A DNA stretch of 64,000 nt. Origin: Phyllobacteriaceae bacterium. GTDB taxonomy: Bacteria > Pseudomonadota > Alphaproteobacteria > Rhizobiales > Rhizobiaceae. Made by a program: the position numbers and the translations under genes. The stretch is taken from positions 1,136 through 65,135 of the forward strand of contig JAYTVD010000126.1 of assembly GCA_043744175.1 (NCBI GenBank). Reading direction: 5' to 3'. This document shows positions 1-64,000 of this stretch, piece after piece. A model generated the notes under the pieces. The model was not told the origin of the DNA and searched no databases. It saw only the letters and a list, made by a program, of their open reading frames with translations. Position 1 is the first letter of the stretch; each line of letters opens with the position of its first letter.

Positions 1-397
1 CAACGCCATCGACAAGTTCCGCGCCAACTGCGCCGATAATTTGATGAACCTGACAGCGCTTTCCGGCGGTGATCCTGCGCTGAATTACAAGACCCGCCCG
101 CTCAACGGTATCTGGGCCACCGCGCCCTATTTGCACAATGGCTCCGTGCCGACGCTGCGCGATCTCCTCAATACGCAGAGTGAACGACCCAAGACCCACG
201 GCTTTTTGGATGGCAATTTTGACACCACAAAAGTCGGCCATTTAGATCAAACTGCCGATCCGAAGGCATTTGTCTTCAACGTCTATGATGACAAAGGTGA
301 GGCCATTTTGGGCAATTGGAACGGCGGTCACGAATATGGCGTGAACCTTAAGGACACCGAAAAGGACGACCTTGTTGAATATCTGAAGGGGCTTTGA
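1..397 (+). CDS. di-haem cytochrome c peroxidase-like protein, C-terminal part (5' end outside window)
   Basis: The frame is open from nt 2, and the ORF-track tail is 41..397. The motif APYLHNGSVPTLRDLL resembles the conserved P-Y-x-H-D/N-G-S segment of bacterial di-haem peroxidase/MauG-type proteins. No CxxCH is present in the visible part. The TGA stop at 395-397 abuts the GTG of the next gene. Confidence 0.5.
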   Translation, partial: NAIDKFRANCADNLMNLTALSGGDPALNYKTRPLNGIWATAPYLHNGSVPTLRDLLNTQSERPKTHGFLDGNFDTTKVGHLDQTADPKAFVFNVYDDKGEAILGNWNGGHEYGVNLKDTEKDDLVEYLKGL

Positions 398-1840
398 GTG
401 AAACGTCTCGCCTCAGTAATTGCTCTTTGGTTCGCGATGTTGCTTCCCGCTGCGGCGCAAGTCATCACCTGTCCGACAGGGATAACGCCTGCCCAATGCG
501 ACGCACTCTTGTCCAATGGCAATGCGCAGCAAGCGCCGACAAACCCCGATGCTGCATCTGCCCCGAAAGGTGGATTTGAAATCATCATCAAGCCAGTGCC
601 CAAAACAGTTCCAAAGGCGAAACCCGTTCCAAAAATAATTGCCAAGCCCGTGCCAAAGAAGGTCTCGCCCAAGGTTGTCCTCGCTAAACCTCCGACGCCG
701 AAGCCCGCACCAAAGAAGCCGATGGTTCCCGCGGTGGTGAAGCCCGCTAAGCTGGTTGCCCCCTATGCCGGATTACCCGTGCTGGAAACCATCACCCTGT
801 CAGACGTCGATATGCTACCCATCGCGGGCCAATTCATCATTCGGTTCCGGCCCGACGCTTTGGCGTCAGCAGGCATCACTATAACTACCATTACGCCCGA
901 AACGCTCGCCGCACGGTTCGGCCTTGAGCCCTACCAAATACTCTCCATCCAGCGTATTGAGTTGCCGGGTTTCATTGCCAACCTTAACGAAAGGCAGCGG
1001 GCAACCATAACCGCCGACCCCATCATCCTGCGCGTCACGCCGGACACCAAGATCAAAGCGGCGGGTAGTGCGGATGTATCAGCGACACAAGTCAGCCAAA
1101 TTCCATGGGGGTTGGATCGTATAGACCAGGCGGCGCTGCCCTTGGACGGTGCCTTCAACAGGCGGGGCAGCAAGGCCAAAAGCAGGATTTATCTGTTGGA
1201 CAATGGCGTGGACATGGCCCACCCCGAGCTTGAAGACCGCGTCAAATTTGGCGCTACTTTTTTGAAAGTCGTGCCGAACGACATTTACACCACCTGCCGC
1301 GCCCACGGCACAGCGATGGCCTCCATCATGACAGGGAAAACGCTGGGCGTGCTGCCTGATGCGGAGATTTTCGACGTTACGGTTCTACCCTGCGACAGCA
1401 ATAAAACCGGCGCGGCTTCCTCGCTGGTCGAGGCGTTTGAGTGGATCATTAAGCGCGAGCAAAAATATACCGATCACGCCAAAATTATCATCAATCTCAG
1501 CCTCATTGGCCCCAAGGCGCAGGACATTAACGACTGGATTAACCTGCTGATCGATAAGTATAAAATCATCGTCGTAGTAGCGGCTGGCAACCAATCCAGA
1601 GACGCCTGCGATTATTCGCCTGCGTCTGCGCAGCGCGCCATCACCGTCGCCGCCAGCGACAAGGATGACAAGTTGGCCAAGCTCTCTAACCGCGGCAAAT
1701 GCGTGGATATACTCTCGCCCGGAACCTTGATACCGGTGGCACAGGCGCTGAACTACCAAAAGCCAATTCTTTGGGGTGGCACGAGCCAAGCTGCGGCCTT
1801 CGTTTCCGCAGCGCTGGCACGGGATTTGGACCCCGCGTAA
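398..1840 (+). CDS. secreted S8 (proteinase K-like) serine peptidase with Pro/Lys-rich spacer; possibly truncated by an in-frame TAA (frame continues to 1951)
   Basis: GTG start. Signal peptide MKRLASVIALWFAMLLPAAAQV. KPVPK-type repeat spacer. I9-like propeptide stretch. WGLDRID motif, then catalytic Asp (YLLDNGVD), His (HGTAMAS), oxyanion Asn (NLSLIG) and Ser (GGTSQAAA). After the TAA at 1838-1840 the same frame stays open for 36 more codons. Confidence 0.85.
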   Translation: MKRLASVIALWFAMLLPAAAQVITCPTGITPAQCDALLSNGNAQQAPTNPDAASAPKGGFEIIIKPVPKTVPKAKPVPKIIAKPVPKKVSPKVVLAKPPTPKPAPKKPMVPAVVKPAKLVAPYAGLPVLETITLSDVDMLPIAGQFIIRFRPDALASAGITITTITPETLAARFGLEPYQILSIQRIELPGFIANLNERQRATITADPIILRVTPDTKIKAAGSADVSATQVSQIPWGLDRIDQAALPLDGAFNRRGSKAKSRIYLLDNGVDMAHPELEDRVKFGATFLKVVPNDIYTTCRAHGTAMASIMTGKTLGVLPDAEIFDVTVLPCDSNKTGAASSLVEAFEWIIKREQKYTDHAKIIINLSLIGPKAQDINDWINLLIDKYKIIVVVAAGNQSRDACDYSPASAQRAITVAASDKDDKLAKLSNRGKCVDILSPGTLIPVAQALNYQKPILWGGTSQAAAFVSAALARDLDPA

Positions 1841-1959
1841 GAAATTGAGGCTATCACAACGACGCTATATGATCGCTCGCAAAACGCCAAACTGGACCTA
1901 CCGGATAGCGATTCCAAGCGGCTGTTATTGTTAGATTCCAGCGCAAAATGAGCGCCGCT

Positions 1960-3141
1960 TCAGTGCATCCGGCCAACGGAATTGGGCACTTCATAATGCA
2001 CCTGCGCCGACAGGTTTCGCACCATATGGATGAGTTCCAAACGGCTACCGGAATTGGTTTTGCGCATCAAGGTTTTAACCTGACTCTTCACCGTTTCAAA
2101 AGCGCTGTTGCGAAGGTCAGCAATGTCCTGGTTCGACATGCCCTTGGCAATCAACGTCAGCACATCCTTCTCAGTTTTCGAAAGCGGATAGAAATCGCTG
2201 ATCCTATCAACATCAATGAACACCGGCTTGCTGGTGTCCAGCAGTGTCAGCAGCCGATAACCAACGCCGAGGCGGCCGGTATAAGTCGTCTCCTCAATCG
2301 GGCAAATTTCCATAAACACCGCGCTGCCCGCATCAGCCAGTGGCAGCACAATCGCCTCTTTGCGCGACCTAGCGCCGAACAAGCCGTGCGCATCAGTGGC
2401 GATCAAATCATGGAAGCGGGCCGCCACATCGTCGCGCATAACCTGCAATTTTTTTGTAGGCAAACGACGCAAAACATTGTGCCTGGCAACGATGCGCTCA
2501 AACTCCGGATTGCTGAAAACAATCTCGCCCTCGCCGTTCAAAATCGCAATGCCCTGGTCAGACTTGTTGATGATTTCTTCGAAAATCGCCTGCACCCGAA
2601 ACTGATGCTCCAGCGGACGGCCAAGGCCGATAACCTTGGCGATATGCGGCAGAAAAATGCCCGCCTTCTTGCGCTCTTCAATCGTAATCGGTCCGCGCGT
2701 GATATCAAATTGCAACGCGAAACGATCGACATTCAAAAGGTCTTTATTGAGCAAAGCACCCGCACGGTGCAGCAGGCCGTGCTTGGTCATAAATTGCGTG
2801 TTGGGCTGGTTCAAAACATCCTGAACATTCGGGCGCAACTCGACATCGCTAATCAAATCCACTTGGTCGGATTGTGCAGAAAGCTGCGCAAATCGGGCCT
2901 GATCGCGCAGCTCGTCATCGTTAAACTGCACCATATAGTCCGCCACCACTTGGCGGTCATAATTGGCGCTAAACAGGCGGGAGGCAATCTGCGGCACATT
3001 ATCGTGGTTTCGCACTTCGAAGATGAACGCACCCGCCGCGCCCAAATGTTGCGCCACCCGATAGAGCACTTCCGGCCAGCTTGTAGGGGTCAACGCGGTG
3101 TCGTAAATCCGCGCAATCAAATCAATGTCACTGCTATCCAT
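1960..3141 (-). CDS. LuxR-family transcriptional regulator (PAS-like sensor region plus C-terminal HTH)
   Basis: The C-terminus LSKTEKDVLTLIAKGMSNQDIADLRNSAFETVKSQVKTLMRKTNSGSRLELI is a typical LuxR/GerE HTH. Start taken at the internal ATG (MDSSDIDLIARIYD); the ORF-track start is 3174. Confidence 0.8.
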   Translation of the reverse strand: MDSSDIDLIARIYDTALTPTSWPEVLYRVAQHLGAAGAFIFEVRNHDNVPQIASRLFSANYDRQVVADYMVQFNDDELRDQARFAQLSAQSDQVDLISDVELRPNVQDVLNQPNTQFMTKHGLLHRAGALLNKDLLNVDRFALQFDITRGPITIEERKKAGIFLPHIAKVIGLGRPLEHQFRVQAIFEEIINKSDQGIAILNGEGEIVFSNPEFERIVARHNVLRRLPTKKLQVMRDDVAARFHDLIATDAHGLFGARSRKEAIVLPLADAGSAVFMEICPIEETTYTGRLGVGYRLLTLLDTSKPVFIDVDRISDFYPLSKTEKDVLTLIAKGMSNQDIADLRNSAFETVKSQVKTLMRKTNSGSRLELIHMVRNLSAQVHYEVPNSVGRMH

Positions 3142-3226
3142 TATGCAAGCCGTCCCCCTACGGCGTTTTATCACTCCCGCTATACCTATAGTTCAGAACA
3201 TGAATGTAAACTGAAAGAGCGTCACA

Positions 3227-4099
3227 TTGCATAAATTGGCAACAGTTTTGGCACGTTTTACCCAAGTCTTGGTGGCGCTTGCCATCCTCGCTACCATTTA
3301 TGTTGTCGTTCAAGATTCATCTCCGCTTAAAGTTGTACAACTTGCAGGCATGACGGACAGGATCAACGAGATGTCCCAAACATCCGTGCCGCATAAGCGA
3401 TTGATGGAAAACGACATTTATGCCGCCAACGCGGCGCTGCTGGCCAAGGTGGAAAGTGGCGCAGAGCTTACCATTGATGAGAGCAAGACTTACCGCAGCC
3501 TCATTCAATCCACCCTGTTTCAGAAGCAAAAAATTCTGTCGCTGGTGGATTCATCTCTCACTGTTTTGCCCGACGCGGGCATGGATAAAATGAACAATGT
3601 GGCAGTGCTGGGCATCGCAGGAAATCACGACCACCACGATACCTCCGCCTCAAATAATTTCAGCGCCATGCTGTATGAACTGAACAAAGTCGAGAGCGCC
3701 GGTGGGTTGTTTGCACCGCTCATTCGCATCAAGAACGCGAACGCTGCTTATAAGGATTTGCTCGATATTTTGCCGCACTTAAGCGTGGCTTTGCAATCCA
3801 TCGACCTGCCACTGGCCCCGCCAGCCAACTGGCCGGATACTGATCTTGGAGCCAAATTCAACGCCGTACTGGTGGCGTTCAAACTGGCACAATTTTCACC
3901 CGTCAATTCGCCAGCCTACGTCGCCGCACTTCATGCCGGACTGGATGCCTATGATGCGCTGGTGCTCGCCGTGCAGGCGCGAATTGTTGCCAATACCAAC
4001 AGCTTCGAGCGCCATATTGCAGGCCGCTTTATGTCCACGCAAACGCTGGCACCATCACTGGATATGAGTATCACCATCCGCTTCCCGCGAACAAACTAG
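3227..4099 (+). CDS. hypothetical membrane-anchored protein
   Basis: 290-codon ORF with a TTG start and one N-terminal hydrophobic helix (VLVALAILATIYVVV). No recognisable motifs. Divergent from the LuxR gene. Confidence 0.45.
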   Translation: MHKLATVLARFTQVLVALAILATIYVVVQDSSPLKVVQLAGMTDRINEMSQTSVPHKRLMENDIYAANAALLAKVESGAELTIDESKTYRSLIQSTLFQKQKILSLVDSSLTVLPDAGMDKMNNVAVLGIAGNHDHHDTSASNNFSAMLYELNKVESAGGLFAPLIRIKNANAAYKDLLDILPHLSVALQSIDLPLAPPANWPDTDLGAKFNAVLVAFKLAQFSPVNSPAYVAALHAGLDAYDALVLAVQARIVANTNSFERHIAGRFMSTQTLAPSLDMSITIRFPRTN

Positions 4100-4112
4100 A
4101 CGATCAGCCGTC

Positions 4113-4463
4113 TCACATCTTAAAATCGAAATGCTTGCGAATGGTCTCTTCGATCTTCCACAGACCCTTGAAATCAGCCTCCACCACAAAAGCATCGCCC
4201 GCCTTAATATGAACAGGCGTGCCGCCATCCGGCGTAATCGTCATCTTGCCTTCAATGACATGCACAAACTCATAGGCCGAGTAAGTGGCATGATAAGTGC
4301 CGGGCGTCGCCTCCCAATAGCCGGACATCATCTGGCTATCATCAGACGTATGCAGCACCCACGTCTTCATGGCTGGATTGCCTTCAACAACAACCCAGCC
4401 ATCCAACGTGGCGCTAGATGGTTCAACACTGGTAAGCGGGCCTAATTTGACGATGCTTTGCAT
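4113..4463 (-). CDS. cupin domain protein (DUF861/cupin_3-like)
   Basis: 116 aa. The EFVHVIEGKMTITPDGG...IKAGDAFVV pattern is typical of small single-domain cupins. It is the last gene of the minus-strand catabolic operon. Confidence 0.7.
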   Translation of the reverse strand: MQSIVKLGPLTSVEPSSATLDGWVVVEGNPAMKTWVLHTSDDSQMMSGYWEATPGTYHATYSAYEFVHVIEGKMTITPDGGTPVHIKAGDAFVVEADFKGLWKIEETIRKHFDFKM

Positions 4464-4491
4464 GGGTAGTGCTCCTTTTCAGAAGTTGAGC

Positions 4492-4530
4492 TTATCCAAC
4501 AATCGCTGCCTCAAGTATCTCAAGTACGCC
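4492..4530 (-). repeat. relic copy of the last 12 codons plus stop of the Fe-ADH gene; direct-repeat partner of 5301..5339
   Basis: The reverse complement reads GVLEILEAAIVG-stop. The true ADH end reads GALEILEAAIAG-stop. 34 of 39 nt are identical by hand alignment. Confidence 0.75.
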
Positions 4531-5300
4531 CAAGACGGTCGCTAACCTAGAAGTCATATTTGTTAGTGGCAACTTGATCGGCATATTTTCTCCATTGCTG
4601 ACTTTGTAGCAAAGTTGAATGCAGAATATCTAGCTCCCCGCAGTCCGCTATTCCTTTGAGGCGACTTGCAGAGTGGGAGGCCTCCTCCTTAGTTAGCCAC
4701 GGACTAATTCTGATTTTCTTGATCCAGTCCAAGCTAATATCAAGCGTAATATATTCTTCATCCAATTTGTTGTCGCCGCGAAAAATCCGGAACTCACGTT
4801 CATCGCTAAATGCAACACGTTTTAAGAATGGAAGCCGATGTACTCTGGGTATTGGGTCATTTTTAAGCTGATCCAGTGTTTTGTATCGAATATATCCGCA
4901 TTGAAATTCTTTTTCTTCAGCAAATTTTTTAATGGCCGCCCTATCAAATACAATACAAACGCCAAATTTATCATCTTTTGTGGACTTTTTACCAGCATAT
5001 CGCAGCCAATGGTGGTAGTGTTCTTTTCTCGTTTTGGTACTGCAAAACGCGTAAATTTGCTGCCAATTTTGACTAGTTTTATATTTTTCCATTAGGTATT
5101 TGTCGTTCTTGTCATCCCACCTAGATGTATTCCAAAATTTTATTTTTCTATTATTTAGAATATCTGACAAATCAGAAAAACCACAATATCGACGGAGGAC
5201 CAGCCCAGTATCTGGTTTGTCCTCCGTGTGAAAATTTACAGCATTATCCCTCAAAGTGCCCAAGATCACCTACACTTTATTTTCGTAGTTCAGAGCGCGC
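4531..5300 (-). mobile_element. AT-rich single-gene insertion (mini-island) bounded by the duplicated ADH 3' end
   Basis: Hand counts of 60-nt lines inside (4921-4980, 5101-5160) give about 30% G+C, against about 55% in the adjacent line 5341-5400. It is bounded by a 39-nt imperfect direct repeat. No recombinase gene is present. Confidence 0.55.
4547..5269 (-). CDS. DUF2971-like protein of unknown function
   Basis: 240 aa with a GTG start. The pattern RRYCGFSDLSDILNNRKIKFWNTSRWDDKNDKY ... IYAFCSTK ... HHWLRYAG ... FGVCIVFD ... FSDEREFRIF matches my memory of the DUF2971 signature (fnDP-E, cFS, mW-Y, Gvci-f, E-EwR). Confidence 0.6.
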   Translation of the reverse strand: MILGTLRDNAVNFHTEDKPDTGLVLRRYCGFSDLSDILNNRKIKFWNTSRWDDKNDKYLMEKYKTSQNWQQIYAFCSTKTRKEHYHHWLRYAGKKSTKDDKFGVCIVFDRAAIKKFAEEKEFQCGYIRYKTLDQLKNDPIPRVHRLPFLKRVAFSDEREFRIFRGDNKLDEEYITLDISLDWIKKIRISPWLTKEEASHSASRLKGIADCGELDILHSTLLQSQQWRKYADQVATNKYDF

Positions 5301-6467
5301 TTACCCCGCAATCGCCGCCTCAAGTATCTCAAGTGCGCCCTTTTTCGTCAGTTTTACAGGGTTCCCACCGGCTGTCGGGTCAACCACGGCCATGTCCGAA
5401 ATCAGCGTCTTGCGCTTTTTGTCCGGTGCGAAATCTTTGACTAACCCGCCCAGTGTATGCGGCACTTTCAAATCTTTGCGCAGCTTGATGACCGCTTTGC
5501 GGAAGCCGTCGAAGCCGCCTTTGATATTCAAATAACGGGCGGCAGCTTCGATGCGTGGCTCAATGGCGGCGCGGTTGAAATCCAGCACGTAGGGCATGAA
5601 CACGGCATTCGTCATGCCGTGGTGCGTATGGTACAGCGAGCCGATCGGGTGCGATAGCGAATGGATGGCGCCGAGGCCTTTTTGAAATGCAGTCGCGCCC
5701 ATTGCGGCAGCGGACATCATGTGGGCGCGGGCATCCAAATCCTTGCCATTGGCGAAAGCCTTAGGCAGATTTTCAAACACAAGGCGCATACCTTCCAGCG
5801 CGATACCATCGGCCATCGGATGATAGCCCGGTGCGCAATAGGCTTCGAGGCAATGCGCCAGCGCATCCATGCCCGTACCGACCGTGATAAACGGCGGCAT
5901 ACCGACGGAAAGCGCGGGATCGGCAATCACGATCACCGGCATCATTTTCGGATGGAAAATGACTTTCTTAGTGTGCGTTTCTTCATTCGTGATAACGCCG
6001 GCGCGGCCCACTTCCGAGCCCGTGCCTGAAGTTGTCGGCACGGCGATAACCGGCAAAATGCCGTTCGGGTCGGCGCGGGTCCACCAATCACCCACGTCTT
6101 CAAAATCCCACATCGGGCGCGTCTGGCCTGCCATAAAGGCGATGACCTTGCCGACATCCAGCGCCGAACCGCCGCCAAACGCAATCACGCCATCATGCTT
6201 GCCCGCGCGCACCACTTTGATGCCCGCTTCAACATTGGCCGAAACCGGATTGGGCTGCACATCATGAAACAGGCCGTATTTCACGCCATTGTCCGACAGC
6301 ACTTTTAAAGCATCTGCCACGATCTGCATCTTGGCCAAACCGGGGTCCGTCACGAACAGCGGGTTCTTGATGCCCGATGAAAGGCAGGCTTCCGCCAATT
6401 CAGAAATGCGGCCCGCGCCAAAGCGCACAGTGGTTGGGTAATTCCATTTGGAGACGAGTTTGGACAT
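5301..6467 (-). CDS. iron-containing (group III) alcohol dehydrogenase
   Basis: 388 aa. Contains GGGSALDVGK, PTTSGTGSEV and the His-rich metal site (DALAHCLE, HSLSHPIG, HHGMTNA). Confidence 0.9.
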   Translation of the reverse strand: MSKLVSKWNYPTTVRFGAGRISELAEACLSSGIKNPLFVTDPGLAKMQIVADALKVLSDNGVKYGLFHDVQPNPVSANVEAGIKVVRAGKHDGVIAFGGGSALDVGKVIAFMAGQTRPMWDFEDVGDWWTRADPNGILPVIAVPTTSGTGSEVGRAGVITNEETHTKKVIFHPKMMPVIVIADPALSVGMPPFITVGTGMDALAHCLEAYCAPGYHPMADGIALEGMRLVFENLPKAFANGKDLDARAHMMSAAAMGATAFQKGLGAIHSLSHPIGSLYHTHHGMTNAVFMPYVLDFNRAAIEPRIEAAARYLNIKGGFDGFRKAVIKLRKDLKVPHTLGGLVKDFAPDKKRKTLISDMAVVDPTAGGNPVKLTKKGALEILEAAIAG

Positions 6468-6476
6468 GGTTCTCTT

Positions 6477-6776
6477 CTATCGTTTCATTTCAACTTCAAT
6501 AAAGCTCATCGGCACATCGGCGGCATTGATGACATTATGCTCCACGCCTGCGGGACGCGAATAGGCCGCGCCCGCCGACACAAAGCGGCTGCTAACGCCG
6601 TGGGCATCCACAAGGCGCACGTTCATATCCGTGATGGGCACCACAATATAGGCCATGCCATGGGTGTGATGCCCCGTCTCCGCGCCCGGCTCAAAATCCC
6701 AGCGCGTCACCTTGGTGCGTTCGTCATCAACGAGCACCGTAGGGATAGCAGGAACCGAGGCGCGGAAGTTGGACAT
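6477..6776 (-). CDS. small cupin domain protein
   Basis: 99 aa. GHHTHG ... GVEHNVIN is a two-motif cupin signature. Its start lies 1 nt after the upstream ALDH stop. Confidence 0.7.
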   Translation of the reverse strand: MSNFRASVPAIPTVLVDDERTKVTRWDFEPGAETGHHTHGMAYIVVPITDMNVRLVDAHGVSSRFVSAGAAYSRPAGVEHNVINAADVPMSFIEVEMKR

Positions 6777-6777
6777 G

Positions 6778-8163
6778 TTATTTTATGACCTTCTGATGAT
6801 AAGATTTCGGACGGGTCAGCCCCTGAATGCCGAGCACCGAGAGCGAAGCGCCCTTGCCGGTATCTTTCACGCCGGTCCACACCAACGCGGGATCAAGATA
6901 ATCGCAGCGGTTGGTGAAGACGGTTCCCGTTTCAACACGGTCACCGATCATCGCGGCACGGTCCAAATCTTGGCTCCAGATGGAAGCCGTCAGACCGTAA
7001 GGGCTGTCGTTCATCAGCGCGATGGCTTCCTCATCATTGCGCACCTTCATAATACCAACGATGGGACCAAAACTTTCCTCGCGCATCACGCTCATCTGAT
7101 GGTTCACACCAGTGAGAATCTCCGGCGCGAGATAAGGCGATCCGGCCACATCCTTATCAACCTTCATGTTGATATGAGCGGTAGCGCCGCCGCGCAAGGC
7201 CTCAGCCTTTTGCTCACGGATAAAGTCCGCAAAGCGCGCCTGGGCCATCGGTCCCATGGTGGTGTCTTGATCCAGCGGATTGCCGACTTTGTAAGTTTTG
7301 GTCAGCTTCACTGCGCCTTCGACAAATTCGTCATAGACTTTTTCATGCACATAAATGCGCTCAATACCGCAGCAGCATTGGCCGGAGTTATAGAAGGCAC
7401 CATCCACCAACGTTTCAATCGCAGCGTCCACATTGGCATCCGGCAGCACGTAGGCAGGATCCTTGCCGCCAAGCTCCAAGCCCAGCGTCATAAATGTACC
7501 CGCTGCTGCCCGCTCAATGGCGCGACCGCCAGCAACGGAACCTGTAAAGTTGCAATGGTCGATTTGGCCGGATGCCAGCAGCGCTTCTGTCTGGCCGTGG
7601 TTCATAACAATGTTCTGGAACAAGCCCTTCGGCAGGCCCGCCATTTCGAACGCCTTGGCAAAGCGCTCGCCAACCAGCAGCGTTTGCGCTGCATGTTTGA
7701 GGATAACCGAATTGCCTGCCATCAGCGCCGGAATAATCGTGTTGATGGTGGTGAGGTATGGATAGTTCCACGGCGCAATCACCAGCACGGTGCCCAGCGG
7801 CACATGCTTGATATAGCGGCGGAAACTGTCGGACTTTTCGATCACCATCGGCTTCAATGCCTTTTTGGCATTGGCAACCACGAAGCGTGTGCGCTGTTCC
7901 ACGCCGCCCTTTTCGCCGCCGTAGCGCACGGGACGGCCCATCTGCCATGCAATTTCCGTAGTGATCTCATCATTCATTGACATAAGCGCATCAAGGAATT
8001 TGAGGCACAGCTTACCGCGCCGCTCAAAGGTATTGAGCGCCCATTTAGCCTGCGCCGCCTTGGATGTAGCCAGCACCTTCGCCAGCGCCTTATCCGTAAT
8101 CACCGGACGCTCCGCATAAACAGAGCCGTCAATTGGCGAGATGAGTTTTATTGTGTCGGCCAT
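6778..8163 (-). CDS. NAD(P)-dependent aldehyde dehydrogenase
   Basis: 461 aa with ALDH family motifs ELGGKDP and NSGQCCCGIERIYV (catalytic Cys region). Confidence 0.9.
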   Translation of the reverse strand: MADTIKLISPIDGSVYAERPVITDKALAKVLATSKAAQAKWALNTFERRGKLCLKFLDALMSMNDEITTEIAWQMGRPVRYGGEKGGVEQRTRFVVANAKKALKPMVIEKSDSFRRYIKHVPLGTVLVIAPWNYPYLTTINTIIPALMAGNSVILKHAAQTLLVGERFAKAFEMAGLPKGLFQNIVMNHGQTEALLASGQIDHCNFTGSVAGGRAIERAAAGTFMTLGLELGGKDPAYVLPDANVDAAIETLVDGAFYNSGQCCCGIERIYVHEKVYDEFVEGAVKLTKTYKVGNPLDQDTTMGPMAQARFADFIREQKAEALRGGATAHINMKVDKDVAGSPYLAPEILTGVNHQMSVMREESFGPIVGIMKVRNDEEAIALMNDSPYGLTASIWSQDLDRAAMIGDRVETGTVFTNRCDYLDPALVWTGVKDTGKGASLSVLGIQGLTRPKSYHQKVIK

Positions 8164-8195
8164 GATGTCCTCATGGTTAGAGTGAAGATAAAATA

Positions 8196-9575
8196 TTAGT
8201 AGCGTTCAAAACCGCGATGCAGTTCCCAGTCGGTAATGCGGCGGTCATACTCAAATTGTTCCCAGCGCGCGGTGTGCAAATAATGCTCAATGGCAACATC
8301 GCCAAAGGCATCGCGCATCATTTTGCTTTTTTCCAGGAAGGTTGTCGCCTCGCGCAGGGTCTTAGGGATTTCAGTCAGCTTTTCGCCAGCATACGCATCG
8401 CCCTCAAATTGCTTGTCGAGTTTCAGCCCCTCATCAATGCCAGCCAGCCCCGCCGCAATCAGCGCTGCGAAAGCTAAATATGGGTTCAAATCCGCGCCGC
8501 CGATACGGCATTCAATGCGGATCGCTTTCGTGCCCGCACCGCAAAGGCGGAAGCCCGCCGTGCGGTTGTCATCCGACCAGATGATCTTGGTCGGCGCAAA
8601 TGTGCCCACCATAAAGCGCTTGTATGAGTTAATATAAGGCGCGAGGAAGTACGTAAAATCCTGCGCATATTTCATCTGTCCGGCCACCCACGAGCGCATC
8701 AGCGGCGTCATGCCGAACTCTTGGGTCTTATCCAAAAACAGCGATTGCTTGCCGTCTTCAGTCCATAGCGAATTGTGAATATGGCTGGAATTACCCGCAT
8801 GGTTATAATTATATTTCGCCATAAACGTGATGGACTTGCCCATCAAATCAGCAATTTCCTTGCAGCCGTTTTTCATGATGACATGGTTATCCGCCATATC
8901 CAGCGCTTCGGCGTAGCGCACGTTGATCTCTTCTTGACCCGGCCCCCACTCGCCCTTGGAATTTTCAATCGGAATGCCCGCGCCGTTCAATCCGTTGCGG
9001 ATCGCGCGCATATAAGGCTCTTCTTTGGTGGTGATGCCAATGTTGTAATCGCCGATGTAGGGCGAGGCGGTATTCAGGCCCGACCAATGCTTGGCGCGCG
9101 CCGTATCATGCGTCTCATTGAAGAGGAAAAATTCAAGTTCGGAGGCGAAGTAAGCCATCCAGCCGCGCTCTTTCAAACGGGCAACCTGCTTGCGCAAAAT
9201 CGCGCGCGGGCTGTGAGGCAAATCTTCGTGGTGGTGATGATCTTGCACATCGGCCAGCACCAGCGCGGTCTTTTCCAACCACGGAACACGGCGCAGCGTG
9301 CTCATGTCAATCTTCATCACAAAGTCGCCATAGCCCTTCGACCACGAGGCGGCCTGATAGCCGGGCACAGGCTCCATATCAATGTCATTGGCCAGCAGAT
9401 AGTTGCAGCCATGGGTCTCGTCATGAGCGCTCTCAACAAAGAACGAGGCCAAAAATCGCTTGCCAATGAGGCGGCCCTGCATGTCCACGATACATGCCAA
9501 AACGGTATCAATCTCACCGCTGGCAACATCTTGGCTCAATTGTTCAAAGCTCAAATTTCCGGCCATTTGTTCCAC
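8196..9575 (-). CDS. glutamine synthetase-family ligase (gamma-glutamyl-amine synthetase-like, PuuA/GlnT type)
   Basis: 459 aa with GS catalytic-domain motifs (ELEFFLF, KGEWGPGQEEIN, NSSHIHNSLW, DNRTAGFR). The start could instead be the ATG at 9566. Confidence 0.85.
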   Translation of the reverse strand: MEQMAGNLSFEQLSQDVASGEIDTVLACIVDMQGRLIGKRFLASFFVESAHDETHGCNYLLANDIDMEPVPGYQAASWSKGYGDFVMKIDMSTLRRVPWLEKTALVLADVQDHHHHEDLPHSPRAILRKQVARLKERGWMAYFASELEFFLFNETHDTARAKHWSGLNTASPYIGDYNIGITTKEEPYMRAIRNGLNGAGIPIENSKGEWGPGQEEINVRYAEALDMADNHVIMKNGCKEIADLMGKSITFMAKYNYNHAGNSSHIHNSLWTEDGKQSLFLDKTQEFGMTPLMRSWVAGQMKYAQDFTYFLAPYINSYKRFMVGTFAPTKIIWSDDNRTAGFRLCGAGTKAIRIECRIGGADLNPYLAFAALIAAGLAGIDEGLKLDKQFEGDAYAGEKLTEIPKTLREATTFLEKSKMMRDAFGDVAIEHYLHTARWEQFEYDRRITDWELHRGFERY

Positions 9576-9649
9576 TCACTTGTACTTGTTGTTTTTTTGA
9601 AACTGAAATGCGACCGGCTCGCACCGGCCGCATGGATTTGTCGTTTTAA

Positions 9650-11200
9650 TTAAGCCTGACCCACCGCACGTTCAGCAGCGGCAATCGCAGCCTTGCGCTT
9701 GGCAATCGCAGCCTCACCAATTGGCGGGCCTTGGAAACGACGGTTTTCAAATGCGAACCACACAACAAATGCGAGCACAATGAAGCCTGCCACCACATAA
9801 AGCACACGCTCATTGGGTGCTGCGACGGCAATGAACAGAATGACTGCCATGCCGACAACTGATAAAACAGTTACCAGTTTATAGAGGCCAGCGGACATTG
9901 CCCACGGGCCGGGATTTGGCCACTTGGCTGTTCCATAGGCGAACAGACCTGCAATCAGCGGTAGGGTGAACGAAAGGAACAAGAACACAAGCGTTGAGTT
10001 CACAACGATGACGTAGATCGAAGTTTCGCCAACCTTGATGGACATCGCCAGCAACACATAAAGAATGCTGAGTACTGTTGCCGTCCAGATCGCATTTACC
10101 GGCGTGCGGTATTTTGGCGACACAGACGACAGCGCCTTTGAAATGCCGGGAACACCATCATCGCGTGAGAACGCAAAGAGCATACGGCTGGCAGATGTTA
10201 CAGTCGCAAGACCGCACAAAAGCTGGGTAATCAAAATGCCGAGATACATAACATTTTTAATAGCTGCAGGCAGAATTGCATCCATCGTCAGATAGAACAT
10301 GTTGAAACCCTGACCCGCCGCGACAGACAGATCTGGAATGGCCAGCGTAATGGCGCAAATCATGACCCAGCCGATCAAGGATGACCAGAACACCGATGTC
10401 ACAATACCGCGTGGTACAGAAGTCGCTGCACCAACGGTTTCTTCCGCCGTGTGTGCAGACGCATCATAACCAGTGATGGTGTAAACCGGCAGCAACAGGC
10501 ACAACAGGAACAAATAGCCCATATTGTCTGACTGCGGGAACACGTTGCCACCAGCAGCGCCCGAGTAGTTTGTGAATGTCCACAAGCGCGAGATGTCGAT
10601 AGCAGGCGCGAAGTAGAGGCAGGCCACAACAAGCAGCGCCGTCGTTGCCAAAATAATGTAGCCAGACACGTCGGTCAACATCGTCGTGACCTTAATGCCG
10701 AGATGGTTGAACAAGGCTTGAATGGCAGTGATAACGGCAACGAATATCACAACCTGCGTATCAGTGCCCGTAAAGCCAAACATCGAGCCGAATGTGCCAG
10801 CGAAGAAATAGGCCGTACCAATGTTGATGGCGCCAAGAACAGTAATGAGCCCCAAAAGATTGAGCCATGCGGTTAGCCAGCCGGTGAAGCGGCCACCAAG
10901 AATGGAGCCCCAGTGATAAAGCCCGCCCGCTGTCGGGAAGGCGGAAGCAATCTGCGCCATTGCCAGCGCAAACATGCCCGAAAGCACGCAGCCAACGAGC
11001 CAGCCAATGCCCGCGCCCGCGCCGCCAACCGACGAAATCGCCTGCGCAAACGAATTGATACCACCTGACAAAATGCAGATGATTGAAAATGAAATCGCGA
11101 AGTTTGAAAACTTCGACATGCTTCGAGATAGTTCCTGGGCATAGCCCATGCCATGCAGGATTTTTATATCCTCGTCATGGTCGTGTAATTTATCAGCCAT
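9650..11200 (-). CDS. APC-family amino acid/amine permease
   Basis: About 12 hydrophobic segments. Start set at the ATG (MADKLHDHDED) preceded by GGAGGG; the ORF-track start 11290 would overlap the upstream gene. Confidence 0.85.
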   Translation of the reverse strand: MADKLHDHDEDIKILHGMGYAQELSRSMSKFSNFAISFSIICILSGGINSFAQAISSVGGAGAGIGWLVGCVLSGMFALAMAQIASAFPTAGGLYHWGSILGGRFTGWLTAWLNLLGLITVLGAINIGTAYFFAGTFGSMFGFTGTDTQVVIFVAVITAIQALFNHLGIKVTTMLTDVSGYIILATTALLVVACLYFAPAIDISRLWTFTNYSGAAGGNVFPQSDNMGYLFLLCLLLPVYTITGYDASAHTAEETVGAATSVPRGIVTSVFWSSLIGWVMICAITLAIPDLSVAAGQGFNMFYLTMDAILPAAIKNVMYLGILITQLLCGLATVTSASRMLFAFSRDDGVPGISKALSSVSPKYRTPVNAIWTATVLSILYVLLAMSIKVGETSIYVIVVNSTLVFLFLSFTLPLIAGLFAYGTAKWPNPGPWAMSAGLYKLVTVLSVVGMAVILFIAVAAPNERVLYVVAGFIVLAFVVWFAFENRRFQGPPIGEAAIAKRKAAIAAAERAVGQA

Positions 11201-11258
11201 TTCTAGTTCCCTCCGAACGTTGACGTTCACCCTTTTAGTTTCTTTTTGCGTTGACCTA

Positions 11259-12071
11259 TCAAGCCTGAGCTCGAAACGCCCCCGCCGCATTCAACTCCTT
11301 GAATCCCGCGTCGGCAACCTTTGAAAGCAGATTGCCCCATTTTATTTGCTCTTGAGGAGTTGTAATTTCATCATTCCTGACTTCGATCATAACCGCAGGT
11401 AGCCCGCGAGAACGTGCGTGCCGTGTCAGCGTGAAATAGACGCGATCTTCAGGAGAATAAGGCTCGTTGACGCCAACAGTGTATCCCGTCTGAGCGCGAA
11501 TTTGCATCACCATCGAAAGCGCCCATTGCGACGCTTCATCATGGATGATCCCAATTTCCCAAGGCCGCGAAACGCCGCGATAGGTGGGGTTAAAACTATG
11601 CACCGCGATAAAGCCCGGCTGCTGGCCTTTGGCAATTTTCGCCTCAGTTACGCCCTCAATTGCATCATGAAACGGATCATAAAACCGCCTGATACGCCCT
11701 GCCCGCTGCACATCCGTCAAACCAATATTGCCGAGAATATCCGTGCTCTCGCTTTTCTGTGCAATCAAATCATGCGCATCCAACGGACGGTTACAATCAA
11801 TCAACAGCCGCGAAGCGTTCGAGCGCACCAGCGGCGCATCGAGATTTTTGGACATCACTTGCGAAACGGCGAGAGCGCCGGGATCCCACGCAATATGACG
11901 CTGAAGATCACTATGGCTGAGGCCAAGTCCGTTAAATTCATCCGGCATAAAATTGGAAGCATGGTCACAGACAATCACAAACACGCCCTGCCCGTCACGG
12001 TTATCAACCGAAACGGCGGCGTCAAAATGCGGAACATCCCGCTTTGCAGCGCTTGCTATTCCCAATTTCAT
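11259..12071 (-). CDS. N-formylglutamate amidohydrolase-family hydrolase
   Basis: 270 aa. VIVCDHASNFMP and HSF..NPTYRG motifs are typical of the FGase family. Confidence 0.75.
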   Translation of the reverse strand: MKLGIASAAKRDVPHFDAAVSVDNRDGQGVFVIVCDHASNFMPDEFNGLGLSHSDLQRHIAWDPGALAVSQVMSKNLDAPLVRSNASRLLIDCNRPLDAHDLIAQKSESTDILGNIGLTDVQRAGRIRRFYDPFHDAIEGVTEAKIAKGQQPGFIAVHSFNPTYRGVSRPWEIGIIHDEASQWALSMVMQIRAQTGYTVGVNEPYSPEDRVYFTLTRHARSRGLPAVMIEVRNDEITTPQEQIKWGNLLSKVADAGFKELNAAGAFRAQA

Positions 12072-12153
12072 CCCTCAAAGCCCAATGTATCGTATGAAAC
12101 GAATTTTATTTTTATTTGCTTGTTTGTATGATTTGATACGTAAAATTTTAACC

Positions 12154-12165
12154 TGTCAATTGACA
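12154..12165. promoter_or_regulatory. perfect 12-bp palindrome TGTCAATTGACA in the divergent promoter region
   Basis: Read directly. It lies between the FGase-like gene start (12071) and the RpiR gene start (12213) and is a candidate operator. Confidence 0.35.
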
Positions 12166-12212
12166 TTTTCTAAATTCTGTTTCCCCTTAGAAAGGTTATA
12201 GACGGGGACGAT

Positions 12213-13049
12213 ATGACCGACAGCATTTCCGAACGCATCAGCTATGCGATTGATGGCCTGCCTGCCGGCGAGCGTCGCGCGGCGCAAACGCTGGTGGCGG
12301 AATATCCGCTGATAGGCCTTAAAACCGTGGCCGAATTTGCCACCCGCGCCGCTGTCAGCTCGCCCACCATCCTGCGCTTTATCAGCCGCCTTGGCTTTCA
12401 AAACTACGCCGAATTTCAGTCGGTTTTGCAGGCCGAGGTGATGGAGCAATTGCAATCGCCGCTGGCCCGCTCCACCCGTCCGTCCACGGTGGGCAAGGGC
12501 GAATTTGCCGAAGGTTTTGTCGATGCCGTCATTGAAAATATCAGCGAAACATTCCGCCATAACAGCGATGCCGACCTCAACCGCCTCTCTGCCTTGCTCG
12601 GCGATACGCGGCTGAACCTTCATCTTATCGGGGGCAATTTCACCGACCATATCGCCAACTTTATGGCCGCGCATTTGCGCGTTATCCGCAAAAGCGTCAG
12701 CCATATTTCCGGACAAGAGGCTAATTGGCGCGACCAGTTGGTGGATATGGGCAAGCGTGATGTACTGGTGATTTTCGACATCCGCCGCTATCAAGACAGC
12801 TTGATAACCTTTGCCACACAAGCCGCCGAACGCGGTGTGACAATCGTCTTGTTCACCGATCAATGGCTCTCTCCCATCGCCCGCGTTGCCAAACACGTCA
12901 TCACCGCCCGCACCGCCGTTCCTTCCGCCTGGGACTCCGCCTCCGGCCTCTTGGCCCTCGTCGAAGCCATCATTTCCCGCATGACCACCGAAGGTGGCAG
13001 CGAAGCCGCCGCCCGTATCGCGACAAGAGAAAAACTGCGCAGGAGATAG
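12213..13049 (+). CDS. RpiR-family transcriptional regulator (HTH_6 plus SIS domain)
   Basis: 278 aa. The N-terminal HTH is followed by the SIS pattern (IGGNFTDHIANFMAAHL ... VLVIFDIRRY). Confidence 0.85.
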   Translation: MTDSISERISYAIDGLPAGERRAAQTLVAEYPLIGLKTVAEFATRAAVSSPTILRFISRLGFQNYAEFQSVLQAEVMEQLQSPLARSTRPSTVGKGEFAEGFVDAVIENISETFRHNSDADLNRLSALLGDTRLNLHLIGGNFTDHIANFMAAHLRVIRKSVSHISGQEANWRDQLVDMGKRDVLVIFDIRRYQDSLITFATQAAERGVTIVLFTDQWLSPIARVAKHVITARTAVPSAWDSASGLLALVEAIISRMTTEGGSEAAARIATREKLRRR

Positions 13050-13075
13050 CTCCCCCTTTTAATTAGCTTCGCCCC

Positions 13076-13193
13076 AAAAATTCGTGATGATGAGTCAAAT
13101 AGCGTGGATGTTCGAGAACCGGAGCGGAGCGTACTTAAGTACGTGAGCACCGGAAGCACAGAACACCCGCGCTAGTTGGCCATCAGCGCGGAT
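13076..13193. repeat. 118-bp long-palindrome intergenic repeat, copy A
   Basis: Shares an identical 44-nt core, GAGAACCGGAGCGGAGCGTACTTAAGTACGTGAGCACCGGAAGC, with copy B, and the flanks align along the whole length. The left and right halves are imperfect reverse complements. It lies between convergent gene ends. Confidence 0.85.
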
Positions 13194-13195
13194 AT

Positions 13196-14623
13196 TCAAG
13201 AGTGTTTCACCATCACGTGTCTGACGGCGGTGTAATCCTCCAACGCATAGAGCGACATATCCTTGCCGTAGCCGGACTGCTTGAAGCCGCCATGCGGCAT
13301 TTCATTGACCAGCATGAAATGCGTATTGACCCAAGTGCAGCCATAGCGAAGCTGGGCAGCAGCAGACATGCCACGTGTCACATCCTTGGTCCAGACTGAT
13401 GATGCCAGCCCGTAGTCGCTGTCGTTCGCCCACGCAATCGGGTCGTCTTTTTCCGTAAAGCGCGTGATGGAAACCACAGGGCCAAACACTTCGCGGCGCA
13501 CGATTTCATCGGATTGCAATGCGCCAGCTACGACAGTCGGCTCATAGTAGAACCCGCCGCCGCCAACCTGCTTGCCGCCCGTTGCGATGGAAATGTGCTT
13601 CATTTCAGAAGCCCGCTCAACGAACGAAGACACGCGGTCGCGCTGACGGCCGGAGATGAGCGGTCCGATTTCGTTGGTCGCATCGTCTTCCTGATTGAAG
13701 GCAATGGTGGAGACGGCTGATGACAAATCCGCCACCAATCTATCATAGATTTTCGCGCCCGCATAAATGCGGCAAGCGGCAGTACAGTCCTGCCCCGCAT
13801 TGTAAAAACCGAACGCACGAAGGCCCGAAACCACCTCGTCCAAATCCGCATCATCATAGACGATAACTGGCGCTTTACCGCCCAGTTCCAAGTGCGTGCG
13901 CTTGACGCTTTTGGCTGCCGCTTCCAGCACTTTTTTGCCCGTCGCCACATCGCCGGTGATGGAAATCATATTGATACCGGGATGGTTGATAAGCGTGTTG
14001 CCAACACTATGCCCGCGACCCAGCACGACATTGACCACGCCTTCAGGCAAAATATCAGCCATCAGCCGCGCCATCTTTAATGCCGTCAGCGGTGTCTGTT
14101 CGGATGGTTTGAACACCACGGTGTTGCCGCCGGCAATGGCAGGTGCCAGCTTCCAAGCCATCATCATCAGCGGATAATTCCACGGCGCGATGGAGCCAAC
14201 AATGCCGATTGGGTCGCGGCGGATCATCGAGGTGTGGCCAGCCAAATATTCACCTGCCGCCTGCCCCGGCATACAGCGCACTGCGCCCGCAAAGAAACGA
14301 TAGCAATCGACAATGGCCGGAATTTCATCATTCAAAACCGCGTTAATCGGCTTACCGCAATTCAGCGCTTCCAGCTTCGCCAGCTCTTCCGCATTCGCCT
14401 CAATGGCATCGGCAATCTTCAGCAAGTAGCCGGAGCGCTGCCCCGGCGTGGTGCGCGACCATGTTGTGAACGCCCGCTCCGCCGCCTTCACCGCCGCATT
14501 GATTTGCGCTTCAGACGCTTCCGGCAATTCCAATATCAGCTTGCCCGTGCGCGGGTTCAGCACCTGCTCGGCCGTCTCTGTTCCGGCTTCAAACTTCGAG
14601 CCGATCAGCATGTGAGTGTCCAT
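13196..14623 (-). CDS. patD: gamma-aminobutyraldehyde dehydrogenase-like aldehyde dehydrogenase (PatD/YdcW family)
   Basis: N-terminus [44 protein letters not shown] ... LEALNCGKP closely parallels E. coli PatD as I remember it. Start set at the ATG preceded by GGAGGA. It is the last gene of a ydcSTUV-like operon. Confidence 0.8.
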
Positions 14624-14650
14624 TTTATCCTCCAACTTTCAAAACTATTC

Positions 14651-15469
14651 TTACTTGCCTTGGCCCGCCACCTGATCGCCGCCTTGCGTCAGATAATAGG
14701 CGGCCAAAATCGGAATGAGCGTTACCAGCACAACAAATATCGCCACCACATTTGTTACTGGACGTTGGCGCGGGCGGATCAATTCTTCCAGCATCCAAAT
14801 CGGTAGCGTCTGCTGCTGTCCGGCGGTGAAAGTCGTCACAATCACCTCATCAAACGATAGCGCGAAAGCCAGCATACCGCCTGCCAAAAGCGCGGTGGAT
14901 ATATTGGGCAGCACAACATAGCGGAACGTTTGAAACCCATCCGCGCCAAGGTCCATAGAGGCTTCAATGAGCGAGCCCGACACACGGCGAAACCGCGCCA
15001 CAGCATTGTTGTAAACCACCACGATACAGAAAGTGGCATGGCCCAAAATGATGGTCCAGAATGAAAACGGAATATCCATCAAGCCAAAGGCCGCTCGCAG
15101 AGAAATACCCGTAATAATGCCGGGCAAGGCGATGGGCAGAATGACCAAAAGCGAGATTGCCTCTCTTCCGAAGAATTTAGAGCGAGACACAGCGGCAGCC
15201 GTCATGGTGCCGAATATCAGCGCCAAAAACGTCGAAATGCTCGCCACTTTGACCGACAGCGCCAGCGCCTCGCGCACATCCGGCCGGTTCCAGGCAATAC
15301 CAAACCATTGCAGCGTATAGCCGGGTGGTGGGAAGGCGTAGCTCTTTTCTTCGCTCGTAAAGGCATAAAGAAAAATCAGCAGTATCGGCACATGCAAGAA
15401 AAGCAAACCGCCAGCCGCGGCCAGTTTTAACCCAAAGGAGGCTCTTTCGCCTTTATCAGAGCGCATCAA
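14651..15469 (-). CDS. ABC transporter permease (PotC/YdcV-like)
   Basis: 272 aa, six hydrophobic segments, and an EAS-DLGA-type permease loop ([20 protein letters not shown]). Confidence 0.85.
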
Positions 15470-16397
15470 AAGCTCCCATTTTGCGGGCGAGCGTGAGGTA
15501 AATCACCATAATGACAACGGGCACGACCGTGAGCGCCGCAGCCAGCGGAATGTTGCCCGCCGTGCCCTGCTGTGCATAGACCGCCTGCCCGATGAACAGC
15601 CGCGACGAGCCGATGATTTGCGGGATAATGTAATCGCCTAAGGTTAGCGAAAACGTGAAAATCGACCCCGCCACAATGCCCGGAAACGCCAGCGGGAAGA
15701 TCACTTTGCGAAATGTTTGATGGGGCAAAGCGCCAAGATCGCTTGAGGCCTCAATGAGGTTAGACGGCACGCGCTCCAGCGAGGCTTGCACCGGCAAAAT
15801 CATAAACGGCAGCCAGACATAGAGGAATACAAGAAACGTGCCGATATAGCTGACCGACAGCGAATTGCCGCCAATCGTGGGGATAGACAAAAGTGCATCC
15901 AGAAGAAAGGTTAGATGCAGCTTGGCAAAAATCCATGTCAAAATACCCTCTTTGGCGAGGATCAATTTCCACGAATAAACCTTCACCAAATAGCTTGACC
16001 ACAGCGGCATCATCACGCCGAGATAAAACAACGCCTTCCATTTGCCCTTGGCATAACGCGCGGCATAATAGGCAATCGGGAAAGCGACAATCGCCGCGGC
16101 AACAGTCACAATTGCCGCCATCGTCAGCGTGCGCACAATGATGTCGAGATTGGTCGGCGTGAACAATTCGCCGTAGGTTTTCAGCGTGAATTCCGGCACC
16201 ACCACGCCCGACATTTCATCCACAGAGAAAAAGCTCTGTACCAGAAGCGCCAGCAGCGAGCCGACATAAACCACGCCTAGCCACAGCAGTGGCGGCAATA
16301 AAAGCACGGCCAGTAACAAGTTCGGCTGCCGCCAAAAGCGGTCAGCGACGCGCGCCCTAAGACCAGTTGCTTGGCTGGATGCCGTTGCGATACTCAT
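15456..16397 (-). CDS. ABC transporter permease (PotB/YdcU-like)
   Basis: 313 aa with the loop [20 protein letters not shown]. Overlaps both neighbouring genes. Confidence 0.85.
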
Positions 16398-17395
16398 ACC
16401 GCATCCTCAAGAAAATGCAGATCACTGCGATGAAACGCGAGGCGAACGCGCGTACCAATTTCCGGTATAACAACACCGGCATCAAGCACACCGGCGATGC
16501 GCTGCCCGCTGGCTTCCGTTACAAAGCGCGTGGTGGAACCAAGATAATGCGCGGCAACAAGTGTGGCTTCCAAGCCGTCTTTGGTGCTCTTGCCAGCAAG
16601 GCTAACCTGTTCGGGACGAAGGCTTGCCCAGCGTCGTTGACCACAAATCCGCGCTGTCAAATCCGGAGCTATAATATTGGAAGACCCGACAAAGTCCGCG
16701 ACAAATTTGGTGCGGGGCTTGCCATAGACTTCCGCCGGGCTGCCCGCCTGCACGATCTTGCCTTCGCTAAACACAGCGACCCTGTCCGCCATAGACAGCG
16801 CTTCGCCCTGATCATGGGTGACGAAAATAAACGTAATACCGAGCGCCTTTTGCAAGCTCTTCAGCTCTTCCTGCATTTGCTCACGCAGCTTCAAATCCAG
16901 CGCACCAAGCGGCTCGTCAAGGAGAAGAACCCGTGGCTTGTTAACAAGCGCACGGGCAAGAGCGACGCGTTGGCGCTGGCCACCGGATAGCTGCGCTGGG
17001 GTGCGCATACCATAACCCGGGAGTTTGACCATGGCTAACGTGTCTTCTGCCGCCTTGAGACGGTCTCCTTTGTTGACGCCTTTGACCATAAGGCCATAGG
17101 CGACATTCTCCAAGACTGTGAGATGGGGGAACAGCGCATAGTCCTGGAAAACCGTATTCACATTGCGGCGATAGGGCGGGACACCCTCTGCCCGCTCGCC
17201 AAATATTTCGATGCTGCCGGATGTTGGCTGTTCAAACCCGGCGATAAGGCGAAGACAGGTGGTTTTGCCCGAACCCGAAGGCCCAAGCATAGCAAAAAAC
17301 TCGCCCTCCGCGATCTCCAAATCGACAGCATCTACCGCGCGCACGACACCATAATGGCGCGAAACAGACGCGAATTTCACAGCAATAGTCATCAA
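16394..17395 (-). CDS. ABC transporter ATP-binding protein (PotA/YdcT-like)
   Basis: Walker A GPSGSGKTT, signature LSGGQRQRVALARAL, Walker B LLLDEPLGALD. Confidence 0.9.
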   Translation of the reverse strand: MMTIAVKFASVSRHYGVVRAVDAVDLEIAEGEFFAMLGPSGSGKTTCLRLIAGFEQPTSGSIEIFGERAEGVPPYRRNVNTVFQDYALFPHLTVLENVAYGLMVKGVNKGDRLKAAEDTLAMVKLPGYGMRTPAQLSGGQRQRVALARALVNKPRVLLLDEPLGALDLKLREQMQEELKSLQKALGITFIFVTHDQGEALSMADRVAVFSEGKIVQAGSPAEVYGKPRTKFVADFVGSSNIIAPDLTARICGQRRWASLRPEQVSLAGKSTKDGLEATLVAAHYLGSTTRFVTEASGQRIAGVLDAGVVIPEIGTRVRLAFHRSDLHFLEDAV

Positions 17396-17435
17396 ATATT
17401 CCTCAATGGCAGCGGCAACTTAGCGCCGCCGCTGC

Positions 17436-17553
17436 AAAAATTCGGGATGCTGAGTCAAATAGTGTGGTCGTTTGAGAACCGGAGCGGAGCGTACTTAAGT
17501 ACGTGAGCACCGGAAGCGCAAAACGACCGCGCTAGTTGGCCAGCAGCACGGAT
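17436..17553. repeat. 118-bp long-palindrome repeat, copy B (intercistronic)
   Basis: Same family as 13076..13193. It fills the gap between the binding-protein stop (17555) and the ATPase start (17395). Confidence 0.85.
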
Positions 17554-17554
17554 T

Positions 17555-18730
17555 TTATCTCCCGCCGATGACGCCGATATAGTCTGATACCCACCGATAA
17601 TACGGCACACAGGCATCGCCTTGCGTAGCGCATTTGGTCTGCGGGGTTTTCCAGAATTTGATCTTGTCAAAATTATCGCCGCCATTGGCAGCGCATCCGG
17701 CATCGGTCAATAATTCATTACCCTTGCAAGCGGCAGGAACGGACGGCACGGTGCCAAACCAAGCTGAAACATCACCCTGAACCTTAGCATTGAGCGAATG
17801 CTCCATCCACATGTAGGCGCAGTTTGGATGCTCGGCTTCCGCATGAAGCATGGTTGTGTCGGCCCAGCCCGTCACGCCCTCTTCAGGGAATGTGGAGGCA
17901 ACAGGCGTCTTGGCCATCGCTTCCTTGTCATACTGCAATGTGTTCACTTGGAACGGCCAAGAGCCGGAAGCCACGACGCCCTCGTTCTTGAAATCATCCA
18001 CTTGAATCATCGCATCATGCCAATAGCGCGATGTGAGCGTGCGCTGCGTACGTAGAATTTCCAGTGCCGCTTTATATTGATCCTCGTTCAACTCGTAAGG
18101 ATCTTTAATGCCAAGCTCAGGCTTGTGGAACATCAGATAATTGGCCGCATCGGCAATATAAATCGGACCGTCATAGGCCTGCACGCGGCCCTCGTTGGTC
18201 TTGCCATCCGGCAAATCCATCTTCTCAAAAACCACGTTCCAGCTCTTCGGCGCTTCTTTGAACGTGTTGGTGTTATACATCAAAACATTCGCGCCCCAGA
18301 CATAGGGCGTGCCGTAATGCTTGCCATCCACCGTGTGCCACGGCGCATTTTGCAGACGTGGATCAATCGTGCTCCAAGATGGAATAAGCGCCGTGTTGAT
18401 CTCCTGAACGCGCTTGCCGGCCACCAGTCGCAGCGACGCATCGCCGGAAGCCGTGACCAAGTCAAACCCGCCCTCATTCATCAGCGCGACCATTTCATCG
18501 GAGGTCGCGGCGGTCTTGACGGACACTTTGCACGATGTCGCTTTTTCAAAATCGGTGACCCAGTCATAGGCCTTGTCAGTTTCGCCGCGCTCAATGTATC
18601 CGGCCCAAGCCACGATATTCACCGCGCCCTCGCCCTTGCCGAGCTCTTTCAACATTTCAGCCGATGATGTTTGAACGCCAAAGCTCATCACCGAAACCAG
18701 CGCTGTGCATGTGTGCAATAATTTTTTCAT
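17555..18730 (-). CDS. periplasmic polyamine-type substrate-binding protein (PotD/PotF/YdcS-like)
   Basis: Start set at the ATG (MKKLLHTCTALVSVMSFGVQTSSA signal peptide) preceded by GGGAGAA. The longer ORF-track version (to 19159) runs through the intergenic region into the LysR gene. Confidence 0.85.
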   Translation of the reverse strand: MKKLLHTCTALVSVMSFGVQTSSAEMLKELGKGEGAVNIVAWAGYIERGETDKAYDWVTDFEKATSCKVSVKTAATSDEMVALMNEGGFDLVTASGDASLRLVAGKRVQEINTALIPSWSTIDPRLQNAPWHTVDGKHYGTPYVWGANVLMYNTNTFKEAPKSWNVVFEKMDLPDGKTNEGRVQAYDGPIYIADAANYLMFHKPELGIKDPYELNEDQYKAALEILRTQRTLTSRYWHDAMIQVDDFKNEGVVASGSWPFQVNTLQYDKEAMAKTPVASTFPEEGVTGWADTTMLHAEAEHPNCAYMWMEHSLNAKVQGDVSAWFGTVPSVPAACKGNELLTDAGCAANGGDNFDKIKFWKTPQTKCATQGDACVPYYRWVSDYIGVIGGR

Positions 18731-18840
18731 GGATATTCTCCCTTGAACAAAGCCGTGCCGTTCCCTGTTGGGGCATCTTGCTTGAAAGCCATGTTCAATC
18801 AGGAATAATGATTTCGCAAATTCATAATTCAAAATAGTGT

Positions 18841-18857
18841 TATCGGAATTTCCGATA
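18841..18857. promoter_or_regulatory. perfect 17-bp palindrome TATCGGAATTTCCGATA (ATC-N9-GAT, LysR-box-like)
   Basis: Read directly. It abuts the LysR gene stop and lies about 110 nt upstream of the binding-protein start. Confidence 0.4.
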
Positions 18858-19766
18858 TTATTTCTGCCGTGCGCCCCGATGCGTCTGCGCAATGCGGATA
18901 AAGTCCCGCGCGGAGTCTGGCAGGCTGGAGCCCTTGCGCCACACCATGCCCACTTGCACGGCGGGCAACTGTCCGGAAACATCGCGCGATTCAATCCGGT
19001 CGCCTTCCAGTGACCAAGGCCGGTAAACCAAATCCGGCAGCAGCGCCACGCCCGCGCCCGTCGCCACGAGTGAACGCACCGCTTCAACAGACCGCGTGCG
19101 GAACGCCACGTGGGGCTTTGCCCCCAGCGCGGAGAGCAGCTTGCCGGTGTTCTCCTCAATCTCGTCCACGGTCAGCATAATCAGCGGCTCGCGGGCGATA
19201 TCCGCGATGCTGATAATATCCGCGCCCGCCAGCTTGTGCCCAAGCGGCAGCCACACACGATAGGGCGAGACTTCCAAAATCTCCGCCTGCAGCGCCATGC
19301 GGTCGCGCAGGTTAGATGTCACCATCACGGCCACATCCAACTCGCCGCCGATGAGAAGATGCTCCAGATAATCGCCATTATCCTCAATCGCCGTCACTTC
19401 AACACCGGGAAACGCGCGGCGATAGCGCGCCAAAACATCGGAAAGCACATAGCCCGCCACCAGCGATGTAACCCCCAGCGCCAGTCGCCCGCCTTTGATT
19501 TCGCGCTCGTCCGAAAACGTCCGCCGCGCGTCGCCAACATCGGCCAATATGCGCGTGGCATGACGCAAAAACTGCTGGCCCTTATGGGTAATATTTAAGC
19601 CCCGCGCATGGCGCTCAAACAGCGAAACACCCAAATCCTGCTCCAGTTCTTTAATCGCCTCTGTCACCGACGATTGCGAAATAGACAAGTTCTGCGCGGC
19701 GCCCGAAACCGTGCCGTTTTCCGCCACCGCGATAAAATATTGAAGCTGTCTAAGGGTGAATGCCAT
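18858..19766 (-). CDS. LysR-family transcriptional regulator
   Basis: Start set at MAFTLRQLQYFIAVAENGTVSGAAQNLSISQSSVTEAIKELE, a canonical LTTR HTH. 302 aa. Confidence 0.85.
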   Translation of the reverse strand: MAFTLRQLQYFIAVAENGTVSGAAQNLSISQSSVTEAIKELEQDLGVSLFERHARGLNITHKGQQFLRHATRILADVGDARRTFSDEREIKGGRLALGVTSLVAGYVLSDVLARYRRAFPGVEVTAIEDNGDYLEHLLIGGELDVAVMVTSNLRDRMALQAEILEVSPYRVWLPLGHKLAGADIISIADIAREPLIMLTVDEIEENTGKLLSALGAKPHVAFRTRSVEAVRSLVATGAGVALLPDLVYRPWSLEGDRIESRDVSGQLPAVQVGMVWRKGSSLPDSARDFIRIAQTHRGARQK

Positions 19767-19872
19767 GTGGCTATAGTGGCGAAACGAGCAGGAATGGGCA
19801 AGGCGCAATTCGCGGGCTAACTTGAAACAACGGGTAACGGCACTAGCTTTTATGACGCAAGAGGAACCAAAA

Positions 19873-20166
19873 ATGAACACGGCAGTCAGCGATCACTTAG
19901 CCAAGCACGGCAGTGTTTATATGTCCGTCACCGGCCTCAAGGCCAAAGGCTTGCTGGCAAAACTGTCCTTCTGGCGTCACGCCATCCCATCGCTTTCGCA
20001 GGCCAAGACTGCACCGGGACTATTGTTCTTGGAGGTAAAGCCGCTAAATGGCTACCACCACACACTCACAGTTTGGGAAAACCGGCAGGCAATGGTCACT
20101 TACATCCGCACTGGCGCTCATGCCAAAGCCATGAAAATTTTAATAAATTCGCAACTGGGAGGATAG
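19873..20166 (+). CDS. small conserved-looking protein of unknown function, possibly frameshifted near its 3' end
   Basis: 97 codons from the ATG after GAGGAA. A second frame overlapping the end (to 20243) encodes a plausible C-terminus, ...KFATGRIVGLEVSAAPTWEQALKIWAEQGRAV. Confidence 0.4.
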   Translation: MNTAVSDHLAKHGSVYMSVTGLKAKGLLAKLSFWRHAIPSLSQAKTAPGLLFLEVKPLNGYHHTLTVWENRQAMVTYIRTGAHAKAMKILINSQLGG

Positions 20167-20323
20167 TCGGCCTAGAGGTGAGCGCCGCGCCAACATGGGA
20201 ACAGGCATTGAAGATTTGGGCTGAGCAAGGCAGGGCTGTTTAGTTTTGGCACGAATATTCTTGCAAACAACTTGCTCCCTAATAAAACCTATGGTCGAAC
20301 GACTGGCAAACTAGGGCACTTCG

Positions 20324-21058
20324 ATGAAAAACGCGGCACTGTGGCAGCAAATATCTGACTATCAAATTGATGCGCCCGACGTTGAATATCCATTCAGTGC
20401 ACGATTGGCACAAGAGAATGACTGGAGTTTGCGGTTCACCGATCTCGTAATCGCAGAATATAAGCGGTTCATTTATCTAAGCTGCATAACCAAACAAGCA
20501 CTCACACCATCCCGCGAAGTGGATGAGGCATGGCATCTACATCTCACATACACGAAGGAATATTGGGACAGGTTTTGCAAGGGCCTATTGGGCAGGCCAA
20601 TGCACCACAACCCGACAAATGGCGGACCAGAAGAAAGCACTAAGTTCAGAAATGCCTATAACGACACGTTCAGGATTTATGAGAGCGAGTTTGGCGAGAA
20701 GCCAAATCCGGAACTCTGGCCGAATGCCGACAAGCGATTCGCGTCAATTGATTCATCCAAGAAGTCTGAGCTAAGCAGCAACTATCTTGTTTCACACAAT
20801 AAGGTCGTAGCCGTTATCGGTTTAGTGGCCGTGCTCAGCGCCATCACATTTTTTATTCCCCCCGTCACTGCAATCATAATATTGCGCACCGTCTTATTGA
20901 TTTGCCTTTTCTCCATCGGCATTACCCATGTAAAAAAGATTGCGCCGAGCGCTGGTAATGGCCAGAATAGTGGAGGCTGTGCTGCTGGAGGTTGCGGCGG
21001 AGGCCATGGTTGTGGCGGGGGTTGTGGCGGCGGGTGCGGTGGAGGCTGCGGGAGCTAA
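20324..21058 (+). CDS. glycine-rich-domain-containing protein-like (DUF1399-like N-domain, two TM helices, Gly/Cys repeat tail)
   Basis: EVDEAWHLHLTYTKEYW matches the D-x2-WH-x-H-x5-Y core of the GRDP/DUF1399 domain. Two hydrophobic helices follow. The C-terminal tail is GGCAAGGCGGGHGCGGGCGGGCGGGCGS. Confidence 0.65.
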   Translation: MKNAALWQQISDYQIDAPDVEYPFSARLAQENDWSLRFTDLVIAEYKRFIYLSCITKQALTPSREVDEAWHLHLTYTKEYWDRFCKGLLGRPMHHNPTNGGPEESTKFRNAYNDTFRIYESEFGEKPNPELWPNADKRFASIDSSKKSELSSNYLVSHNKVVAVIGLVAVLSAITFFIPPVTAIIILRTVLLICLFSIGITHVKKIAPSAGNGQNSGGCAAGGCGGGHGCGGGCGGGCGGGCGS

Positions 21059-21107
21059 ATGCCGCAATGATTTAGCTGACACAGCACCCACTTTGCGCTC
21101 CACCGCG

Positions 21108-21285
21108 GCACCCCTCTCTGTCCTGTCGGACATCTCTCCCTCAAGGGGAGAGATCGGATTGCATCGAGGCCTTCGCCAATCAGTATATTCGGCACTTGGC
21201 GCAAATGGTTTGAAATTGATAGATTGGGCGGGGCGCCGATCTCTCCCCTTGAGGGAGAGATGTCCGACAGGACAGAGAGGGGTGC
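21108..21285. mobile_element. 178-bp MITE-like element with perfect 50-bp terminal inverted repeats
   Basis: 21108..21157 (GCACCCCTCTCTGTCCTGTCGGACATCTCTCCCTCAAGGGGAGAGATCGG) is the exact reverse complement of 21236..21285. Each arm contains its own small hairpin, TCTCTCCC-TCAA-GGGGAGAGA. Confidence 0.8.
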
Positions 21286-21351
21286 GGTTCGACTGGATGC
21301 AATCATCAAAATGACGCGCACTCGCCCACCAAGGGCGAGATGACTACCACG

Positions 21352-22467
21352 CTACCCCACATCAACCCACCTACCCTCAGCAAAGCTCTGCCCCATCGCG
21401 TGCACAGTACGCTCGATAACAATCCCCTCATCAAATCCAATCGAAATCGAAGGCTTGCCTGCCATCGCATCAATCAGCTGGCGGCACTCGATGATTTTTA
21501 GCTCGTTAAAACCCAGCCCGTGGCCCGGTGCGGGGATGAATTTGTCATAGGGCGCATGGCGCGGGGCGGTTAGGATTGTGCGGAAGCCTTGCTCGCTGAG
21601 GCGATCACTGGTGAGATAGAGCTGAAACTCATTCATCCGCTCTTGGTCATACAATATCGAGCCCTTGGAGCCGAAAATCTGCAAGGCAATGCGCCCCTTG
21701 CGGCCCCACGCCGAGCGGCTGAGCGCCATCACGCCGGAAGCGCCATTTTCAAGGTGAAACAAAATGCTGGCAATATCATGATTGCCGACTTCCTTTGGCG
21801 AACCATCCGCCGCGGGCCGCGTGGCATAGGGCTTGGCCATGTCGCACATCACGCGGGATACTTTGCCAAACAGTGTCCAGATCAGCGACAGTGGGTGCAC
21901 GCCGAAATCATCCAGCGCGCCATAGCCGGATGAGGCCTCGCTTTTCCAATTAAACACCGCCTTGGCATCCGCCATATAGTCTTCGTCCATCTCGAAGCGA
22001 ATATGGTTGACCTCGCCTATCGCGCCCTCATCCAAGAGCGAGCGAATATGACGGATGAGCGGGTTCTGAATATAGTTGTAGCCCAGCACAGCCGCCTTGC
22101 CGGATTTGCGTGCCGCCGCCAGCATCGCCTCAGCGTCCACAAGCGCAGGCGCCATCGGCTTTTCGCACCACACATGCTTGCCCGCATTCAACGCGGCAAT
22201 CGCCATTTCGGCATGGAACTGGTTTGGCGTGGTGATCGACACCACATCCACTTGCGGGTCCGCAATCAGCGTTTTCCAATCACCGCTGGCACTGGCGAAT
22301 CCAAATTCTGATGCGCGTTTTGTCGCCAGCTCTTGGCTGTGCTCAGCCAGATGCACCAGCTTTATTTCCGGCGTATCACCATAAACAGAGCGCACCGCAT
22401 TCCATGCCAGCGCATGGCACTTGCCCATATAGCCCGTGCCAATCAAACCCACACCAATCGTTTTCAT
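21352..22467 (-). CDS. Gfo/Idh/MocA-family NAD(P)-dependent oxidoreductase
   Basis: Start set at MKTIGVGLIGTGYMGKCHALAW (Rossmann GxGxxG). 371 aa. Preceded by an IolR-type palindrome. Confidence 0.85.
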   Translation of the reverse strand: MKTIGVGLIGTGYMGKCHALAWNAVRSVYGDTPEIKLVHLAEHSQELATKRASEFGFASASGDWKTLIADPQVDVVSITTPNQFHAEMAIAALNAGKHVWCEKPMAPALVDAEAMLAAARKSGKAAVLGYNYIQNPLIRHIRSLLDEGAIGEVNHIRFEMDEDYMADAKAVFNWKSEASSGYGALDDFGVHPLSLIWTLFGKVSRVMCDMAKPYATRPAADGSPKEVGNHDIASILFHLENGASGVMALSRSAWGRKGRIALQIFGSKGSILYDQERMNEFQLYLTSDRLSEQGFRTILTAPRHAPYDKFIPAPGHGLGFNELKIIECRQLIDAMAGKPSISIGFDEGIVIERTVHAMGQSFAEGRWVDVG

Positions 22468-22521
22468 TGCCAACATCCCTAAACCAAAGAAAGCCAAACG
22501 CGTTCTATTTTGCTCATATTT

Positions 22522-22535
22522 GGAATTTATATTCC
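22522..22535. promoter_or_regulatory. GGAA-N6-TTCC palindrome (IolR-operator-like)
   Basis: GGAATTTATATTCC read directly, nested in the larger inverted repeat CGTTCT...AGAACG (22501..22547), about 55 nt upstream of the oxidoreductase start. Confidence 0.45.
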
Positions 22536-22669
22536 ATTTTGAGAACGAAGTTTCAAGTGCATGGAACCCAAAAAGCTGCGCGTGTTGAACAATATATGGC
22601 CTCAAAATCTAAAAATAGTGCGGCAACGGGCTGGGCGCTCCCCGCACGGTTCGCGCACGCGCGGCGTAC

Positions 22670-22713
22670 GGTTTCTGGGCGATCTCTGGGCGGTTTCTGG
22701 GCGGTTTCTGGAC
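22670..22713. repeat. four tandem copies of an 11-bp unit (GGTTTCTGGGC consensus)
   Basis: Read directly: ggtttctgggc gatctctgggc ggtttctgggc ggtttctggac. Intergenic. Confidence 0.7.
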
Positions 22714-22868
22714 TGACTTCGAGCGTTTGCCGACTAATGCACCAGTAAAAATATAAGGCCTAGGCATTCCAATTTTTACCACCCTTGAAACGCTTGTTCT
22801 ATCCTCAATCTATGCCATAAGTGGTACAAATATTCTATTTTGCATTTTATTTTGCCTGAGATGATCCC

Positions 22869-23690
22869 ATGAAACCACCACGCGATTTCCAAAGCCTGAA
22901 AACCTTCATCATTGAACGCGGCGATGCACTGCCAAAACGCTTGCGCCAAGTGGCTGTGTTTGCCCTGCAAAATCCTGACGAGATCGCCTTTGGCACCGCC
23001 GCCAGCATTGCCGAGAAAGCGGAAGTTCAGCCATCAACCTTAGTGCGTTTCGCACAAAGCATTGGTTATGTTGGTTTTTCTGATTTGCAGGCGGTTTTCC
23101 GCGAACGCCTGCGCGAGCGCGGCTCCTACGAAGAGCGTCTTGATGCGCTTAGCGACGCCTTTGGCCGCGAGGGCGGCAACTCAATTCTCTCCGGCGTTAT
23201 CGCCGCCGCTGGTACGTCGCTGGATAGTTTGAGCAGCACAATCCAATCCGAAACCTTTGATATTGCAGTGAAATTATTAGCAGGCGCCGAGACAATTTAC
23301 CTCGTCGCCCAGCGCCGTTCTTTCCCGATCACTACCTATTTGGCCTATATGTTTGGTAAGTTAAAAATCCGCACGCAGCTTGTCTCCTCGCCCTTTGGCG
23401 TGGAGCTGGAACAAATGGCCTTTGCCACCAAAAACGATGCCGCAATTGCCGTTTCCTTCTCGCCTTACGCCTCCCACACCGTGGACCACGCTCAGTGGCT
23501 TAGCGACGCTAGCGTGCCGGTCGTCACCATCACCGACAGCCCGTTTTCGCCGCTAGTGGGCCTCTCCAAGCATTGGTTCGAGGTCGCCGAAAGCGATTTC
23601 GGCGGCTTCCGCTCACTGTCCGCCACCATGGCATTTGCCAATGCGCTGGCCATCGCCATTGGCGAAGAACGGCGCAAAAACCGCAAATAA
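22869..23690 (+). CDS. iolR: RpiR-family transcriptional regulator, probable inositol catabolism repressor
   Basis: 273 aa with HTH_6 plus SIS architecture, adjacent to the iol genes. Rhizobial IolR is RpiR-type. Confidence 0.7.
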   Translation: MKPPRDFQSLKTFIIERGDALPKRLRQVAVFALQNPDEIAFGTAASIAEKAEVQPSTLVRFAQSIGYVGFSDLQAVFRERLRERGSYEERLDALSDAFGREGGNSILSGVIAAAGTSLDSLSSTIQSETFDIAVKLLAGAETIYLVAQRRSFPITTYLAYMFGKLKIRTQLVSSPFGVELEQMAFATKNDAAIAVSFSPYASHTVDHAQWLSDASVPVVTITDSPFSPLVGLSKHWFEVAESDFGGFRSLSATMAFANALAIAIGEERRKNRK

Positions 23691-23724
23691 AAAAGCCCGC
23701 GGCAATCGATTACCACGGGCTTTC
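23691..23724. terminator. bidirectional rho-independent terminator
   Basis: AAAAAGCCCGCGG-loop-CCACGGGCTTT hairpin between convergent iolR and iolG. Confidence 0.6.
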
Positions 23725-23740
23725 AAAGGATAATTGCTAG

Positions 23741-24730
23741 TTACGCAAGGCGTACTGGCAGGCCAGTGTCATGCGACTTCTGCGCGGCATCGGCCAGCAA
23801 AAGGGCCTGCAAACCATCAAAACCCGATGGATTTGGCTCTGTATTGTTCACAACCATATCAATGAACGCGTTAAGCTCGTTGCGGTAAGCAACGTCATAA
23901 CGCTCAAGGAAGAAGTTCTGCACTGGGTCTGATGAAATGCCGCTCTTGGAGGCAAATTTCACTGTAGTTTCAAGCACATTGCCAGCGGTGAGCAGGCCCT
24001 TGGAACCATGCACTTCAATGCGCTGGTCATAGCCATAAGTGGCGCGGCGCGAGCATGAAATCTGGCAAATCTTGCCGGATGCCGTCTTCAGAAGCACAGC
24101 AGCCGTGTCCACATCGCCAGCCTTGCCGATTTCCGGATCAATGATGGCGGAAGCCACCGCATGAACTTCCACAGGCTCTTCGCCGAGCAGGAAGCGCGCC
24201 ATATCCAAATCATGGATCATCATATCGCGGAAAAGACCACCGGATGTCGCGATGTAAGAAACCGGCGGTGCGCCCGGATCGCGCGAAAGGATCGTCACCA
24301 ATTCAACATTGCCAACCGTACCTTCGGTAATACGAGCCTGCAAATTGCCGAAGTTCGGGTCAAAGCGACGGTTGAAACCAACCATCAGCTTTGCGCCAGT
24401 TTCTTCAACAATCTTCAATGTCTTCACAACGCGAGCCGAATCCAAATCCACCGGCTTTTCACAGAAAATCGCCTTGCCAGCCTTCGCGGCCCGCTCAATA
24501 AAATCAGCATGCGTCGTTGTCGGCGTGCAAATCATGATCGCATCAATGTCTTTTGACGTGAAAATCGCATCAATATCGCGCACTTCCGCACCAGTCGCGG
24601 CAGCAAGAGATTCCGCGGCCTTTGGAAACGGGTCAGCAATCGCGACCAGTGTCGATTTCGGCGAAGCCGCAGCATTGCGACCATGAATTTGGCCAATCCG
24701 GCCTGCTCCTAAGAGCCCAAAGCGTAACAT
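23741..24730 (-). CDS. iolG: myo-inositol 2-dehydrogenase
   Basis: 329 aa. MLRFGLLGAGRIGQIHG Rossmann start, Gfo/Idh/MocA fold, EKP motif (IFCEKPV). Divergent from iolC. Confidence 0.8.
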   Translation of the reverse strand: MLRFGLLGAGRIGQIHGRNAAASPKSTLVAIADPFPKAAESLAAATGAEVRDIDAIFTSKDIDAIMICTPTTTHADFIERAAKAGKAIFCEKPVDLDSARVVKTLKIVEETGAKLMVGFNRRFDPNFGNLQARITEGTVGNVELVTILSRDPGAPPVSYIATSGGLFRDMMIHDLDMARFLLGEEPVEVHAVASAIIDPEIGKAGDVDTAAVLLKTASGKICQISCSRRATYGYDQRIEVHGSKGLLTAGNVLETTVKFASKSGISSDPVQNFFLERYDVAYRNELNAFIDMVVNNTEPNPSGFDGLQALLLADAAQKSHDTGLPVRLA

Positions 24731-24762
24731 TTAGGATTCTCCACTGGTAAAAATCTATAAAT

Positions 24763-24806
24763 AGAACATATATTCTGAATTGACAAGAGTATAGAATATA
24801 TGTTTC
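24763..24806. promoter_or_regulatory. pair of inverted AGAA-N6-TTCT-type boxes in the iolG/iolC divergent promoter
   Basis: AGAACATATATTCT (24763..24776) and AGAATATATGTTTC (24793..24806) are near reverse complements of each other, 16 nt apart. Confidence 0.45.
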
Positions 24807-24890
24807 ATTTAATCCATCAAATAGCCGGATGCAATTGCCCTCGTCTAGTGCTAATCGCTAAAACGCGTGTCCATTATGAAGGAATCTTTC

Positions 24891-26810
24891 ATGTCTATCA
24901 AATCCGAGCAAGCCCTTGATGTGATTTCCATCGGGCGTTCATCCGTTGACCTCTACGGCCAGCAAATTGGCTCCAAACTTGAAGACATTGCAACCTTTTC
25001 AAAATCAGTCGGCGGCTGCCCCGCCAACATCGCTATTGGCACCGCGCGCCTCGGTCTCAAGTCCGGCCTTATCACGGGTGTCGGCAAGGAACAGATGGGC
25101 CGGTTCATCATCGAACAGTGCGCCCGCGAAGGCGTGGTGACGGACGGCATTAAGGTCGATTCTGAGCGTTTAACGGCACTTGTTCTGCTTGCAGTGGAAG
25201 AAGAAGGCGTGTCGCCGATGATTTTCTACCGCCCGGAGTGCGCCGATATGGCGATTGATGAAGCGGATGTGGATGAGGATTTTGTCAAATCCTCACGCTC
25301 AGTGCTAGTTTCTGGTACACATTTTTCTAAGCCAAATACTGAAGCCGCACAGCGCAAGGCCATGCGCATCGCCAAGGAAAACGGCGGCAAAGTCATCTTC
25401 GACATCGACTACCGTCCCAATTTGTGGGGTCTCGCTGGCCTAGACGCGGGCTTTGAGCGCTATGTCGCTTCCGATCATGTCTCAAGTCGCTTGAAAACGG
25501 TTCTGGCCGACTGCGACCTCATTGTCGGCACTGAAGAAGAAGTGCTCATAGCGTCCGGCGAAAGCGATTTGCTCTCCGCCTTGAAAACCATTCGCTCATT
25601 GTCAAACGGAACGATCGTTCTAAAGCGCGGCGCAAAGGGTTGTATAGTCTATGACGGCGCCATTTCGGACAATCTGGAAGACGGCATTGTGGGCGACGGT
25701 TTCGCCATTGAAGTTTATAATGTCCTCGGCGCAGGCGATGCCTTTATGTCAGGCTTCTTGCGCGGCTGGCTGCGCGGCGAAAGCAACAAGACTTCCGCCA
25801 CTTGGGCCAATGCCTGCGGTGCATTCGCTGTTTCACGCCTGCTTTGCTCACCGGAATACGCCACATGGGAGGAGCTGGACTATTTCCTCAAACACGGCTC
25901 AAAGCATCACGCATTGCGCAAAGACGAAGACATAAACCAAATTCACTGGTCCACCACCCGCCGCGGCGAAATCCCTCATATGATGGCGCTGGCCATTGAC
26001 CACCGCTCCCAACTTGAAGACGCGGCGACCAAGGCTGGTGCTGATTTCTCCAAAATTCCGGAATTCAAAGTGCTGGCCGTCAAAGCAGCATCGAAAGTGT
26101 CGGCAGGCCGCAAAGGCTACGGCATGTTACTCGACGAAAAATACGGCCGATTGGCATTTTATGAAGCCGCAAAGCAAAATTTCGACTGGATTGGACGCCC
26201 CGTTGAGCGCCCCGGCACGCGCCCGCTGCGCTTTGAATTCAGTCAGGATATTGGCTCGGAATTGATCGACTGGCCCGTGTCGCACACCATTAAGTGCCTT
26301 TGCTTTTACCATCCAGATGACCCGCAGGCGCTCAAGAGTGAACAGCAGGAAAAACTGCGCGCACTGTTCGACGCCTCCCGCAAAGTGGGCCACGAATTGC
26401 TGGTGGAAATCATCGCAGGCAAGCACGGCAAGCTGGACGATCACACGATTGAGCGCGCTTTAATCGAGCTTTACGATCTTGGCATCCGCCCCGATTGGTG
26501 GAAGCTGGAACCACAGGCAAGCAAGGCGGCGTGGCATAATATCGAGGCCGTTATCAGTGCACGTGACCCGCACTGCCGCGGTGTTGTGCTGCTCGGCCTT
26601 GAAGCGCCGCACGATGAGCTGGAGGCTGCGTTCGGCGCCGTCGCAGATATCAAAGTGGTAAAGGGCTTCGCGATTGGTCGCACGATATTTGCTGATGCTG
26701 CGCAAAACTGGTTCGCAGGTCACATTTCTGACAGCGAAGCTGTGGAAGATATGGCCAACAAATTTGAAAAATTGACAAATGCGTGGCGCCGCGCCCGCAA
26801 ACTCGCCTGA
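24891..26810 (+). CDS. iolC: 5-dehydro-2-deoxygluconokinase (PfkB kinase) fused to a DUF2090-type C-terminal domain
   Basis: N-terminal PfkB motifs (GRSSVDLYG, GAGDAF). The long rhizobial-type C-terminal extension is present. ATG preceded by GAAGGAA. Confidence 0.85.
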   Translation: MSIKSEQALDVISIGRSSVDLYGQQIGSKLEDIATFSKSVGGCPANIAIGTARLGLKSGLITGVGKEQMGRFIIEQCAREGVVTDGIKVDSERLTALVLLAVEEEGVSPMIFYRPECADMAIDEADVDEDFVKSSRSVLVSGTHFSKPNTEAAQRKAMRIAKENGGKVIFDIDYRPNLWGLAGLDAGFERYVASDHVSSRLKTVLADCDLIVGTEEEVLIASGESDLLSALKTIRSLSNGTIVLKRGAKGCIVYDGAISDNLEDGIVGDGFAIEVYNVLGAGDAFMSGFLRGWLRGESNKTSATWANACGAFAVSRLLCSPEYATWEELDYFLKHGSKHHALRKDEDINQIHWSTTRRGEIPHMMALAIDHRSQLEDAATKAGADFSKIPEFKVLAVKAASKVSAGRKGYGMLLDEKYGRLAFYEAAKQNFDWIGRPVERPGTRPLRFEFSQDIGSELIDWPVSHTIKCLCFYHPDDPQALKSEQQEKLRALFDASRKVGHELLVEIIAGKHGKLDDHTIERALIELYDLGIRPDWWKLEPQASKAAWHNIEAVISARDPHCRGVVLLGLEAPHDELEAAFGAVADIKVVKGFAIGRTIFADAAQNWFAGHISDSEAVEDMANKFEKLTNAWRRARKLA

Positions 26811-26824
26811 TTGGGAGACTTGAG

Positions 26825-28672
26825 ATGAAAACAATACGGCTCACCATGGCGCAAGCACTCGCACGGTTTCTCACTGTGCAAATGACCATTATTGACGGCA
26901 AGAAAGTGCAGATTTTCGGCGGCGTCTGGGCAATTTTTGGCCACGGCAATGTCGCCGGTCTTGGCGAAGCACTGCATGGCATTAAGGACAAGCTGCCAAC
27001 CTATCGCGGTCATAATGAACAGGGCATGGCGCTTGCAGCCACCGCATTTGCCAAGGCGTCGTTCCGCCGCCGTTTCATGGCTTGCACGTCTTCAATCGGC
27101 CCCGGCGCTTTGAATATGGTAACCGCCGCCGCTGTTGCCCATGTCGATCGCATCCCCATGCTCTTGTTGCCCGGCGATGTTTTCGCCAACCGCTTGCCGG
27201 ACCCCGTGTTGCAACAGGTCGAAGACTTCAACGACGGCACAATCTCTGCCAATGATTGCTTCCGCCCCGTGTCGCGCTACTATGACCGTATTACCCGCCC
27301 CGAACAGATTATCCCGGCATTGAACCGCACTATGCAGGTGCTTACAGACCCAGCGGAATGCGGTCCTGTAACGCTTTCGCTGTGCCAAGATGTGCAAGCA
27401 GAAGCATGGGATTATCCTGAAGACTTCTTTGCTGAGAAAATCTGGACCCCGCGCCGCATCCGCCCTTCATTGGATGAACTGGACGCCGCGGTTTCAGCAC
27501 TCTCAAAGGCAAAGAAACCGCTCATTCTCTCTGGCGGTGGTGTGCTTTATTCCGAGGCCACGGAGGCACTGCGCGCCTTTGCCGAAAAGCATCAAATTCC
27601 AGTGTGCGAGACGCAGGCCGGCAAGTCATCCTTGCCTGACAGCCACCCTCTCAACATGGGTTCGGTCGGCGTCACAGGTACCTCAGCCGCAAATGATTTA
27701 GCACGAGAAGCCGATGTGATTTTCGCTATTGGCTCACGTATGCAAGATTTCACCACCGGCTCTTGGTCAATCTTCCAAGGCGAGAAAGTAAAATTTATCG
27801 GCCTTAACACGCAAGTGTTTGATGCCGCTAAGCATGATTCCCTGCCACTGGTCGCAGATGCGCAAGCGGGCCTAGCCGATGTCACGGCCGCGCTTGGTTC
27901 CTATCAGGCCCCTGCCACTTGGACCAAGAAAGCACTCGACGGTCATACCGCATGGGATAAAATTTTGGATGAAGCGACCGCAACGTCCAATGCGGCTTTG
28001 CCTTCAGATGCACAAGTTATCGGCGCGGTTCACCGTGTTTATGGCTCTGCGGCCACCGTTGTCTGTGCCGCTGGTGGTCTTCCGGGCGAATTGCACAAAC
28101 TCTGGCGTCAAGGCGCACCGGGTTCCTACCATATGGAATATGGCTTCTCGTGCATGGGCTATGAAATAGCTGGCGGACTCGGTGTCAAACTGGCCAAGCC
28201 AAATGATGATGTGATCGTCATGGTTGGTGACGGATCGTACATGATGATGAATTCCGAGATTGCCTCCTCCATCATGTTAGGCGCTAAACTCAATATCATC
28301 GTCTTGGATAATCGCGGCTATGGGTGCATCAACCGTTTGCAAATGGGCACAGGCGGGGCGAACTTTAACAACCTGCTCAAAGACACCTTCCACGAAGTGC
28401 TGCCGGACATTGATTTTGCCGCCCACGCCGCCAGCCTTGGCGCCGTATCCTACAAAGTCTCATCAATCGGTGATCTTGAAGTGGCCATGGAAAAGTCCCG
28501 CCAAGAGACCCGCACTACGGTCGTCGTCATTGATACCGATGCCCTGATTACGACAAAAGAGGGTGGCAATTGGTGGGATGTTGCCGTACCGGAAGTCTCA
28601 ACGCGGCCCCAAGTTAATGCCGCCCGCAAGGCCTACGAACAAGCCATCAAACTGCGCGCCCTTGCCAACTAA
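26825..28672 (+). CDS. iolD: 3D-(3,5/4)-trihydroxycyclohexane-1,2-dione acylhydrolase (ThDP enzyme)
   Basis: 615 aa. ThDP-binding motif GDGSYMMMNSE...NN. Start set at MKTIRLTMAQALARFL after GGGAGA. Confidence 0.85.
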   Translation: MKTIRLTMAQALARFLTVQMTIIDGKKVQIFGGVWAIFGHGNVAGLGEALHGIKDKLPTYRGHNEQGMALAATAFAKASFRRRFMACTSSIGPGALNMVTAAAVAHVDRIPMLLLPGDVFANRLPDPVLQQVEDFNDGTISANDCFRPVSRYYDRITRPEQIIPALNRTMQVLTDPAECGPVTLSLCQDVQAEAWDYPEDFFAEKIWTPRRIRPSLDELDAAVSALSKAKKPLILSGGGVLYSEATEALRAFAEKHQIPVCETQAGKSSLPDSHPLNMGSVGVTGTSAANDLAREADVIFAIGSRMQDFTTGSWSIFQGEKVKFIGLNTQVFDAAKHDSLPLVADAQAGLADVTAALGSYQAPATWTKKALDGHTAWDKILDEATATSNAALPSDAQVIGAVHRVYGSAATVVCAAGGLPGELHKLWRQGAPGSYHMEYGFSCMGYEIAGGLGVKLAKPNDDVIVMVGDGSYMMMNSEIASSIMLGAKLNIIVLDNRGYGCINRLQMGTGGANFNNLLKDTFHEVLPDIDFAAHAASLGAVSYKVSSIGDLEVAMEKSRQETRTTVVVIDTDALITTKEGGNWWDVAVPEVSTRPQVNAARKAYEQAIKLRALAN

Positions 28673-28696
28673 CAATATCAATTCTGGAGTTATAAA

Positions 28697-29614
28697 GTGA
28701 AAGCTAAACTAGGCATGTCGCCCATCGCATGGTGGAATGATGATCTTGCGGAACTAAGCGATGACGTTTCGCTGGAAGAGTGCTTGCGCCAATCCCGCTC
28801 TGCCGGTTTTACCGGCATGGAGCAAGGCCGCCGCTTCCCTAATAATCCGGAAGAAATGCTGCCAATCCTCAAGGCCGCTGACGTGACGCTTTGCGGCGGC
28901 TGGTTTTCTGGCACGCTGACATTTGAGGATTTGGATACCAACAAAGCCCGCATCAGGCCGATGATTGAGCTGTTCAAGGCCGTCAACGCGCCTTGCATCG
29001 TCTATGGCGAAGTTGGTCGCTCCATTCAAGGCGACCGCTCCAAGCCGCTGGCAACCAAGACTGTGCTTACAGACGATGAGATGAAGGTCTATGCGCGCAA
29101 AGTCACCGAGTTTGGCGAATGGTGTGCTAGCGAAGGCATGCCACTGTCCTACCATCACCACATGGCGGCCGTTGTACAGTTCGAGCATGAGCTTGACGCT
29201 TTCATGAAATACTCTGGCGCTGGCATTCCATTGTTGCTTGACGCTGGCCACCTTGCCTTTGCTGGCGGCGATGTGTTGCGGGCAATTGATAATCACCATA
29301 AGCGCATAAGCCATGTTCATGTCAAAGACGTGCGCATGGGTGTTATCAAGGGGCTGGACTGGACTAAGCAGTCATTCCTAGATGCAGTGGCCCTCGGCGC
29401 GTTCACAGTGCCGGGTGACGGCTCTTTGGATTTCGGCGCGATTGTGCAGAAGTTTGCAGACTATGGCTATGAAGGCTGGTTTGTTGTCGAAGCCGAACAA
29501 GATCCGAAGAAAAACCCGCCGCTCAAAATGGCACAGGTTGGCCATAAAGAATTGATGCGCGTTATGACGGCTGCGGGCTATACTGTGGAAACACAAGGTT
29601 TCCCTAACAGCTAA
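28697..29614 (+). CDS. iolE: myo-inosose-2 dehydratase (xylose isomerase-like TIM barrel)
   Basis: 305 aa with a GTG start. MSPIAWWNDD N-terminus is typical of IolE. Positioned between iolD and iolB. Confidence 0.8.
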   Translation: MKAKLGMSPIAWWNDDLAELSDDVSLEECLRQSRSAGFTGMEQGRRFPNNPEEMLPILKAADVTLCGGWFSGTLTFEDLDTNKARIRPMIELFKAVNAPCIVYGEVGRSIQGDRSKPLATKTVLTDDEMKVYARKVTEFGEWCASEGMPLSYHHHMAAVVQFEHELDAFMKYSGAGIPLLLDAGHLAFAGGDVLRAIDNHHKRISHVHVKDVRMGVIKGLDWTKQSFLDAVALGAFTVPGDGSLDFGAIVQKFADYGYEGWFVVEAEQDPKKNPPLKMAQVGHKELMRVMTAAGYTVETQGFPNS

Positions 29615-29626
29615 TCAAGGCAAGTC

Positions 29627-29854
29627 ATGAACCTCATACAGCCCGAGCATCCATTCTTCCGTCCTGCCTACCGCCGTATTATAACTGTGGCGGTAGCCGC
29701 CTCTTGGGCTGTCATGGAATGGACGATCAAAGACCCGTTCTGGGCGCTGCTTGCAACGGGCATGGCAGGGCTCGCCTATTATGAGCTGATATTTAATTAC
29801 AAATTGCCGCCGCAAGAGGCAGCGAAAGGTGATGAACCCGATGTCAAACCTTAA
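29627..29854 (+). CDS. small membrane protein embedded in the iol operon
   Basis: 75 aa with two hydrophobic segments (IITVAVAASWAVMEW, FWALLATGMAGLAYYELIF). It starts 13 nt after iolE and overlaps the iolB start. Confidence 0.5.
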   Translation: MNLIQPEHPFFRPAYRRIITVAVAASWAVMEWTIKDPFWALLATGMAGLAYYELIFNYKLPPQEAAKGDEPDVKP

Positions 29855-30650
29855 AGTTACGCAAAAGCCTGGCAACGGCCGCGTCGTGCACATCACGCCA
29901 AAAAGCGCAGGTTGGACCTATGTCGGGTTTGATTTGCACAGGCTGGCTAGTGGCGAATCCGCTTCGGGCAGTTCAGATGACCGCGAAACTTGTTTGGTGT
30001 TTGTAACAGGCAAAGGCAACGTCGACGCCGGCAGCGATCTCGGTGAATTAGGTGAACGCATGTCGCCGTTTGAAGGCAAGCCATGGTCTGTCTATGTGCC
30101 AGCCGGTGTGAAATGGTCTGTAACAGCAACAACGACTGTCGAGCTTGCGGTCTGCTCCGCGCCTGCAATTGACAACAAACTGCCAGTACGCGTCATCTCA
30201 CCAGATGGCTTGGGCCAAGAAACCCGCGGCAAGGGCACCAACACCCGTTACGTGACCAACATCTTGCCTGAAGGTGAGCCAGCGGATTCGTTGCTCGTCG
30301 TAGAAGTCATCACGCCCGGTGGCCATACATCCAGCTACCCGCCACATCGCCATGATGAGGATGATTTGCCCCGTCAATCATTCCTCGAAGAAACCTATTA
30401 TCATCGCCTCAATCCGCCTCAAGGCTTTGCGTTCCAGCGCGTCTATACCGACAAGCGCGAAGACGGCACACGCGAACTCGACGTGGCCATCTCCATTGAG
30501 GATGGCGACGTGACGCTGGTTCCCAAAGGCTACCACCCCTGCGCTGCCTGCCATGGCTATGATCTCTATTATCTGAACGTGATGGCCGGTCCTACACGCA
30601 CATGGAAATTCCACAACGCACCGGAACATGAATGGCTGATGAAAGCCTGA
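29841..30650 (+). CDS. iolB: 5-deoxy-glucuronate isomerase
   Basis: Cupin-like with HRHDE and the YYLNVMAGP motif. Alternative starts at 29829 (GTG) or 29832 (ATG). Confidence 0.8.
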   Translation: MSNLKVTQKPGNGRVVHITPKSAGWTYVGFDLHRLASGESASGSSDDRETCLVFVTGKGNVDAGSDLGELGERMSPFEGKPWSVYVPAGVKWSVTATTTVELAVCSAPAIDNKLPVRVISPDGLGQETRGKGTNTRYVTNILPEGEPADSLLVVEVITPGGHTSSYPPHRHDEDDLPRQSFLEETYYHRLNPPQGFAFQRVYTDKREDGTRELDVAISIEDGDVTLVPKGYHPCAACHGYDLYYLNVMAGPTRTWKFHNAPEHEWLMKA

Positions 30651-30663
30651 GCGAAGAAATAAA

Positions 30664-30689
30664 AAAGGCCAGCTATTAAGCTGGCCTTT
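30664..30689. terminator. bidirectional rho-independent terminator
   Basis: AAAGGCCAGC-TATTAA-GCTGGCCTTT between convergent iolB and the desaturase gene. Confidence 0.7.
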
Positions 30690-30721
30690 GCACTAGATTG
30701 AAACGGTAAGCCGCTGCTGTA

Positions 30722-31777
30722 TCAGGCAGCGAGAGCCTGCGTTTTGAACTCGCGGAAACTAATCATCCGGCGCTGGCCTTCATCCCATAATACCAACGGA
30801 ATGCTCTTAAGGCTTTCCCAAATAGTCAGTTTCACGCTGACTTTTTGTAGTTCTTCGCTGGCGTTCAGGCACTCTTGCAAGCGATAGTTTGGAATGCCCG
30901 CACACAGATGATGGATGTGATGCAAACCGATATTGCCAGTAAACCATTGCAAAATCTTAGGCAGCACATAATGCGATGAACCAAGGAGCGAGGCGACGTG
31001 GTAATCCCAATTGTCTGCCTTGTCCCACACGCTGTCTTCAAATTGATGCTGGACATAAAACAACCAGCCACCTGTCCATGCCGCGAGCGTGATAACGGGT
31101 ATGAAGATTTTGAAGATCAGCATCGGGCCGAAAGCAAAAGCAAGCGCGCCATAAAACGCGACAATCGCTACGTTCAGCAGCACCACACTGCGCCATGCGG
31201 CCTTGTCTTTCAGCGCATAAAGAGAGGGAATACGCTGCAAAATGAAAAAGTTCAGCGGCGCACCAATCACCAACTGCACAAGCAAATTGCGATAAATCCG
31301 ATATTTAATTTTGGCGGCGGGCGAAAGTGCGCGGTACTCTTCAACTGTCAGCGTCTCGATATCGCCCTGTCCGCGCTTGTCCAGATTGCCGCTACCGGCG
31401 TGGTGGGCGGCATGGTTGCGCTTCCAATGGTCATAGGGCGTCAGTGTCAAAACACTCAACACAGCGCCAAGACGGTCATTTTGCGCACGCGTATCTAAGA
31501 ACGATCCATGGCCGCAATCATGCTGAATGATAAAAGTGCGCAGCAGAAATCCGGCCGCAGGGAAGGCGAGCAAGAGGGTGGCCCAATAATAGTTGGTGGC
31601 AAGCAACCCCAGCAGCAACATCATCGCGCCAAAGGGCAAGACCGAGTTGATGACTTGGAACGTGCTGCGACGGATGTCTGCACCACGATAATGCATGCAG
31701 TGGCGGTGAATGCGGCGGGCAATAATTTGTAATTCAGATACCGATTGGCTGAGTTCCGGAAAATGCTGATTCATCAA
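30722..31777 (-). CDS. membrane fatty-acid desaturase family protein
   Basis: Three His boxes: HDCGHGS, HWKRNHAAHH and HHIHHL. Multiple TM helices. Confidence 0.85.
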   Translation of the reverse strand: MMNQHFPELSQSVSELQIIARRIHRHCMHYRGADIRRSTFQVINSVLPFGAMMLLLGLLATNYYWATLLLAFPAAGFLLRTFIIQHDCGHGSFLDTRAQNDRLGAVLSVLTLTPYDHWKRNHAAHHAGSGNLDKRGQGDIETLTVEEYRALSPAAKIKYRIYRNLLVQLVIGAPLNFFILQRIPSLYALKDKAAWRSVVLLNVAIVAFYGALAFAFGPMLIFKIFIPVITLAAWTGGWLFYVQHQFEDSVWDKADNWDYHVASLLGSSHYVLPKILQWFTGNIGLHHIHHLCAGIPNYRLQECLNASEELQKVSVKLTIWESLKSIPLVLWDEGQRRMISFREFKTQALAA

Positions 31778-32028
31778 GTGTCCGCGTTAGTCTCCAGGGC
31801 ACGCAAAGCAGGCAAACTCAGCGGCTAAGCCGCAACGCACCCGTCCGGTCACAAGACCAGAAGCCGAAGGATTGCGATTTGCGCAACAACAAATGCGTAA
31901 ACGCTACTGACTCGATGTCAAGTGACAAGCTCGTAATGATGACAATTTCACGCACCATTACATGGGATTAAATCACTTTACTGGAATGATTACAGTGTAA
32001 TTTGCGTGTGCGGTGCACCAAAATTGAG

Positions 32029-32424
32029 CTACACTGACTTCTTATGCTCGATCAAATCCCACAAATTGCCATACAAATCAGCAAACACCGCGACCGTCCC
32101 ATAGGCTTCAAATCGCGGCTCTTCCTTGAATTTCACGCCGTTACTGGTGAAAAGTGCGTAATCCCGCGCAAAATCATCGGTTTCCAGAAACAGAAACACG
32201 CGCCCGCCCGTCTGCGCGCCAATTCGTGAAACTTCCGCCTCATTTTTTGCTTGCGCCAGAACCAACCCCGCTCCGACGCAGTTCTTCGGCCTCACAACAA
32301 CCCAGCGCTTTTCGGGGCCCATTGGCATATCTTGCACAAGTTCAAAGTTCAGGCTTTGAGTGAAAAACGCAATCGCCTCATCATAATCCCGTACCACATA
32401 TGAAACGAGGCCAATGCCGGACAT
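32029..32424 (-). CDS. VOC (glyoxalase/bleomycin-resistance) family protein
   Basis: 131 aa. The pattern of paired beta-alpha-beta-beta-beta modules (GIGLVSYVVRDYDEAIAFF ... DLYGNLWDLIE) fits the family. Confidence 0.7.
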   Translation of the reverse strand: MSGIGLVSYVVRDYDEAIAFFTQSLNFELVQDMPMGPEKRWVVVRPKNCVGAGLVLAQAKNEAEVSRIGAQTGGRVFLFLETDDFARDYALFTSNGVKFKEEPRFEAYGTVAVFADLYGNLWDLIEHKKSV

Positions 32425-32432
32425 GGCGCGCC

Positions 32433-32828
32433 TTACTGAACGTTGGTCACATCGAACCGCGCGATGATGCGCTGTTCGGTAACGTCAAAGATAATGGTTT
32501 GGCGCTTGCCGTCAGTTAGCGTCACATCCATTAAAATACGTGAACCAGATAGGCTCTGATTGTTGATTTGCGCGCCAGTTGGCAATGCAATAGTAGCACC
32601 AATTTCCTTGCCGGGAATTGCCGCAAATCCCGCTTCACTCGTCATTGGCGCTACCGCTTTGATAGGCCTCTCCGAGATTTTGTGGACAAGTGTGTAAAGC
32701 ACGGCCATAAGACCAGCCATCATGACGCCTATCGAGATAACCAGCAGCCGCACCATCTTGCGCCGAACTCTTTCCATTGCGGGGTCCAACGGCTTTTCGA
32801 TAGCTTCATTTCCGTCAACTGCACTCAT
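32433..32828 (-). CDS. hypothetical single-pass membrane protein
   Basis: 131 aa with one TM helix (LLVISIGVMMAGLMAVLYTL). The start may be the internal ATG at 32777. Confidence 0.45.
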   Translation of the reverse strand: MSAVDGNEAIEKPLDPAMERVRRKMVRLLVISIGVMMAGLMAVLYTLVHKISERPIKAVAPMTSEAGFAAIPGKEIGATIALPTGAQINNQSLSGSRILMDVTLTDGKRQTIIFDVTEQRIIARFDVTNVQ

Positions 32829-32836
32829 GGTTTCTT

Positions 32837-33886
32837 ATGCTTCCTGAAAATCTTAACCCTGCTGATAGCGAAGAGTTCGCGCTAACGAAAGCCCTCAACG
32901 TGACGGAAGTGGTCGCTGGTCGGCGCTTAGACCAATGGATGGCAGAGCAGTGCGCACCGGACCTGTCCCGCAGCCGCATCAAGGCGTTGATCGAAGGCGG
33001 CGCGGTAATGCTGGGGGCAAAGCCCGTAACCGAGGCCAAACGCAAGATTAAAGACGGTGAAACCTATACCCTCAATATGCCAGAACCGGAGCCAGCCGAG
33101 CCGGAAGGCGAAGACATTGCGCTGACTATTTTGCACGAAGATGACGATCTCATTGTTATTGATAAACCAGCCGGATTGGTCGTTCACCCTGGTGCCGGCA
33201 ACTGGACAGGAACACTGGTCAACGCGCTTATTCAGCATTGCGGCGACACGCTCTCAGGCATCGGTGGCGTCAAGCGCCCCGGCATTGTGCACCGTCTGGA
33301 TAAGGATACCAGCGGCGTTATGGTGGTCGCCAAGAATGATAAGGCGCACCGGATACTGTCCGAAGCCTTTGCAGATCATGGCCTCACGGGCGAGTTGGAG
33401 CGTGTGTATATGGCGCTCGTCTGGGGCACGCCAGACCGGCAAATCGGCACTGTAGAAGCCCATCTTGGCCGTTCAGAGCGCGATCGCACCAAGCAAGCCG
33501 TCGTGCGCGCCGACCGTGCGGATGCCCGCCATGCCGTCACGCATTTCACAGTCATTGAACGCTTTGGTTTGAAGCCAGATGGAACAGCCGTCGCCTCACT
33601 GGTAGAATGCCGCTTGGAAACGGGCCGCACCCACCAGATCCGCGTCCACATGGCCCATGTCGGTCATCCGCTAATTGGCGACGTTGAGTACGGCATGTCG
33701 TTCAAAACCAAAGCCAACACACTGCCGGAGCCGCTGGCCAGCCTGGTGCGTGCCTTCCCGCGTCAGGCTCTTCATGCGTTCTTCCTCGCCTTCGAACACC
33801 CGACAACGGGCGAGTTGGAAGAATTCAGCACTGATTTGCCAGCGGATATGGCCGAATTGGTAGAAGCCTTCCGTGCTTTGAAGTAG
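32837..33886 (+). CDS. rluD: RluA/RluD-family 23S rRNA pseudouridine synthase
   Basis: S4-like N-terminus (RLDQWMAEQ..SRSRIKALIEGGAV), the catalytic HRLDKDTSG motif and THQIRVH. Confidence 0.85.
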   Translation: MLPENLNPADSEEFALTKALNVTEVVAGRRLDQWMAEQCAPDLSRSRIKALIEGGAVMLGAKPVTEAKRKIKDGETYTLNMPEPEPAEPEGEDIALTILHEDDDLIVIDKPAGLVVHPGAGNWTGTLVNALIQHCGDTLSGIGGVKRPGIVHRLDKDTSGVMVVAKNDKAHRILSEAFADHGLTGELERVYMALVWGTPDRQIGTVEAHLGRSERDRTKQAVVRADRADARHAVTHFTVIERFGLKPDGTAVASLVECRLETGRTHQIRVHMAHVGHPLIGDVEYGMSFKTKANTLPEPLASLVRAFPRQALHAFFLAFEHPTTGELEEFSTDLPADMAELVEAFRALK

Positions 33887-34047
33887 AAATATATTCTTAT
33901 TCGAAGCACAAAAATAATTTTCTATCCCTGCTGTAATCTCGAAAATCATAATTACATGCACCTTCGTCTATCTCGCGCTGATCGCGCGTTGATGGCCCGA
34001 AATTCGCCATAATGGGGATTTTGAATAGATGATGAAAGGGTGCTAAA

Positions 34048-34950
34048 ATGGCCCGTGGAACAGTCCCTGCAATTATGTCTGGAGAAGGCGGTCTCTCTCG
34101 CTATCTCGACGAAATCCGTAAATTTCCGATGCTTGAGCCCAAGCAAGAATATACCCTTGCCAAAAGCTTCAACGAAAACCAAGACACTGATGCTGCCCAT
34201 AAGTTAGTGACCAGCCATTTGCGCCTCGTGGCGAAAATCGCGATGGGCTACCGCGGCTATGGCCTGCCGATTGGCGAAGTTATTTCAGAAGGCAATGTCG
34301 GCCTCATGCAGGCTGTGAAGCGCTTTGAGCCTGAGCGGGGCTTCCGCTTGGCAACATATGCGATGTGGTGGATTAAGGCCTCCATCCAAGAATATGTGCT
34401 GCGCTCATGGAGCCTCGTAAAAATGGGCACGACCGCCAACCAAAAGCGGTTGTTCTTCAATCTGCGCAAGCTCAAGGGCCGCATCCGCGCCCTTGGCGAA
34501 GGCGATATGCGCCCTGAACACGTCACCGAAATTGCCACCAAGCTGCACGTCAGCGAGGCCGAAGTTGTTTCAATGAACCAGCGTCTTTCAGGCGACGCGT
34601 CATTGAACGCGCCGATACGTGCTGGCGAAGGCGAGGCTGGTGAGTGGCAGGATTGGCTGGTTGACGGCCATGACAGCCAAGAGCAAGTGCTCATCGAGCA
34701 AGATGAAATGGACAGTCGCCGCTCCATGCTGCAGGGCGCGATGGCAACGCTCAACGAGCGCGAGCGCCGCATATTCCAAGCACGACGCTTAGCCGAAGAC
34801 CCGATGACACTGGAAGAACTGTCAGCCGAATTTGACATCAGCCGCGAGCGTGTGCGCCAAATTGAAGTGCGTGCCTTTGAAAAAGTACAGGAGGCGGTGA
34901 AAGCCGCCGCCCTGCGTGACCAACAAGCCTTGCGGGTCATCGCTCACTAA
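34048..34950 (+). CDS. rpoH: RNA polymerase sigma-32 (heat-shock) factor
   Basis: 300 aa with the RpoH box QKRLFFNLRKLKG and sigma-70 regions 2 and 4. Confidence 0.9.
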   Translation: MARGTVPAIMSGEGGLSRYLDEIRKFPMLEPKQEYTLAKSFNENQDTDAAHKLVTSHLRLVAKIAMGYRGYGLPIGEVISEGNVGLMQAVKRFEPERGFRLATYAMWWIKASIQEYVLRSWSLVKMGTTANQKRLFFNLRKLKGRIRALGEGDMRPEHVTEIATKLHVSEAEVVSMNQRLSGDASLNAPIRAGEGEAGEWQDWLVDGHDSQEQVLIEQDEMDSRRSMLQGAMATLNERERRIFQARRLAEDPMTLEELSAEFDISRERVRQIEVRAFEKVQEAVKAAALRDQQALRVIAH

Positions 34951-34955
34951 CCGGA

Positions 34956-35408
34956 TTAGCTGACCGGCATCATCTTTCGAAATTGGATGAAGCCGGACTT
35001 ATCAGCTACTTTCTCGTAAAGCTTAATGGCAACATCATTCGTCTCATGCGTTAGCCAATAGACACGCGCTGCGCCATGCACCTGCGCCTTCTCATATACG
35101 GCTTCAATGAGCTTGGTCGCAACGCCGCGCCCGCGCGCCTCTACAGAAGTATAAAGATCTTGCAAATAGCAATAAGGCCCGACAGTCCATGTCGAATAGT
35201 GGAAAATATAATGGACGATGCCCACGACCCTGCCGTCCACCTCAGCCACCAAGCCATTCATCGGCACCGAAAGATCAAACAGTCGCTTGAACGTTATGTC
35301 GCTGGTTTCAGCAGCAATCTTCGTCTTGTAAAAAAACTGATACTGCCCCCACAAATCGTCCCAAATCGCGCGGTCCGGAAGTTCTAAAGCGCGTATTGCG
35401 ACGGTCAT
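34956..35408 (-). CDS. GNAT-family N-acetyltransferase
   Basis: RGRGVATKLIEAVYEKA acetyl-CoA binding motif. The ATG at 35408 overlaps the upstream stop (ATGA). Confidence 0.8.
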   Translation of the reverse strand: MTVAIRALELPDRAIWDDLWGQYQFFYKTKIAAETSDITFKRLFDLSVPMNGLVAEVDGRVVGIVHYIFHYSTWTVGPYCYLQDLYTSVEARGRGVATKLIEAVYEKAQVHGAARVYWLTHETNDVAIKLYEKVADKSGFIQFRKMMPVS

Positions 35409-37036
35409 TTGGCTTCCCAAGCCTTAAATACATCCTGGAAAACCTTATCGCCCGCCAAGCCTTTTTCGAATGACAGCAATGCACGACGGCCTGAGCGGTA
35501 AGACAGTGGCACATCAATCCAATCTTGCCGTTTCAGAAGCGTCAAATTGGTCTCAATAGCCGTTTTTTCGTCTGTAAGCGCAACAAGGAAGAACCCATCA
35601 CCAAAGCTAGCGGGAACGCCAACCAGTGGGCTACCAGGCGCCTGCTCGGTATCCTTCAGTGCCACGCGTTGAACGTTTTCAATCGCACCACCGGCGAAAT
35701 CCGCTGGCGTTGTAAACAACATTTCGATGATATGGCTGGCAGGCAATGACTTATCGACATTGCGCTTAATCGTCAGCTTCACCTTTATGCCCTTGCTGGG
35801 TATGGTTATCTCGCCGCGAATTGCCGCCTCCGGCGGCTGGTCCAATCCGGGCGAATCCTGCACTTGTGACCAGACAACGGCGCCTTGATCGGCAGTGCCT
35901 GCTTCAGTGCCGGTTTTTTCCTCATAGAAAATCGCTTTTTGCCCAATCGGTATTACGGCAGGCGCTACCGTGGGCGCAGCAGCAGGTGTTGTTCCATCGG
36001 CAGCTGGAGCCACAGCTGGTGCTGTGCCGTCCGCAGGAGGAACAACAGCTGGCACATCAGTGGCAGGCGTTACTACCGGTGCAGCACCGGCTGGTGTAGT
36101 CGCTGCGGCAACAGTTGAGCCCTCACCAACATCTTGCGGAGCAGAGCCCGGCCCTGCCTCTACCTCTTGCCCGTCAGCCGTCAGTCGCTGCGTGAATTTT
36201 TGGACCTCCACAGGCGTTGTCGCGGCGGCATCAGGTGTCACGGGTTTGGCCGGTTCAACAGCGGGCGCCGTCGCGGGTACTACTGGCTTTACAGTCTCTG
36301 CCGCAGGCGGGGTCACCGTAGCCGGTTTCGCTGGCGTTGAAGGTGTAGAAGTGGTCGTAGCAGGCGTCATGCCAAGCAGACCCTGCAATTTATCCTTATT
36401 GATATATCCGGCGTATCCCGCGCCGCCCACAAGCAAAATGCCAAGCAGTCCGTAAAGTACACCAAGTCCGGCTCCGGATTTCTTACGTGCAGGAGCTGGC
36501 TCCACGGCGGGCGTCAGCCAAGGATCACGAGCCGCGCTATCCACCACCGGATCTGGCGCGCTGGATTTGATTTGATCGGCAAGCAAAGCATCAACATCAT
36601 CTGCGGCGCGGAAAGTCTCAACACTTGCAGGGGAAACAGGTTTTGGCAGCGTCGGTTTTTTCGCCAAATCGCTTTCTACCGAAGCCATAAAATCTTCGAG
36701 AGGGTCACGGTATGGTGCTGGTGAAACTGGCGCAACGACCACTGGCGCAAGCGCGATAACCGGCTTGATAACGGGCGCCAATGGTTTGACGACAGGTGGC
36801 AACACAGGCGCAATAACGGGCTCCGTTGCATAAATATCTTCGACCTTTTGGACGGCCTCATCCAACATTCGATATTGCCGCCCCGCCAATTCCGGCGAGG
36901 GCGCGGGCACTATCGCTGCCAGCTTATCCGCAATGGTTTTGCGCGCCTTTTCATAAACCCTTTGGCGCATTGCGGGCGAGTTGCGCTCTCCCAATCCATC
37001 AATGGTTTTCGTTAGTACTGCTACAAAATCAGCCAT
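35405..37036 (-). CDS. Pro/Ala/Thr/Val-rich single-pass membrane protein of unknown function
   Basis: 543 aa. It has an N-terminal globular segment, a TM helix (GLGVLYGLLGILLVGGAGYAGYI), a long low-complexity PA/PV/T spacer and a roughly 170-aa C-terminal domain. Confidence 0.6.
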   Translation of the reverse strand: MADFVAVLTKTIDGLGERNSPAMRQRVYEKARKTIADKLAAIVPAPSPELAGRQYRMLDEAVQKVEDIYATEPVIAPVLPPVVKPLAPVIKPVIALAPVVVAPVSPAPYRDPLEDFMASVESDLAKKPTLPKPVSPASVETFRAADDVDALLADQIKSSAPDPVVDSAARDPWLTPAVEPAPARKKSGAGLGVLYGLLGILLVGGAGYAGYINKDKLQGLLGMTPATTTSTPSTPAKPATVTPPAAETVKPVVPATAPAVEPAKPVTPDAAATTPVEVQKFTQRLTADGQEVEAGPGSAPQDVGEGSTVAAATTPAGAAPVVTPATDVPAVVPPADGTAPAVAPAADGTTPAAAPTVAPAVIPIGQKAIFYEEKTGTEAGTADQGAVVWSQVQDSPGLDQPPEAAIRGEITIPSKGIKVKLTIKRNVDKSLPASHIIEMLFTTPADFAGGAIENVQRVALKDTEQAPGSPLVGVPASFGDGFFLVALTDEKTAIETNLTLLKRQDWIDVPLSYRSGRRALLSFEKGLAGDKVFQDVFKAWEAK

Positions 37037-37095
37037 ATGTATAAACTGCCATTCTTAAGGCTCCACACCCGCGAAGCACCTCAACTGGCATGATA

Positions 37096-38388
37096 CTAAT
37101 CTTGAAACGGGTCCGTAACAAGTATCGTGTCTTCACGCTCAGGGCTTGTGGACAACATTGCCACAGGGCAACCAATCAGCTCTTCAATATAGCGCACATA
37201 TTTGATGGCCTGCGCCGGCAATGCCGACCATGAACGCGCACCAGCTGTTGTGTCTTTCCAGCCCTCCAGCGTCTCGTAAACCGGAACTACCCGCGCCTGC
37301 GCGCCCTGCCCCGCTGGCAGATAGTCAATCAATTCGCCGTCCAGCATATAGCCGGTGCAGATTTTCAACTCGTCCAAACCATCGAGAACATCGAGCTTGG
37401 TCAGCGCGATACCATTGATACCGTTCACCGCAACAGCTTGGCGCACCAGCACAGCGTCAAACCAACCACAACGGCGCTTGCGCCCTGTCACTGTGCCAAA
37501 TTCATGACCTTTTACGCCAAGAAATTCGCCGACTTCATTTTTCTGCTCAGTCGGGAACGGACCTTCGCCAACGCGCGTCGTATAGGCCTTGGTGATGCCA
37601 AGTACATAGCCAATCGCGCCTGGGCCCATGCCGGAGCCCGCAGCCGCTTGACCCGCAACGACGTTGGAAGATGTCACGAATGGATAAGTCCCGTGGTCAA
37701 CGTCAAGCAGCGTACCCTGCGCACCTTCAAACAATATCCGGTCACCAGCACGGCGGCGCTGATCCAATATGCTCCAAACGCGGTCCATGAACGGCAATAC
37801 TTTGTCCGCAATGCTAGTAAGCTCGGCCAAGATCACATCGGCTTGCACTTCTTCAACACCGAGCCCGCGACGCAGCGGATTGTGGTGCGCCAAAACGCGA
37901 TCAATCTTCGCTGGCAGCGTTGCCACGTCGGCCAAATCCATCAGCTTAATCGAGCGACGGCCTGCCTTATCTTCATAAGCCGGGCCAATGCCGCGACCTG
38001 TCGTGCCAATCTTCGTGCCTTCGCTCGCCTTGCTTTCGCGCAGGCGGTCCAGTTCGCCATGCAATGACAAAATCAGCGGTGTATTTTCAGCAATTTTCAA
38101 AACATCCGGCGTAACCACAACGCCCTGCGCGGCGAGGCGGCCAAGCTCGGCGATAAACGCATGGGGGTCAAACACCACGCCATTACCAATGACCGAAAGT
38201 TTGCCACGCACGACACCTGATGGCAGCAGCGATAGCTTGTAGCTCTTGCCGTCGATGACCAGCGTGTGGCCCGCATTATGGCCGCCCTGAAAGCGCACAA
38301 CCACATCGGCGCGCTCTGACAACCAGTCAACAATTTTACCCTTGCCCTCATCGCCCCATTGCGAGCCAACAACCACGACATTTGCCAT
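37096..38388 (-). CDS. purA: adenylosuccinate synthetase
   Basis: [22 protein letters not shown]-loop, and [14 protein letters not shown]. Confidence 0.95.
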
Positions 38389-38502
38389 TCAGATCTCCTG
38401 ATGCATGCAGATTTTCAAATGAGGGGAGGATTTCCCACGGCTCTATAGCGAGTGAAATCTATTTTTGCGAGTGGTTTATGCGGCAATGCAGCATTAGGAC
38501 AC

Positions 38503-38538
38503 AAAAAAACGCCGCGCTGGTTTCCCGGCACGGCGTTT
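38503..38538 (-). terminator. rho-independent terminator
   Basis: On the minus strand, AACGCCGTGCC-loop-GCGCGGCGTT is followed by TTTTTTTG, just downstream of the 38562 gene end. Confidence 0.65.
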
Positions 38539-38561
38539 CTTCACTTATTTGCCAACAAAGC

Positions 38562-39500
38562 TTACTGAGCTGCGGCCTTAATTTTTGAATTGCAGATGCT
38601 GTAGAAACCGCCGCCCTTCTGGATCCAACGCAAACCGTTCAGCGTGCCTGCATCCTTGTTGGCATGGTAAGCATCAACACATGTACGCATACGGGCCTTA
38701 CCGGCGGTCAGGTCAGCATATTGGGCATTCACAGCCTTAGGCATTTTCACGCCCTTTGGTACGGAAACATTGGCAACAACAGCTGGTTCAACTGGATCTG
38801 GAGCATCCTTGGCAACATCTGCATCATCCGGCGCATCCTGCGTATCGGTGGTGCACTTTGTGCTACGGAAATCATTCCACTTCATGCCGTTCAGCGTGTT
38901 CGCAGCTTTGGCAGATTGATAAAGCGCGCTGCATTCCTTGACAGTCAAATGACCAACAGCATCAGTTGGCGCCACGGCAGCCATAGTGGCAGCTGGCTTC
39001 TTCGCCTTGGTTGGAGCAGGCGCGTCTACTGGTTCAGCAGCAGCGGTATCACCGGAACACATCGCCTTGCGATAGTCATTCCACTTCATGCCGTTGAGTG
39101 TTCCAGCAGCCTTATCGGCCTGATACTTGGCAGAACAATCCTTGGCAGAAAGCTTAACGCCAGCTGGCTCAGCGGCTGGTGCCACAACCGCAGCGGCGGC
39201 TTCTTTCTTGGTCTTCTTCGCTGGCTTTTCAACAACAACTGGAGCAGGTTCCGCAGCCGCAGCGGCTTCCTTCTTAGTCTTCTTTGCTGGCTTTTCAGCT
39301 ACAGGCTCGGCAGCAGCAGCTTCCGCACCGCAATTTGCCTTGCGGAAATCCTGCCACTTCATGCCGTTTAGTGTGTCTTTGTCCTTAGCGGTTTGAAACA
39401 ACACGCTACATTCTTTCGTTGACAACGCATGTGCCGGCATTGCGAACAACATCGCGCCGGTAACTGAGGCAAAAGCCACGCCCATAAACTTCTTCATCAT
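38562..39500 (-). CDS. secreted repeat protein with four Cys-bracketed modules (PsiF-repeat-like, tentative)
   Basis: Signal peptide MMKKFMGVAFASVTGAMLFAMPAHA. Four copies of C-x12-LNG-(M/L)-(K/R)-W-x(6-12)-C, with the C-to-C spacing longer in the fourth copy. They are separated by Ala/Lys linkers, including the duplicated EKPAKKTKKEAAAA. ATGATG start after GGAGAG. Confidence 0.7.
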   Translation of the reverse strand: MMKKFMGVAFASVTGAMLFAMPAHALSTKECSVLFQTAKDKDTLNGMKWQDFRKANCGAEAAAAEPVAEKPAKKTKKEAAAAAEPAPVVVEKPAKKTKKEAAAAVVAPAAEPAGVKLSAKDCSAKYQADKAAGTLNGMKWNDYRKAMCSGDTAAAEPVDAPAPTKAKKPAATMAAVAPTDAVGHLTVKECSALYQSAKAANTLNGMKWNDFRSTKCTTDTQDAPDDADVAKDAPDPVEPAVVANVSVPKGVKMPKAVNAQYADLTAGKARMRTCVDAYHANKDAGTLNGLRWIQKGGGFYSICNSKIKAAAQ

Positions 39501-39663
39501 TTTAGTCTCTCCACGTAATTCCGTTGACAGTTCATAAGCCATGCGCTGTAGAAATCAACTTACATGCCTGTAATATGGCGATAATGGTGCAAATATGGCG
39601 TAATGCTAATTCGCGCCTGTTGTGCATAGCCAAATCATACGCGCCTTAGTATGACAAAGCATC

Positions 39664-40554
39664 GTGTCGAAAAATCTTACCAGCCAAGCCTATCTGCTCC
39701 TCATCCTCACAACACTGTTCTGGGGCGGCAACTCCGTGGCCGGAAAAATGGCGGCAGGCGAAATCTCACCGATGCTGCTCACCTTCATTCGCTGGAGCAT
39801 GGCATTTCTGGCAATCTTACCGTTCAGCCTCAATGAACTGCGCCGCGATATGCCGACGATAAGAAAACATCTGCCCATTTTACTATTCTATGGCATGTTC
39901 GGCATGTCGCTGTTCAACATCCTGCTCTACACAGCACTGACCAAAACCAGCGCCGTATCCGGCTCCATCGTGCAGGCTGCGCTGCCAGCCACTGTCTATC
40001 TTTTGAACTTTCTGGTCTTCCGCGTCAAAGTCACGCCCTACCAAATCGCCGGATTCTTCGTCACGCTTTTAGGCGTCGGCATCGTCGCCACGCACGGCGA
40101 TCTATCGCGCCTTAAAACACTGGATTTGAACATCGGCGATGCCATCGTCCTCATCGCCGTGCTGGTCTATGCCATCTACACAATCCTGCTGCGCTACAAG
40201 CCACAGCTCCATTGGAAAAGCCTCATAACAATCCTGTCCCTCAGCGCCGCCATCGCCGCGCTTCCTTTCGCCATGTGGGAACACCAAACCGGCGCGACGA
40301 TTATGCCCGGCACCAAAGGCTGGCTAATCGCCGCCTACACCGCCATCTTCCCCTCGCTCATCTCCCAGCTATTCTTCATCCGCGGCGTAGAACTCATCGG
40401 CCCGAACAGAGCCGGCATTTTCATCAACTTCATCCCGATTTTCGGAACAGTGCTGGCCATAGTCTTGCTGGGGGAAAAGCTGGAGGCGTTTCACGCTGTT
40501 GCCTTGGCTCTGGTTGTTGGGGGAATTTGGCTGGCCGAGCGGCGGGCGGCGTAG
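39664..40554 (+). CDS. DMT-superfamily (EamA) transporter
   Basis: 296 aa with a GTG start, ten hydrophobic segments and two EamA-like halves. Confidence 0.8.
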   Translation: MSKNLTSQAYLLLILTTLFWGGNSVAGKMAAGEISPMLLTFIRWSMAFLAILPFSLNELRRDMPTIRKHLPILLFYGMFGMSLFNILLYTALTKTSAVSGSIVQAALPATVYLLNFLVFRVKVTPYQIAGFFVTLLGVGIVATHGDLSRLKTLDLNIGDAIVLIAVLVYAIYTILLRYKPQLHWKSLITILSLSAAIAALPFAMWEHQTGATIMPGTKGWLIAAYTAIFPSLISQLFFIRGVELIGPNRAGIFINFIPIFGTVLAIVLLGEKLEAFHAVALALVVGGIWLAERRAA

Positions 40555-40736
40555 TTCGTCCTCCAATACCGGATTATTTATGTTCCAATCTTTCGGTGGC
40601 TGTTTGCTAGGCGAATGAGAATCCATAATGTGGTCCTTTGCTATTGAGAACAAAGGGAAACCATGAACGGCGCGAAAACTCAGTACATCACTTTACAAAA
40701 AAGCGCACCGAGGCGCGCCTTTCTTAATTCTAAATT

Positions 40737-40756
40737 CAAACTCAATATTGAGTTTG
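40737..40756. repeat. perfect 20-bp palindrome CAAACTCAATATTGAGTTTG
   Basis: Read directly. It lies immediately before repeat copy C. Confidence 0.6.
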
Positions 40757-40759
40757 ACA

Positions 40760-40872
40760 CAAAATTCGCTTTGGTGAGTCAAATAGAGTGAGTTTCGAGA
40801 ACCGGAGCGGAGCGTACATTTGGTACGTGAGCACCGGAAGCGCAGAAAGTTGCTCTAGTTGGCCGCCAAAGT
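40760..40872. repeat. long-palindrome repeat, copy C
   Basis: Same arms as copies A and B (GAGAACCGGAGCGGAGCGTAC ... GTACGTGAGCACCGGAAGC), but the apical loop is ATTTG instead of TTAA. It lies between the convergent DMT gene and serA. Confidence 0.8.
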
Positions 40873-40889
40873 AGAGTTTTCGTTCAGGC

Positions 40890-42488
40890 TCACCCTACAA
40901 CATCAAATTCCAACCGCTTGGCTGACTGGAATTTCGCATTGCTGCGAATTTCTTCCAGCGCTGATTCTGGAAACGCATTGTCCAAATACAACAGCGCAAT
41001 CGCATCGCCGCCGGCCTTGTTGCGGCCTAGTTGGAAGTTAGCGATGTTAACCTCGTGCTTGCCGCACAGTGTACCCAAAAGACCGATAATCCCCGGCGCA
41101 TCGGCATTCGTTGTGTAGAGCATGTGATGCCCGACTTCGGCGTCCAGATTAATGCCCTTAATCTGGATAAAGCGCGGCTTGCCATCAGAGAAACATGTGC
41201 CCGCAATCGAGCGCGTCTGTTTATCTGTCTTCACCGTCAGCTTGATATAGCCATCAAAAACGCCGGACTTATCGCGCTTGATTTCGGACAGCATAATGCC
41301 GCGTTCTTTCACCATGATGGGCGCAGAAACCATGTTCACATCCGCCACTTGGTTGCGAATGAGACCGGCAAGAGCGGCAGAAATCAGCGCTTTGGTGTTC
41401 ATGGTAGATGTCGAACCATCGAACAAAATTTCGACTTCCTTGATCGGCTCTTCAGTGACTTGGCCGACGAACGCGCCCAGCACTTCAGCCAACTTGACGA
41501 AGGGGCGCAGGCGTGGCGCTTCTTCTGCCGTGATGGATGGCATGTTGATGGCGTTTGAAACAGCACCCTTTACCAAATAATCCGCCATTTGCTCGGCAAC
41601 TTGCAGCGCCACATTTTCTTGCGCTTCGGATGTCGATGCACCCAGATGCGGCGTGCAGACAACGTTTGGCAACTTGAACAAAGGCGAGTCAGTTGCAGGC
41701 TCGACCTCAAACACATCAAGCCCCGCACCCGCCACTTTGCCGGATTGCAGACCCGCCAGCAGTGCCGCCTCGTCAATCAGCCCGCCGCGTGCGCAGTTGA
41801 TAATACGAACGCCTGTCTTCATTTTGGCGATAGCATCCGCATTGATAACATTGCGGGTTTTGTCCGTCAGCGGTGTGTGCAGCGTAATGAAATCAGCGCG
41901 CTGGAACAACTCGTCCAGTTCCACCTTTTCAACGCCCAAATCAGCAGCGCGGCTTTCGGACAGGAAGGGATCAAACGCGATAACATGCATTTTGAGGCCA
42001 ACGCCGCGCGTGGCAACGATGGAACCAATATTGCCGCAGCCGATAATTCCCAGCGTCTTGCCGGTAATTTCAACGCCCATAAAGCGGTTCTTTTCCCACT
42101 TGCCAGCCTTGGTGGAAAGGTCCGCCTCCGGCAGTTCGCGGGCAACGGCGAACATCATCGCAACAGCATGTTCGGCAGTGGTGATGGAGTTGCCAAACGG
42201 CGTGTTCATCACGATAATACCGCGGCGCGAGGCGGCCGGAATATCCACATTATCAACGCCGATACCGGCACGGCCGATAACTTTAAGATTGGTCGCCGCC
42301 GCAATCAGCTTCTCAGTCACTTTGGTGGCCGAGCGGATAGCTAAGCCATCATACTGGCCGATAACTTCAAGGAGCTTATCTTTGTCTTTGCCGAGGTCCG
42401 GCAAATAGTCCACTTCCACGCCGCGATCTTTGAAAATCTGAACAGCGGTTTTGGATAGTTTGTCTGAAACGAGTACGCGAGGTGCCAT
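40890..42488 (-). CDS. serA: D-3-phosphoglycerate dehydrogenase (long form with ASB and ACT domains)
   Basis: Start set at MAPRVLVSDKL after GGAGG. NAD motif GIIGCGNIGS. 532 aa. Confidence 0.9.
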   Translation of the reverse strand: MAPRVLVSDKLSKTAVQIFKDRGVEVDYLPDLGKDKDKLLEVIGQYDGLAIRSATKVTEKLIAAATNLKVIGRAGIGVDNVDIPAASRRGIIVMNTPFGNSITTAEHAVAMMFAVARELPEADLSTKAGKWEKNRFMGVEITGKTLGIIGCGNIGSIVATRGVGLKMHVIAFDPFLSESRAADLGVEKVELDELFQRADFITLHTPLTDKTRNVINADAIAKMKTGVRIINCARGGLIDEAALLAGLQSGKVAGAGLDVFEVEPATDSPLFKLPNVVCTPHLGASTSEAQENVALQVAEQMADYLVKGAVSNAINMPSITAEEAPRLRPFVKLAEVLGAFVGQVTEEPIKEVEILFDGSTSTMNTKALISAALAGLIRNQVADVNMVSAPIMVKERGIMLSEIKRDKSGVFDGYIKLTVKTDKQTRSIAGTCFSDGKPRFIQIKGINLDAEVGHHMLYTTNADAPGIIGLLGTLCGKHEVNIANFQLGRNKAGGDAIALLYLDNAFPESALEEIRSNAKFQSAKRLEFDVVG

Positions 42489-42549
42489 TGGTAGCCTCCA
42501 AAAATTAAGTGAATTGGGAAAACGGGCGGAGCGTTCCGCCCGTGAAAAA

Positions 42550-43716
42550 TTAAGCGCTAAGCGCAGCCTTTTGGGCCGCAAATGCCCACTCGAGCCAAGG
42601 TGTCAGCGCCTTGATGTCAGCCGTCTCAACCGTCGCGCCGCACCAGATACGAAGTCCCGCAGGCGCATCACGGTAGGAGCCAATGTCAAACGCCACGCCT
42701 TCTTTTTCGAGCAGTGAGACCATCCCCTTGGCAAAGTTGGCTTGAGCGTCAGGCGCCAGCGCCAGCACATCCTTGTCACTGATGGTTAGACATACGGATG
42801 TGTTCGAACGGGTTTCAGCCCTCACCGAAAGGTTCGATAAGAAGGAGGACTGGTCAACAAAAGCGTTTAGCGCGCCTGCATTAGCGTCCGCACGGGCGAT
42901 AAGTCCCTTAAGGCCGCCCACTGATTTCGCCCAGCTAAGCGCATCAATATAATCTTCCACACACAGCATCGAAGGTGTGTTGATCGTCTCGCCGGAGAAT
43001 ATGCCTTCGATAAGCTTGCCGCCGGAAGTCAGGCGGAAAATCTTTGGCAGCGGCCATGCGGGCTTGTAAGTCTCAAGACGATCAACAGCGCGAGGTGAGA
43101 GAATAATCACGCCATGCGCGCCCTCACCCCCCAGAACCTTCTGCCATGAGAAAGTCACAACATCGAGCTTGGAGAAATCCATGTCCTGCGCGAAAGCCGC
43201 AGATGTCGCGTCACAAATGGTCAGGCCCTTGCGGTCCGCCGGGATGAAATCCGCGTTAGGAACCCGCACGCCCGATGTCGTGCCGTTCCATGTGAAAACC
43301 ACGTCACGGTCAAAATCAACTTTGGAAAAATCCACCAGCTCGCCGTAAGGCGCCACAAAGGAGCGGGCATCGGCGAGTTTCAATTGCTTCACAACATCTG
43401 TCACCCAGCCTTCGCCGAATGATTCCCACGCCACCATGTCCACGCCGCGCTCGCCCAGAAGCGACCATAGCGCCATTTCAACAGCGCCGGTATCAGACGC
43501 TGGCACAATGCCGATGCGATAATCGGCAGGAACGCCGAGCATGTCGCGGGTCAGATCAATGGCTAGTTTGAGTTTGTTCTTGCCCACCTTGGCGCGATGC
43601 GAACGGCCCAGCGGCGCGTCCTTCAAGGCATCCAGCGACCAGTTAGGACGCTTGGCACAAGGACCAGAAGAGAAATTAGGGTTTGCGGTACGGGTGACCG
43701 GCTTGTCGATAGTCAT
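42550..43716 (-). CDS. serC: phosphoserine aminotransferase
   Basis: Start set at [24 protein letters not shown] after [17 protein letters not shown] is the PLP-lysine region. Lies upstream of serA. Confidence 0.85.
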
Positions 43717-43834
43717 GTTGGCTATCCTTCCAGATAGTGGCCTCTCGTTGGGGAGAGGTGGCCCACCGCGGCTTTTATGGAAGGGCAAATGTGTCGTCAA
43801 GTCCAATTGTTCAACCGCGACATTTTATGCTCAA

Positions 43835-43867
43835 CAAAAGACAAAAGGCGGGCTCATGGCCCGCCTT
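43835..43867 (-). terminator. rho-independent terminator
   Basis: On the minus strand, GGCGGGC-CATGA-GCCCGCC is followed by TTTTGTCTTTTG, downstream of the porin gene. Confidence 0.7.
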
Positions 43868-43891
43868 GATGAATGTAATAGTGAGATCAAA

Positions 43892-44794
43892 TCACCAAAT
43901 ATCGTAGCGCAGACCCATCTTGATTTGGTGCAATCCAAACCCGGCCTTCGACATATCTGAACCTGGTGTCGTTGTATTTGGAATGCCCTTTGTACCAAGA
44001 CCAACGCTTGTGAACTTGTAGCTGGTATCGAGCGATAGATTTTGACCAATCTGATAAGAGAAACCAGCAGTGGCCGACATCGCGAGCCGCCAGTCCTTGC
44101 CGTTGCTGATGACGCCCGGCTCTGTGTAAACTTCGTTCATGCCCGGCTGTGTCGCAGTTCCAGCGGCCTTACAGGCCTCTCTATGCACAGTACCATTTTG
44201 TGGAACACAAGTGATGGAAGCCGTTTCCTGCGCCCAGCTTACCCGCGCTACGCCGAGACCCGCTCCAACATACGGCGTGACGCCGACGAACGTACCAAGA
44301 TCGACATAGGCATTGCCCATCAACATAAAGGCATTGTAGCTGGACTTATCTTCTTGCAGACAGTTGCTGATATCGTAAGCAGCGAAATAAGTAGTGCCCG
44401 TTGCGATATCAATATATTCGCCTGTACCATTGCAGGGACCGGTGGGTGCCACCAACTTCGTGCTGCTAAAATTGCTCTTGAACAGGTGGTCAACCGTGCC
44501 GTCCACGCGGAACAAATCATTGATGCGGTAACCAACGCCGACGCTGGCGGAAATAGCATCGCGGAAATTGTTTTTGTGCGTCACCGGTGCAAAAGTATAT
44601 TCGTCATTGTTGTATTTGGTTGCAATATTATAGCCAACATCGCCGCGAATATACCAACCGCTGCCAACTTCGACCGGCACATAGGGGTCTTCCTGCATGG
44701 CCGGAATGATCGTATCCATATCAGCTGCGCGCGTCATGCCGGAAAATAGCGTTAAAAACGCCAAGGCAGACAAAAATAATTTCATGCGGTTCAT
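43892..44794 (-). CDS. Omp25/Omp31-family outer-membrane beta-barrel protein
   Basis: Signal peptide ending TRA-AD. GWYIRGDVGY first strand. C-terminal GLRYDIW aromatic terminus. Confidence 0.8.
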   Translation of the reverse strand: MNRMKLFLSALAFLTLFSGMTRAADMDTIIPAMQEDPYVPVEVGSGWYIRGDVGYNIATKYNNDEYTFAPVTHKNNFRDAISASVGVGYRINDLFRVDGTVDHLFKSNFSSTKLVAPTGPCNGTGEYIDIATGTTYFAAYDISNCLQEDKSSYNAFMLMGNAYVDLGTFVGVTPYVGAGLGVARVSWAQETASITCVPQNGTVHREACKAAGTATQPGMNEVYTEPGVISNGKDWRLAMSATAGFSYQIGQNLSLDTSYKFTSVGLGTKGIPNTTTPGSDMSKAGFGLHQIKMGLRYDIW

Positions 44795-44924
44795 GGGTTA
44801 TACTCCCCGTAAATACTCGTGGGAGCCAACATTAGCCCCCGATAGACCTAATATTAACCAAAATGATTAAGTGGCGGTTAAGCATGTTTATTGGGAAAGA
44901 TTTATTTTGTTGAATGGGCACAAA

Positions 44925-44957
44925 TAAAAACCGCCCGGCGCGACGCCGGGCGGTTCT
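44925..44957 (-). terminator. rho-independent terminator
   Basis: On the minus strand, AACCGCCCGGCG-TCGC-GCCGGGCGGTT is followed by TTTTATTTG. Confidence 0.75.
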
Positions 44958-44979
44958 CTATTCTGAGTAAACGTAAGTT

Positions 44980-45849
44980 TTACTTATAAACGGGTCCGCT
45001 GCAGCAGTTGCCACCAGATGAACCACCGAACTGATAACGAAGACCGACGCGGACTTCGTGGATGTTGATACCCTTGTCACGGCCCATCACGCCTGTATCG
45101 TCAACATGGTTTACAAGACCTTTGTAGCGGAACATGTCGCCACCGTTTACGTGGGTCCATGAATAGCCAGCATCAAGTTTCAAGTTTGAAGAGATGTCGT
45201 ATGAAGCACCGGCATGCAAAGCGTAGGCAAAGCGCATACTGGAGATACCCTTGTGGGTATAGGCAACGGTTGGTACACAGACATTGCCAGTGGTCGCTGT
45301 ACATGTCGCTGTGTTGGTCAAATCACCCCATGAGACATGCGCACCGCCGATACCGGCACCAACATATGGTGTGAAACCGCTGTAATGGCCAAGATCCGCA
45401 TAGGCATTGGCAAGCAAAGTATAGACGGAAGCCGATGCAACATCAGATGATACACAACCAGCTGTGGTCGTTGCCGGACCACCACCTACTGGTGTTTCAT
45501 TACAGAAGCCGGATGTCGAACCGCGGAAAGCGGATTTGAAATGGTAGTTCAATGTCAAATCAGTACGGAAATAATCATTCACCTGATAACCGATACCGGC
45601 ACCGGCGGAGAAAGCGCCTTTGAGTTTCGCTGAGTTAAATGAAGCTGAACCTGTGAGAACATCGTAATCGACGCCCTTCGTGCTCAGCATTCCATAATCA
45701 ACATCGCCGCGAATATACCAGCCGCCTGCCTGCTCAAGCGGAATCACCTGCTCCGGCGCTTCGATAACTGGCGGCTCAATCAGATCAGCGGCAATGGCAG
45801 AACCGGTAAAGGAAATACCCAAAACGAGGGCGGATAAAAGTTTTTTCAT
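44980..45849 (-). CDS. Omp25/Omp31-family outer-membrane beta-barrel protein with C-terminal Gly/Ser/Cys extension
   Basis: MKKLLSALVLGISFTGSAIA signal peptide, GWYIRGDVDY, and VRVGLRYQF followed by GGSSGGNCCSGPVYK. Confidence 0.8.
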   Translation of the reverse strand: MKKLLSALVLGISFTGSAIAADLIEPPVIEAPEQVIPLEQAGGWYIRGDVDYGMLSTKGVDYDVLTGSASFNSAKLKGAFSAGAGIGYQVNDYFRTDLTLNYHFKSAFRGSTSGFCNETPVGGGPATTTAGCVSSDVASASVYTLLANAYADLGHYSGFTPYVGAGIGGAHVSWGDLTNTATCTATTGNVCVPTVAYTHKGISSMRFAYALHAGASYDISSNLKLDAGYSWTHVNGGDMFRYKGLVNHVDDTGVMGRDKGINIHEVRVGLRYQFGGSSGGNCCSGPVYK

Positions 45850-46038
45850 GACACGCAAATCCTGGAATTAGACGACCCGATAAAGGGCAAAGGTATCGCC
45901 TTGTTACACTCTCAGACATATTGCGCGGGAAAAGTTAAATAGGACTTAACCTTGTTGATTCACCAATATTATTATCAATTCTAACGAAAAATGGCACGCA
46001 TCTTACCCTGCGCGCCACCATAAATTAGGCCAATAAAC

Positions 46039-47391
46039 TCAAGCAGCTGATTTCAACGACTCTATCACCGCCACGATATCGTCCACCACCGTCTCAACCA
46101 GCACACTGTCATCGCCCTCCGCCATCACGCGGATAAGCGGCTCTGTGCCGGACGGGCGGATGAGCAGGCGGCCATTTTTGCCGAGCCTGTTCTCGCCCTC
46201 TTCAATGGCGCTTTTAACACCACTGTCTTCCAGCGGCTTGCCACCCTTAAAACGCACGTTCTTAAGGAACTGCGGTACGGGCTGGAAATTATTGCAGGCC
46301 ATGCTCACAGGCTTATCAAGCCGCTTCACGCAAGCCAGCACTTGCAGCGCCGATACCAAACCATCGCCGGTCGTTGCATAATCTGAAAGCACGATGTGGC
46401 CGGATTGTTCCCCGCCGACATTATAGCCATGCTCGCGCATATACTCCACCACATAGCGGTCGCCCACCTTGGTGCGGATAAGATCAAGGCCCTTGCCGTT
46501 CAAAAAGCGCTCAAAGCCGAGATTGGACATCACCGTCGCCACCACGCCCTTGCCCGCGAGACGGCCCGCATCCTGCCATTCAACGGCAATCGCCGCCATC
46601 AGCTGGTCGCCGTCGATCACATTTCCCTGCTCGTCCACAATCAACACGCGGTCAGCATCGCCATCGAGCGCAATGCCAATATCAGCGCGCACTTCGCGCA
46701 CTTTTTTCTGCAAGGAGAGCGGATGGGTTGAGCCACAGTCCTCGTTAATATTCGTGCCGTTGGGTTCATTGTGCAGCGTCACAACATCCGCACCAAGTTC
46801 CCACAGTACGGCAGGTGCCACCTTATAGGCCGCGCCATTGGCGCAATCGATGGCAATGCGCAAACCCGACAGCGACATGTCTTTAGGCATGGTGCGCTTG
46901 GCAAATTCAATGTAGCGGTCATAAACGCCATCGATACGCTTGGCGCGGCCAAGCTCGCCATTTTCGGCAAGCATCTTGCTCATATCCTCGTCAACGAGGC
47001 GTTCAATCGTTTTTTCAATTTCGTCAGAAAGCTTATAGCCATCCGGCCCGAACAGCTTAATACCATTGTCATTGTAAGGGTTGTGCGAGGCGGAGATCAT
47101 CACGCCCACATCAGCCCGCAACGAGCGCGTCAGCATCGCAACAGCGGGTGTTGGAATTGGTCCGAGCAGAAACACATCCATGCCCGCAGCGGTGAAGCCA
47201 GCCACCAGCGCGTTCTCAATCATATAGCCGGAAAGCCGCGTGTCCTTGCCGATAACCACGCGGTGCTTGTGATCGCCATTGCGGAATGCAACGCCAACAG
47301 CCATGCCCACTTTCATGGCAATATCAGGCGTCATCGGAAACCGGTTCGCGCGGCCACGAATGCCGTCAGTACCAAAATATTTTCTTGTCAT
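46039..47391 (-). CDS. glmM: phosphoglucosamine mutase
   Basis: FGTDGIRG and the active-site SASHNP motif. 450 aa. Confidence 0.95.
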
Positions 47392-47553
47392 TTACCGATA
47401 ACCCCGTCGATCCAGAATATAGACGCCCCAAAACGATAGTGCCATAAACTGAGGCATCCAACGCGTCACAAAATGTAATAGTCCCTTAACAAAGCATCAA
47501 ATCTGCTAATATTGTCTTAAGTTTGAGATAAATTGCACCTAATAGTATTTGCT

Positions 47554-47586
47554 ACAAAAAAATACCCGCATAACATGCGGGTATTT
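47554..47586 (-). terminator. rho-independent terminator downstream of ftsH
   Basis: On the minus strand, ATACCCGCA-loop-TGCGGGTAT is followed by TTTTTTTG. Confidence 0.75.
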
Positions 47587-47622
47587 TCAATTGCACCAAA
47601 TGCGCCGGCAAGGCGAATTTTC

Positions 47623-49560
47623 CTAGCTTTGGAGTTTTGGCTCCATACCGGGCTCTTCGCCACCCTTGCGCGGCTTGGCCTTACCGGCTCCAGCCTTGGG
47701 TACTGTGGAGCTACGCGCAGGCGCACTGCCTTCATCATCATCGCGCTTTGGCTGAATGCCCTCAAGCATTCCACGAAGCTCATCGCCAGTCAGCGTTTCA
47801 TATTCAAGCAAGGCTTCCGCAATCATCACGAATTGCTTCTTGTTCTTGGTAATCAGGCGGCGGGCTTCGCTCTCGCCCTTTTCAATGAGCAAGCGCACTT
47901 CCTCATCAATCAGCTTAGCGGTCTCATCCGACATGTTGGTCGATTGCGATACCGAATGGCCGAGGAACACTTCCTGATCGTTGGCACGATAGCGCACACG
48001 GCCAAGCTTTTCCGACATGCCCCATTCCATAACCATTGAGCGGGCAAGGCTGGTCGCCATCTGAATATCGCCGCTGGCACCGGTCGTAACTTTATCTGCA
48101 CCGAAGGTAATAATTTCTGCTTCACGCCCGCCAAACAACATGATGAGACGGGAAATCGCCTTCTCATATGTGAGGTTATAGCGGTCAGATTCAGGCAGCG
48201 TCATCACCATGCCCAACGCACGGCCACGGGGAATAATCGTCGCTTTGTGGATCGGGTCGATGGTCTTGTTCAAAAGCAGCGCAATAATCGCATGGCCCGC
48301 TTCGTGATAGGCGGTATTCTTTTTCTCATCCGCCGTCATGGCAAGAGATTTGCGCTCAGCGCCCATCATCACCTTGTCTTTGGCATCTTCAAATTCGCTC
48401 ATCGTCACCAAGCGGCGGTTACGACGCGCAGCCAAGAGTGCAGCTTCGTTCACAAGGTTCATCAAATCCGCACCGGAGAAACCGGGCGTGCCACGAGCAA
48501 TAATTTTCAAATCCACATTGGGCGCAACCAAAACATTGCGCACATGCACTTTCAAAATCTTCTCGCGGCCATTCACATCCGGATTGGACACAACAACCTG
48601 ACGGTCAAAACGACCTGGACGAAGAAGCGCAGGGTCCAGCACATCCGGACGGTTAGTCGCGGCAATCAAGATAATGCCTTCATTGGCTTCAAAGCCGTCC
48701 ATTTCGACCAGCAACTGGTTGAGCGTCTGTTCGCGCTCATCATTGCCGCCACCAACACCCGCGCCGCGATGGCGACCGACAGCATCAATTTCGTCGATAA
48801 AGATGATGCATGGCGCATTTTTCTTCGCTTGCTCAAACATATCGCGCACACGGCTCGCGCCAACGCCAACGAACATTTCCACAAAGTCGGAACCAGAAAT
48901 CGTAAAGAACGGCACACCAGCTTCGCCCGCAACGGCACGAGCAATCAAAGTCTTACCAGTGCCGGGAGGGCCAACGAGCAGAACGCCGCGCGGAATCTTC
49001 GCGCCAAGCTTTTGAAACTTCGCTGGCTCACGCAAAAATTCAACGATTTCTTCCAAGTCTGTCTTGGCCTCGTCAACACCTGCCACATCGGCAAATGTCA
49101 CCTTGCCATGCGCTTCGGTGAGCAGCTTAGCCTTGGACTTGCCAAAGCTCATCGCTCCGCGCCCGCCACCCTGCATCTGGCGCATGAAGAAAATCCAGAC
49201 GCCAAGAATAATGACCATTGGCAGCCATGAGATCAAAAGACCAATAAGCGAGTTAGAGCCATCCGAAAGCGGATGCGCAGAAATAACAACATTCTTGGCT
49301 TCCAAACGCTTCACGAGATCAGCATCGCCGGGCGAATAGGTCGAAAAGCTGGCGTTATTATCGTTGTAAGTGCCGATAATCCGGTCACCGGCAATTTCAA
49401 CTTTCTTGACCTTGCCCGCATCCACATCATCAAGGAACTTCGAATATTCAATATCCGCCGTCGCGACATGCTGCGTCGGGCTTTGGAACAGGTTGAACAA
49501 TGCCACCAGCAAGAGCGCAATAATCGCCCAAAGCGCAAAATTTCTGTAATTCGGGTTCAT
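47623..49560 (-). CDS. ftsH: ATP-dependent zinc metalloprotease FtsH
   Basis: Start set at [17 protein letters not shown]. Walker [12 protein letters not shown] second region of homology, and Zn site HEAGHA. Confidence 0.95.
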
Positions 49561-49662
49561 GCCTGTATCCAGTCTAAAAAAGTACCCAGCCAGATGGCTC
49601 AAGAGTTGAGTGTAAGATAGGTGCGAATAACGGCGTTGCCAAGGCTTGCGCAGCCACCTGCG

Positions 49663-51108
49663 TCAATTCTTGTCATCAAAGTGAATCGGAGCTTCAGGCA
49701 AAGCGGGAAGACCTGCCATTTTTGTCAGAGCCAACGCCATTTCAAGGTCAAACAACGGCACCAAATCCGGCCATGGGTTGAGAAGGCGGCGAACTGAGGG
49801 CGCTGATTCTAGCATGGGATGAGTGGCGCGTGCGTGAGCGAGGAGTGAGGGAGGAGTGAGCGCAGCCACCATCACCCCGTCATTCCGGGGCCGCGTAGCG
49901 GAACCCGGAATCCAGAGCGCCGTGCCCGAAGATGAGGTAAACAGGGAGCTTGCCTTATGGACGTTAACAGCTCCAACCTTTTCATCACTATTTTCACCGC
50001 CAGAGCTCTGGATTCCGGGTTCGGCTTTGCCGCCCCGGAATGACGGCCCTGTGGGGGCTGTCGCCACTTCCCGATAAAACCCGTCAAACGCCGCCCGCTT
50101 TGCTGCCTCCAAAACCTCACGCTTTTCCCGCAGCAAATACACACCGTCCTTTCGGACATCAATCAAAGCCCCGCTGGCGGTCAGTCGTAGCGGCACCTTG
50201 CGCGTTCCTGCCTTGAAGTCAGCCAGCCCTTGCAAGATGGCGTCAGCGCTAGATGGTTCTGCCATCCAGCCTGCGCCACCAGCAAAGGCAATCAGCGCCG
50301 TCAGCGCGTGAACAGCCAATGGCTCGTCGCCAATTTCGGACGCAACAAAAACCAGCCCCGGCGTGACTTCCTGCGCAAACCGCTCAATCAACCTGGCCCC
50401 GTTTTGACTTGCCCCGTTTCGCCGGGCCGCGGCCTCGCCTTGCACCCGCGCCAGCATCGTCTCATCCAGCGCAGTTTGCCGCACCGCCACCCGCTCATAT
50501 TTCTCATTGGTGTTTGAAGGGTCGTCGATCCAACCAATGCAGCGACCCTTAAGATAATCGCGCAAGGCAGACCGCCGTACATGCAACAATGGCCGCGCAA
50601 ACCAAACAGGTTCGCCACCGTTCAAATCATTAAATGCTAATGTACAAGGCGAGATTCCCGCCAGCCCGGCATTGGCCGTCGAGCCATCTCGTGCCATCCG
50701 CATCGCCACTGTTTCAATCTGGTCGTCAAACGTGTGACCCGTCAAAACCAACGTCGCACCTGATCTCGCCGCGGCCTCGCTTAGCAATGCGTACCGCGCA
50801 TTTCGCGCCGCCGATTGCACGCCAGTCTCCGGTTTTGATCCCGACCAGCCGCTCGTTACATGTTCGATGCCATTCCGGGCGCACAGCGCACTCACTTCGT
50901 GCGCTTCGCGACCGCTTTCCGGGCGCAGTCCGTGGTCGATTGTAATAGCAATAATGCGCGGCGCGATGGACAGCGTTTTGAAATAGTCTTGCAGCAAAAA
51001 TAGCAGCGCCGTGGAATCACTTCCGCCCGAAATGGCAACCGCAACGGTTTTCATTTCGCCAAAATCAAAGCCGCCAAAAATCTCATCCAGCGGCAATTGC
51101 ATCGTCAA
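49663..51108 (-). CDS. tilS: tRNA(Ile)-lysidine synthetase carrying an in-frame palindromic insertion
   Basis: PP-loop VAISGGSDSTALL. 481 aa, including about 57 codons contributed by the element at 49877..50046. Confidence 0.85.
   Translation of the reverse strand: MTMQLPLDEIFGGFDFGEMKTVAVAISGGSDSTALLFLLQDYFKTLSIAPRIIAITIDHGLRPESGREAHEVSALCARNGIEHVTSGWSGSKPETGVQSAARNARYALLSEAAARSGATLVLTGHTFDDQIETVAMRMARDGSTANAGLAGISPCTLAFNDLNGGEPVWFARPLLHVRRSALRDYLKGRCIGWIDDPSNTNEKYERVAVRQTALDETMLARVQGEAAARRNGASQNGARLIERFAQEVTPGLVFVASEIGDEPLAVHALTALIAFAGGAGWMAEPSSADAILQGLADFKAGTRKVPLRLTASGALIDVRKDGVYLLREKREVLEAAKRAAFDGFYREVATAPTGPSFRGGKAEPGIQSSGGENSDEKVGAVNVHKASSLFTSSSGTALWIPGSATRPRNDGVMVAALTPPSLLAHARATHPMLESAPSVRRLLNPWPDLVPLFDLEMALALTKMAGLPALPEAPIHFDDKN
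49877..50046. mobile_element. palindromic (MITE/RPE-like) element of about 171 nt inside the tilS reading frame
   Basis: Outer arms CCGTCATTCCGGGG / CCCCGGAATGACGG and inner arms GAACCCGGAATCCAGAGC / GCTCTGGATTCCGGGTTC are exact reverse complements. The tilS frame stays open across it. Confidence 0.75.
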
Positions 51109-51111
51109 ACA

Positions 51112-52080
51112 TCAGCAACCGGCGTTGCGTTGCTCGGCAGAAACACGGTCCAAAAGCGCCGCGCTTGCCTTCGGATATTTCTTCACAACCTGCGCAAAGG
51201 TAGCGCAAGCCACATCCTTATTATCCAGCGCCGCGAGCGAAACACCAAGTTTCAACAGCATATCAGGTGCCTTCTTTGATTTCGGAAAGTCCTTCTGCGC
51301 CGCCAACAAAACTTCGGCCGCCTCGCGGTGCCGATCTTGCGCCGCCAAAGATTCGCCTAGCCAATAGCGGGCATCTGCCGTCTGCGGGTCAGTCGGATAT
51401 TGTTCAATATGCTGACGGAACGCCTTTTCCGCTTCCGGATATTCCCCTGCTAAAACATGGTCATAGGCAGTTTTATACAACTCTTTAGGATCACTGGCAT
51501 CGCCCAGTGTTGCCGTGTCAGTGCCGTCCGCCGGAGCTAGCTCGGCACTACTTGCAACAGGATCTCCATTGGCATCAAATGTTACGGTCCCCAAATCTTT
51601 CGGGCCCTTGCCATTCTTTGTGGCCACTTCGGGAGCATCCGCATTTTGGTCATTGGTAATCGCATCACCAACCGGATCAGCGGGTGCCGCATCTGCCGGA
51701 GCAGTCGCAACATCAGTATTGCTCGGCTTTTGCTTCACACTTCCCTGCTTGGATTTTTCCAATTCCTGAAAGCGGAATTCATTGTCTTCCTGCATCTTGC
51801 GCACTTGTTCCTGCATTTGCAGGATCTGGAAGTTCAGCTCTTCCACTTTGCCACTTAGCAAGCGAATTTGCTCTTCAAGCTGCTGCGAATCCGCATTTTG
51901 TGCAACAAGAACAGGTACTTGCGTACCCACTGCGCGCTGTGGAACGGGCACAAATTTATCGCCCGTCACCTCAACACCAAACCCAGGAACGCGGGCAGAA
52001 TTATCAACTCCGCTCGCCACAACCCCGGCTGCGCTACTCAAAAGCAGCGCTGTTGCCGCCAAAACTGTCTTCAAACGCAT
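51112..52080 (-). CDS. cpoB: cell-division coordinator CpoB (YbgF), coiled-coil plus TPR
   Basis: Signal peptide, coiled coil (QLEEQIRLLSGKVEELNFQILQMQEQVRKMQEDNEFRFQELE) and C-terminal TPR repeats. Lies downstream of pal. Confidence 0.85.
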   Translation of the reverse strand: MRLKTVLAATALLLSSAAGVVASGVDNSARVPGFGVEVTGDKFVPVPQRAVGTQVPVLVAQNADSQQLEEQIRLLSGKVEELNFQILQMQEQVRKMQEDNEFRFQELEKSKQGSVKQKPSNTDVATAPADAAPADPVGDAITNDQNADAPEVATKNGKGPKDLGTVTFDANGDPVASSAELAPADGTDTATLGDASDPKELYKTAYDHVLAGEYPEAEKAFRQHIEQYPTDPQTADARYWLGESLAAQDRHREAAEVLLAAQKDFPKSKKAPDMLLKLGVSLAALDNKDVACATFAQVVKKYPKASAALLDRVSAEQRNAGC

Positions 52081-52236
52081 GTGATTATCCTAACTTCCCC
52101 AAGCTGCCACGTCGGCATCCCTAACTCATTCCTTTTGAGGACTAAACTAACAATTCGTCCAAATTTGGATGAGTTTACAACAGAAAAGGCGGCCCTTGCA
52201 GACCGCCTCCAATATTTTTGCTTTAGTTCTCTATAG

Positions 52237-52752
52237 TTAAGAACCAGCGCCGCCAAGAACAGTTACCGCACGGCGGTTTTGGCTCCAGCAGGAGATATCG
52301 TCACAAACCGCAACAGGACGTTCCTTACCATAGGAAATAGTCTTCATACGGCCAGCCGGCACGCCATTGGATGCCAAGAAGTCGCGTGTTGTCGCAGCGC
52401 GACGTGCGCCAAGCGCAATGTTATATTCGCGTGTGCCGCGCTCATCGGCGTGGCCTTCAACAGTGATGGCATAGTTAGGATATTGCTGCAGCCACTGTGC
52501 CTGCTTGGCCAGTGTTGCCTGCGCATCAGCGCGAATTACGGAAGAATCTGTATCAAAGAAGATACGATCGCCAACATTTACCGTGAAATCCTGTGTGGAA
52601 CCGGGCGCGCCGCCAGCACCATTAGCGCCGTTTAGGCCAAGGTCACCGGCATTGTTTGGCAGGTTCTTCTTTGTGGCACAGCCGGATACGGCGAGAATGG
52701 CGACCAGCGCGATGGCAATCGGGCTACGGGTCATGGATGCAAAACGGCTCAT
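52237..52752 (-). CDS. pal: peptidoglycan-associated lipoprotein Pal (OmpA-like domain)
   Basis: Lipobox LAVSGC. OmpA-like motifs FDTDSSVIR and EGHADERGTREYNIALGARRA. Confidence 0.9.
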   Translation of the reverse strand: MSRFASMTRSPIAIALVAILAVSGCATKKNLPNNAGDLGLNGANGAGGAPGSTQDFTVNVGDRIFFDTDSSVIRADAQATLAKQAQWLQQYPNYAITVEGHADERGTREYNIALGARRAATTRDFLASNGVPAGRMKTISYGKERPVAVCDDISCWSQNRRAVTVLGGAGS

Positions 52753-52960
52753 GCCGGTACTCCTTGCAATTTATATGTTTCGTTGGTCTTTTAGTAACCA
52801 CATCGGGGTTAACCCAGCGCCAACAAACATAGTTAATGGTTTCTGAATGCACGTTTAGAGCATTTTCCAGTTTGATGGAACATCAAACGCTTAAGAAGAA
52901 TGCGGCAATCTCAAGCGCCCCTTGACCTTGGAATAAGGCCAAAAGGCGGCAAACAGATTG

Positions 52961-54268
52961 TTACTCAAGAATTGGCGACCATGCAGGGTCGGAAGCACCA
53001 CCCGGCGTTTTGATTTGCTGCTCATTATAGCCGGTCAAATCAATCGAATATATGCCCGGCTCGCCGCCCTGATTTGTACGATAAAACGCCAACACGCGGC
53101 CATTTGGTGCCCATGTCGGACCTTCCATTAGGTAGCCGGTCGTCAACAGACGCTCGCCCGAACCATCCGGCTTCATAACGCCAATAGAGAACTGCCCGCC
53201 AGATTGCTTAGTAAAAGCAATATAATCCCCGCGTGGCGACCAGACTGGCGTGGAATAAGAGCCATCACCGAATGAAATGCGTTGCGGCTCGGAACCACCG
53301 GCGCTCATCAGATAAATCTGCTGCTTGCCACCACGGTCTGATTCAAACGTAATCTGACTGCCGTCCGGCGAATAAGAGGCAGATGTATCAATCGCAGCAG
53401 AATTCGTCAGGCGCGTCACGCTGCGGCTGCGCAAATCCATTGTATAGAGATTTGCCGAACCATTGTCCTGCAGCAGGCTCAAGATAACCTTCTGGCCATC
53501 CGGCGAGAAGCGCGGCGCGATGGTAATGCCGGGGAAATTACCCACCTTTTCGCGCTGCCCGGTTTCAAGCTGCAACAGATAAATCGAAGGCACATCGCCA
53601 TCGAAAGACATGTAGGTCACTTCTTGATGGTTAGGTGAAAAGCGCGGCGTCAGCACCAAATCCTTGCCAGATGTCAGTGCACGAACATTAGCGCCGTCCT
53701 GATCCATAATCGCCAGTTTTTTGATGCGCTTTGTCTTCGGGCCGGATTCTGAGACAAACACAATACGCGTGTCAAAATAGCCATCTTCACCGGTGAGGCG
53801 CTTATAAATCGCATCAGCAATCATATGCGCAATGCGGCGCTGGTTGCTGGCATCAGCAACAAACTGTTGGCCTTCCAACTGCTCGCCGGCAAACGTATCC
53901 CATAGCCGAAATTCCGCGTGGATCTTGCCGCCATCATTGGAAACTTTGCCGGTTACCAAGGCTTGCGCATTAATAACCTTCCAATCATCAAAGCGCGGCG
54001 CAACGTCCGGATTGGTGATCTTTTCGATGAAAGCACCCTTGTCAATCGGCGCAAACAAGCCTGAGCGCTTCAAATCGGCGGCAACTATGCTGGAGATTTG
54101 CGGACCAAGCTCGCCGGAGAGAAAGTCCGTGATCGCGATGGGCAAAGGCTCTGCATTGGGCTTATCCAACCGCAACTCAACAAGAGCAAACGCCGGACTT
54201 GCCATCACACCAATCGCAGCGGTGATTGCAAAAATCGCCATTGCGACATTTTTCATCAGTCTATTCAT
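52961..54268 (-). CDS. tolB: Tol-Pal system beta-propeller protein TolB
   Basis: Start set at [10 protein letters not shown] after GGAGAGG. Repeated P-x-(F/W)-SPDG propeller motifs. Confidence 0.9.
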
Positions 54269-54361
54269 ATACTTGGACCTCTCCATATACCTGACCAATC
54301 AAGGTCACTTTAGTCTCGTTCATTTCAATTCATTCAGACAAATCTATGTCTGGTGTTCCGG

Positions 54362-55678
54362 TCATTGATTTAAGTCGGCTAGATCAAAGCTGACTTCCAC
54401 TTCAGACCAGGTATCATATTTATCCGCCGGCAAATCATAAGGCTGGCATTTCATAACCGCACGGCGCAGCGCTTCGGCAGCAGCAACTTCCGCACCTGAT
54501 CCCCCTCCATTGGAGGTGATTTTAGCACTGCCATCCACCTCACCGGCTTGGTTCAAATTAAACTTCACCTTCACGACGGACGAACCCACATCGTTAATGC
54601 CGGGGGTGGAGCTAAAGCAGCTCTGAATTTTCCCGCGCAGCGCGTCCATTTCGCTCAGTGAAAGCTTAGACCCGCCAGTGGTTTTCTTACCGCCAAGTGC
54701 GGCCTGATCGGTTGATCTCTTTGCTCCACCCGTCGCGCCCGTATCCTTATTGAGAAGCGCCTTGGCGATATCATCGTTCAGCTTGTTTTCTTCAGCTTTT
54801 GCTGTAGCGGCGGCCTTCTTGGCCTCAGCCTTCGCCAATTTTGCAGCAGCGGCTTTCTCAGCCTTGGCTTCCGCATCAGCTGCAGCTTTGGCTTCAGCAG
54901 CGGCAGCATCTTTTGCCGCTTTTGCCTCTGCCGCAGCGGAGTCTTTTGCCGCTTTCGCGTCTTCCGCAGCCTTGGCTTCTTCGGCAGCTTTTGCGTCCGC
55001 CGCGGCCTTGGCTTCTGCCTTTGCATCGGCCTTAGCCTTATCCGCCTCAGCTTTGGCGGCCTTATCAGCGGCAGCTTTTTCTTCCAGCGCCTTGGTATCA
55101 ACTTCAGCCTTCAGCAATGCTTCCGCTTCTAACTTAGCCGCGGCTTCCGCTTTAGCATCAGCCTTTGCAGCCTCAGCCTTCGCAGCAGCGTCAGCGGCTT
55201 TCGCTTCTGCAGCCTTTGCAGCCTTGGCCTCAGCCGCCTTCGCTTCCTCAGCTTTTGCATCCGCCTTGGCCGCTGCCTGTTCTTTGGCGATAGCATCGGC
55301 AACCGGATCAACCTTCGGTTCTTCCGGCTTGGTCTCTTCAGGCTTAACTACTGGCTTATCCTGCGGCTTTGGTGGCGCGGCTGTTTCCACCGGCTTTGGT
55401 TTATCGGCAGGTTTTGGCGGTGTGGGCAAATCTGTTTCATTATCGCCAACATTCTTGGCGTCCGGCTGCGTTTGAGGTTTGGTCGTCGGTTTCGGCGCGG
55501 ACTTTTCGGCCTTTGGTGCTTTTTGATCGCCCTGCTGAATTTGGGTTTCTTCCGTAATCATCGTCACGGCCACAGTTTCCCCGCCCGTTTCGAGCTTTTT
55601 GGTCGAAGACAGTGACACCAAACCCAGAATTAACAGGATGATGTGGATAATCGTGGATGAGGCGACCGGACCCTTCAT
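54362..55678 (-). CDS. tolA: TolA-like protein (TM anchor, long Ala/Lys/Glu helical domain, TonB-C-like domain)
   Basis: N-terminal TM helix IIHIILLILGLVSL. A low-complexity stretch of about 230 aa is rich in KAEAKAAADAKAAEE. Positioned between tolR and tolB. Confidence 0.8.
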   Translation of the reverse strand: MKGPVASSTIIHIILLILGLVSLSSTKKLETGGETVAVTMITEETQIQQGDQKAPKAEKSAPKPTTKPQTQPDAKNVGDNETDLPTPPKPADKPKPVETAAPPKPQDKPVVKPEETKPEEPKVDPVADAIAKEQAAAKADAKAEEAKAAEAKAAKAAEAKAADAAAKAEAAKADAKAEAAAKLEAEALLKAEVDTKALEEKAAADKAAKAEADKAKADAKAEAKAAADAKAAEEAKAAEDAKAAKDSAAAEAKAAKDAAAAEAKAAADAEAKAEKAAAAKLAKAEAKKAAATAKAEENKLNDDIAKALLNKDTGATGGAKRSTDQAALGGKKTTGGSKLSLSEMDALRGKIQSCFSSTPGINDVGSSVVKVKFNLNQAGEVDGSAKITSNGGGSGAEVAAAEALRRAVMKCQPYDLPADKYDTWSEVEVSFDLADLNQ

Positions 55679-55684
55679 TGGCGC

Positions 55685-56137
55685 TTAGCCGCCCTGTTCC
55701 GGCAGGCTCACAAGCCCAAGATTTTTATATCCCGACGAGGAAATCTTCGCCATCACCTTGGCAACCGTGCCATAGTCAGCGTCCTTGTCGCCGCGAATAA
55801 AGATACGCTCTTCATAGCCTTGGGTGGCGATGGCTTTCAACTTGGGTTCCAAATCTTCAAGCGTAATCGGCGTTTCTTGAATGAAAATTTCACCCGTCGC
55901 ATTAATCGAAACGGTAATAGGCTGCGTATCAACATTCAAAGATTTCGCCTGCGTATCCGGCAAGGTTACCGGCACGCCAACCGTCATAAGCGGTGCTGCG
56001 ACCATAAAAATTATCAAGAGTACAAGCATCACATCCACCATAGGTGTCACGTTGATTTCGCTCATCACGCCGCCACGACCGCGGCCGCGCCGCCGGCCTT
56101 TTCTGCCTTGATTACCGCCTGCCGATGACATGCCCAT
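55685..56137 (-). CDS. tolR: TolR (ExbD family)
   Basis: INVTPMVDVMLVLLIIFMV is the ExbD/TolR signature helix. Confidence 0.9.
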   Translation of the reverse strand: MGMSSAGGNQGRKGRRRGRGRGGVMSEINVTPMVDVMLVLLIIFMVAAPLMTVGVPVTLPDTQAKSLNVDTQPITVSINATGEIFIQETPITLEDLEPKLKAIATQGYEERIFIRGDKDADYGTVAKVMAKISSSGYKNLGLVSLPEQGG

Positions 56138-56167
56138 GCGTTTAGTCCTTCACTCGTGTCGTTAGAC

Positions 56168-56878
56168 TTACGCCTGCTTGCCAATCTTCTCGTCAATTTG
56201 ACGCGAAAGTATGGCGGAGAATTCATCGGCAAAGCCTTCCAAGCGCGAGCCAATTTTTGCCACGTCCGAGTTCAGCTTATTGTAGGCAATAACCGCTGGT
56301 ATAGCGGCGACCAGACCAATCGCCGTTGCCAGCAAGGCCTCGGCAATACCTGGGGCCACGACCGAAAGATTGGTATTCTTGGAGGCGGCAATAGCCATGA
56401 ACGACGTCATAATACCGATAACAGTGCCGAACAGCCCGACAAAGGGACCGGCAGAACCGATTGTAGCCAGCGATGTCAGGCGGCTTTCCAGCACTTCCAT
56501 TTCACGCGTCAAAGCCACATCCATTGATTTTTCAATGCGCATCTGCAGCGCAATTGGCGTGCGTGCGCCGCGCTCGAAGCTCTTCTTCCACTCGCGCATG
56601 GCCGCGACAAAGATCGAGCCCATGCCAATGGTGTTGCGATCCGCCAGCGTGCGATACAACTCTTCAAGCGATTGGCCGGACCAGAAAACCTGCTCAAACC
56701 GGTCCAGCGCAGCGCGCATTTTGCGGTAGAGAATTGTCTTTTCAATGATAAGCGCCCACGTCCAAATCGACGCGCCGAGCAGGCCGATCATCACGAGCTT
56801 CACGATCCAACCCGCTTGGGTAAACAAGCCCCACAGCGACATATTCACTTCAGGTGCGGCCAATGCGACTTGTTCCAT
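56168..56878 (-). CDS. tolQ: TolQ (MotA/TolQ/ExbB proton channel)
   Basis: Start set at MEQVALAAPEV. 236 aa. LATIGSAGPFVGLFGTVIGIM motif. Confidence 0.9.
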   Translation of the reverse strand: MEQVALAAPEVNMSLWGLFTQAGWIVKLVMIGLLGASIWTWALIIEKTILYRKMRAALDRFEQVFWSGQSLEELYRTLADRNTIGMGSIFVAAMREWKKSFERGARTPIALQMRIEKSMDVALTREMEVLESRLTSLATIGSAGPFVGLFGTVIGIMTSFMAIAASKNTNLSVVAPGIAEALLATAIGLVAAIPAVIAYNKLNSDVAKIGSRLEGFADEFSAILSRQIDEKIGKQA

Positions 56879-57107
56879 TTTATACCCTCGAATCCAAACG
56901 CCCGGCGAATTACCGGGCGGTTTTGATAGTGTCAGTTTGCGGTTACGAGCCAGACTGATGTTAACCCTAACGCCCGGCACGGCTATCCCCGCACAATTTG
57001 GTGAAAGGAAGGCGGGGAGCGAACCACGACGGCCATTCAACCGCATTCATGGCCTGTTATGGTTAAGGATGGGTTATTTTATTCAAATTTTAGCAAATTC
57101 AATAGCA

Positions 57108-57572
57108 CTATCGAGGCTGAAATGCGGTTAGCCAGTCACTTGGAAACCGTCGCGGCCGGCCCTCGCCGTTCACCAACGCCGCTTCAACCCGTGCGGAACA
57201 GAGCAGTTTGCCCTCGCAGAAGATCTCCTGCCCCATCACAATCCGAGCGCCGGAAATCTCCAGCGTGCGCGTTTCGATGGTCAAAATATCATCGATTCTA
57301 GCGGGAGCCTTATAGTCAATTTCCATCCGCCGGATAATCCACACCAGCTTTTCAGACTTGGCACCCGAATGAGTGCCCGCCTCAAGTTCAGTGTGCGAAA
57401 CACCGCTAATGCGCAGGAAGTCTGTGCGCCCACGCTCAAAGAAATGCAGGTAGCGCGCGTGATAGACCACACCGCTGAAATCGGTATCTTCATAATAAAC
57501 GCGTTGTTTCAAGCGATGTCCGACGTCGGTCAGTTCGCCTGCCAGTCCCGCATTTTCACCATGTTCGCGCAT
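57108..57572 (-). CDS. ybgC: Tol-Pal-associated acyl-CoA thioesterase YbgC (4HBT fold)
   Basis: RVYYEDTDFSGVVYHARYLHFFERGRTDFLR is a hotdog-fold thioesterase signature. Confidence 0.85.
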   Translation of the reverse strand: MREHGENAGLAGELTDVGHRLKQRVYYEDTDFSGVVYHARYLHFFERGRTDFLRISGVSHTELEAGTHSGAKSEKLVWIIRRMEIDYKAPARIDDILTIETRTLEISGARIVMGQEIFCEGKLLCSARVEAALVNGEGRPRRFPSDWLTAFQPR

Positions 57573-57641
57573 TCACGTTCCCTTATATCTCTACGCACTT
57601 TATATGCGTGATAAGTCAAAAGTTTGAAAGCCGCGTCTCCT

Positions 57642-58874
57642 ATGAAAATCCTAAGTCTCGCCGCCATCCTCGCCCTACTCATCGCACCTATGGCGGACGC
57701 TGCAACGTTCAAACCCAAGCGCGGCATTTCGTTGGATATTTGGACAACATGGCCACAGGAAGATCAATGGAGCGATGCAACGACCGTGCTGCCGTTCCCC
57801 GAATGGCGCAAAACGATGGGCACAACAGAACTAAAAGCGCTGAAGGGCGCAGGCTTTGATTTTGTGCGCATTCCCGTGGACCCTTCCATTTTCCTATCCG
57901 ATAAATCCGCAGCGCTTCATGACCAGCTTTATGATTCCGTTTTCCAATCCGTCAAAATGGCGGAGGATGCAGGGCTGAATGTCATTGTTGATCTGCACTG
58001 GTTACCCGGCAGCAGCACGCGTCCCATCGGTACTAGCGAGGTACTGAAAGACGAAACCACGTTCGAAAACTATCTGACTTTCACCCGCCGCATCGCGCAG
58101 TCTATTGCTCGTGAGAATCCTGAGCGCGTGGCATTAGAGCCATTCAACGAGCCAACGATTGATTGCGACAGCGACGGCACAAGTGATTGGCCCGCAAAGC
58201 TGAAACAGACTTTCGCCGCCGCCCGCGCTTCCGCGCCTGATCTCACACTCATTCTCTCCGGCGCCTGTTGGGGCGGCGCAGAAGGTCTGGCCAAGCTCGA
58301 CCCCAAGGAATATCCGGACGACAATCTAATATGGTCATTTCACTCTTACGACCCGTTCATCATCACCCATCAAGGGGCGACGTGGACAGGCGACTTCATG
58401 CCTTATGTCTATGGCTTGCCCTTCCCGCTTTATGAAACGCCAAAGCCTGAGCTGGATAAAATCCTCGATACAATTCGCGCGCGGATAAAGGCAAATGCAC
58501 CTGCAGATAAAGTCTCTGGCCATCTCGCCTATCTTGATGAGCAGATCGCGCTGATCGCCACCAAGGAAGGCCAAGAAGCGGAAATGGACCGCGCGTTTGC
58601 CAAAGTGGCGGGCTGGGCCAAGCAAAACAATATTGATCCTGCCACAATCATGCTCGGCGAGTTCGGCATCATCCGGCAGGAGTATCAAAACCCCGTTGTC
58701 ATCCCCGGCCCCACTCGCGCCGCCTATTATAAGACGCAAATGGAGCGCGCCGAAAGCTACGGCTTTGCATGGGCGCTATGGAGCTACGGTGGCCCGTTCG
58801 GCGTGATCGAAGAATTTGAGGCCAGAAAGTCCGAAACAGATGTGATCGACATTGTGAAAGAATTGCCGCGATAG
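57642..58874 (+). CDS. secreted glycoside hydrolase family 5 (cellulase-like)
   Basis: Signal peptide MKILSLAAILALLIAPMADA. NEP motif (ALEPFNEPT, acid/base Glu) and GEFG (nucleophile Glu). Confidence 0.75.
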   Translation: MKILSLAAILALLIAPMADAATFKPKRGISLDIWTTWPQEDQWSDATTVLPFPEWRKTMGTTELKALKGAGFDFVRIPVDPSIFLSDKSAALHDQLYDSVFQSVKMAEDAGLNVIVDLHWLPGSSTRPIGTSEVLKDETTFENYLTFTRRIAQSIARENPERVALEPFNEPTIDCDSDGTSDWPAKLKQTFAAARASAPDLTLILSGACWGGAEGLAKLDPKEYPDDNLIWSFHSYDPFIITHQGATWTGDFMPYVYGLPFPLYETPKPELDKILDTIRARIKANAPADKVSGHLAYLDEQIALIATKEGQEAEMDRAFAKVAGWAKQNNIDPATIMLGEFGIIRQEYQNPVVIPGPTRAAYYKTQMERAESYGFAWALWSYGGPFGVIEEFEARKSETDVIDIVKELPR

Positions 58875-58953
58875 TTAAGGAAGCTCCAAACTCATTGCAC
58901 CGCGAAAGCCACTCCGTTAAGACTGGCTTCAACCAACAGGTTTAGCAACACCC

Positions 58954-60087
58954 ATGCGCCTTTCTGCAATTCTCTCAACATTTGCGATGTGCCTTGCACT
59001 AGTCGCCTGTGCCACCAAGCCAACCGTTGGCTTGGGCGCGATTGCCAAACAAGTGGATGCGACCAGTGAGCGGGTGTTTCTCGCCACCATGCGTGTGCCA
59101 TCACCGGATGAGCAAATTTTGTTTGGCGGCGAGCGGGCCGACTATCTGCACTTTGCCGATTTTAATATCTCGGTGCCGAAAAATCGCATTGCCGGTAGCA
59201 TTGAGTTTCCAACCGCTAAACCGGATTTGAAGAAGCAATTTGCTGTCACATCCGCCACTTTAACCGACGATGAGACCATTTTAGCATCGAGATTGCGCGC
59301 CGCGCTCGCCAGCCTGCCGCCCGAGCAACGCAATATTTTCATCTTCATTCATGGCTATAACGTCACCTTTGCCGAAGGCCTGTTCGATCAAGCGCAGCTG
59401 CGTCACGACTATGAAATTCCCGGCGTGTCGCTGCATTACTCATGGCCGTCAGCTGCCAAAACCGCGCTCTATCTTTATGATCGTGATAGCGCCGAATATG
59501 CCCGCGATGGCTTGGTAAAAACACTGAAGATTGCCGCCGCCGCCAAACCGAACTCCATCATTATGCTTGGCCACTCCATGGGAACCTTCGTCACAATGGA
59601 AGCACTGCGCACCCTCTCGCTAACAGGCGACACAGCGACAGTTGGCCTGATAAACCCGTTGATATTGGCCGCCCCTGATATCGACCAAGATGTTTTCCGC
59701 GAACAATTGGCATCGCTCACAACCCGCCCCAAAGCTATATTGGTGCTGGTGTCCGAAGAGGACAAAGCGCTGCGCATTTCAGGCGGCTTGCGCGGCGGTA
59801 AACCTCGCGTGGGGGCAGGCGCGAACAAAGACGAGCTGGTCGCCAGCGGCCTCATCGTGCTGGATTTAGCCACCGTGCGCGCGAAGGGTGATGGCCTCAG
59901 CCACTCCACTTATGCCAATTCGCCGGCACTCATTGCGCTCGTACGCAGCGGTAAACTAAACATCGCCAGCCTTGCAGGCGGCAAACGGGCCAAAGGCAAC
60001 AATATTCTCGCGCAAAGCCTAGGCTTCGGTGGCGATTTACTCTCGTCGATTGTTTATCTGCCAGCAAAATTGGCCGGCGCAAGATAG
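58954..60087 (+). CDS. alpha/beta-hydrolase lipoprotein (DUF900-like)
   Basis: Lipobox LALVAC. IFIHGYN and the nucleophile elbow GHSMG. Confidence 0.7.
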   Translation: MRLSAILSTFAMCLALVACATKPTVGLGAIAKQVDATSERVFLATMRVPSPDEQILFGGERADYLHFADFNISVPKNRIAGSIEFPTAKPDLKKQFAVTSATLTDDETILASRLRAALASLPPEQRNIFIFIHGYNVTFAEGLFDQAQLRHDYEIPGVSLHYSWPSAAKTALYLYDRDSAEYARDGLVKTLKIAAAAKPNSIIMLGHSMGTFVTMEALRTLSLTGDTATVGLINPLILAAPDIDQDVFREQLASLTTRPKAILVLVSEEDKALRISGGLRGGKPRVGAGANKDELVASGLIVLDLATVRAKGDGLSHSTYANSPALIALVRSGKLNIASLAGGKRAKGNNILAQSLGFGGDLLSSIVYLPAKLAGAR

Positions 60088-61122
60088 TCACTCATCCTCA
60101 AACAGCAGCGCCGTTTGCGCCGCATCGCGCGGTGGCGCCATGCCAAGATGTTTCCATGCATTGGCCGCCAGCACCCGCCCGCGCGGGGTGCGCTGCAAGA
60201 ACCCCTGCTGAATAAGATAAGGCTCGATGATGTCTTCAATCGCATCGCGCGGCTCAGATAGGCCAGCGGCTATGGTTTCAACGCCAACCGGCCCGCCGCC
60301 AAAATTTTGCGCGATCATATTCAAATAGCGCCGGTCAAGTTGGTCGAGGCCCATCGAATCCACTTCCAGCCGGATAAGCGCCTCATCCGCCACCTTGCGG
60401 GTAATTTTATCATCGCCCGCCACAATAGCGAAATCGCGCACGCGGCGCAGCAGCCGCCCGGCAATACGCGGCGTGCCGCGCGAGCGTTTAGCAATCTCAA
60501 GCGCGCCGCCATCATCAATGGGAGCCCCCAAAATGCGCGCCCCACGCCGCACGATTAGTTCCAGTTCCTCGACGGTGTAAAAGTTCAAACGCACCGGAAT
60601 GCCGAACCGATCGCGCAGCGGGTTAGTGAGAAGCCCAAGGCGCGTGGTCGCCGCCACAAGGGTAAACTTCGCCAAATCGATCTTCACCGACCGCGCCGCC
60701 GGCCCCTCGCCGATAATCAAATCAAGCTGGTAATCTTCCATCGCGGGATAGAGAATTTCCTCCACCGCTGGTGATAGCCGGTGGATTTCATCAATGAACA
60801 GCACGTCGTTTTCTTCGAGGTTCGTCAAAAGCGCCGCTAGATCACCAGCTTTCGCAATCACAGGGCCAGAGGTTGAGCGGAAATTCACCCCCAATTCCTT
60901 GGCCATAATCTGCGCCAAAGTGGTTTTGCCGAGACCCGGAGGCCCAACGAACAAAACATGATCCAGCGCCTCACCGCGCGACTTCGCGGCTTCAATGAAA
61001 ACCTTCAGATTTTCCCGCGCCGCTTTTTGCCCGACAAATTCATGCAAAGACTGCGGACGCAAAGTCGAGTCTGCATCCTCGCCGCGCTTTTCCGGAGTGA
61101 TTAGGCGTGGGGCGTCACTCAT
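60088..61122 (-). CDS. ruvB: Holliday junction branch-migration helicase RuvB
   Basis: [12 protein letters not shown], Walker [10 protein letters not shown] and DEIHRL. Confidence 0.95.
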
Positions 61123-61523
61123 GCCAATAACTCCATATCGTGAATTGAATCTGCGGCAATTTTGTCAAAAGTCAGCGTATGAATGCAGCCGTTACGCCTA
61201 TTCAACAGGCCTATCACTGCGTCAGAATAATCACATTTGCTGTCTTCGCATACCACGGCGGCATCACCGATAATTTGATAATGCTCAACCTCAAGATCGC
61301 GACGCTCCAGTAAGCTGCGAATGGCACGAAGCACGGCTGTCCGAGGATATTTATAAAACCGACTTAACGTCCACGAAAACTCTAAAATAACGGCGATATT
61401 GACGAAAAATACGTCCGTTTCCTTGCGTTGTGCAATTAATTTCGCAACGCGCGCCGTCTGCGCCTCATCATCACGGACGAAAGTTCGCAAAAGCACATTT
61501 GTATCAAGCCCGATCAAAGCCAT
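61119..61523 (-). CDS. vapC: PIN-domain ribonuclease toxin (VapC-like), module 1
   Basis: 134 aa. Acidic residues sit at PIN positions (GLDTNV, ILEFS, DYSDAV). The stop overlaps the ruvB ATG (ATGA). Confidence 0.75.
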
Positions 61524-61807
61524 TATGAACCATCGTCCTGAGCAGCGCTTCCCGACACATGAAGTCCAACAGCGCCAGCTACCGCAGCATCAATCTCCTG
61601 AAGCGAAGCGCCCTTTCCACTCGGTGGATCACCAAGAAACCCCATCAAATCGACAAAATTTTTATTTCGCGGAATGACGATCATCTCATTACCACGAACC
61701 CACGCGTAGCACTGATCACCGGGCATAATATGCAATTCGTCGCGTATATCCTTGGGAACAGTCATCTGGCCTTTGGAAGTGATTGTTAGAAACGCACCCA
61801 TAGTCAT
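61523..61807 (-). CDS. vapB: AbrB/MazE/SpoVT-type antitoxin (VapB-like), module 1
   Basis: 94 aa. TSKGQMTVPKDIRDEL is the swapped-hairpin motif. TAATG overlap with the toxin start. Confidence 0.75.
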   Translation of the reverse strand: MTMGAFLTITSKGQMTVPKDIRDELHIMPGDQCYAWVRGNEMIVIPRNKNFVDLMGFLGDPPSGKGASLQEIDAAVAGAVGLHVSGSAAQDDGS

Positions 61808-61811
61808 CTCT

Positions 61812-61835
61812 CCTTACTTTTCAACAATAGTAAGG
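61812..61835. promoter_or_regulatory. inverted repeat CCTTACT-N10-AGTAAGG upstream of vapB module 1
   Basis: Read directly, 5 nt upstream of the antitoxin start. Candidate autoregulatory operator. Confidence 0.45.
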
Positions 61836-61857
61836 AATACATCAATAAGCAAGGAAA

Positions 61858-62475
61858 TCATCGCGCAAGCTCCTTCAGCCCGAGTCTAATCAGCTTGGCA
61901 CTATCCGGTGCCTCACCCGCCACTTTCAGTGCAGCAGCCACGGCGTTCGCCGCAATATCGCGCGAATAGCCAAGGTTGGTCAGCGCCGATACCGCATCCA
62001 TTACGGGCACCGGCGCAACGCCCTCGCCAAGCTCTTGCTTCAATCCAATTGTGCCAGATGCAGAACCCGCATAGGCTGGTGCTTTGTTCTTGAGCTCAGT
62101 CACAATCCGCTCGGCAACTTTTTTACCAACGCCCGGCGCACGCGAAACCATATCAATATCCCGCAGCGCGATTGCATTGGCCAAATCCGGCGCTGTAAGC
62201 GTGGATAAAACCGCCAGCGCAACTTTCGCGCCCACACCCTGCACGCTTTGCAACAGCTTGAACCAATCGCGCTCCAGCGTTGTTCGGAACCCGAACAATC
62301 GCAGCATATCCTCGCGCACGTAGGTTTCGATATACAGCACCACTGCCTCGCCCGGCCCCGGCAAATTGCCCAGCGTGCGCATCGAGCAGAACGCCACATA
62401 GCAAACGCCATGCACATCAATCACCACATGGTCTTCGGCGATTTCGTCAACCGTGCCTTTGATTTTTCCAATCAT
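61858..62475 (-). CDS. ruvA: Holliday junction DNA-binding protein RuvA
   Basis: MIGKIKG start, helix-hairpin-helix [17 protein letters not shown] and [11 protein letters not shown]. Confidence 0.95.
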
Positions 62476-62909
62476 GAATATGACTTTCTAAAAGGATGGG
62501 TTTCGGGCGTTATCAACTCGACCATAGGAAAATAAGTCCGGTAGCCAGCGGTATCGCGCGTAATAATGTGATGCCCGCACACGGCGGCATGGGCACCGAT
62601 GAAGAAGTCAGGAAGCGGGCGCTCTTTGGCCCCGCCAGATTTGCGGTAAACCAGAAACGCCTTCGAGGCCGCAAACGCTGCCATATAGGGAATTTCCTCA
62701 CGACGGAATTCGCGGGTCGGCAACAGTGCATCCACTTCTTGGTAACTTTCATAGCGATATGAAAGCTCGGCAAAAATAATCTGATTGATGATTAACTCAT
62801 GCGCCATCGCGGTTGCCACAATCGCATTCTTAGACCAATCGGCCCAAACCGGATCTTGAAAAGCAATATCAATCAACACATTAGAATCGACCAGCGCAGC
62901 CACGATCAA
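62472..62909 (-). CDS. vapC: PIN-domain ribonuclease toxin (VapC-like), module 2
   Basis: 145 aa with [20 protein letters not shown] and ITRD. The stop overlaps the ruvA ATG (ATGA). Confidence 0.75.
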
Positions 62910-63172
62910 CGATCTCTGGTTATGGTCATAACATCACTAGCGCTCAAATCGGGGTTACCCGTTCCTTCGAGCCTTTTCAAAGTCGCAAGCAGCCGGTCAA
63001 GCCGCAACTGATTATCATTCTCGCCGACAGCATTTTGATTTTGAATGGTAATCTTGCCATTCTCGACACCAAACAGCACATCGCTATTCAGCTCAATTCC
63101 CGCAAGCTGGCGCAAATCGCGCGGTATTGTCACTTGGCCCTTGCTGGTAACGCGCATGATCTTCGTCTCCAC
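62906..63172 (-). CDS. vapB: AbrB/SpoVT-type antitoxin (VapB-like), module 2
   Basis: 88 aa with VTSKGQVTIPRDLRQLAG. 4-nt overlap with the toxin. Confidence 0.75.
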   Translation of the reverse strand: METKIMRVTSKGQVTIPRDLRQLAGIELNSDVLFGVENGKITIQNQNAVGENDNQLRLDRLLATLKRLEGTGNPDLSASDVMTITRDR

Positions 63173-63175
63173 TTG

Positions 63176-63218
63176 AAGTAAGAGATATTCTTACTTCAAG
63201 TAAGGGATATTCTTACTT
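63176..63218. promoter_or_regulatory. two tandem palindromes AAGTAAG(A/G)-GATAT-TCTTACTT upstream of vapB module 2
   Basis: 63176..63196 and 63198..63218, read directly. They begin 4 nt upstream of the antitoxin start. Confidence 0.5.
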
Positions 63219-63238
63219 TTGGAACAAGTCAAGAACAT

Positions 63239-63754
63239 TCATCCCGCCAGCGCTAGCCTCCTTAAAGCTATCCCCCCTCGATTATGCGCGTGACATATCG
63301 CAATCGCCAGCGCATCCGCCGCATCGGGGCCGGTAAATATGGCCTTTGGCATCAGCACTTTTACCATCATTTGAATTTGCGCTTTTTCGCCGTGACCCAC
63401 GCCGATCACGGATTTTTTCACTGCGTTCGGCGCATATTCCGCCACTTGTAGTCCCGCTTTGGCCGGAACCAGCATAGCGATGCCTCGCGCTTGACCGAGC
63501 TTCAGCGTAGCCGCGGCGTCCTTGTTGACGAAAGTCGCCTCAACAGCCGCCTCAACGGGCATATGGGTGTGGATGACTGCAACCAGCCCGTCATGCAGCT
63601 GGCAAAGCCGCGAGGCCATGTCGGACTTATCATCGGAGGTCACAGTGCCGGATGCCACGAAGTGGAGCGAATTGCCAAGCGATTCAATAATGCCCCAGCC
63701 CATACGGCGCAGGCCCGGATCAATACCAATAATGCGAATCGCTGACGCCACCAT
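63239..63754 (-). CDS. ruvC: crossover junction endodeoxyribonuclease RuvC
   Basis: [16 protein letters not shown] (catalytic Asp), EYAPNAVKK, and [13 protein letters not shown]. Confidence 0.95.
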
Positions 63755-63830
63755 AAATCCCCCGTTGAGAGAGACTTATATCAATTATCAAAGGTGAACA
63801 AACAGAAAACAGAATTACTATGGAGCGAGG

Positions 63831-64000
63831 TTATCTACCACCGAAAGCCGCATGTAGTAAATCCATCTGGTCAACAACTGGATTGCGGCGCACTTCAAGT
63901 TCAGCCATCGGCTTTTGCTTGGGATAAACTTCTTCATCCAAGCGCTTCACCAGTGTCTGCAAGCTAAGCGAACGCTCAACTATGCTCACAAATTTTTCAG
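63831..64000 (-). CDS. 3' end of an unidentified gene (5' part outside window)
   Basis: The minus-strand frame is open from the window edge to the TAA at 63831-63833. The tail reads ...LVKRLDEEVYPKQKPMAELEVRRNPVVDQMDLLHAAFGGR. No family recognised. Confidence 0.35.
   Translation of the reverse strand, partial: EKFVSIVERSLSLQTLVKRLDEEVYPKQKPMAELEVRRNPVVDQMDLLHAAFGGR

Follow-up and report, generated by a model that had tools for sequence, protein, structure and literature searches.

A foreign DUF2971-family gene between two copies of an alcohol dehydrogenase 3′ end: a candidate single-gene defence in an alphaproteobacterial catabolic operon

Proteins of the DUF2971 family have been reported to be similar in sequence to DarT, the toxin of DarTG, and to carry an ExE catalytic motif (PMC12522546). 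They are predicted to be DarT/AbiGi-like ADP-ribosyltransferases (ARTs) with a strictly conserved Tyr in addition to the ExE motif (PMC12522546), and the ART fold has also been predicted for the family in PMC11381338. One member, Aristaios, is a Lactococcus plasmid protein with a predicted ART fold that constitutes a single-gene Abi-like system (PMC11381338, PMC13064643) and prevents the phage from being transcribed or from producing its proteins (PMC11381338, PMC13064643, PMC12967558). A further group of relevance is PDC-S31, a single-gene candidate defence family in PADLOC, for which our literature search found no paper mentioning it by name. As to the elements in which single genes are carried, compact, streamlined defence genes are known to accumulate in integron cassettes (bioRxiv 10.1101/2024.07.02.601686), while CIMEs by definition keep attL and attR and lack the genes for integration and transfer (PMC6323972).

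The window, i.e., the whole 64-kb stretch of DNA that was analysed, belongs to a Phyllobacteriaceae/Rhizobiaceae-like alphaproteobacterium, which is the recipient of the insertion discussed here. The features of the insertion site and of the surrounding amine/aldehyde catabolic operon are collected in Table 1. According to the annotation of window positions 1–12 kb, this part contains only metabolic, transport, and regulatory genes. The Fe-dependent alcohol dehydrogenase (Fe-ADH) encoded directly upstream of the insert matches the Pfam families Fe-ADH (1.1e-50) and ADH_Fe_C in the profile search, has 4-hydroxybutyrate dehydrogenase as its best NCBIfam match, with a score under the cut-off, and shares 90–92% amino acid identity with its counterparts in five relatives (L001–L005). 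The Cupin_3 protein encoded on the other side is 88–93% identical to the product of the gene found directly 3′ of ADH in L002–L004, and its gene is followed by a terminator-like hairpin (4113–4098).

Table 1. Coordinates of the insert, its flanking target copies, and the neighbouring operon genes in the window.
Feature	Coordinates	Strand	Description
Left, host-like target copy	5288..5340	(-)	Last 12 ADH codons, stop, ~11 nt intergenic ending CTGAAC
Right, relic target copy	4477..4531	(-)	GVLEILEAAIVG-stop + ~13 nt; non-coding
Foreign segment	4532..5287	(-)	756 nt, ~39% GC; missing from empty-site genomes
DUF2971/PDC-S31-family ORF	4547..5269	(-)	240 aa from GTG 5269
9-bp perfect stem (ACGGAGGAC...GTCCTCCGT)	5192..5227	(-)	In N-terminal extension of the ORF; not a canonical terminator
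Fe-ADH gene	5301..6467	(-)	388 aa, intact; operon gene upstream of insert
Cupin_3 (EutQ-like) gene	4113..4463	(-)	116 aa; downstream operon gene; Pfam Cupin_3 1e-23
cupin_2 gene	6477-6776	(-)	Upstream operon gene
Aldehyde dehydrogenase gene	6778-8163	(-)	Upstream operon gene
Glutamine-synthetase-like gene	8196-9575	(-)	Farther upstream, same strand
Amino-acid permease gene	9650-11290	(-)	Farther upstream, same strand

The comparison with relatives shows that an AT-rich segment was inserted horizontally, as a one-off event, at the Fe-ADH/Cupin_3 junction. Empty sites were located in L002, L003, and L004, where the Fe-ADH gene is followed by the cupin gene after 32–34 nt, and none of these empty-site relatives with the same operon has the inserted gene. 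A blastn alignment of the window with L003 yields two collinear blocks, one ending at 5288 and the other starting at 4531, such that only 4532–5287 is unaligned; the overlap between the blocks measures 55 nt on L003 and 41 nt when L002 is aligned instead. Both the full reading frame of ADH and the ribosome-binding site of the cupin gene survived the insertion, the latter (AAGGAG) being retained 8 nt 5′ of the ATG.

The insert has a GC content of 39.3%, falling to 35% at the lowest when 400-nt windows are used, compared with a window mean of 53.6% (sd 3.6), and it is the sole patch below 44% GC in the 64 kb. The third-position GC content (GC3) of its ORF is 0.38, versus 0.59–0.68 for the neighbouring genes. 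This single ORF occupies 96% of the insert, so that about 15 nt are left at either end and remnants of other genes are absent, and the antisense ORFs inside the insert give no Pfam or family match, so that no partner gene is found there. The database gene call for the ORF has 238 aa, consistent with a start at the TTG at 5263. The preliminary description had read the locus as a genuine insertion of foreign-composition DNA with a single gene as cargo, a 240-aa ORF in the operon orientation whose GTG lies 31 nt from the ADH stop, a distance of 28 nt between the relic stop and the cupin ATG, and no recombinase present; all of this is confirmed, the last point for window positions 1–12 kb as annotated. 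Its view of the segment as AT-rich also stands, but the value of about 30% GC given there was too low.

The insert is flanked by a 42-nt direct repeat (4490–4531 and 5299–5340), the copies of which are identical at 37 of the 42 positions; the 39-nt duplication with 34 identities noted earlier is likewise found in the frame used there. The full target duplication amounts to 53–55 nt, as it reaches some 11–13 nt beyond the stop codon, through 'CTGAA'. A 25-nt core of the repeat occurs exactly twice in the 64 kb and not once in 100 shuffles, and the flanking-repeat score is 29.5, versus a null maximum of 12.5.

The two copies differ in their relation to the host sequence. The left copy is identical to the ADH ends of L002 and L003 at 40 of 42 positions and is host-like over its whole length. 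The relic has 37/42 identities to the ADH end of the window itself and at most 35/42 to the ADH ends of 80 relatives, and the five changes in its 42-nt core are all GC→AT. Since no other ADH end is nearer to the relic than that of the window, and since the changes in the relic all go in this one direction, it fits a decayed duplicate that was formed in situ. An origin of the relic from the ADH end of a foreign donor was also considered and rejected, because no ADH end among the 80 relatives beats that of the window.

The repeat copies also bear on the possibility of an assembly artefact, in which a foreign fragment would have been joined chimerically into the contig via a shared repeat. The source appears to be a single contig of ~66 kb, and its close relatives are mostly MAGs, both of which might invite such a suspicion. 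However, with 5 mismatches in 42 positions and a longest exact common stretch of 18 nt, the copies are too divergent, and the shared stretch too short, for a k-mer mis-join. Moreover, host-specific sequence is present in the correct order at both junctions, the relic including the cupin's own upstream region, and a foreign DUF2971 gene would not be expected between copies of the ADH end of this very lineage. We regard an artefact as extremely improbable.

For the arrival of the segment, the route that we prefer, with a confidence that falls somewhat short of even, is an insertion that would have duplicated its target in situ. The incoming DNA would have been joined into a break with widely staggered ends, or else acquired through template switching, and the target copy left without constraint would then have decayed by GC→AT drift. 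The 53–55-bp duplication far exceeds the target duplications of known bacterial transposition, and we know of no documented case of break repair with a duplication of this size. An insertion sequence or transposon was considered and rejected: no inverted repeat joins the ends of the insert, the only ORF is that of the DUF2971 protein, and the duplication is not in the range of 2–15 bp.

A competing explanation, which we hold to be possible but rather doubtful, is that the segment is a CIME-like mini-island. It would have entered by an attP × attB crossover, either site-specific or of the Campbell type, between the ADH 3′ end and a homologous stretch of ~55 nt on a circular element, so that the repeats would represent attL and attR, with the integrase having acted in trans or having been deleted later to leave one beneficial gene. 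Islands of tyrosine recombinases are classically recognised by direct repeats of 40–60 nt where a gene has its 3′ end. The locus shares with CIMEs the flanking direct repeats derived from the 3′ end of a coding gene, one of them completing the target gene, as well as the accessory cargo and the lack of an integrase nearby. In addition, TCTGAA is present at the distal end of both copies and could mark a crossover region, the nucleotide conservation of the last 42 nt of ADH relative to L002 and L003 is unusually high, in the top ~4% of windows, and a tyrosine recombinase does accompany one member of the family, which is an integron cassette (see below).

Against this explanation, the insert, with its 756 nt and one ORF nearly filling it, is far smaller than CIMEs and holds no remnant of other genes, and no recombinase is encoded within window positions 1–12 kb. 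The site does not appear to be reused, as a second copy of the ADH end within ~6 kb is found in none of the 80 relatives, and neither a cognate ICE or integrase nor another element occupying the site was found among them; annotation of the region 3′ of ADH in L001, L003, and L006 revealed transport or metabolic genes and no mobile genes. A search for an attP-like copy with a degenerate pattern of the 25-nt core gave no matches in 2.9 million viral contigs, and the only two matches in metagenomes were both unrelated, AT-rich chance matches. The repeats show no hybrid host/element pattern, one copy being host-like and the other divergent, each throughout. Finally, a comparable duplication involving the 3′ end of a host gene was not encountered at any of nine homologue loci; a single flanking repeat there exceeded its null, and it is a pair of integron attC ends, in L094. 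The site-specific integration with regeneration of the target that had been proposed at the outset is thus not borne out, considering that the ADH-attached copy is host-like, that the relic is apparently a decayed host copy, and that no use of the site by relatives, attP-like copy, attC, or recombinase within 12 kb was found. A recurrent att hot spot at the ADH 3′ end was likewise rejected on account of the 80 relatives.

The cassette in L094 raises the question of whether the insert could itself be an integron gene cassette, which a trans-acting integron integrase would have delivered to a secondary site. The homologue concerned, P0042, lies in a bona fide cassette of ~787 nt, with a split intI, GTTAGGC cores, and attC sites of fold z = −11.9 and −6.4. 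The insert resembles such cassettes (~0.75–0.8 kb) in its size and in consisting of one promoterless ORF preceded by a very short leader. On the other hand, it has no attC, only 15 nt separating the stop codon from the relic, and its junctions are unfolded (z = +0.64 and −1.15); neither boundary has a GTTRRRY core, and intI is absent from window positions 1–12 kb. The insert is further distinguished by its 53–55-bp duplication, whereas cassette insertion by the integron integrase does not duplicate the target. We therefore consider this origin to be very improbable. One could also conceive of an undescribed mode of transfer for ORF-sized defence genes, in which a trans-acting integrase would cut the strands ~55 nt apart; the cassette, made up of one gene and free of both recombinase and attC, would thereby come to lie where a host gene ends. 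Such a mode, which we judge quite improbable, might be likened, at the same low level of confidence, to the action of Cas1-type integrases, which generate duplications of repeat length, and would deliver promoterless cargo into an expressed operon with both neighbours preserved.

Turning to the cargo, the ORF protein matches the Pfam profile DUF2971 (PF11185) with 18.2 bits (E = 0.0065), its residues 88–162 spanning the whole of the 89-position profile, but does not reach the gathering score of 22 bits. The same profile is matched by 45 of the 47 aligned relatives (best E = 2.7e-8), and several database relatives have a precomputed PF11185 match or bear the source name 'DUF2971 domain-containing protein'. 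The earlier designation as DUF2971-like accordingly holds at the level of the family, while the protein's own match stays under the gathering score. The checks against Pfam and PADLOC suggested earlier also returned a match to the PADLOC profile PDLC04993 (PDC-S31), with E = 1.3e-8 and 32.4 bits at partial coverage, for a profile that has no curated cut-off, and PDC-S31 models are matched by all 47 aligned relatives (best 1e-19). To judge from its sequence, the protein is a member of a stand-alone ~210-aa (~210–240 aa) subfamily of DUF2971. It is like PDC-S31 in its profile match and in being encoded by a stand-alone gene, some PDC-S31 members being located in defence islands. It differs in that its match is confined to the C-terminal portion of the profile (residues 143–224) and in that it belongs to a divergent sub-branch, the nearest relative being 45% identical. 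No match was obtained in PHROGs and NCBIfam, in tblastn searches of plasmid and phage collections, or, at E ≤ 10, in a sequence profile search of the PDB.

The AF2 model of the protein (pLDDT 85.5, pTM 0.80) gives a Foldseek list against the PDB whose top six matches are all DarT (7omv, 7omw, 7omx, 7omy, and 7yk3), with probabilities of 0.66–0.99, TM-scores of 0.38–0.49, and E ~4e-3; Pierisin-1 appears lower in the list. The protein thus has a predicted DarT-like ART fold, with modest TM-scores. Fifteen residues are invariant in the family (W51, D53, N55, C76, E83, H86, H87, Y129, L146, P147, F148, K150, E157, E159, and P190), and all of them are present in the ORF protein. They include the tyrosine Y129 and the ExE pair E157 and E159; in addition, the first strand carries R27, which is nearly invariant. 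These residues may correspond to the catalytic motifs of ARTs (motif I, H/R; motif II, Tyr or S-x-S; motif III, Glu/ExE). This Tyr/ExE pattern agrees with the published description of DUF2971 (PMC12522546).

DarT is the sole consistent match among solved structures and is of similar size (~200–220 aa). Unlike in DarTG, however, the gene has no adjacent DarG macrodomain antitoxin, the TM-scores are only 0.41–0.49, and the family lacks a DUF4433 match, none of the 47 members showing a DarT/DUF4433 sequence match even at E ≤ 10. With Aristaios, the protein has in common the DUF2971 family, the predicted ART fold, and the single-gene architecture, a link that goes through the shared Pfam family alone; Aristaios differs in having 316 aa, in being plasmid-borne, and in coming from Firmicutes. 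The locus does not represent a new class of system, given that the gene family and its predicted fold have been described before, as has a relative that is distant but validated.

The genomic contexts of the homologues provide a further indication of function. One homologue lies between CBASS and GmrSD, in a defence island, and another adjoins AbiH and SEFIR/TIR genes on a conjugative element. Some homologues are solitary low-GC genes, and five of the nine contexts are plain housekeeping neighbourhoods. The homologue in Sphingobium cloacae has a fully host-like GC content, which suggests a long residence. The survey of neighbours that had been called for hence yielded defence and integron contexts, but not for the majority of the loci.

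Taking the locus as a whole, we give about even chances to the reading that a foreign insertion with in-situ target duplication brought in a DarT-like single-gene abortive-infection defence that would be expressed by read-through. The protein would stay inactive until phage infection, upon which it would ADP-ribosylate its target, either a nucleic acid or a protein, with NAD+ as the substrate. This modification would block phage gene expression or replication and result in single-gene abortive infection, as reported for Aristaios. The phage-defence role guessed in the preliminary description gains support at the family level, from PDC-S31, the homologue contexts, the DarT-like fold, and the papers on DUF2971 and Aristaios, while the present gene is a candidate for it.

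Alternatively, the gene could be non-immune, i.e., a selfish toxin or addiction module, a secreted ART effector, or a domesticated regulatory ART tied to amine/aldehyde metabolism. The gene is co-oriented, and probably co-transcribed, with the catabolic operon, and the five homologues that stand alone among housekeeping genes, together with the host-like GC of the Sphingobium cloacae homologue, also speak for a non-immune role. In a survey of Legionella, moreover, ~18% of DUF2971 proteins were predicted to be effectors (PMC12522546). An addiction module, however, would lack its partner, since no antitoxin or macrodomain gene is found nearby, the neighbours being Fe-ADH and cupin_3. Furthermore, the gene is missing from the relatives that have this operon, which indicates that it is not part of the pathway, and the family both matches defence-candidate profiles and co-occurs with CBASS, GmrSD, AbiH, TIR, and integron cassettes. 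We consider a non-immune role to be unlikely.

Coming back to the expression that the defence reading would entail, a promoter and terminator scan from ADH through the ORF to the cupin gene gave no signal of note beyond chance, and Rfam returned no match. The 9-bp stem inside the ORF is absent from the output of the terminator scan, and the fold of the surrounding 5170–5300 region is not significant (z = −1.5). From this lack of signals, the ORF would be transcribed by read-through from the operon promoter.

The relic further offers a measure of the time for which the ORF has been kept open. In simulations of a neutral ORF at the 12% divergence of the relic, only 1.6% remain open; given this low fraction and the presence of all of the family-invariant residues, purifying selection appears to maintain the ORF. 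If the differences of the relic were older than the insertion, as would follow from an attP origin, the dating and the selection argument would both fail.

On the preferred reading, that of an in-situ duplication of the target, the locus offers a clean and datable one-gene defence candidate that is wired into a housekeeping operon, with the decayed target duplicate as an internal clock. It is the empty sites and this clock taken together that point to the gene being kept by selection. The homologue found as an integron cassette shows that the DUF2971/PDC-S31 family moves by several routes. As a compact DarT-like ART, by prediction, that has no partner, the protein may serve as a test case for the control of a toxin without an antitoxin, and for PDC-S31 as a defence family.

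Comparison with relatives shows that the 240-aa ORF entered this operon as a single-gene horizontal insertion, moderately old, with a 53–55-bp target duplication. Scanning the ADH protein against 185,579 species genomes gave 80 loci; these come from Phyllobacteriaceae/Rhizobiaceae-type bacteria, and the nearest have 90–92% protein identity. At three of them (L002, L003, and L004) cupin_3 starts 32–34 nt past the ADH stop with no gene in between, so that the empty sites that the preliminary description proposed to look for at this junction are present. On L003, blastn returns two collinear blocks (window 12440–5288 to L003 2–7182, and window 4531–4120 to L003 7128–7545), and the 756 nt at window 4532–5287 are the only part without a counterpart. 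The overlap between the blocks is 55 nt on L003 and 41 nt on L002, from which a duplicated target of 53–55 nt follows; it comprises the 12 final ADH codons with their stop and ~11–13 nt ending in CTGAA. The ORF accounts for 96% of the insert's length and has ~15 nt on either side, and the spacings of 31 nt behind the ADH stop and 28 nt before the cupin gene were given correctly from the outset. Synteny with the empty-site relatives stops right after cupin_3, beyond which the next ORF (3227–4099, plus strand, 290 aa) matches no Pfam family.

Operon genes and the inserted gene, in window coordinates
Feature	Position	Strand	Role
Amino-acid permease	9650–11290	minus	operon gene
Glutamine-synthetase-like gene	8196–9575	minus	operon gene
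Aldehyde dehydrogenase	6778–8163	minus	operon gene
cupin_2	6477–6776	minus	operon gene
Fe-ADH	5301–6467	minus	operon gene
ORF, 240 aa	4547–5269	minus	inserted gene, between Fe-ADH and cupin_3
cupin_3	4113–4463	minus	operon gene

The ADH end repeated beside the cupin gene agrees with the original at 37 of 42 positions (5299–5340 and 4490–4531), and the earlier count of 34/39 stands. Its 25-nt core occurs exactly twice in the 64 kb and never in 100 shuffles, and the flanking-repeat score of 29.5 exceeds the null maximum (12.5). Between the repeats, GC is 39.3% over 753 nt (minimum 35%), compared to a window mean of 53.6% (sd 3.6). This is the sole low-GC patch of the window, as had been noticed, the initial estimate of about 30% being somewhat too low. 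The GC3 of the ORF is 0.38, versus 0.59–0.68 in neighboring genes.

Other repeats were also seen in the window. A 36-nt segment (59537–59572), 75% identical to 6169–6204 of Fe-ADH, suggests a second Fe-ADH paralogue; since both copies of the repeat core are at the ADH locus, any such paralogue would lack the duplicated sequence. A dispersed ~127-nt repeat (13070–13196 and 17430–17556, 88% identical to each other, with a partial third copy at 40761–40847), found also near the operon in L004 (3421–3526), may be a REP- or MITE-like element, while imperfect tandem-like repeats at 38600–39420 and 54795–55470 (35–87-nt units, 60–76% identity) are probably repetitive coding sequence.

The two repeat copies bear on how the insertion arose. 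The ADH-attached copy is host-like, matching the L002 and L003 ADH ends at 40/42 positions, whereas the relic on the cupin side matches the window's own ADH end at 37/42 and any of the 80 relatives at no more than 35/42. All five differences of the relic from that end are GC→AT, both copies have drifted in the non-coding tail, and neither was seen to be a hybrid host/element mosaic. These features are consistent with an in-place duplicate that would have decayed later wherever it was unconstrained. We tentatively favor an in-situ target duplication, which could have formed at a staggered break or via template switching, at somewhat under even odds. Ranked next, as a possible but rather doubtful route, is an att-type crossover of a CIME-like element, i.e., an integrase-less islet keeping attL and attR. 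As for the site-specific integration originally envisaged, an att site gained no positive support from the 80 relatives or from the viral and metagenome scans. Window 1–12 kb has no recombinase, and the whole window has no tRNA gene. Each relative was also scanned over ~6 kb for a second copy of its own ADH end, and none of the 80 has one; past ADH, L001, L003, and L006 carry genes for transporters and metabolic enzymes. A degenerate repeat-core pattern that matches both window copies and L002–L005 had no match in 2.9 million viral contigs and only two in the metagenome collection, both unrelated AT-rich chance matches, so that in these collections the repeat is not a widespread sequence independent of the ADH end.

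At third codon positions, the window ADH shares only 0.54–0.61 identity with its closest relatives, which makes the insertion younger than that split, though not recent. The last 42 nt of ADH (5299–5340) are 95–98% identical to L002 and L003, the genes overall being ~82% identical. Against these two relatives, but not against L001 or L004, the 3′ end is in the top ~4% of 42-nt windows by nucleotide conservation, a weak hint of nucleotide-level constraint at the ADH–cupin junction.

Homologue neighborhoods were inspected at nine loci. Five homologues are solitary between housekeeping genes, and seven of the nine genes have GC below their flanks. One adjoins AbiH and a SEFIR/TIR protein on a conjugative element, and another has small unknown genes around it, HicB nearby, and a site-specific recombinase (PF10136) ~2.4 kb downstream. 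The Methylocapsa homologue sits between a CBASS operon (SMODS, HORMA, AAA, DUF6602) and GmrSD. That locus (L084:2648–8584, Methylocapsa sp. D3K7, CP123229.1) is a dense defense island, with a bacterial HORMA and an AAA ATPase in CBASS and, past GmrSD, ArdC, a UvrD-like helicase, and a large methyltransferase. P0002 (L081:4170–5000), which at 45% identity is the closest homologue, likewise forms a single-gene islet of low GC (46%, in a genome of ~64%). A hypothetical gene lies on one side and a convergent acetyltransferase gene on the other; P0002 has a ~100-nt leader of its own, and no repeat flanks it. None of the nine loci has a duplication of a host gene 3′ end comparable to that in the window, which assigns the duplication to the window event rather than to the family. 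The sole flanking repeat above the null, at L094, is a pair of attC ends.

At L094:2846–8095 (JGI 3300009870, Ga0131092_10000712), a chromosomal integron, the homologue P0042 is a genuine gene cassette of ~787 nt (6967–7753). GTTAGGC cores are enriched (6 observed, 0.7 expected), the attC folds have z = −11.9 and −6.4, and the integron-integrase gene is split by IS21 (TIGR02249 positions 1–74 and 218–313). The PDC-S31/DUF2971 subfamily thus also circulates in integron cassettes. The window insert is itself cassette-sized, yet it has neither attC nor core sites and its junctions are unstructured, and the integron route is nearly excluded for it.

The best library match of the ORF is PDC-S31, a PADLOC phage-defense candidate family (E = 1.3e-8). 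Pfam DUF2971 scores 18.2 bits, below the 22-bit threshold, and PHROGs and NCBIfam give no match. Among 5.8 billion proteins the nearest relative has only 45% identity, the others 28–39% and mostly ~207 aa. An exhaustive profile search gave 587 cluster representatives at E ≤ 1e-30 and 4,337 at E ≤ 1e-3, nearly all stand-alone and ~210 aa; all 47 aligned members match PDC-S31, and 45 of them also match DUF2971. WDDKND, E-T-Y-H-H-W, Y129, LPFLKR, and D-E157-R-E159-F-R are invariant, and R27 nearly so. For the AlphaFold model, which is confident (pLDDT 85.5, pTM 0.80), the only consistent solved-structure matches are DarT proteins (7omv, 7omw, 7omx, 7omy, 7yk3; probability 0.66–0.99, TM 0.38–0.49), with Pierisin-1 ranked lower; the best viral matches are uncharacterized jumbo-phage proteins (E ~2e-6). 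The DarT matches agree with the published prediction of DUF2971 as a DarT- and AbiGi-like ADP-ribosyltransferase family carrying an ExE motif and a Tyr that is strictly conserved (PMC12522546). Assignment of the protein to the DUF2971/PDC-S31 family, with a DarT-like ART fold, is well supported.

Conservation of the protein since insertion is likewise well supported. In neutral simulations with substitutions alone, which presume that the 12% divergence of the relic measures elapsed time, the ORF stays open in only 1.6% of runs, and this, together with the retention of 15/15 family-invariant residues, argues for purifying selection. The N-terminal ~25 residues shared with the closest homologue place the start at GTG 5269 or at one of the TTG codons close behind it. 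No promoter- or terminator-like sites of note were found between ADH, ORF, and cupin, and the AAGGAG site of the cupin gene is kept in the relic, which makes read-through plausible; judged from these signals, the ORF would be expressed from the operon promoter. A terminator-like hairpin lies 3′ of cupin_3. The 5′ coding region of the ORF, where the N-terminal ~25 residues are encoded, contains a hairpin at 5192–5227: its 9-bp stem (ACGGAGGAC/GTCCTCCGT) is perfect, its loop measures 18 nt, and a T-run comes 11 nt after it. This hairpin does not have the form of a canonical terminator and, folded in a 131-nt context, lacks significance. Antisense ORFs of the insert have no family match, and Rfam contains no matching family.

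Neither the gene family nor its fold prediction is new, and a distant relative has already been validated. This relative, Aristaios, a DUF2971 protein encoded on a Lactococcus plasmid, constitutes a single-gene Abi-like system, is predicted to adopt an ART fold, and stops phage transcription or protein production (PMC11381338, PMC13064643, PMC12967558). By analogy, we infer that the inserted gene may provide a single-gene abortive-infection defense, which would act through NAD+-dependent ADP-ribosylation.

Follow-up and report, generated by a model that had tools for sequence, protein, structure and literature searches.

A head-to-head pair of CGTC-1-like REP sequences lies in frame in tilS of an uncultured Hyphomicrobiales genus and is probably a tolerated insertion

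The gene for tRNA(Ile)-lysidine synthetase (tilS) in the window, as we call the whole 64-kb stretch of DNA analyzed, contains a palindromic segment that, judged by its sequence, is a head-to-head dimer of CGTC-1-like REPs. Our preferred reading, to which we give a probability of about 0.82, is that this dimer is a selfish repeat whose insertion was tolerated in a permissive linker of the gene, and that it is translated but not needed. The element family is already described, and the segment represents neither a new element type nor a new mechanism.

Gene Context and Identity of TilS

The features to which the text refers are the following, in coordinates of the window:

47623..49602 (-), ftsH, directly downstream of tilS, given for context from the ORF list
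49663..51102 (-), tilS, encoding a tRNA(Ile)-lysidine synthetase with 479 aa if started at the ATG at 51102
49863..50060 (no strand), whole imperfect inverted repeat, comprising the REP dimer and, to either side, around 14 nt of outer flank with weak complementarity
49878..49914 (+), REP unit 2, 3′ in the sense of tilS, with the structure CGTC-ATTCCGGGG-CCGCGTAGCGGA-ACCCGGAAT-CCA on the + strand
49915..50008 (-), spacer of 94 nt separating the two REP units, coding for SSGGENSDEKVGAVNVHKASSLFTSSSGTA
50009..50045 (-), REP unit 1, 5′ in the sense of tilS, with the structure CGTC-ATTCCGGGG-CGGCAAAGCCGA-ACCCGGAAT-CCA, found by a relaxed pattern search
51112..52080 (-), gene for a cpoB/ybgF-like TPR protein that closes a tol-pal cluster upstream of tilS, given for context

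The mechanically called ORF (49663-51108, minus strand) has 481 aa and starts at a TTG at 51108, two codons before the ATG. Its assignment to TilS is based on homology and fold: it contains the PP-loop domain PF01171 (E = 2.4e-43), the protein is 100% identical to the 479-aa sequence P0001, and it matches the PDB entries 3a2k and 1ni5 by sequence and 3a2k, 2e21, 2e89, 1ni5, and 1wy5 with Foldseek. At 479 aa it is long, as nearly all other TilS proteins in the wider hit list have around 400–460 aa. The tilS-ftsH gene order is repeated in relatives, where the FtsH Pfam domains were found, and TPR Pfam matches were likewise obtained in the relatives' syntenic genes upstream of tilS, the window gene being taken from the ORF list. 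The window and its relatives come from assemblies of metagenome type, related assemblies being GCA_043717855.1 and GCA_043776635.1, and among the relatives L010 is a scaffold with gaps.

Anatomy of the Palindrome

A first-pass annotation had described a palindrome at 49877-50046, within the minus-strand tilS, and its arms were verified exactly: the outer 14-mers (CCGTCATTCCGGGG) lie at 49877-49890 (+) and 50033-50046 (-), and the inner 18-mers (GAACCCGGAATCCAGAGC) at 49901-49918 (+) and 50005-50022 (-). The inner 18-mer has two matches vs 0.11 expected, a number reached by none of 100 shuffles, and the complete inverted-repeat arms (49863-49918 and 50005-50060) reach beyond those first described, spanning 56 nt with 82% complementarity. 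Single-strand folding of the region gave -119.8 kcal/mol vs -80.5 +/- 4.5 for shuffles (z = -8.8).

The same annotation treated this region as one palindromic unit of around 170 nt and as MITE-like, and neither description held. From tag to tag, the element measures 168 nt and consists of two 37-nt REP hairpins, arranged head to head around the 94-nt spacer, and the absence of target-site duplications sets it apart from classical MITEs. Each arm is a hairpin of its own, formed by a CGTC tag, the stem sequence ATTCCGGG(G), a loop, CCCGGAAT, and a CCA tail; 48-nt segments of the arms folded alone with -23.3 kcal/mol (the one with REP unit 1) and -19.8 kcal/mol. In the stem, ATTCCGGG(G) pairs with (A)CCCGGAAT, with eight of nine positions paired in each of the two window units, and the loops (CGGCAAAGCCGA and CCGCGTAGCGGA) have 12–13 nt and an internal mini-stem of 4 bp. 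REP unit 1 codes for (P)SFRGGKAEPGIQ, while REP unit 2 is read in tilS as its reverse complement and codes for LWIPGSATRPRNDG. Searching the element against Rfam retrieved no family, only a far sub-threshold match to a plant miRNA hairpin, and no promoter or terminator motifs were found within it; promoter-like sites at 49745-49718 and 49642-49614 are both outside of it.

The Segment Is Read Through in TilS

The minus-strand translation of 49876-50046 is a 57-residue peptide identical to that quoted in the first-pass annotation, which stated that the tilS frame reads straight through. The annotation placed these residues between the catalytic half and the C-terminal region; they do precede the latter, a small conserved C-terminal module, but they directly follow CTD1, the second TilS domain, and not the catalytic half. 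The first ~345 residues superpose on the solved NTD and CTD1. In the AlphaFold model (mean pLDDT of 83.8), residues 352–398 and 400–412 have a pLDDT below 50 and almost no secondary structure; the insert is modeled as a loop, predicted to be disordered, between CTD1 and the C-terminal module. We infer that the segment is translated within TilS. With the 59-aa insert peptide as query, a word-indexed search of proteins produced no matches, but it missed even TilS and is hence uninformative.

Full, Half, and Empty Alleles

Comparison of orthologs identifies the segment as a true insertion, as was first proposed. In an alignment of 15 TilS sequences, it was missing from all eight proteins of other Rhizobiales as well as from two close relatives that are 79–81% identical elsewhere; a homologous segment is therefore far from universal among TilS orthologs, and all the distant ones lack it. 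Full alleles occur in P0002, P0003, and P0004, whereas P0006 has a half allele, which retains exactly the 3′ REP unit, and the segment is absent from P0005, P0007, and all distant TilS. In the tree of the genus, full alleles lie to either side of the root; the four of them have an open gene frame, an equal length of 169 nt, and no indels. The open frame is in itself weak evidence, since 21% of spacer shuffles also keep it open. An apparent extra 150 nt in tilS from L010 turned out to be a run of N filling a gap in the scaffold, with its flanks duplicated.

The anchor sequences are separated by 198 nt in the full allele vs 48–51 nt in the empty alleles, a net difference of 150 nt or 50 codons. 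The filler of the empty alleles forms a GC hairpin of 8–12 bp and shows no significant similarity to the element; its interpretation as an excision footprint was unsupported (shuffle p = 0.17–0.24). Because the empty alleles are not simply versions with the element removed, the polarity of gain vs loss was taken from tree parsimony alone.

Membership in the CGTC-Tagged REP Superfamily

CGTC REPs have a CGTC tag, a stem of 8–9 bp starting with AT, and a CCA tail, and they occur mostly as head-to-head dimers with spacers of 20–100 bp, chiefly in Alphaproteobacteria (PMC3733652). Both tilS units carry CGTC immediately 5′ of the stem, have a stem of 8–9 bp that opens with two A-T pairs, and end in CCA, and the dimer is head-to-head, with the tags outward and a spacer of 94 nt. 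The loops, of 12–13 nt, are longer than the canonical 4–5 nt given for these REPs (Table 1 in PMC3733652). Nevertheless, long-loop variants are noted for CGTC-1 from Bradyrhizobium, with loops of differing length (PMC3733652), and a CGTC-1 dimer in a methyltransferase gene from P. spadix codes for SFRGEAVEPGIQ, the unit and its frame being those seen in tilS (PMC3733652 supplement). Since that work reports variable loops and files the SFRGEAVEPGIQ unit under CGTC-1, loop length is descriptive and not defining. The tilS element thus resembles CGTC-1 in tag, stem, tail, dimeric arrangement, spacer, alphaproteobacterial host, and an occasional in-frame intragenic site; it differs in that the reported host genes do not include TilS and in coding for 57 aa instead of the 20–30 aa of reported dimers (PMC3733652), and also in that copies in the source genus are so far found only in tilS.

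Copies in Other Genomes and in the Source Genus

Reference genomes were scanned with a pattern for the REP unit, which retrieved at least 120 loci from Methylobacterium, Bradyrhizobium, Microvirga, Mesorhizobium, and others. Among the loci listed there are at least 197 REP units, with 57 head-to-head, no tail-to-tail, and three tandem arrangements, separated by spacers of 13–101 nt; also among the matches listed, Methylorubrum subtropicum and Methylobacterium spp. have several loci per genome. In these listed loci the units are essentially intergenic, mostly as head-to-head dimers with unrelated spacers. Dimers of 148–175 nt having, as in tilS, an inner GAGCG/CGCTC extension occur in Mesorhizobium, Allomesorhizobium, Phyllobacteriaceae, and Rhizobiaceae, with spacers that are mutually unrelated among dimers of similar size, and the tilS spacer was not similar to any from the 120 listed REP-bearing loci. 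Methylobacterium sp. Leaf456 (L124) has an identical copy of the 37-mer of REP unit 2, the loop of which, CCGCGTAGCGGAA, was counted four times among the sampled units.

Target-site duplications were not found beyond chance at offsets of 0–11 nt in the 57 dimers or in the tilS copy. The outer flank just 5′ of CGTC has a weak family-wide preference (...ACCC[T/A]C[C/G][C/G]), and a conserved flank motif or target site was rejected on account of this weakness. Open frames crossing REPs in other genomes numbered 30, and 10 of the 14 longest had no Pfam domain; judged by their translations only, the remaining frames were discarded as coding hosts, looking like GC-rich antisense frames or like a unit upstream of a recognizable protein.

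The first-pass annotation expected further copies in this or related genomes. Many exist in related bacterial families, but we found no REP unit outside of tilS in around 169 kb of DNA from the genus itself (the 64-kb window plus around 105 kb from relatives), so any activity of the family in the source genome is putative.

Divergence of the Insert and Alternative Interpretations

Sequence variation differs among parts of the insert. Between the two sides of the deepest split in the genus, the spacer is only 60–63% identical. Its codon positions 1+2 diverge by 0.43–0.47 vs 0.15 in the remaining tilS, and no constraint on the spacer peptide is seen at the protein level. Conversely, the arm-encoded motifs SFRGG.AEPGIQ and LWIPGSATRPRNDG diverge at these positions by 0.14–0.25, like average TilS positions. 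For the whole insert, dN/dS is 0.33–1.3 vs 0.11–0.31 in the remaining gene, whereas the C-terminal module downstream shows values of 0.17–0.25, denoting purifying selection. On the other hand, dS is lower in the insert (0.15–0.44) than in the remaining tilS (0.49–0.99), and the window and L002, which belongs to the other clade, have 3′ REP units identical at all 37 positions, in spite of the flanking gene being 78–80% identical.

Pure neutrality does not predict these last two observations, and they speak for a rival reading, that the REP pair was exapted as a cis-acting element and is selected for a nucleic-acid function, for example in the stability or processing of a tilS-ftsH mRNA, in pausing translation after CTD1 and before the C-terminal module, or as a DNA site of the gyrase or IHF type, as reported for other REPs. 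The very stable fold of the region, the persistence of the pair through a genus-level radiation, and the retention of precisely the 3′ unit in the half allele would all agree with this. So would the third-position test for the 3′ unit of the window-L002 pair (p = 0.043). However, in the remaining tests the arms were not significantly less divergent at third positions than the flanks (p = 0.2–0.6), so that clear synonymous-site constraint was rejected. Furthermore, the stems of L004, L006, and L008 have lost pairs with no compensating changes, down to between 6/9 and 8/9; the tag is retained as CGTC in orthologs except in L006, with CGTT. Close relatives do without the element altogether, which moreover has no promoter- or terminator-like site and no Rfam family, and the low dS in clade B may reflect a recombination tract or conversion by other copies. 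A mosaic was also noted between L004 and L010, which may be due to true recombination or to a strain-chimeric assembly. We thus consider exaptation unlikely, and it is equally doubtful that the pair is a domesticated relic, in a genus with few or no other copies, whose hairpins, above all the 3′ one, are kept for cis structure; if true, a selfish palindrome would have acquired a regulatory role as a structure within the coding sequence of an essential gene.

That TilS recruited the 57 residues as a functional peptide, for instance for flexible tethering or for an additional contact with tRNA, seems very improbable. The conservation of the arm motifs and their location between two tRNA-facing modules could argue for it, but intergenic copies yield identical motifs when translated in the same frame, so the motifs derive from the DNA repeat. 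Besides, the 30 residues encoded by the spacer evolve at a dN/dS of at least 1, the entire segment is modeled as disordered, and sister lineages have half or none of it. Least credible, and close to refuted, is that there was no insertion at all and we are dealing with an ancestral palindromic linker, an assembly chimera, or a tilS pseudogene. Linker length is indeed hypervariable across all TilS, and the metagenome-type assemblies, with the gapped scaffold of L010, invite caution; yet the 37-nt units are also present in intergenic DNA of many genera, four species-level lineages, assembled independently, have the insert at one and the same site, its divergence roughly follows that of the gene, and the ORF is intact with purifying selection downstream. 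The first-pass annotation left it undecided if the inserted peptide is tolerated or functional: the relaxed constraint on the spacer and the half and empty alleles of relatives favor the former, and a function is at most weakly indicated.

Discussion

A tolerated insertion of a CGTC REP dimer would have occurred in the variable linker of tilS that follows CTD1, at a time ancestral to this uncultured Hyphomicrobiales genus. The gene stayed intact because the dimer is read without a stop codon and the net change is 150 nt (50 codons), leading to some 57 extra residues probably translated as a disordered loop. The direction of change that we infer is a single ancient gain, with loss or replacement later, and the mobilization is assumed to be via a single-stranded DNA hairpin or of the HUH type, with no enzyme known for CGTC REPs; the literature reports neither a transposase flanked by CGTC units nor a RAYT link for these REPs. 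That related lineages have the dimer whole, half-deleted in frame, or absent indicates that the insertion is tolerated and not needed.

The likeness to Rickettsia palindromic elements (RPE-1 to RPE-8), which are in-frame palindromes in housekeeping genes translated as an extra surface peptide, was proposed from the start. It is better than an analogy, since the arms fit the CGTC superfamily that holds RPE-4 (CGTC-4) and RPE-6 (CGTC-1) (PMC3733652), although the proposal of a separate comparable family does not stand: the CGTC REP family was already described and no new one is indicated. As in Rickettsia, the frame is open, here in four lineages, and orthologs without the element exist. The host lineage and the sequence are different, however, and the likeness comes from the classification in the literature; also, many genes are colonized in Rickettsia, whereas here a single gene is known to host the CGTC family, whose units are otherwise essentially intergenic.

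The element also shares traits with the MITEs from Coxiella burnetii (PMC5896051), being small and non-autonomous, with inverted ends, and able to add peptide segments; but classical MITEs derive from insertion sequences and generate target-site duplications, seen neither in the tilS copy nor in the 57 dimers. Like REPINs, it has two inverted REPs with a spacer, foldable into one long hairpin, and no target-site duplications. REPINs are reportedly, according to Bertels and Rainey in 2011, REP doublets that form hairpins and are mobilized by RAYT transposases. They are, however, of the GTAG type, with a cognate RAYT, and their spacer is conserved among copies, whereas the tilS units are CGTC-tagged and their spacer is unlike any in the 120 listed loci.

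The genes truA and truB and those for tRNA synthetases were already reported as RNA-modification hosts of CGTC or GTAG REPs, and tilS is an addition to them. A single site with the REP dimer whole, halved, or absent in close lineages is a datable natural experiment on the tolerance of an essential enzyme to a selfish palindrome. As these lineages come from metagenomes of one project, they offer ready allele sets for assessing the cost or benefit of REP peptides or hairpins in coding regions, which also bear on the tolerance to length of the linker between CTD1 and the C-terminal module of TilS.

A dimer of CGTC-tagged REPs within tilS

The palindrome noted in tilS by the first-pass annotation is real: its two outer 14-mers are exact reverse complements of each other, as are its two inner 18-mers, and two matches to the inner 18-mer occurred in none of 100 dinucleotide-preserving shuffles. 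The inverted repeat exceeds the first description, with 56-nt arms that are 82% complementary, and the tilS-sense strand of the element folds at -119.8 kcal/mol (z = -8.8 vs. shuffles). The host ORF, which contains a PP-loop domain (PF01171, E = 2.4e-43), is TilS by homology, by sequence match to solved TilS and by fold; its frame crosses the element and yields exactly the 57 residues originally quoted. The features are:

49663–51108, minus strand: ORF of TilS
49877–50046, within tilS: palindromic element
49863–49918 and 50005–50060: arms of the extended inverted repeat
49878–49914: 3′ REP unit (tilS sense)
50009–50045: 5′ REP unit (tilS sense)
49856–50077, plus strand: antisense ORF of 73 aa spanning the element

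The element had been described as a single palindrome; it is palindromic, but consists of two facing copies of a 37-nt hairpin unit with their tags outward, 94 nt apart. Each unit contains, in order, CGTC, ATTCCGGGG, a loop of 12–13 nt with its own 4-bp mini-stem, ACCCGGAAT and CCA, and 48-nt segments with either arm fold alone (-23.3 and -19.8 kcal/mol). CGTC-tagged REPs have an unpaired CGTC tag, stems of 8–9 bp with A-T first pairs and a CCA tail, occur mostly as head-to-head dimers with spacers of 20–100 bp, and are found mainly in alphaproteobacterial hosts, with no linked transposase (PMC3733652). The tilS unit agrees with them in tag, stem, tail and dimer arrangement, and its sole departure from the canonical form is the loop (12–13 vs. 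4–5 nt); long-loop variants were noted in Bradyrhizobium (PMC3733652). The tilS element is, then, a head-to-head dimer of CGTC-1-like REPs.

The suggested kinship with Rickettsia palindromic elements stands, in that RPE-6 was placed in CGTC-1 and RPE-4 in CGTC-4 (PMC3733652), but the family is not new: it has been described before, and in-frame insertion into genes was among its known habits. Genes for tRNA synthetase and for tRNA pseudouridine synthase are among the documented hosts of in-frame intragenic REPs (PMC3733652). A CGTC-1 dimer in a methyltransferase gene of Pseudoxanthomonas spadix encodes SFRGEAVEPGIQ (PMC3733652, supplement), which is the same unit, read in the same frame, as SFRGGKAEPGIQ from the tilS element; TilS is absent from the supplement list holding the P. 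spadix dimer.

The arm peptides of the antisense ORF (PSFRGRVAEPGIQ...LWIPGSALPPRNDG) nearly equal those of the tilS frame because the element is palindromic, and a gene caller could list this ORF as a hypothetical protein. Rfam gave no real match to the element, no promoter- or terminator-like sites were found within it, and candidate ftsH promoters are positioned downstream of it.

Copies in other genomes

Other copies of the unit were found in many genera. Methylobacterium replicons in a plasmid collection gave matches to the arm; one of these, flanked by two ABC-transporter genes, is an intergenic head-to-head dimer whose spacer is unrelated. A pattern scan in which each species was represented by one genome retrieved at least 120 loci, with hosts in Methylobacterium/Methylorubrum, Bradyrhizobium, Microvirga, Mesorhizobium, Phyllobacteriaceae, Rhizobiaceae and Parvularcula, as well as some Beta- and Gammaproteobacteria. 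The matches listed from these loci comprised 197 units, with 57 head-to-head, three tandem and no tail-to-tail dimers (spacers of 13–101 nt); one of the two tilS loops, CCGCGTAGCGGAA, was found verbatim again among them. Dimers of 148–175 nt with the inner GAGCG/CGCTC extension seen in the tilS dimer (itself 168 nt long) were listed from Mesorhizobium, Allomesorhizobium, Phyllobacteriaceae and Rhizobiaceae. No units occurred outside tilS in about 169 kb of source-genus DNA (the window plus ten loci from relatives).

Among the matches listed, spacers were mutually unrelated and no target-site duplications were found at dimers, so the element acts as a REP dimer. The MITE-like label must therefore be dropped, since the tilS element lacks the target-site duplications of a classical MITE; it also differs from REPINs, whose spacer is conserved. 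Unlike other dimers, the two consecutive head-to-head dimers crossed by a spurious ORF of the protein library (P0121, 231 aa) have spacers and flanks nearly identical to each other, and thus whole dimers with their spacer were duplicated in at least one genome.

The alphaproteobacterial-type unit also appeared on several contigs of MAGs titled Klebsiella pneumoniae (L020, L083, L105) and Bordetella parapertussis (L045, L084), which are likely mislabelled or contaminated bins. Two contigs from a viral collection hold one unit each (L012, 1933–1967; L013, 7091–7127), possibly as host DNA within contigs of prophage type.

Insertion history and allele states

As the first-pass annotation proposed, the segment is an insertion relative to orthologues. 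The 57 residues align in the window TilS and in its relatives P0002, P0003 and P0004, and are missing from P0005 and P0007, elsewhere 79–81% identical to the window TilS; P0006, from which about 41 codons have been deleted in-frame, retains only the last 20 or so residues. More distant Rhizobiales TilS all lack the segment, and their linker is variable in length. In a rooted neighbour-joining tree of TilS built without the linker, clade A (bootstrap 87–92) contained P0004 (full) and P0006 (half) and clade B the window TilS, P0003 and P0002 (all full) plus the two empty alleles. Because the deepest split has full alleles to either side, the tree favors one old insertion, which would have been followed by loss or replacement.

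Loci L004 (full) and L010 (empty) are 96–100% identical in tilS outside a tract of about 700 nt around the site, where identity falls to 76–92%, and their cpoB genes are only about 84% identical. This mosaic indicates that allele states have probably been exchanged by recombination. Alternatively, it reflects a strain-chimeric assembly, because L010 is a gapped metagenome scaffold: a run of Ns inside tilS (3367–3466), flanked by a duplicated stretch of about 50 nt, is a scaffolding gap, explains the 5′-truncated gene call of P0007 and suggests that the scaffold may be chimeric. Whether by recombination or chimera, closely related populations, all sampled in BUSI22-1 project metagenomes, contain full, half and empty alleles side by side.

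The empty allele differs from the full one by more than the absence of the element: anchor-to-anchor, it measures 48–51 nt vs. 198 nt, and contains a GC-rich hairpin of 8–12 bp at the linker point of the dimer (L001, 2845–2865, CTCCCCGC-AAGAG-GCGGGGAG; L010, 4351–4371). Its similarity to the REP element was not significant and it had no second occurrence in the source-genus DNA examined; it may be an ancestral target or a footprint, or be there by chance. Separately, in the relative L006 (3189–3908; GCA_043717855.1), the thioesterase gene and tolQ are separated by an additional Abi_2-family gene, absent from the other syntenic loci.

Constraint and position in TilS

The insert showed dN/dS of 0.33–1.3 and dS of 0.15–0.44, vs. 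0.11–0.31 and 0.49–0.99 in the remaining tilS. Across the deepest split, spacers are 60–63% identical and differ by 0.43–0.47 at first plus second codon positions (0.15 in the remaining gene), so the spacer peptide is unconstrained. The gene frame is open, with equal length, in all four full alleles, as it also is in 21% of spacer shuffles. The REP units are better kept than the spacer (76–100% identity), and the 3′ units of the window and L002, from the other clade, are identical at 37/37 positions. However, third-position tests against flanks were not significant (p = 0.2–0.6) except for this pair (p = 0.043), and stems decayed without compensation in L004, L006 and L008, so constraint on the nucleotides themselves, or conversion by other copies, is no more than a possibility.

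An AlphaFold model from 104 TilS sequences (mean pLDDT 83.8, pTM 0.84) superposes over about 335–350 columns, corresponding to the catalytic domain plus CTD1, on solved TilS (3a2k, 2e21/2e89, 1ni5). Residues 352–398 and 400–412, around the insert (353–409), have pLDDT below 50 and almost no secondary structure, so the insert is predicted to be a disordered loop that separates CTD1 from a small C-terminal module (residues 418–479 approximately), which is well modelled and conserved among Rhizobiales. It had been located between the catalytic half and the C-terminal region; it does precede the C-terminal module, but follows CTD1, itself past the catalytic domain. In other bacteria, TilS domains past the catalytic core touch the body and the acceptor stem of the tRNA (PMC11947777).

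In-frame placement and its significance

Among the matches listed, 30 of 140 sampled elements were crossed by a frame that stays open for 60 codons or more in each direction. Ten of the 14 longest open frames through REPs had no Pfam domain; judged by translation alone, the others were apparent antisense frames in GC-rich DNA, or the recognisable protein began only after the unit. When 1.84 billion representative proteins were searched exhaustively (HMMER) with the 57-aa peptide, six matched at E ≤ 0.001, of which four were short ORFs or an N-terminal extension across dimers and one a 1,734-aa protein with 17 matching stretches. The sixth, a 150-aa protein-library fragment (P0124), is a C-terminal fragment of UvrA (PDB UvrA matches, E about 1e-50), with the REP peptide WIPGSASRPRNDG in-frame directly ahead of the last ATPase segment and a second REP-encoded peptide in its C-terminal tail. 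From its sequence, this UvrA is possibly another in-frame host of the CGTC-1-like family, which agrees with uvrA being a recurrent REP host (PMC3733652). With so few such cases, CGTC-1-like REPs rarely sit in-frame within real genes, but there are precedents.

The initial interpretation was thus essentially right. A CGTC-1-like REP dimer lies in the TilS of an uncultured Hyphomicrobiales genus, in the permissive linker that follows CTD1; of the two outcomes proposed, tolerated or functional, the dimer is most likely tolerated, function being less likely. What is new is tilS as a host gene, the size of the segment that one dimer encodes, and the segregation of three allele states.

Follow-up and report, generated by a model that had tools for sequence, protein, structure and literature searches.

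Results and Discussion

Architecture of the locus

On the minus strand of the window, the whole 64-kb stretch of Phyllobacteriaceae DNA that was analyzed, seven genes lie in the order ruvC, vapB1, vapC1, ruvA, vapB2, vapC2, and ruvB. The ORF map agrees with the order proposed in a first-pass annotation of this DNA. The three ruv genes are collinear on the single strand, and the RuvC, RuvA, and RuvB equivalog models all score above cut-off. ruvC (63239-63754, 171 aa) matches PF02075 with E = 5.5e-42 and TIGR00228 with 129 bits versus a cut-off of 100.65. ruvA (61858-62475, 205 aa) scores 184 bits versus 85 for TIGR00084, and ruvB (60088-61122, 344 aa) scores 518.6 bits versus 282 for NF000868. 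Between ruvC and ruvA lie vapB1, encoding an AbrB/SpoVT-type antitoxin (62906-63157, 83 aa from ATG 63157, alternative GTG 63172), and vapC1, encoding a PIN-domain toxin (62472-62903, 143 aa from GTG 62903, alternative TTG 62909). Between ruvA and ruvB lie a second AbrB/SpoVT-type antitoxin gene, vapB2 (61523-61801, 92 aa from ATG 61801, alternative start 61807), and a second PIN-domain toxin gene, vapC2 (61119-61523, 134 aa). The likelier starts, ATG 63157, GTG 62903, and ATG 61801, agree with gene calls on the identical metagenome contigs L001 and L002, which have vapB1 called as 83 aa.

The genes of the unit are tightly packed. The TGA stop of vapC1 overlaps the ruvA ATG as ATGA at 62472-62475, and the TGA stop of vapC2 overlaps the ruvB ATG as ATGA at 61119-61122, both as previously noted. 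Antitoxin and toxin had also been described as overlapping within each module. This description is correct for the second module, in which the vapB2 stop and the vapC2 start share 1 nt in TAATG at 61523. The 4-nt overlap proposed for the first module (62906-62909) requires the alternative vapC1 start, whereas the likelier starts leave vapB1 and vapC1 2 nt apart.

Two unrelated VapBC-type modules

Profile searches show that the four small ORFs are indeed PIN- and AbrB-type proteins, as had been supposed, with all four exceeding the Pfam gathering scores. VapC1 and VapC2 score 34.6 and 33.7 bits for PF01850 (PIN; gathering score 23.6), and VapB1 and VapB2 score 33.7 and 29.4 bits for PF04014 (MazE_antitoxin; gathering score 24.7). 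VapB2 additionally matches TIGR01439 (37.4 bits versus 28.3). The acidic tetrad of VapC1, D6/E46/D99/D117 in the 143-aa numbering, is invariant or nearly so in family alignments, and the corresponding residues of VapC2, D7/E48/D101/D120, are likewise conserved; the tetrad is retained in 98-100% of 90 aligned PINs. Comparison with the nearest relative, L093, gives dN/dS values of 0.10 for vapB1, 0.06 for vapC1, 0.04 for vapB2, and 0.20 for vapC2. With Pfam scores above gathering, the PIN acidic residues kept, and dN/dS between 0.04 and 0.20, all four small genes are real; they are intact and evolve under purifying selection. The NCBIfam VapC equivalog NF047959 gives VapC1 17 bits versus a cut-off of 80 and does not match VapC2. 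Despite these sub-cut-off results, close homologues of the toxins are annotated as "VapC family toxin". In both modules, the toxin gene is abutted or overlapped by a small gene upstream of it, whose antitoxin product has an N-terminal DNA-binding domain. By these sequence features, both modules are assigned as AbrB-type VapB and PIN VapC pairs.

Structural models place the two toxins differently. The AF2 model of VapC1 (pLDDT 92) has R. felis VapC2 and other VapCs as its top matches, with TM scores of 0.70-0.77 and rmsd values of ~3 Å, and the PIN1 family profile matches VapC15. For the AF2 model of VapC2 (pLDDT 95), Foldseek assigns a probability of 1.0 to PcrIIC1, PAE0151, and Mtb VapC20/26, but the superposition of the model on solved PINs is poor (TM 0.41-0.48, rmsd ~12 Å). 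The PIN2 family profile matches the PIN protein PcrIIC1 (8WMM) with E = 9e-8. Of the solved proteins, PcrIIC1 is the nearest in sequence to the PIN2 family, and it acts on DNA together with Cas9. For this reason, and because both PIN genes are embedded in a ruv operon, the two proteins could serve recombination as accessory DNA nucleases and not be toxins. We consider this very improbable, given that an AbrB-type antitoxin gene and a putative autoregulatory palindrome precede each PIN gene, the PIN1 fold best matches VapC toxins, the same families also occur elsewhere as stand-alone toxin-antitoxin (TA) pairs, and the cassettes are absent from many relatives.

The modules are not duplicates of each other, in agreement with the first-pass annotation. 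PIN1 and PIN2 align with a BLASTP E value of only 8.8, their relation being detectable solely at the profile-to-profile level (hhalign probability 94.9%, 23% identity), and VapB1 and VapB2 align over just their first 16 residues. Membership in different families points to independent acquisition. The earlier proposal of two separate acquisitions holds in this sense but not as a pair of events in this genome, as the family specific to each slot is found clade-wide.

LexA-type boxes, operator-like palindromes, and junctions

The least expected detail of the locus is a strictly conserved LexA-type box before the first TA pair. This box, GTTCTTGACTTGTTC (63222-63236, minus strand), begins 2 nt past the ruvC stop, is a perfect match to the alphaproteobacterial SOS-box consensus, and has a TTGAC (-35) element embedded in it. 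Among the genome loci compared, it precedes every ruvC-ruvA cassette. All 41 boxes from the 36 genome loci with an occupied ruvC-ruvA slot retain the two GTTC half-sites unchanged, and where cassettes are in tandem, every copy has a separate box. In 80 metagenome loci, no SOS box is linked to a vapB start outside the ruvC-ruvA context. A second, near-consensus box, GTTTTCTGTTTGTTC (63796-63810, minus strand), lies upstream of ruvC with one mismatch to GTTC-N7-GTTC. Nearly all related loci examined, as well as L089 and L215, have a GTTT-N7-GTTC box at a constant distance upstream of ruvC. In Caulobacter, ruvC belongs to the SOS genes and PruvC is SOS-induced (PMC12700426), and LexA sites have been predicted on alphaproteobacterial ruvCAB (PMC3323433).

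By sequence, members of the LexA regulon are recognized by promoter regions with a direct repeat, GTTC-N7-GTTC, that is conserved over orthologous promoters, and such a repeat is present here. The 64-kb window contains only two perfect GTTC-N7-GTTC matches, the box at 63222-63236 and one adjoining a LysR-type gene, which is not a known SOS gene; a perfect match alone is thus no proof of LexA binding. The invariance of the box could also stem in part from constraint on the -35 element. The first-pass annotation overlooked the invariant box before vapB1. Given this box, joint control by LexA and VapB, as opposed to TA autoregulation alone, is probable for the first internal promoter.

Inverted repeats precede both antitoxin genes, as had been claimed. 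Those upstream of vapB1 (63171-63218, minus strand) are of the AGTAAGA-N-TCTTACT type, lie within a 22-nt tandem duplication, and include a 13-nt perfect inverted repeat (63171-63183/63189-63201). The hairpin energy of this region, as RNA or DNA, is -26.7 kcal/mol (z = -3.7). The nearest relative, L093, has a single unit of the duplication, and homologous ruvC-ruvA cassettes carry lineage-specific palindromes at the equivalent place, abutting the SD. The promoter/operator region of vapB2 (61811-61854, minus strand) consists of a -35-like CCTTGC followed by a TCCTTACT-N10-AGTAAGGA palindrome that overlaps the SD; its 11-nt inverted repeat (61811-61821/61826-61836) is 91% complementary. The layout CCTTG ... 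TTCCTTACTAT ... GTAAGGA recurs in L089 and in the majority of ruvA-ruvB cassettes from other species. The palindrome type varies by cassette lineage (GTAATACC, AGTAAGA, GGTAATGAT, or TTCCTTAC), with the position equivalent throughout. Since equivalents occur at the matching position in dozens of homologous cassettes, the palindromes are not chance features. They are operator-like and represent putative VapB sites.

The downstream edges of the cassettes are conserved as well. Across relatives, the toxin stop is fused to the next ruv start or lies a few nucleotides away: in 24 of 29 ruvA-ruvB cassettes, the stop overlaps the ruvB start as NTGA, and junctions of ruvC-ruvA cassettes to ruvA are mostly -4 or 0 to 14 nt. 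Where the ruvC-ruvA slot is empty, ruvC and ruvA themselves overlap as ATGA. In the window, a strong SD is absent upstream of ruvA, the start codon of which lies inside the ATGA shared with vapC1, and a GGAG is located 8 nt upstream of ruvB within the 3′ end of vapC2. No intrinsic terminators were found between the genes of the ruvC-ruvB unit. A sigma-70 consensus scan of the minus strand of the region returned no promoter under E. coli rules. The lack of terminators and the stop/start overlaps conserved in relatives make co-transcription and translational coupling of the cassettes with ruvA and ruvB plausible. This part of the earlier proposal, that ruvA and ruvB are transcribed at least partly from TA promoters and coupled to the toxin genes, is retained as plausible; the view of the first promoter as solely TA-autoregulated is not, given the adjoining LexA-type box.

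Occurrence in relatives and probable cassette turnover

The doubly interrupted ruvCAB had been thought undescribed. Comparison of ruvCAB loci in 78 related species genomes shows an insert at the ruvC-ruvA slot in 36 and at the ruvA-ruvB slot in 34. Neither slot is filled in 29 genomes, only ruvC-ruvA in 16, only ruvA-ruvB in 13, and both in 20; VapBC-type cassettes fill both slots in 17 of the 78, and adjacency of vapBC to ruvAB is already in print. Occupancy of both slots is polymorphic across Phyllobacteriaceae and Rhizobiaceae, with named type strains doubly occupied. The identical arrangement is present in two metagenome contigs, the nearest-relative MAG, a marine lineage (dozens of contigs), and Rhizobium sp. 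S152. Rather than being a one-off, the layout is common, and variable, among Rhizobiales genomes. Over many genera, each slot is associated with a particular VapBC family, and it is filled, empty, or decaying depending on the species. All members of the PIN1 and AT1 clusters come from the ruvC-ruvA slot, and all members of the PIN2 and AT2 clusters from the ruvA-ruvB slot. This clade-wide distribution argues against insertion events particular to this genome. What is added here is the invariant LexA-type box, the uncoupling of cassette from host, and the conservation of the NTGA junction.

Cassette similarity does not follow host divergence. Ruv identity and TA identity are almost uncorrelated (Spearman rho 0.02-0.22), and genome pairs with >90% Ruv identity have PINs as little as 34-43% identical. 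DNA identity drops sharply at the cassette edges, and the cassettes have a GC content of 0.48-0.50 versus 0.55-0.59 for the ruv genes. Between the window and L093, dS is 0.12-0.22 in module 2 versus ~0.7 in the ruv flanks. VapCs from other phyla nest among slot residents, although this is weak evidence from an NJ tree of short proteins. The uncoupling of cassette similarity from host divergence indicates, at the sequence level, turnover of cassettes at two fixed slots. An alternative is that each slot received a single ancient insertion, which then diverged fast in situ and was lost repeatedly, with no lateral exchange. The restriction of each slot to its own family, together with the 5′ regulatory elements and junctions common to all cassettes of a slot, would fit such a history. 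We nevertheless judge it unlikely, because hosts that are very close differ widely in their cassettes, other-phyla VapCs fall inside the slot clades (with the same caution about the tree), and module 2 is closer between the window and L093 than are the flanking ruv genes.

Presence, absence, and turnover of this kind also resemble defense loci, and one genome has a T4 Rnl1-like RNA ligase in its ruvA-ruvB slot. The slots might then be hot spots for anti-phage or abortive-infection cargo, with VapBC serving mainly in phage defense. This explanation is improbable: the four TA proteins have no match among PADLOC models at E ≤ 0.001, the contents of the slots are nearly all VapBC pairs belonging to two families, and no other defense genes lie near the loci of the marine lineage, the nearest-relative MAG, or Rhizobium sp. 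S152.

With neither slot filled in ~37% of relatives (29/78), the cassettes are dispensable for ruv function. They could be passive hitchhikers, selfish insertions without regulatory effect, with ruvA and ruvB expressed by read-through from the ruvC promoter and the internal promoters and overlaps incidental. Empty slots and the decaying cassettes in L007, L062, and L027 are in line with this idea, as is the generic nature of both VapBC families, which occur in unrelated contexts in other phyla. Moreover, ruvA and ruvB begin with ATGA whatever precedes them, which means that an in-frame ORF upstream of either gene would terminate at that point. However, the non-coding 15-mer of the LexA-type box is invariant though the cassette proteins fall to 30-60% identity, which argues for selection on the internal promoter, each tandem cassette copy retains its own box, and the NTGA junction is largely kept. 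A purely passive role is possible but, in our estimation, somewhat unlikely.

Comparison with known systems

The closest published locus is RL3987-RL3990 of R. leguminosarum bv. viciae 3841 (vapB-vapC-ruvA-ruvB), in which vapBC was reported in 2024 to lie directly upstream of ruvAB (PMC11406972). In that study, INSeq gave one phenotype for vapB, vapC, ruvA, and ruvB, which fits a single transcription unit; the vapBC phenotype was taken as TA function, not as possible polarity on ruvAB, and an SOS box, coupling, and distribution were left undiscussed (PMC11406972). As in the window, an AbrB-type VapB and a PIN VapC are encoded by overlapping ORFs in the slot of cassette 1. RL3989 (ruvA) and RL3990 (ruvB) are adjacent, so that locus has one cassette versus two here.

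R. felis VapBC2 (PDB 3ZVK), NTHi VapBC-1, the Shigella/Salmonella VapBC, and M. tuberculosis VapBC15 share with these modules a four-acidic PIN toxin and a DNA-binding antitoxin with a palindromic promoter operator, the operators here being predicted from sequence, and the PIN1 model matches them at TM 0.70-0.77. They differ in being only 14-20% identical and in being stand-alone or plasmid-borne rather than embedded in an operon for repair. E. coli dinB-yafNOP and dinJ-yafQ and Caulobacter higBA place type II TA genes behind or within a LexA-controlled unit, under the control of both LexA and antitoxin. Their toxins are RelE/HigB-type, not PIN, and we know of no translational coupling of these loci to recombination genes. 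LexA control in the present case, unlike in those SOS-linked loci, is a prediction.

An ancestral ruvCAB interrupted by inserted genes is also found in the Vibrionaceae, in which one or two genes, not described as TA pairs, are inserted and ruvC and ruvAB are each preceded by LexA sites of their own (PMC3323433). Regulation of ruvC was lost there, whereas both boxes are kept here.

Proposed mechanism

These comparisons allow us to propose a model in which the locus is a seven-gene unit with two unrelated type II VapBC cassettes in fixed slots of ruvCAB. We regard the model as a whole as probable, with all regulatory steps for this organism deduced from sequence. Most likely, the modules are VapBC systems of the usual kind that are carried within an SOS-controlled ruv operon and expressed together with it. 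Transcription would begin at the SOS-controlled ruvC promoter and, because there are no terminators between the genes, would read through the whole unit, with two internal promoters giving further starts. Internal promoter 1 would be jointly repressed by LexA, bound at the box over the -35 element, and by VapB1 or VapBC1, bound at the palindrome over the -10/SD region; internal promoter 2 would be repressed by VapB2 or VapBC2. Lacking a strong SD of its own, ruvA would be translated by ribosomes terminating on vapC1, mimicking the native ruvC/ruvA ATGA coupling. ruvB would initiate inside the vapC2 stop, with the GGAG supplied by C-terminal codons of the toxin. The toxins are presumably Mg-dependent RNases kept inactive by the antitoxins. 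In this model, the cassettes would be selfish, exchangeable elements, maintained for the promoter and translation-initiation context that they give to essential repair genes. As a side effect, synthesis of toxin and antitoxin would be wired to DNA damage.

A more far-reaching and rather doubtful possibility is that the slots are dedicated VapBC docking sites, with recombination swaps, SOS-made toxin, and operator cross-regulation. Diverse cassettes would then be swapped by recombination between conserved flanks, one being the ruvC end with its invariant LexA/-35 element and the other the ruv start codons with their ATGA. A PIN toxin would be under direct SOS control alongside the Holliday-junction machinery, providing a lineage-wide, damage-triggered translation brake coordinated with recombinational repair. 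The CTTAC/GTAAG half-sites common to both operators in the window would, under such an arrangement, permit cross-regulation between the modules.

Results and Discussion

Seven collinear open reading frames occupy the minus strand at window positions 60088-63754, three of which are the ruv genes: ruvC, the first of the seven (PF02075, E = 5.5e-42), ruvA (TIGR00084, 184 bits), and ruvB (NF000868, 518.6 bits). The slot between ruvC and ruvA (first slot) holds vapB1, which encodes an AbrB/SpoVT-type antitoxin (likelier start ATG 63157, 83 aa; PF04014, 33.7 bits versus a gathering threshold of 24.7), and vapC1, which encodes a PIN protein (likelier start GTG 62903, 143 aa; PF01850, 34.6 bits versus 23.6). 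The slot between ruvA and ruvB (second slot) holds vapB2, an AbrB-type antitoxin gene (likelier start ATG 61801, 92 aa; 29.4 bits, and 37.4 bits with TIGR01439), and vapC2, a second PIN gene (61119-61523; 33.7 bits). The three starts given as likelier are favored because their Shine-Dalgarno (SD) spacing is better and because the same starts were called on two metagenome contigs of identical sequence. The first-pass annotation had described this layout, and the reading frames and profile searches confirm it. The four small frames are AbrB-type antitoxins and PIN proteins, with PF04014 and PF01850 above gathering; the vapC1 stop overlaps the ruvA start as ATGA (62472-62475), the vapC2 stop overlaps the ruvB start as ATGA (61119-61122), and TAATG lies at 61523. 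Inverted repeats are found upstream of each of the two antitoxin genes, again as claimed. A consensus scan found no terminator-like site between the seven genes; such matches elsewhere are irrelevant. A sigma-70 consensus scan gave no minus-strand site in the region, a result that says nothing about alphaproteobacterial promoters. Neither an Rfam search of the region at E <= 1 nor PADLOC returned a match. Downstream of ruvB, a cellulase-family (PF00150) gene and a DUF900 gene are assigned to the plus strand (57624-60087) by synteny with the nearest relative, where opposite-strand genes of these two kinds lie between ruvB and ybgC-tolQRAB-pal.

The possibility that the small frames are untranslated spacers was rejected on three grounds. 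Values of dN/dS against L093, the nearest relative (a metagenome-assembled genome with the same seven-gene layout), are 0.10 for vapB1, 0.06 for vapC1, 0.04 for vapB2, and 0.20 for vapC2, with 0.01-0.02 for the ruv genes; the ratio was computable against L093 only, dS against L044 and L008 being saturated. The four acidic PIN residues are kept in 98-100% of 90 aligned PIN proteins, and more than 60 cassettes have conserved reading-frame lengths.

Recent duplication of one module was likewise rejected, as the first-pass annotation had held, because the two PIN proteins lack pairwise similarity (E = 8.8) and similarity between the antitoxins is confined to the first 16 residues. The PIN proteins are related at the profile level only (hhalign probability 94.9%, 23% identity). 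The AF2 model of VapC1 (pLDDT 92) superposes with TM 0.70-0.77 on R. felis VapC2, NTHi VapC-1, Shigella VapC, and Mtb VapC15/11. That of VapC2 (pLDDT 95) reaches a Foldseek probability of 1.0 to PcrIIC1, PAE0151, and Mtb VapC20/26; despite this, and unlike VapC1, every superposition gives a TM of 0.41-0.48 with an rmsd of about 12 Å. The closest solved sequence relative of VapC2 is PcrIIC1, a Cas9-associated PIN protein. Single-sequence PDB searches with both PIN proteins gave nothing meaningful, and family profiles were required.

The distribution of the modules was examined in the 80 closest species-representative genomes by RuvA, drawn from Mesorhizobium, Phyllobacterium, Pseudaminobacter, Hoeflea, Aquamicrobium, Brucella/Ochrobactrum, Agrobacterium, and others. 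Both intergenic gaps were measured, and 78 loci had all three ruv genes. Both slots are empty in 29 of the 78, the first alone is filled in 16, the second alone in 13, and both are filled in 20, with VapBC-type cassettes in both slots in 17 of these 20 (one of the 17 being degenerate). Doubly occupied loci occur in Mesorhizobium sp. AaZ16 (a complete genome), M. silamurunense, M. hunchu, Neomesorhizobium albiziae, Oryzicola mucosus, Aquamicrobium soli, and Hoeflea marina, and also in a marine-metagenome lineage (dozens of contigs) and Rhizobium sp. S152. Since 29 of the 78 relatives lack both, the cassettes are not needed for ruv function. Slot occupancy is a widespread polymorphism of Phyllobacteriaceae and Rhizobiaceae, and the window represents one of its ordinary states. 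The interpretation offered by the first-pass annotation stands in part: the modules are not duplicates of each other, but the arrangement is common and not, as it had supposed, undescribed. Among published work, an INSeq study of R. leguminosarum 3841 from 2024 places overlapping vapB and vapC genes (RL3987, RL3988) immediately upstream of ruvA-ruvB and reports one common attachment phenotype for vapB, vapC, ruvA, and ruvB (PMC11406972), and in Vibrio ruvCAB is split by inserted genes (PMC3323433).

Occupancy can be more elaborate than a single pair. The first slot of Hoeflea marina (L064:4500-6000) contains two complete tandem VapBC pairs of different lineages, and that of L052 and L075 (4880-5600) contains a complete pair preceded by an orphan antitoxin. 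Among the other occupants of the second slot, most have no Pfam match, the sole exception being an RNA ligase: in Mesorhizobium sp. M8A.F.Ca.ET.218.01.1.1 (L022:6849-7985) a 378-aa T4 Rnl1-like enzyme (PF09511, E = 1.6e-25) replaces the VapBC pair, placing an RNA-repair enzyme where relatives have an RNase toxin. A Phyllobacterium metagenome-assembled genome (L008:7359-7832) has an extra 157-aa reading frame between vapC2 and ruvB, whose start overlaps the vapC2 stop and which has no match in Pfam or PADLOC. Long palindromic MITE-like insertions without genes lie in the ruvA-ruvB spacer of two further loci (L019:6616-6750 and L054:6616-6900); this slot is therefore also a target for other kinds of insertion.

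The protein families are specific to the slot. In BLASTP clusters (E < 1e-12), 39/39 PIN1-like and 39/39 AT1-like (antitoxin) proteins map to the first slot, and 30/30 PIN2-like and 29/29 AT2-like proteins to the second. One ancient insertion per slot followed by rapid divergence in situ is a less likely account of the families than cassette turnover. The similarity of cassettes is nearly independent of the similarity of their hosts: Spearman's rho between mean RuvABC identity and cassette identity is 0.22 for PIN1, 0.17 for PIN2, 0.02 for AT1, and 0.10 for AT2. Genome pairs above 90% Ruv identity have PIN proteins down to 34-43% identical, and PIN2 identity spans 32%-75% among the relatives closest to the window, whose Ruv identity is 85-88%. 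VapC proteins of Deltaproteobacteria, Actinomycetota, and Planctomycetes are 53-59% identical to the window's PIN1, on par with most same-slot PIN proteins; they nest among slot residents in a neighbor-joining tree and have unrelated gene contexts in their own genomes. Sliding-window DNA identity to locus L004 is 70-88% over the ruv genes and 27-62% over both cassettes, with sharp edges, and GC content is 0.55-0.59 in the ruv genes versus 0.48-0.50 in the cassettes. Module 2 (61119-61801 versus L093:5344-6026) retains 90-100% DNA identity with dS of 0.12-0.22, versus 80-93% identity in the ruv flanks and dS of about 0.7 in the ruvA/ruvB flanks, which suggests recent lateral exchange or gene conversion of this cassette. 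Decaying cassettes are present in L007, L062, and L027, and orphan antitoxins in L052 and L075. The identities, tree, edges, dS, GC content, and decay together indicate that two fixed slots undergo cassette gain, replacement, decay, and loss. As a separate observation, PIN1-family pairs in deltaproteobacterial and Solirubrobacterales lineages (L083-L085, L086-L088) adjoin DNA-metabolism genes, RadC and SSB in one lineage and SRAP (SOS-response-associated peptidase) in the other, which may be coincidence.

The control regions also differ between slots. Alignment of the DNA past the ruvC stop shows that all first-slot cassettes open with (A)TGTTCTTGACTTGTTC, followed by about 12-15 variable bases and then a palindrome abutting the SD and start codon. 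The palindrome varies by cassette lineage: the commonest type is GTAATACC-N5-GGTATTAC, the window's lineage has AGTAAGA/TCTTACT, and Rhizobium sp. S152 has GGTAATGAT/AATCATTACC. Second-slot cassettes have CCTTG soon after the ruvA stop, then TTCCTTACTAT-N8-10-GTAAGGA; they lack an SOS box. The 22-nt vapB1 operator unit is a tandem duplicate in the window (63171-63214) and single in L093; the duplication looks like a recent change that could have altered the strength of repression.

The first-slot 15-mer GTTCTTGACTTGTTC (63222-63236, minus strand, 2 nt past the ruvC stop) corresponds to the alphaproteobacterial LexA-box consensus GTTC-N7-GTTC, with a TTGAC -35 element inside. Both half-sites are intact in 41/41 boxes from 36 genomes, tandem-cassette copies included, and each tandem first-slot unit (L064, L052, L075) has its own box. 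Three boxes are variant: in two, the only changed position falls outside both the half-sites and TTGAC, and the third, in L049, additionally has TTTAC instead of TTGAC. Scanning metagenomes for the box in linkage with the conserved vapB start gave at least 120 stretches, and 80 loci among the matches listed were read: 58 are flanked by ruvC and ruvA, 20 have one of the two genes on a contig too short for the other, and 2 have ruvA without a detectable ruvC match. None of these 80 lies in any other context. A one-mismatch box, GTTT-N7-GTTC, precedes ruvC by a fixed distance in almost every locus (63796-63810 in the window). The 64-kb window has two perfect GTTC-N7-GTTC matches only. The other (19864-19878, minus strand) lies at the 5' end of a reading frame (18858-19880, minus strand) that faces a divergent 114-aa frame and, by reading of its sequence, appears to encode a LysR-type regulator rather than an obvious SOS gene. 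Lying in this LysR-type divergent region, the site gives no support as a positive control.

At the downstream junctions, 24/29 cassettes have an (A/G/T)TGA overlap between the vapC2-type stop and the ruvB start, and the distance between the end of a first-slot toxin gene and the ruvA start is mostly -4, 0, or 7-14 nt. When the first slot is empty, ruvC and ruvA often have this kind of stop-start overlap, also as ATGA; the cassette therefore reproduces the native coupling. The TGA is intrinsic to the ruvA (ATGAT...) and ruvB (ATGA...) starts. The window's ruvA lacks a strong SD, and its ruvB has GGAG 8 nt upstream, encoded by conserved C-terminal Met-Glu codons of the toxin.

Beyond the observed family membership, conservation, junction geometry, and distribution, the most likely scheme for regulation and translation is the following. 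A LexA-controlled ruvC promoter would read through the whole unit. Directly after ruvC, an internal promoter would be repressed by LexA, with the box over the -35, and by VapB1/VapBC1, with the palindrome over the -10/SD; after ruvA, a second would be under VapB2/VapBC2 autoregulation. Ribosomes terminating on the toxin genes would translate ruvA and ruvB. The toxins, presumed Mg-dependent RNases, would be neutralized by their antitoxins, and DNA damage would raise both pairs together with the Ruv proteins. Such expression may have a physiological role, for instance a growth pause during repair, or it may be a by-product of selfish cassettes at a tolerant, well-expressed site.

The system is of a known kind, comprising VapBC modules, SOS-linked type II toxin-antitoxin systems, and interrupted ruvCAB operons. 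The arrangement occurs widely across public genomes, and publications have noted it in part. In the searchable literature we found neither the exact 15-mer GTTCTTGACTTGTTC nor a LexA/SOS box tied to VapBC in Alphaproteobacteria, and no description of an invariant LexA-type box exclusive to the ruvC-ruvA cassette, of slot-specific families with cassette turnover, or of conserved NTGA docking. The window alone changes little; the comparative pattern is more useful and makes the system a reasonable and moderately interesting one for experiment. It offers a natural setting in which to ask whether chromosomal toxin-antitoxin modules are connected with the SOS response and recombinational repair, and close strains that are doubly occupied, singly occupied, or empty allow direct comparison. 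It also illustrates how selfish cassettes can become part of an operon whose repair genes are important, taking over their promoter and translation-initiation context. A practical caution follows for transposon phenotypes credited to vapBC, with root attachment in R. leguminosarum as an example: they may reflect polarity on ruvAB.

Elsewhere in the window, a dispersed repeat of about 110 nt occurs in three minus-strand copies (~13060-13190, ~17420-17550, and ~40740-40870) with a nearly identical core, ...CTTCCGGTGCTCACGTAC...GTACGCTCCGCTCCGGTTCTC...CTATTTGACTCA...CGAATTTT, and has no match in Rfam. The only Rfam family at the gathering threshold in the whole window is the serC leader RF00517 (43717-43768, minus strand, 71.4 bits).
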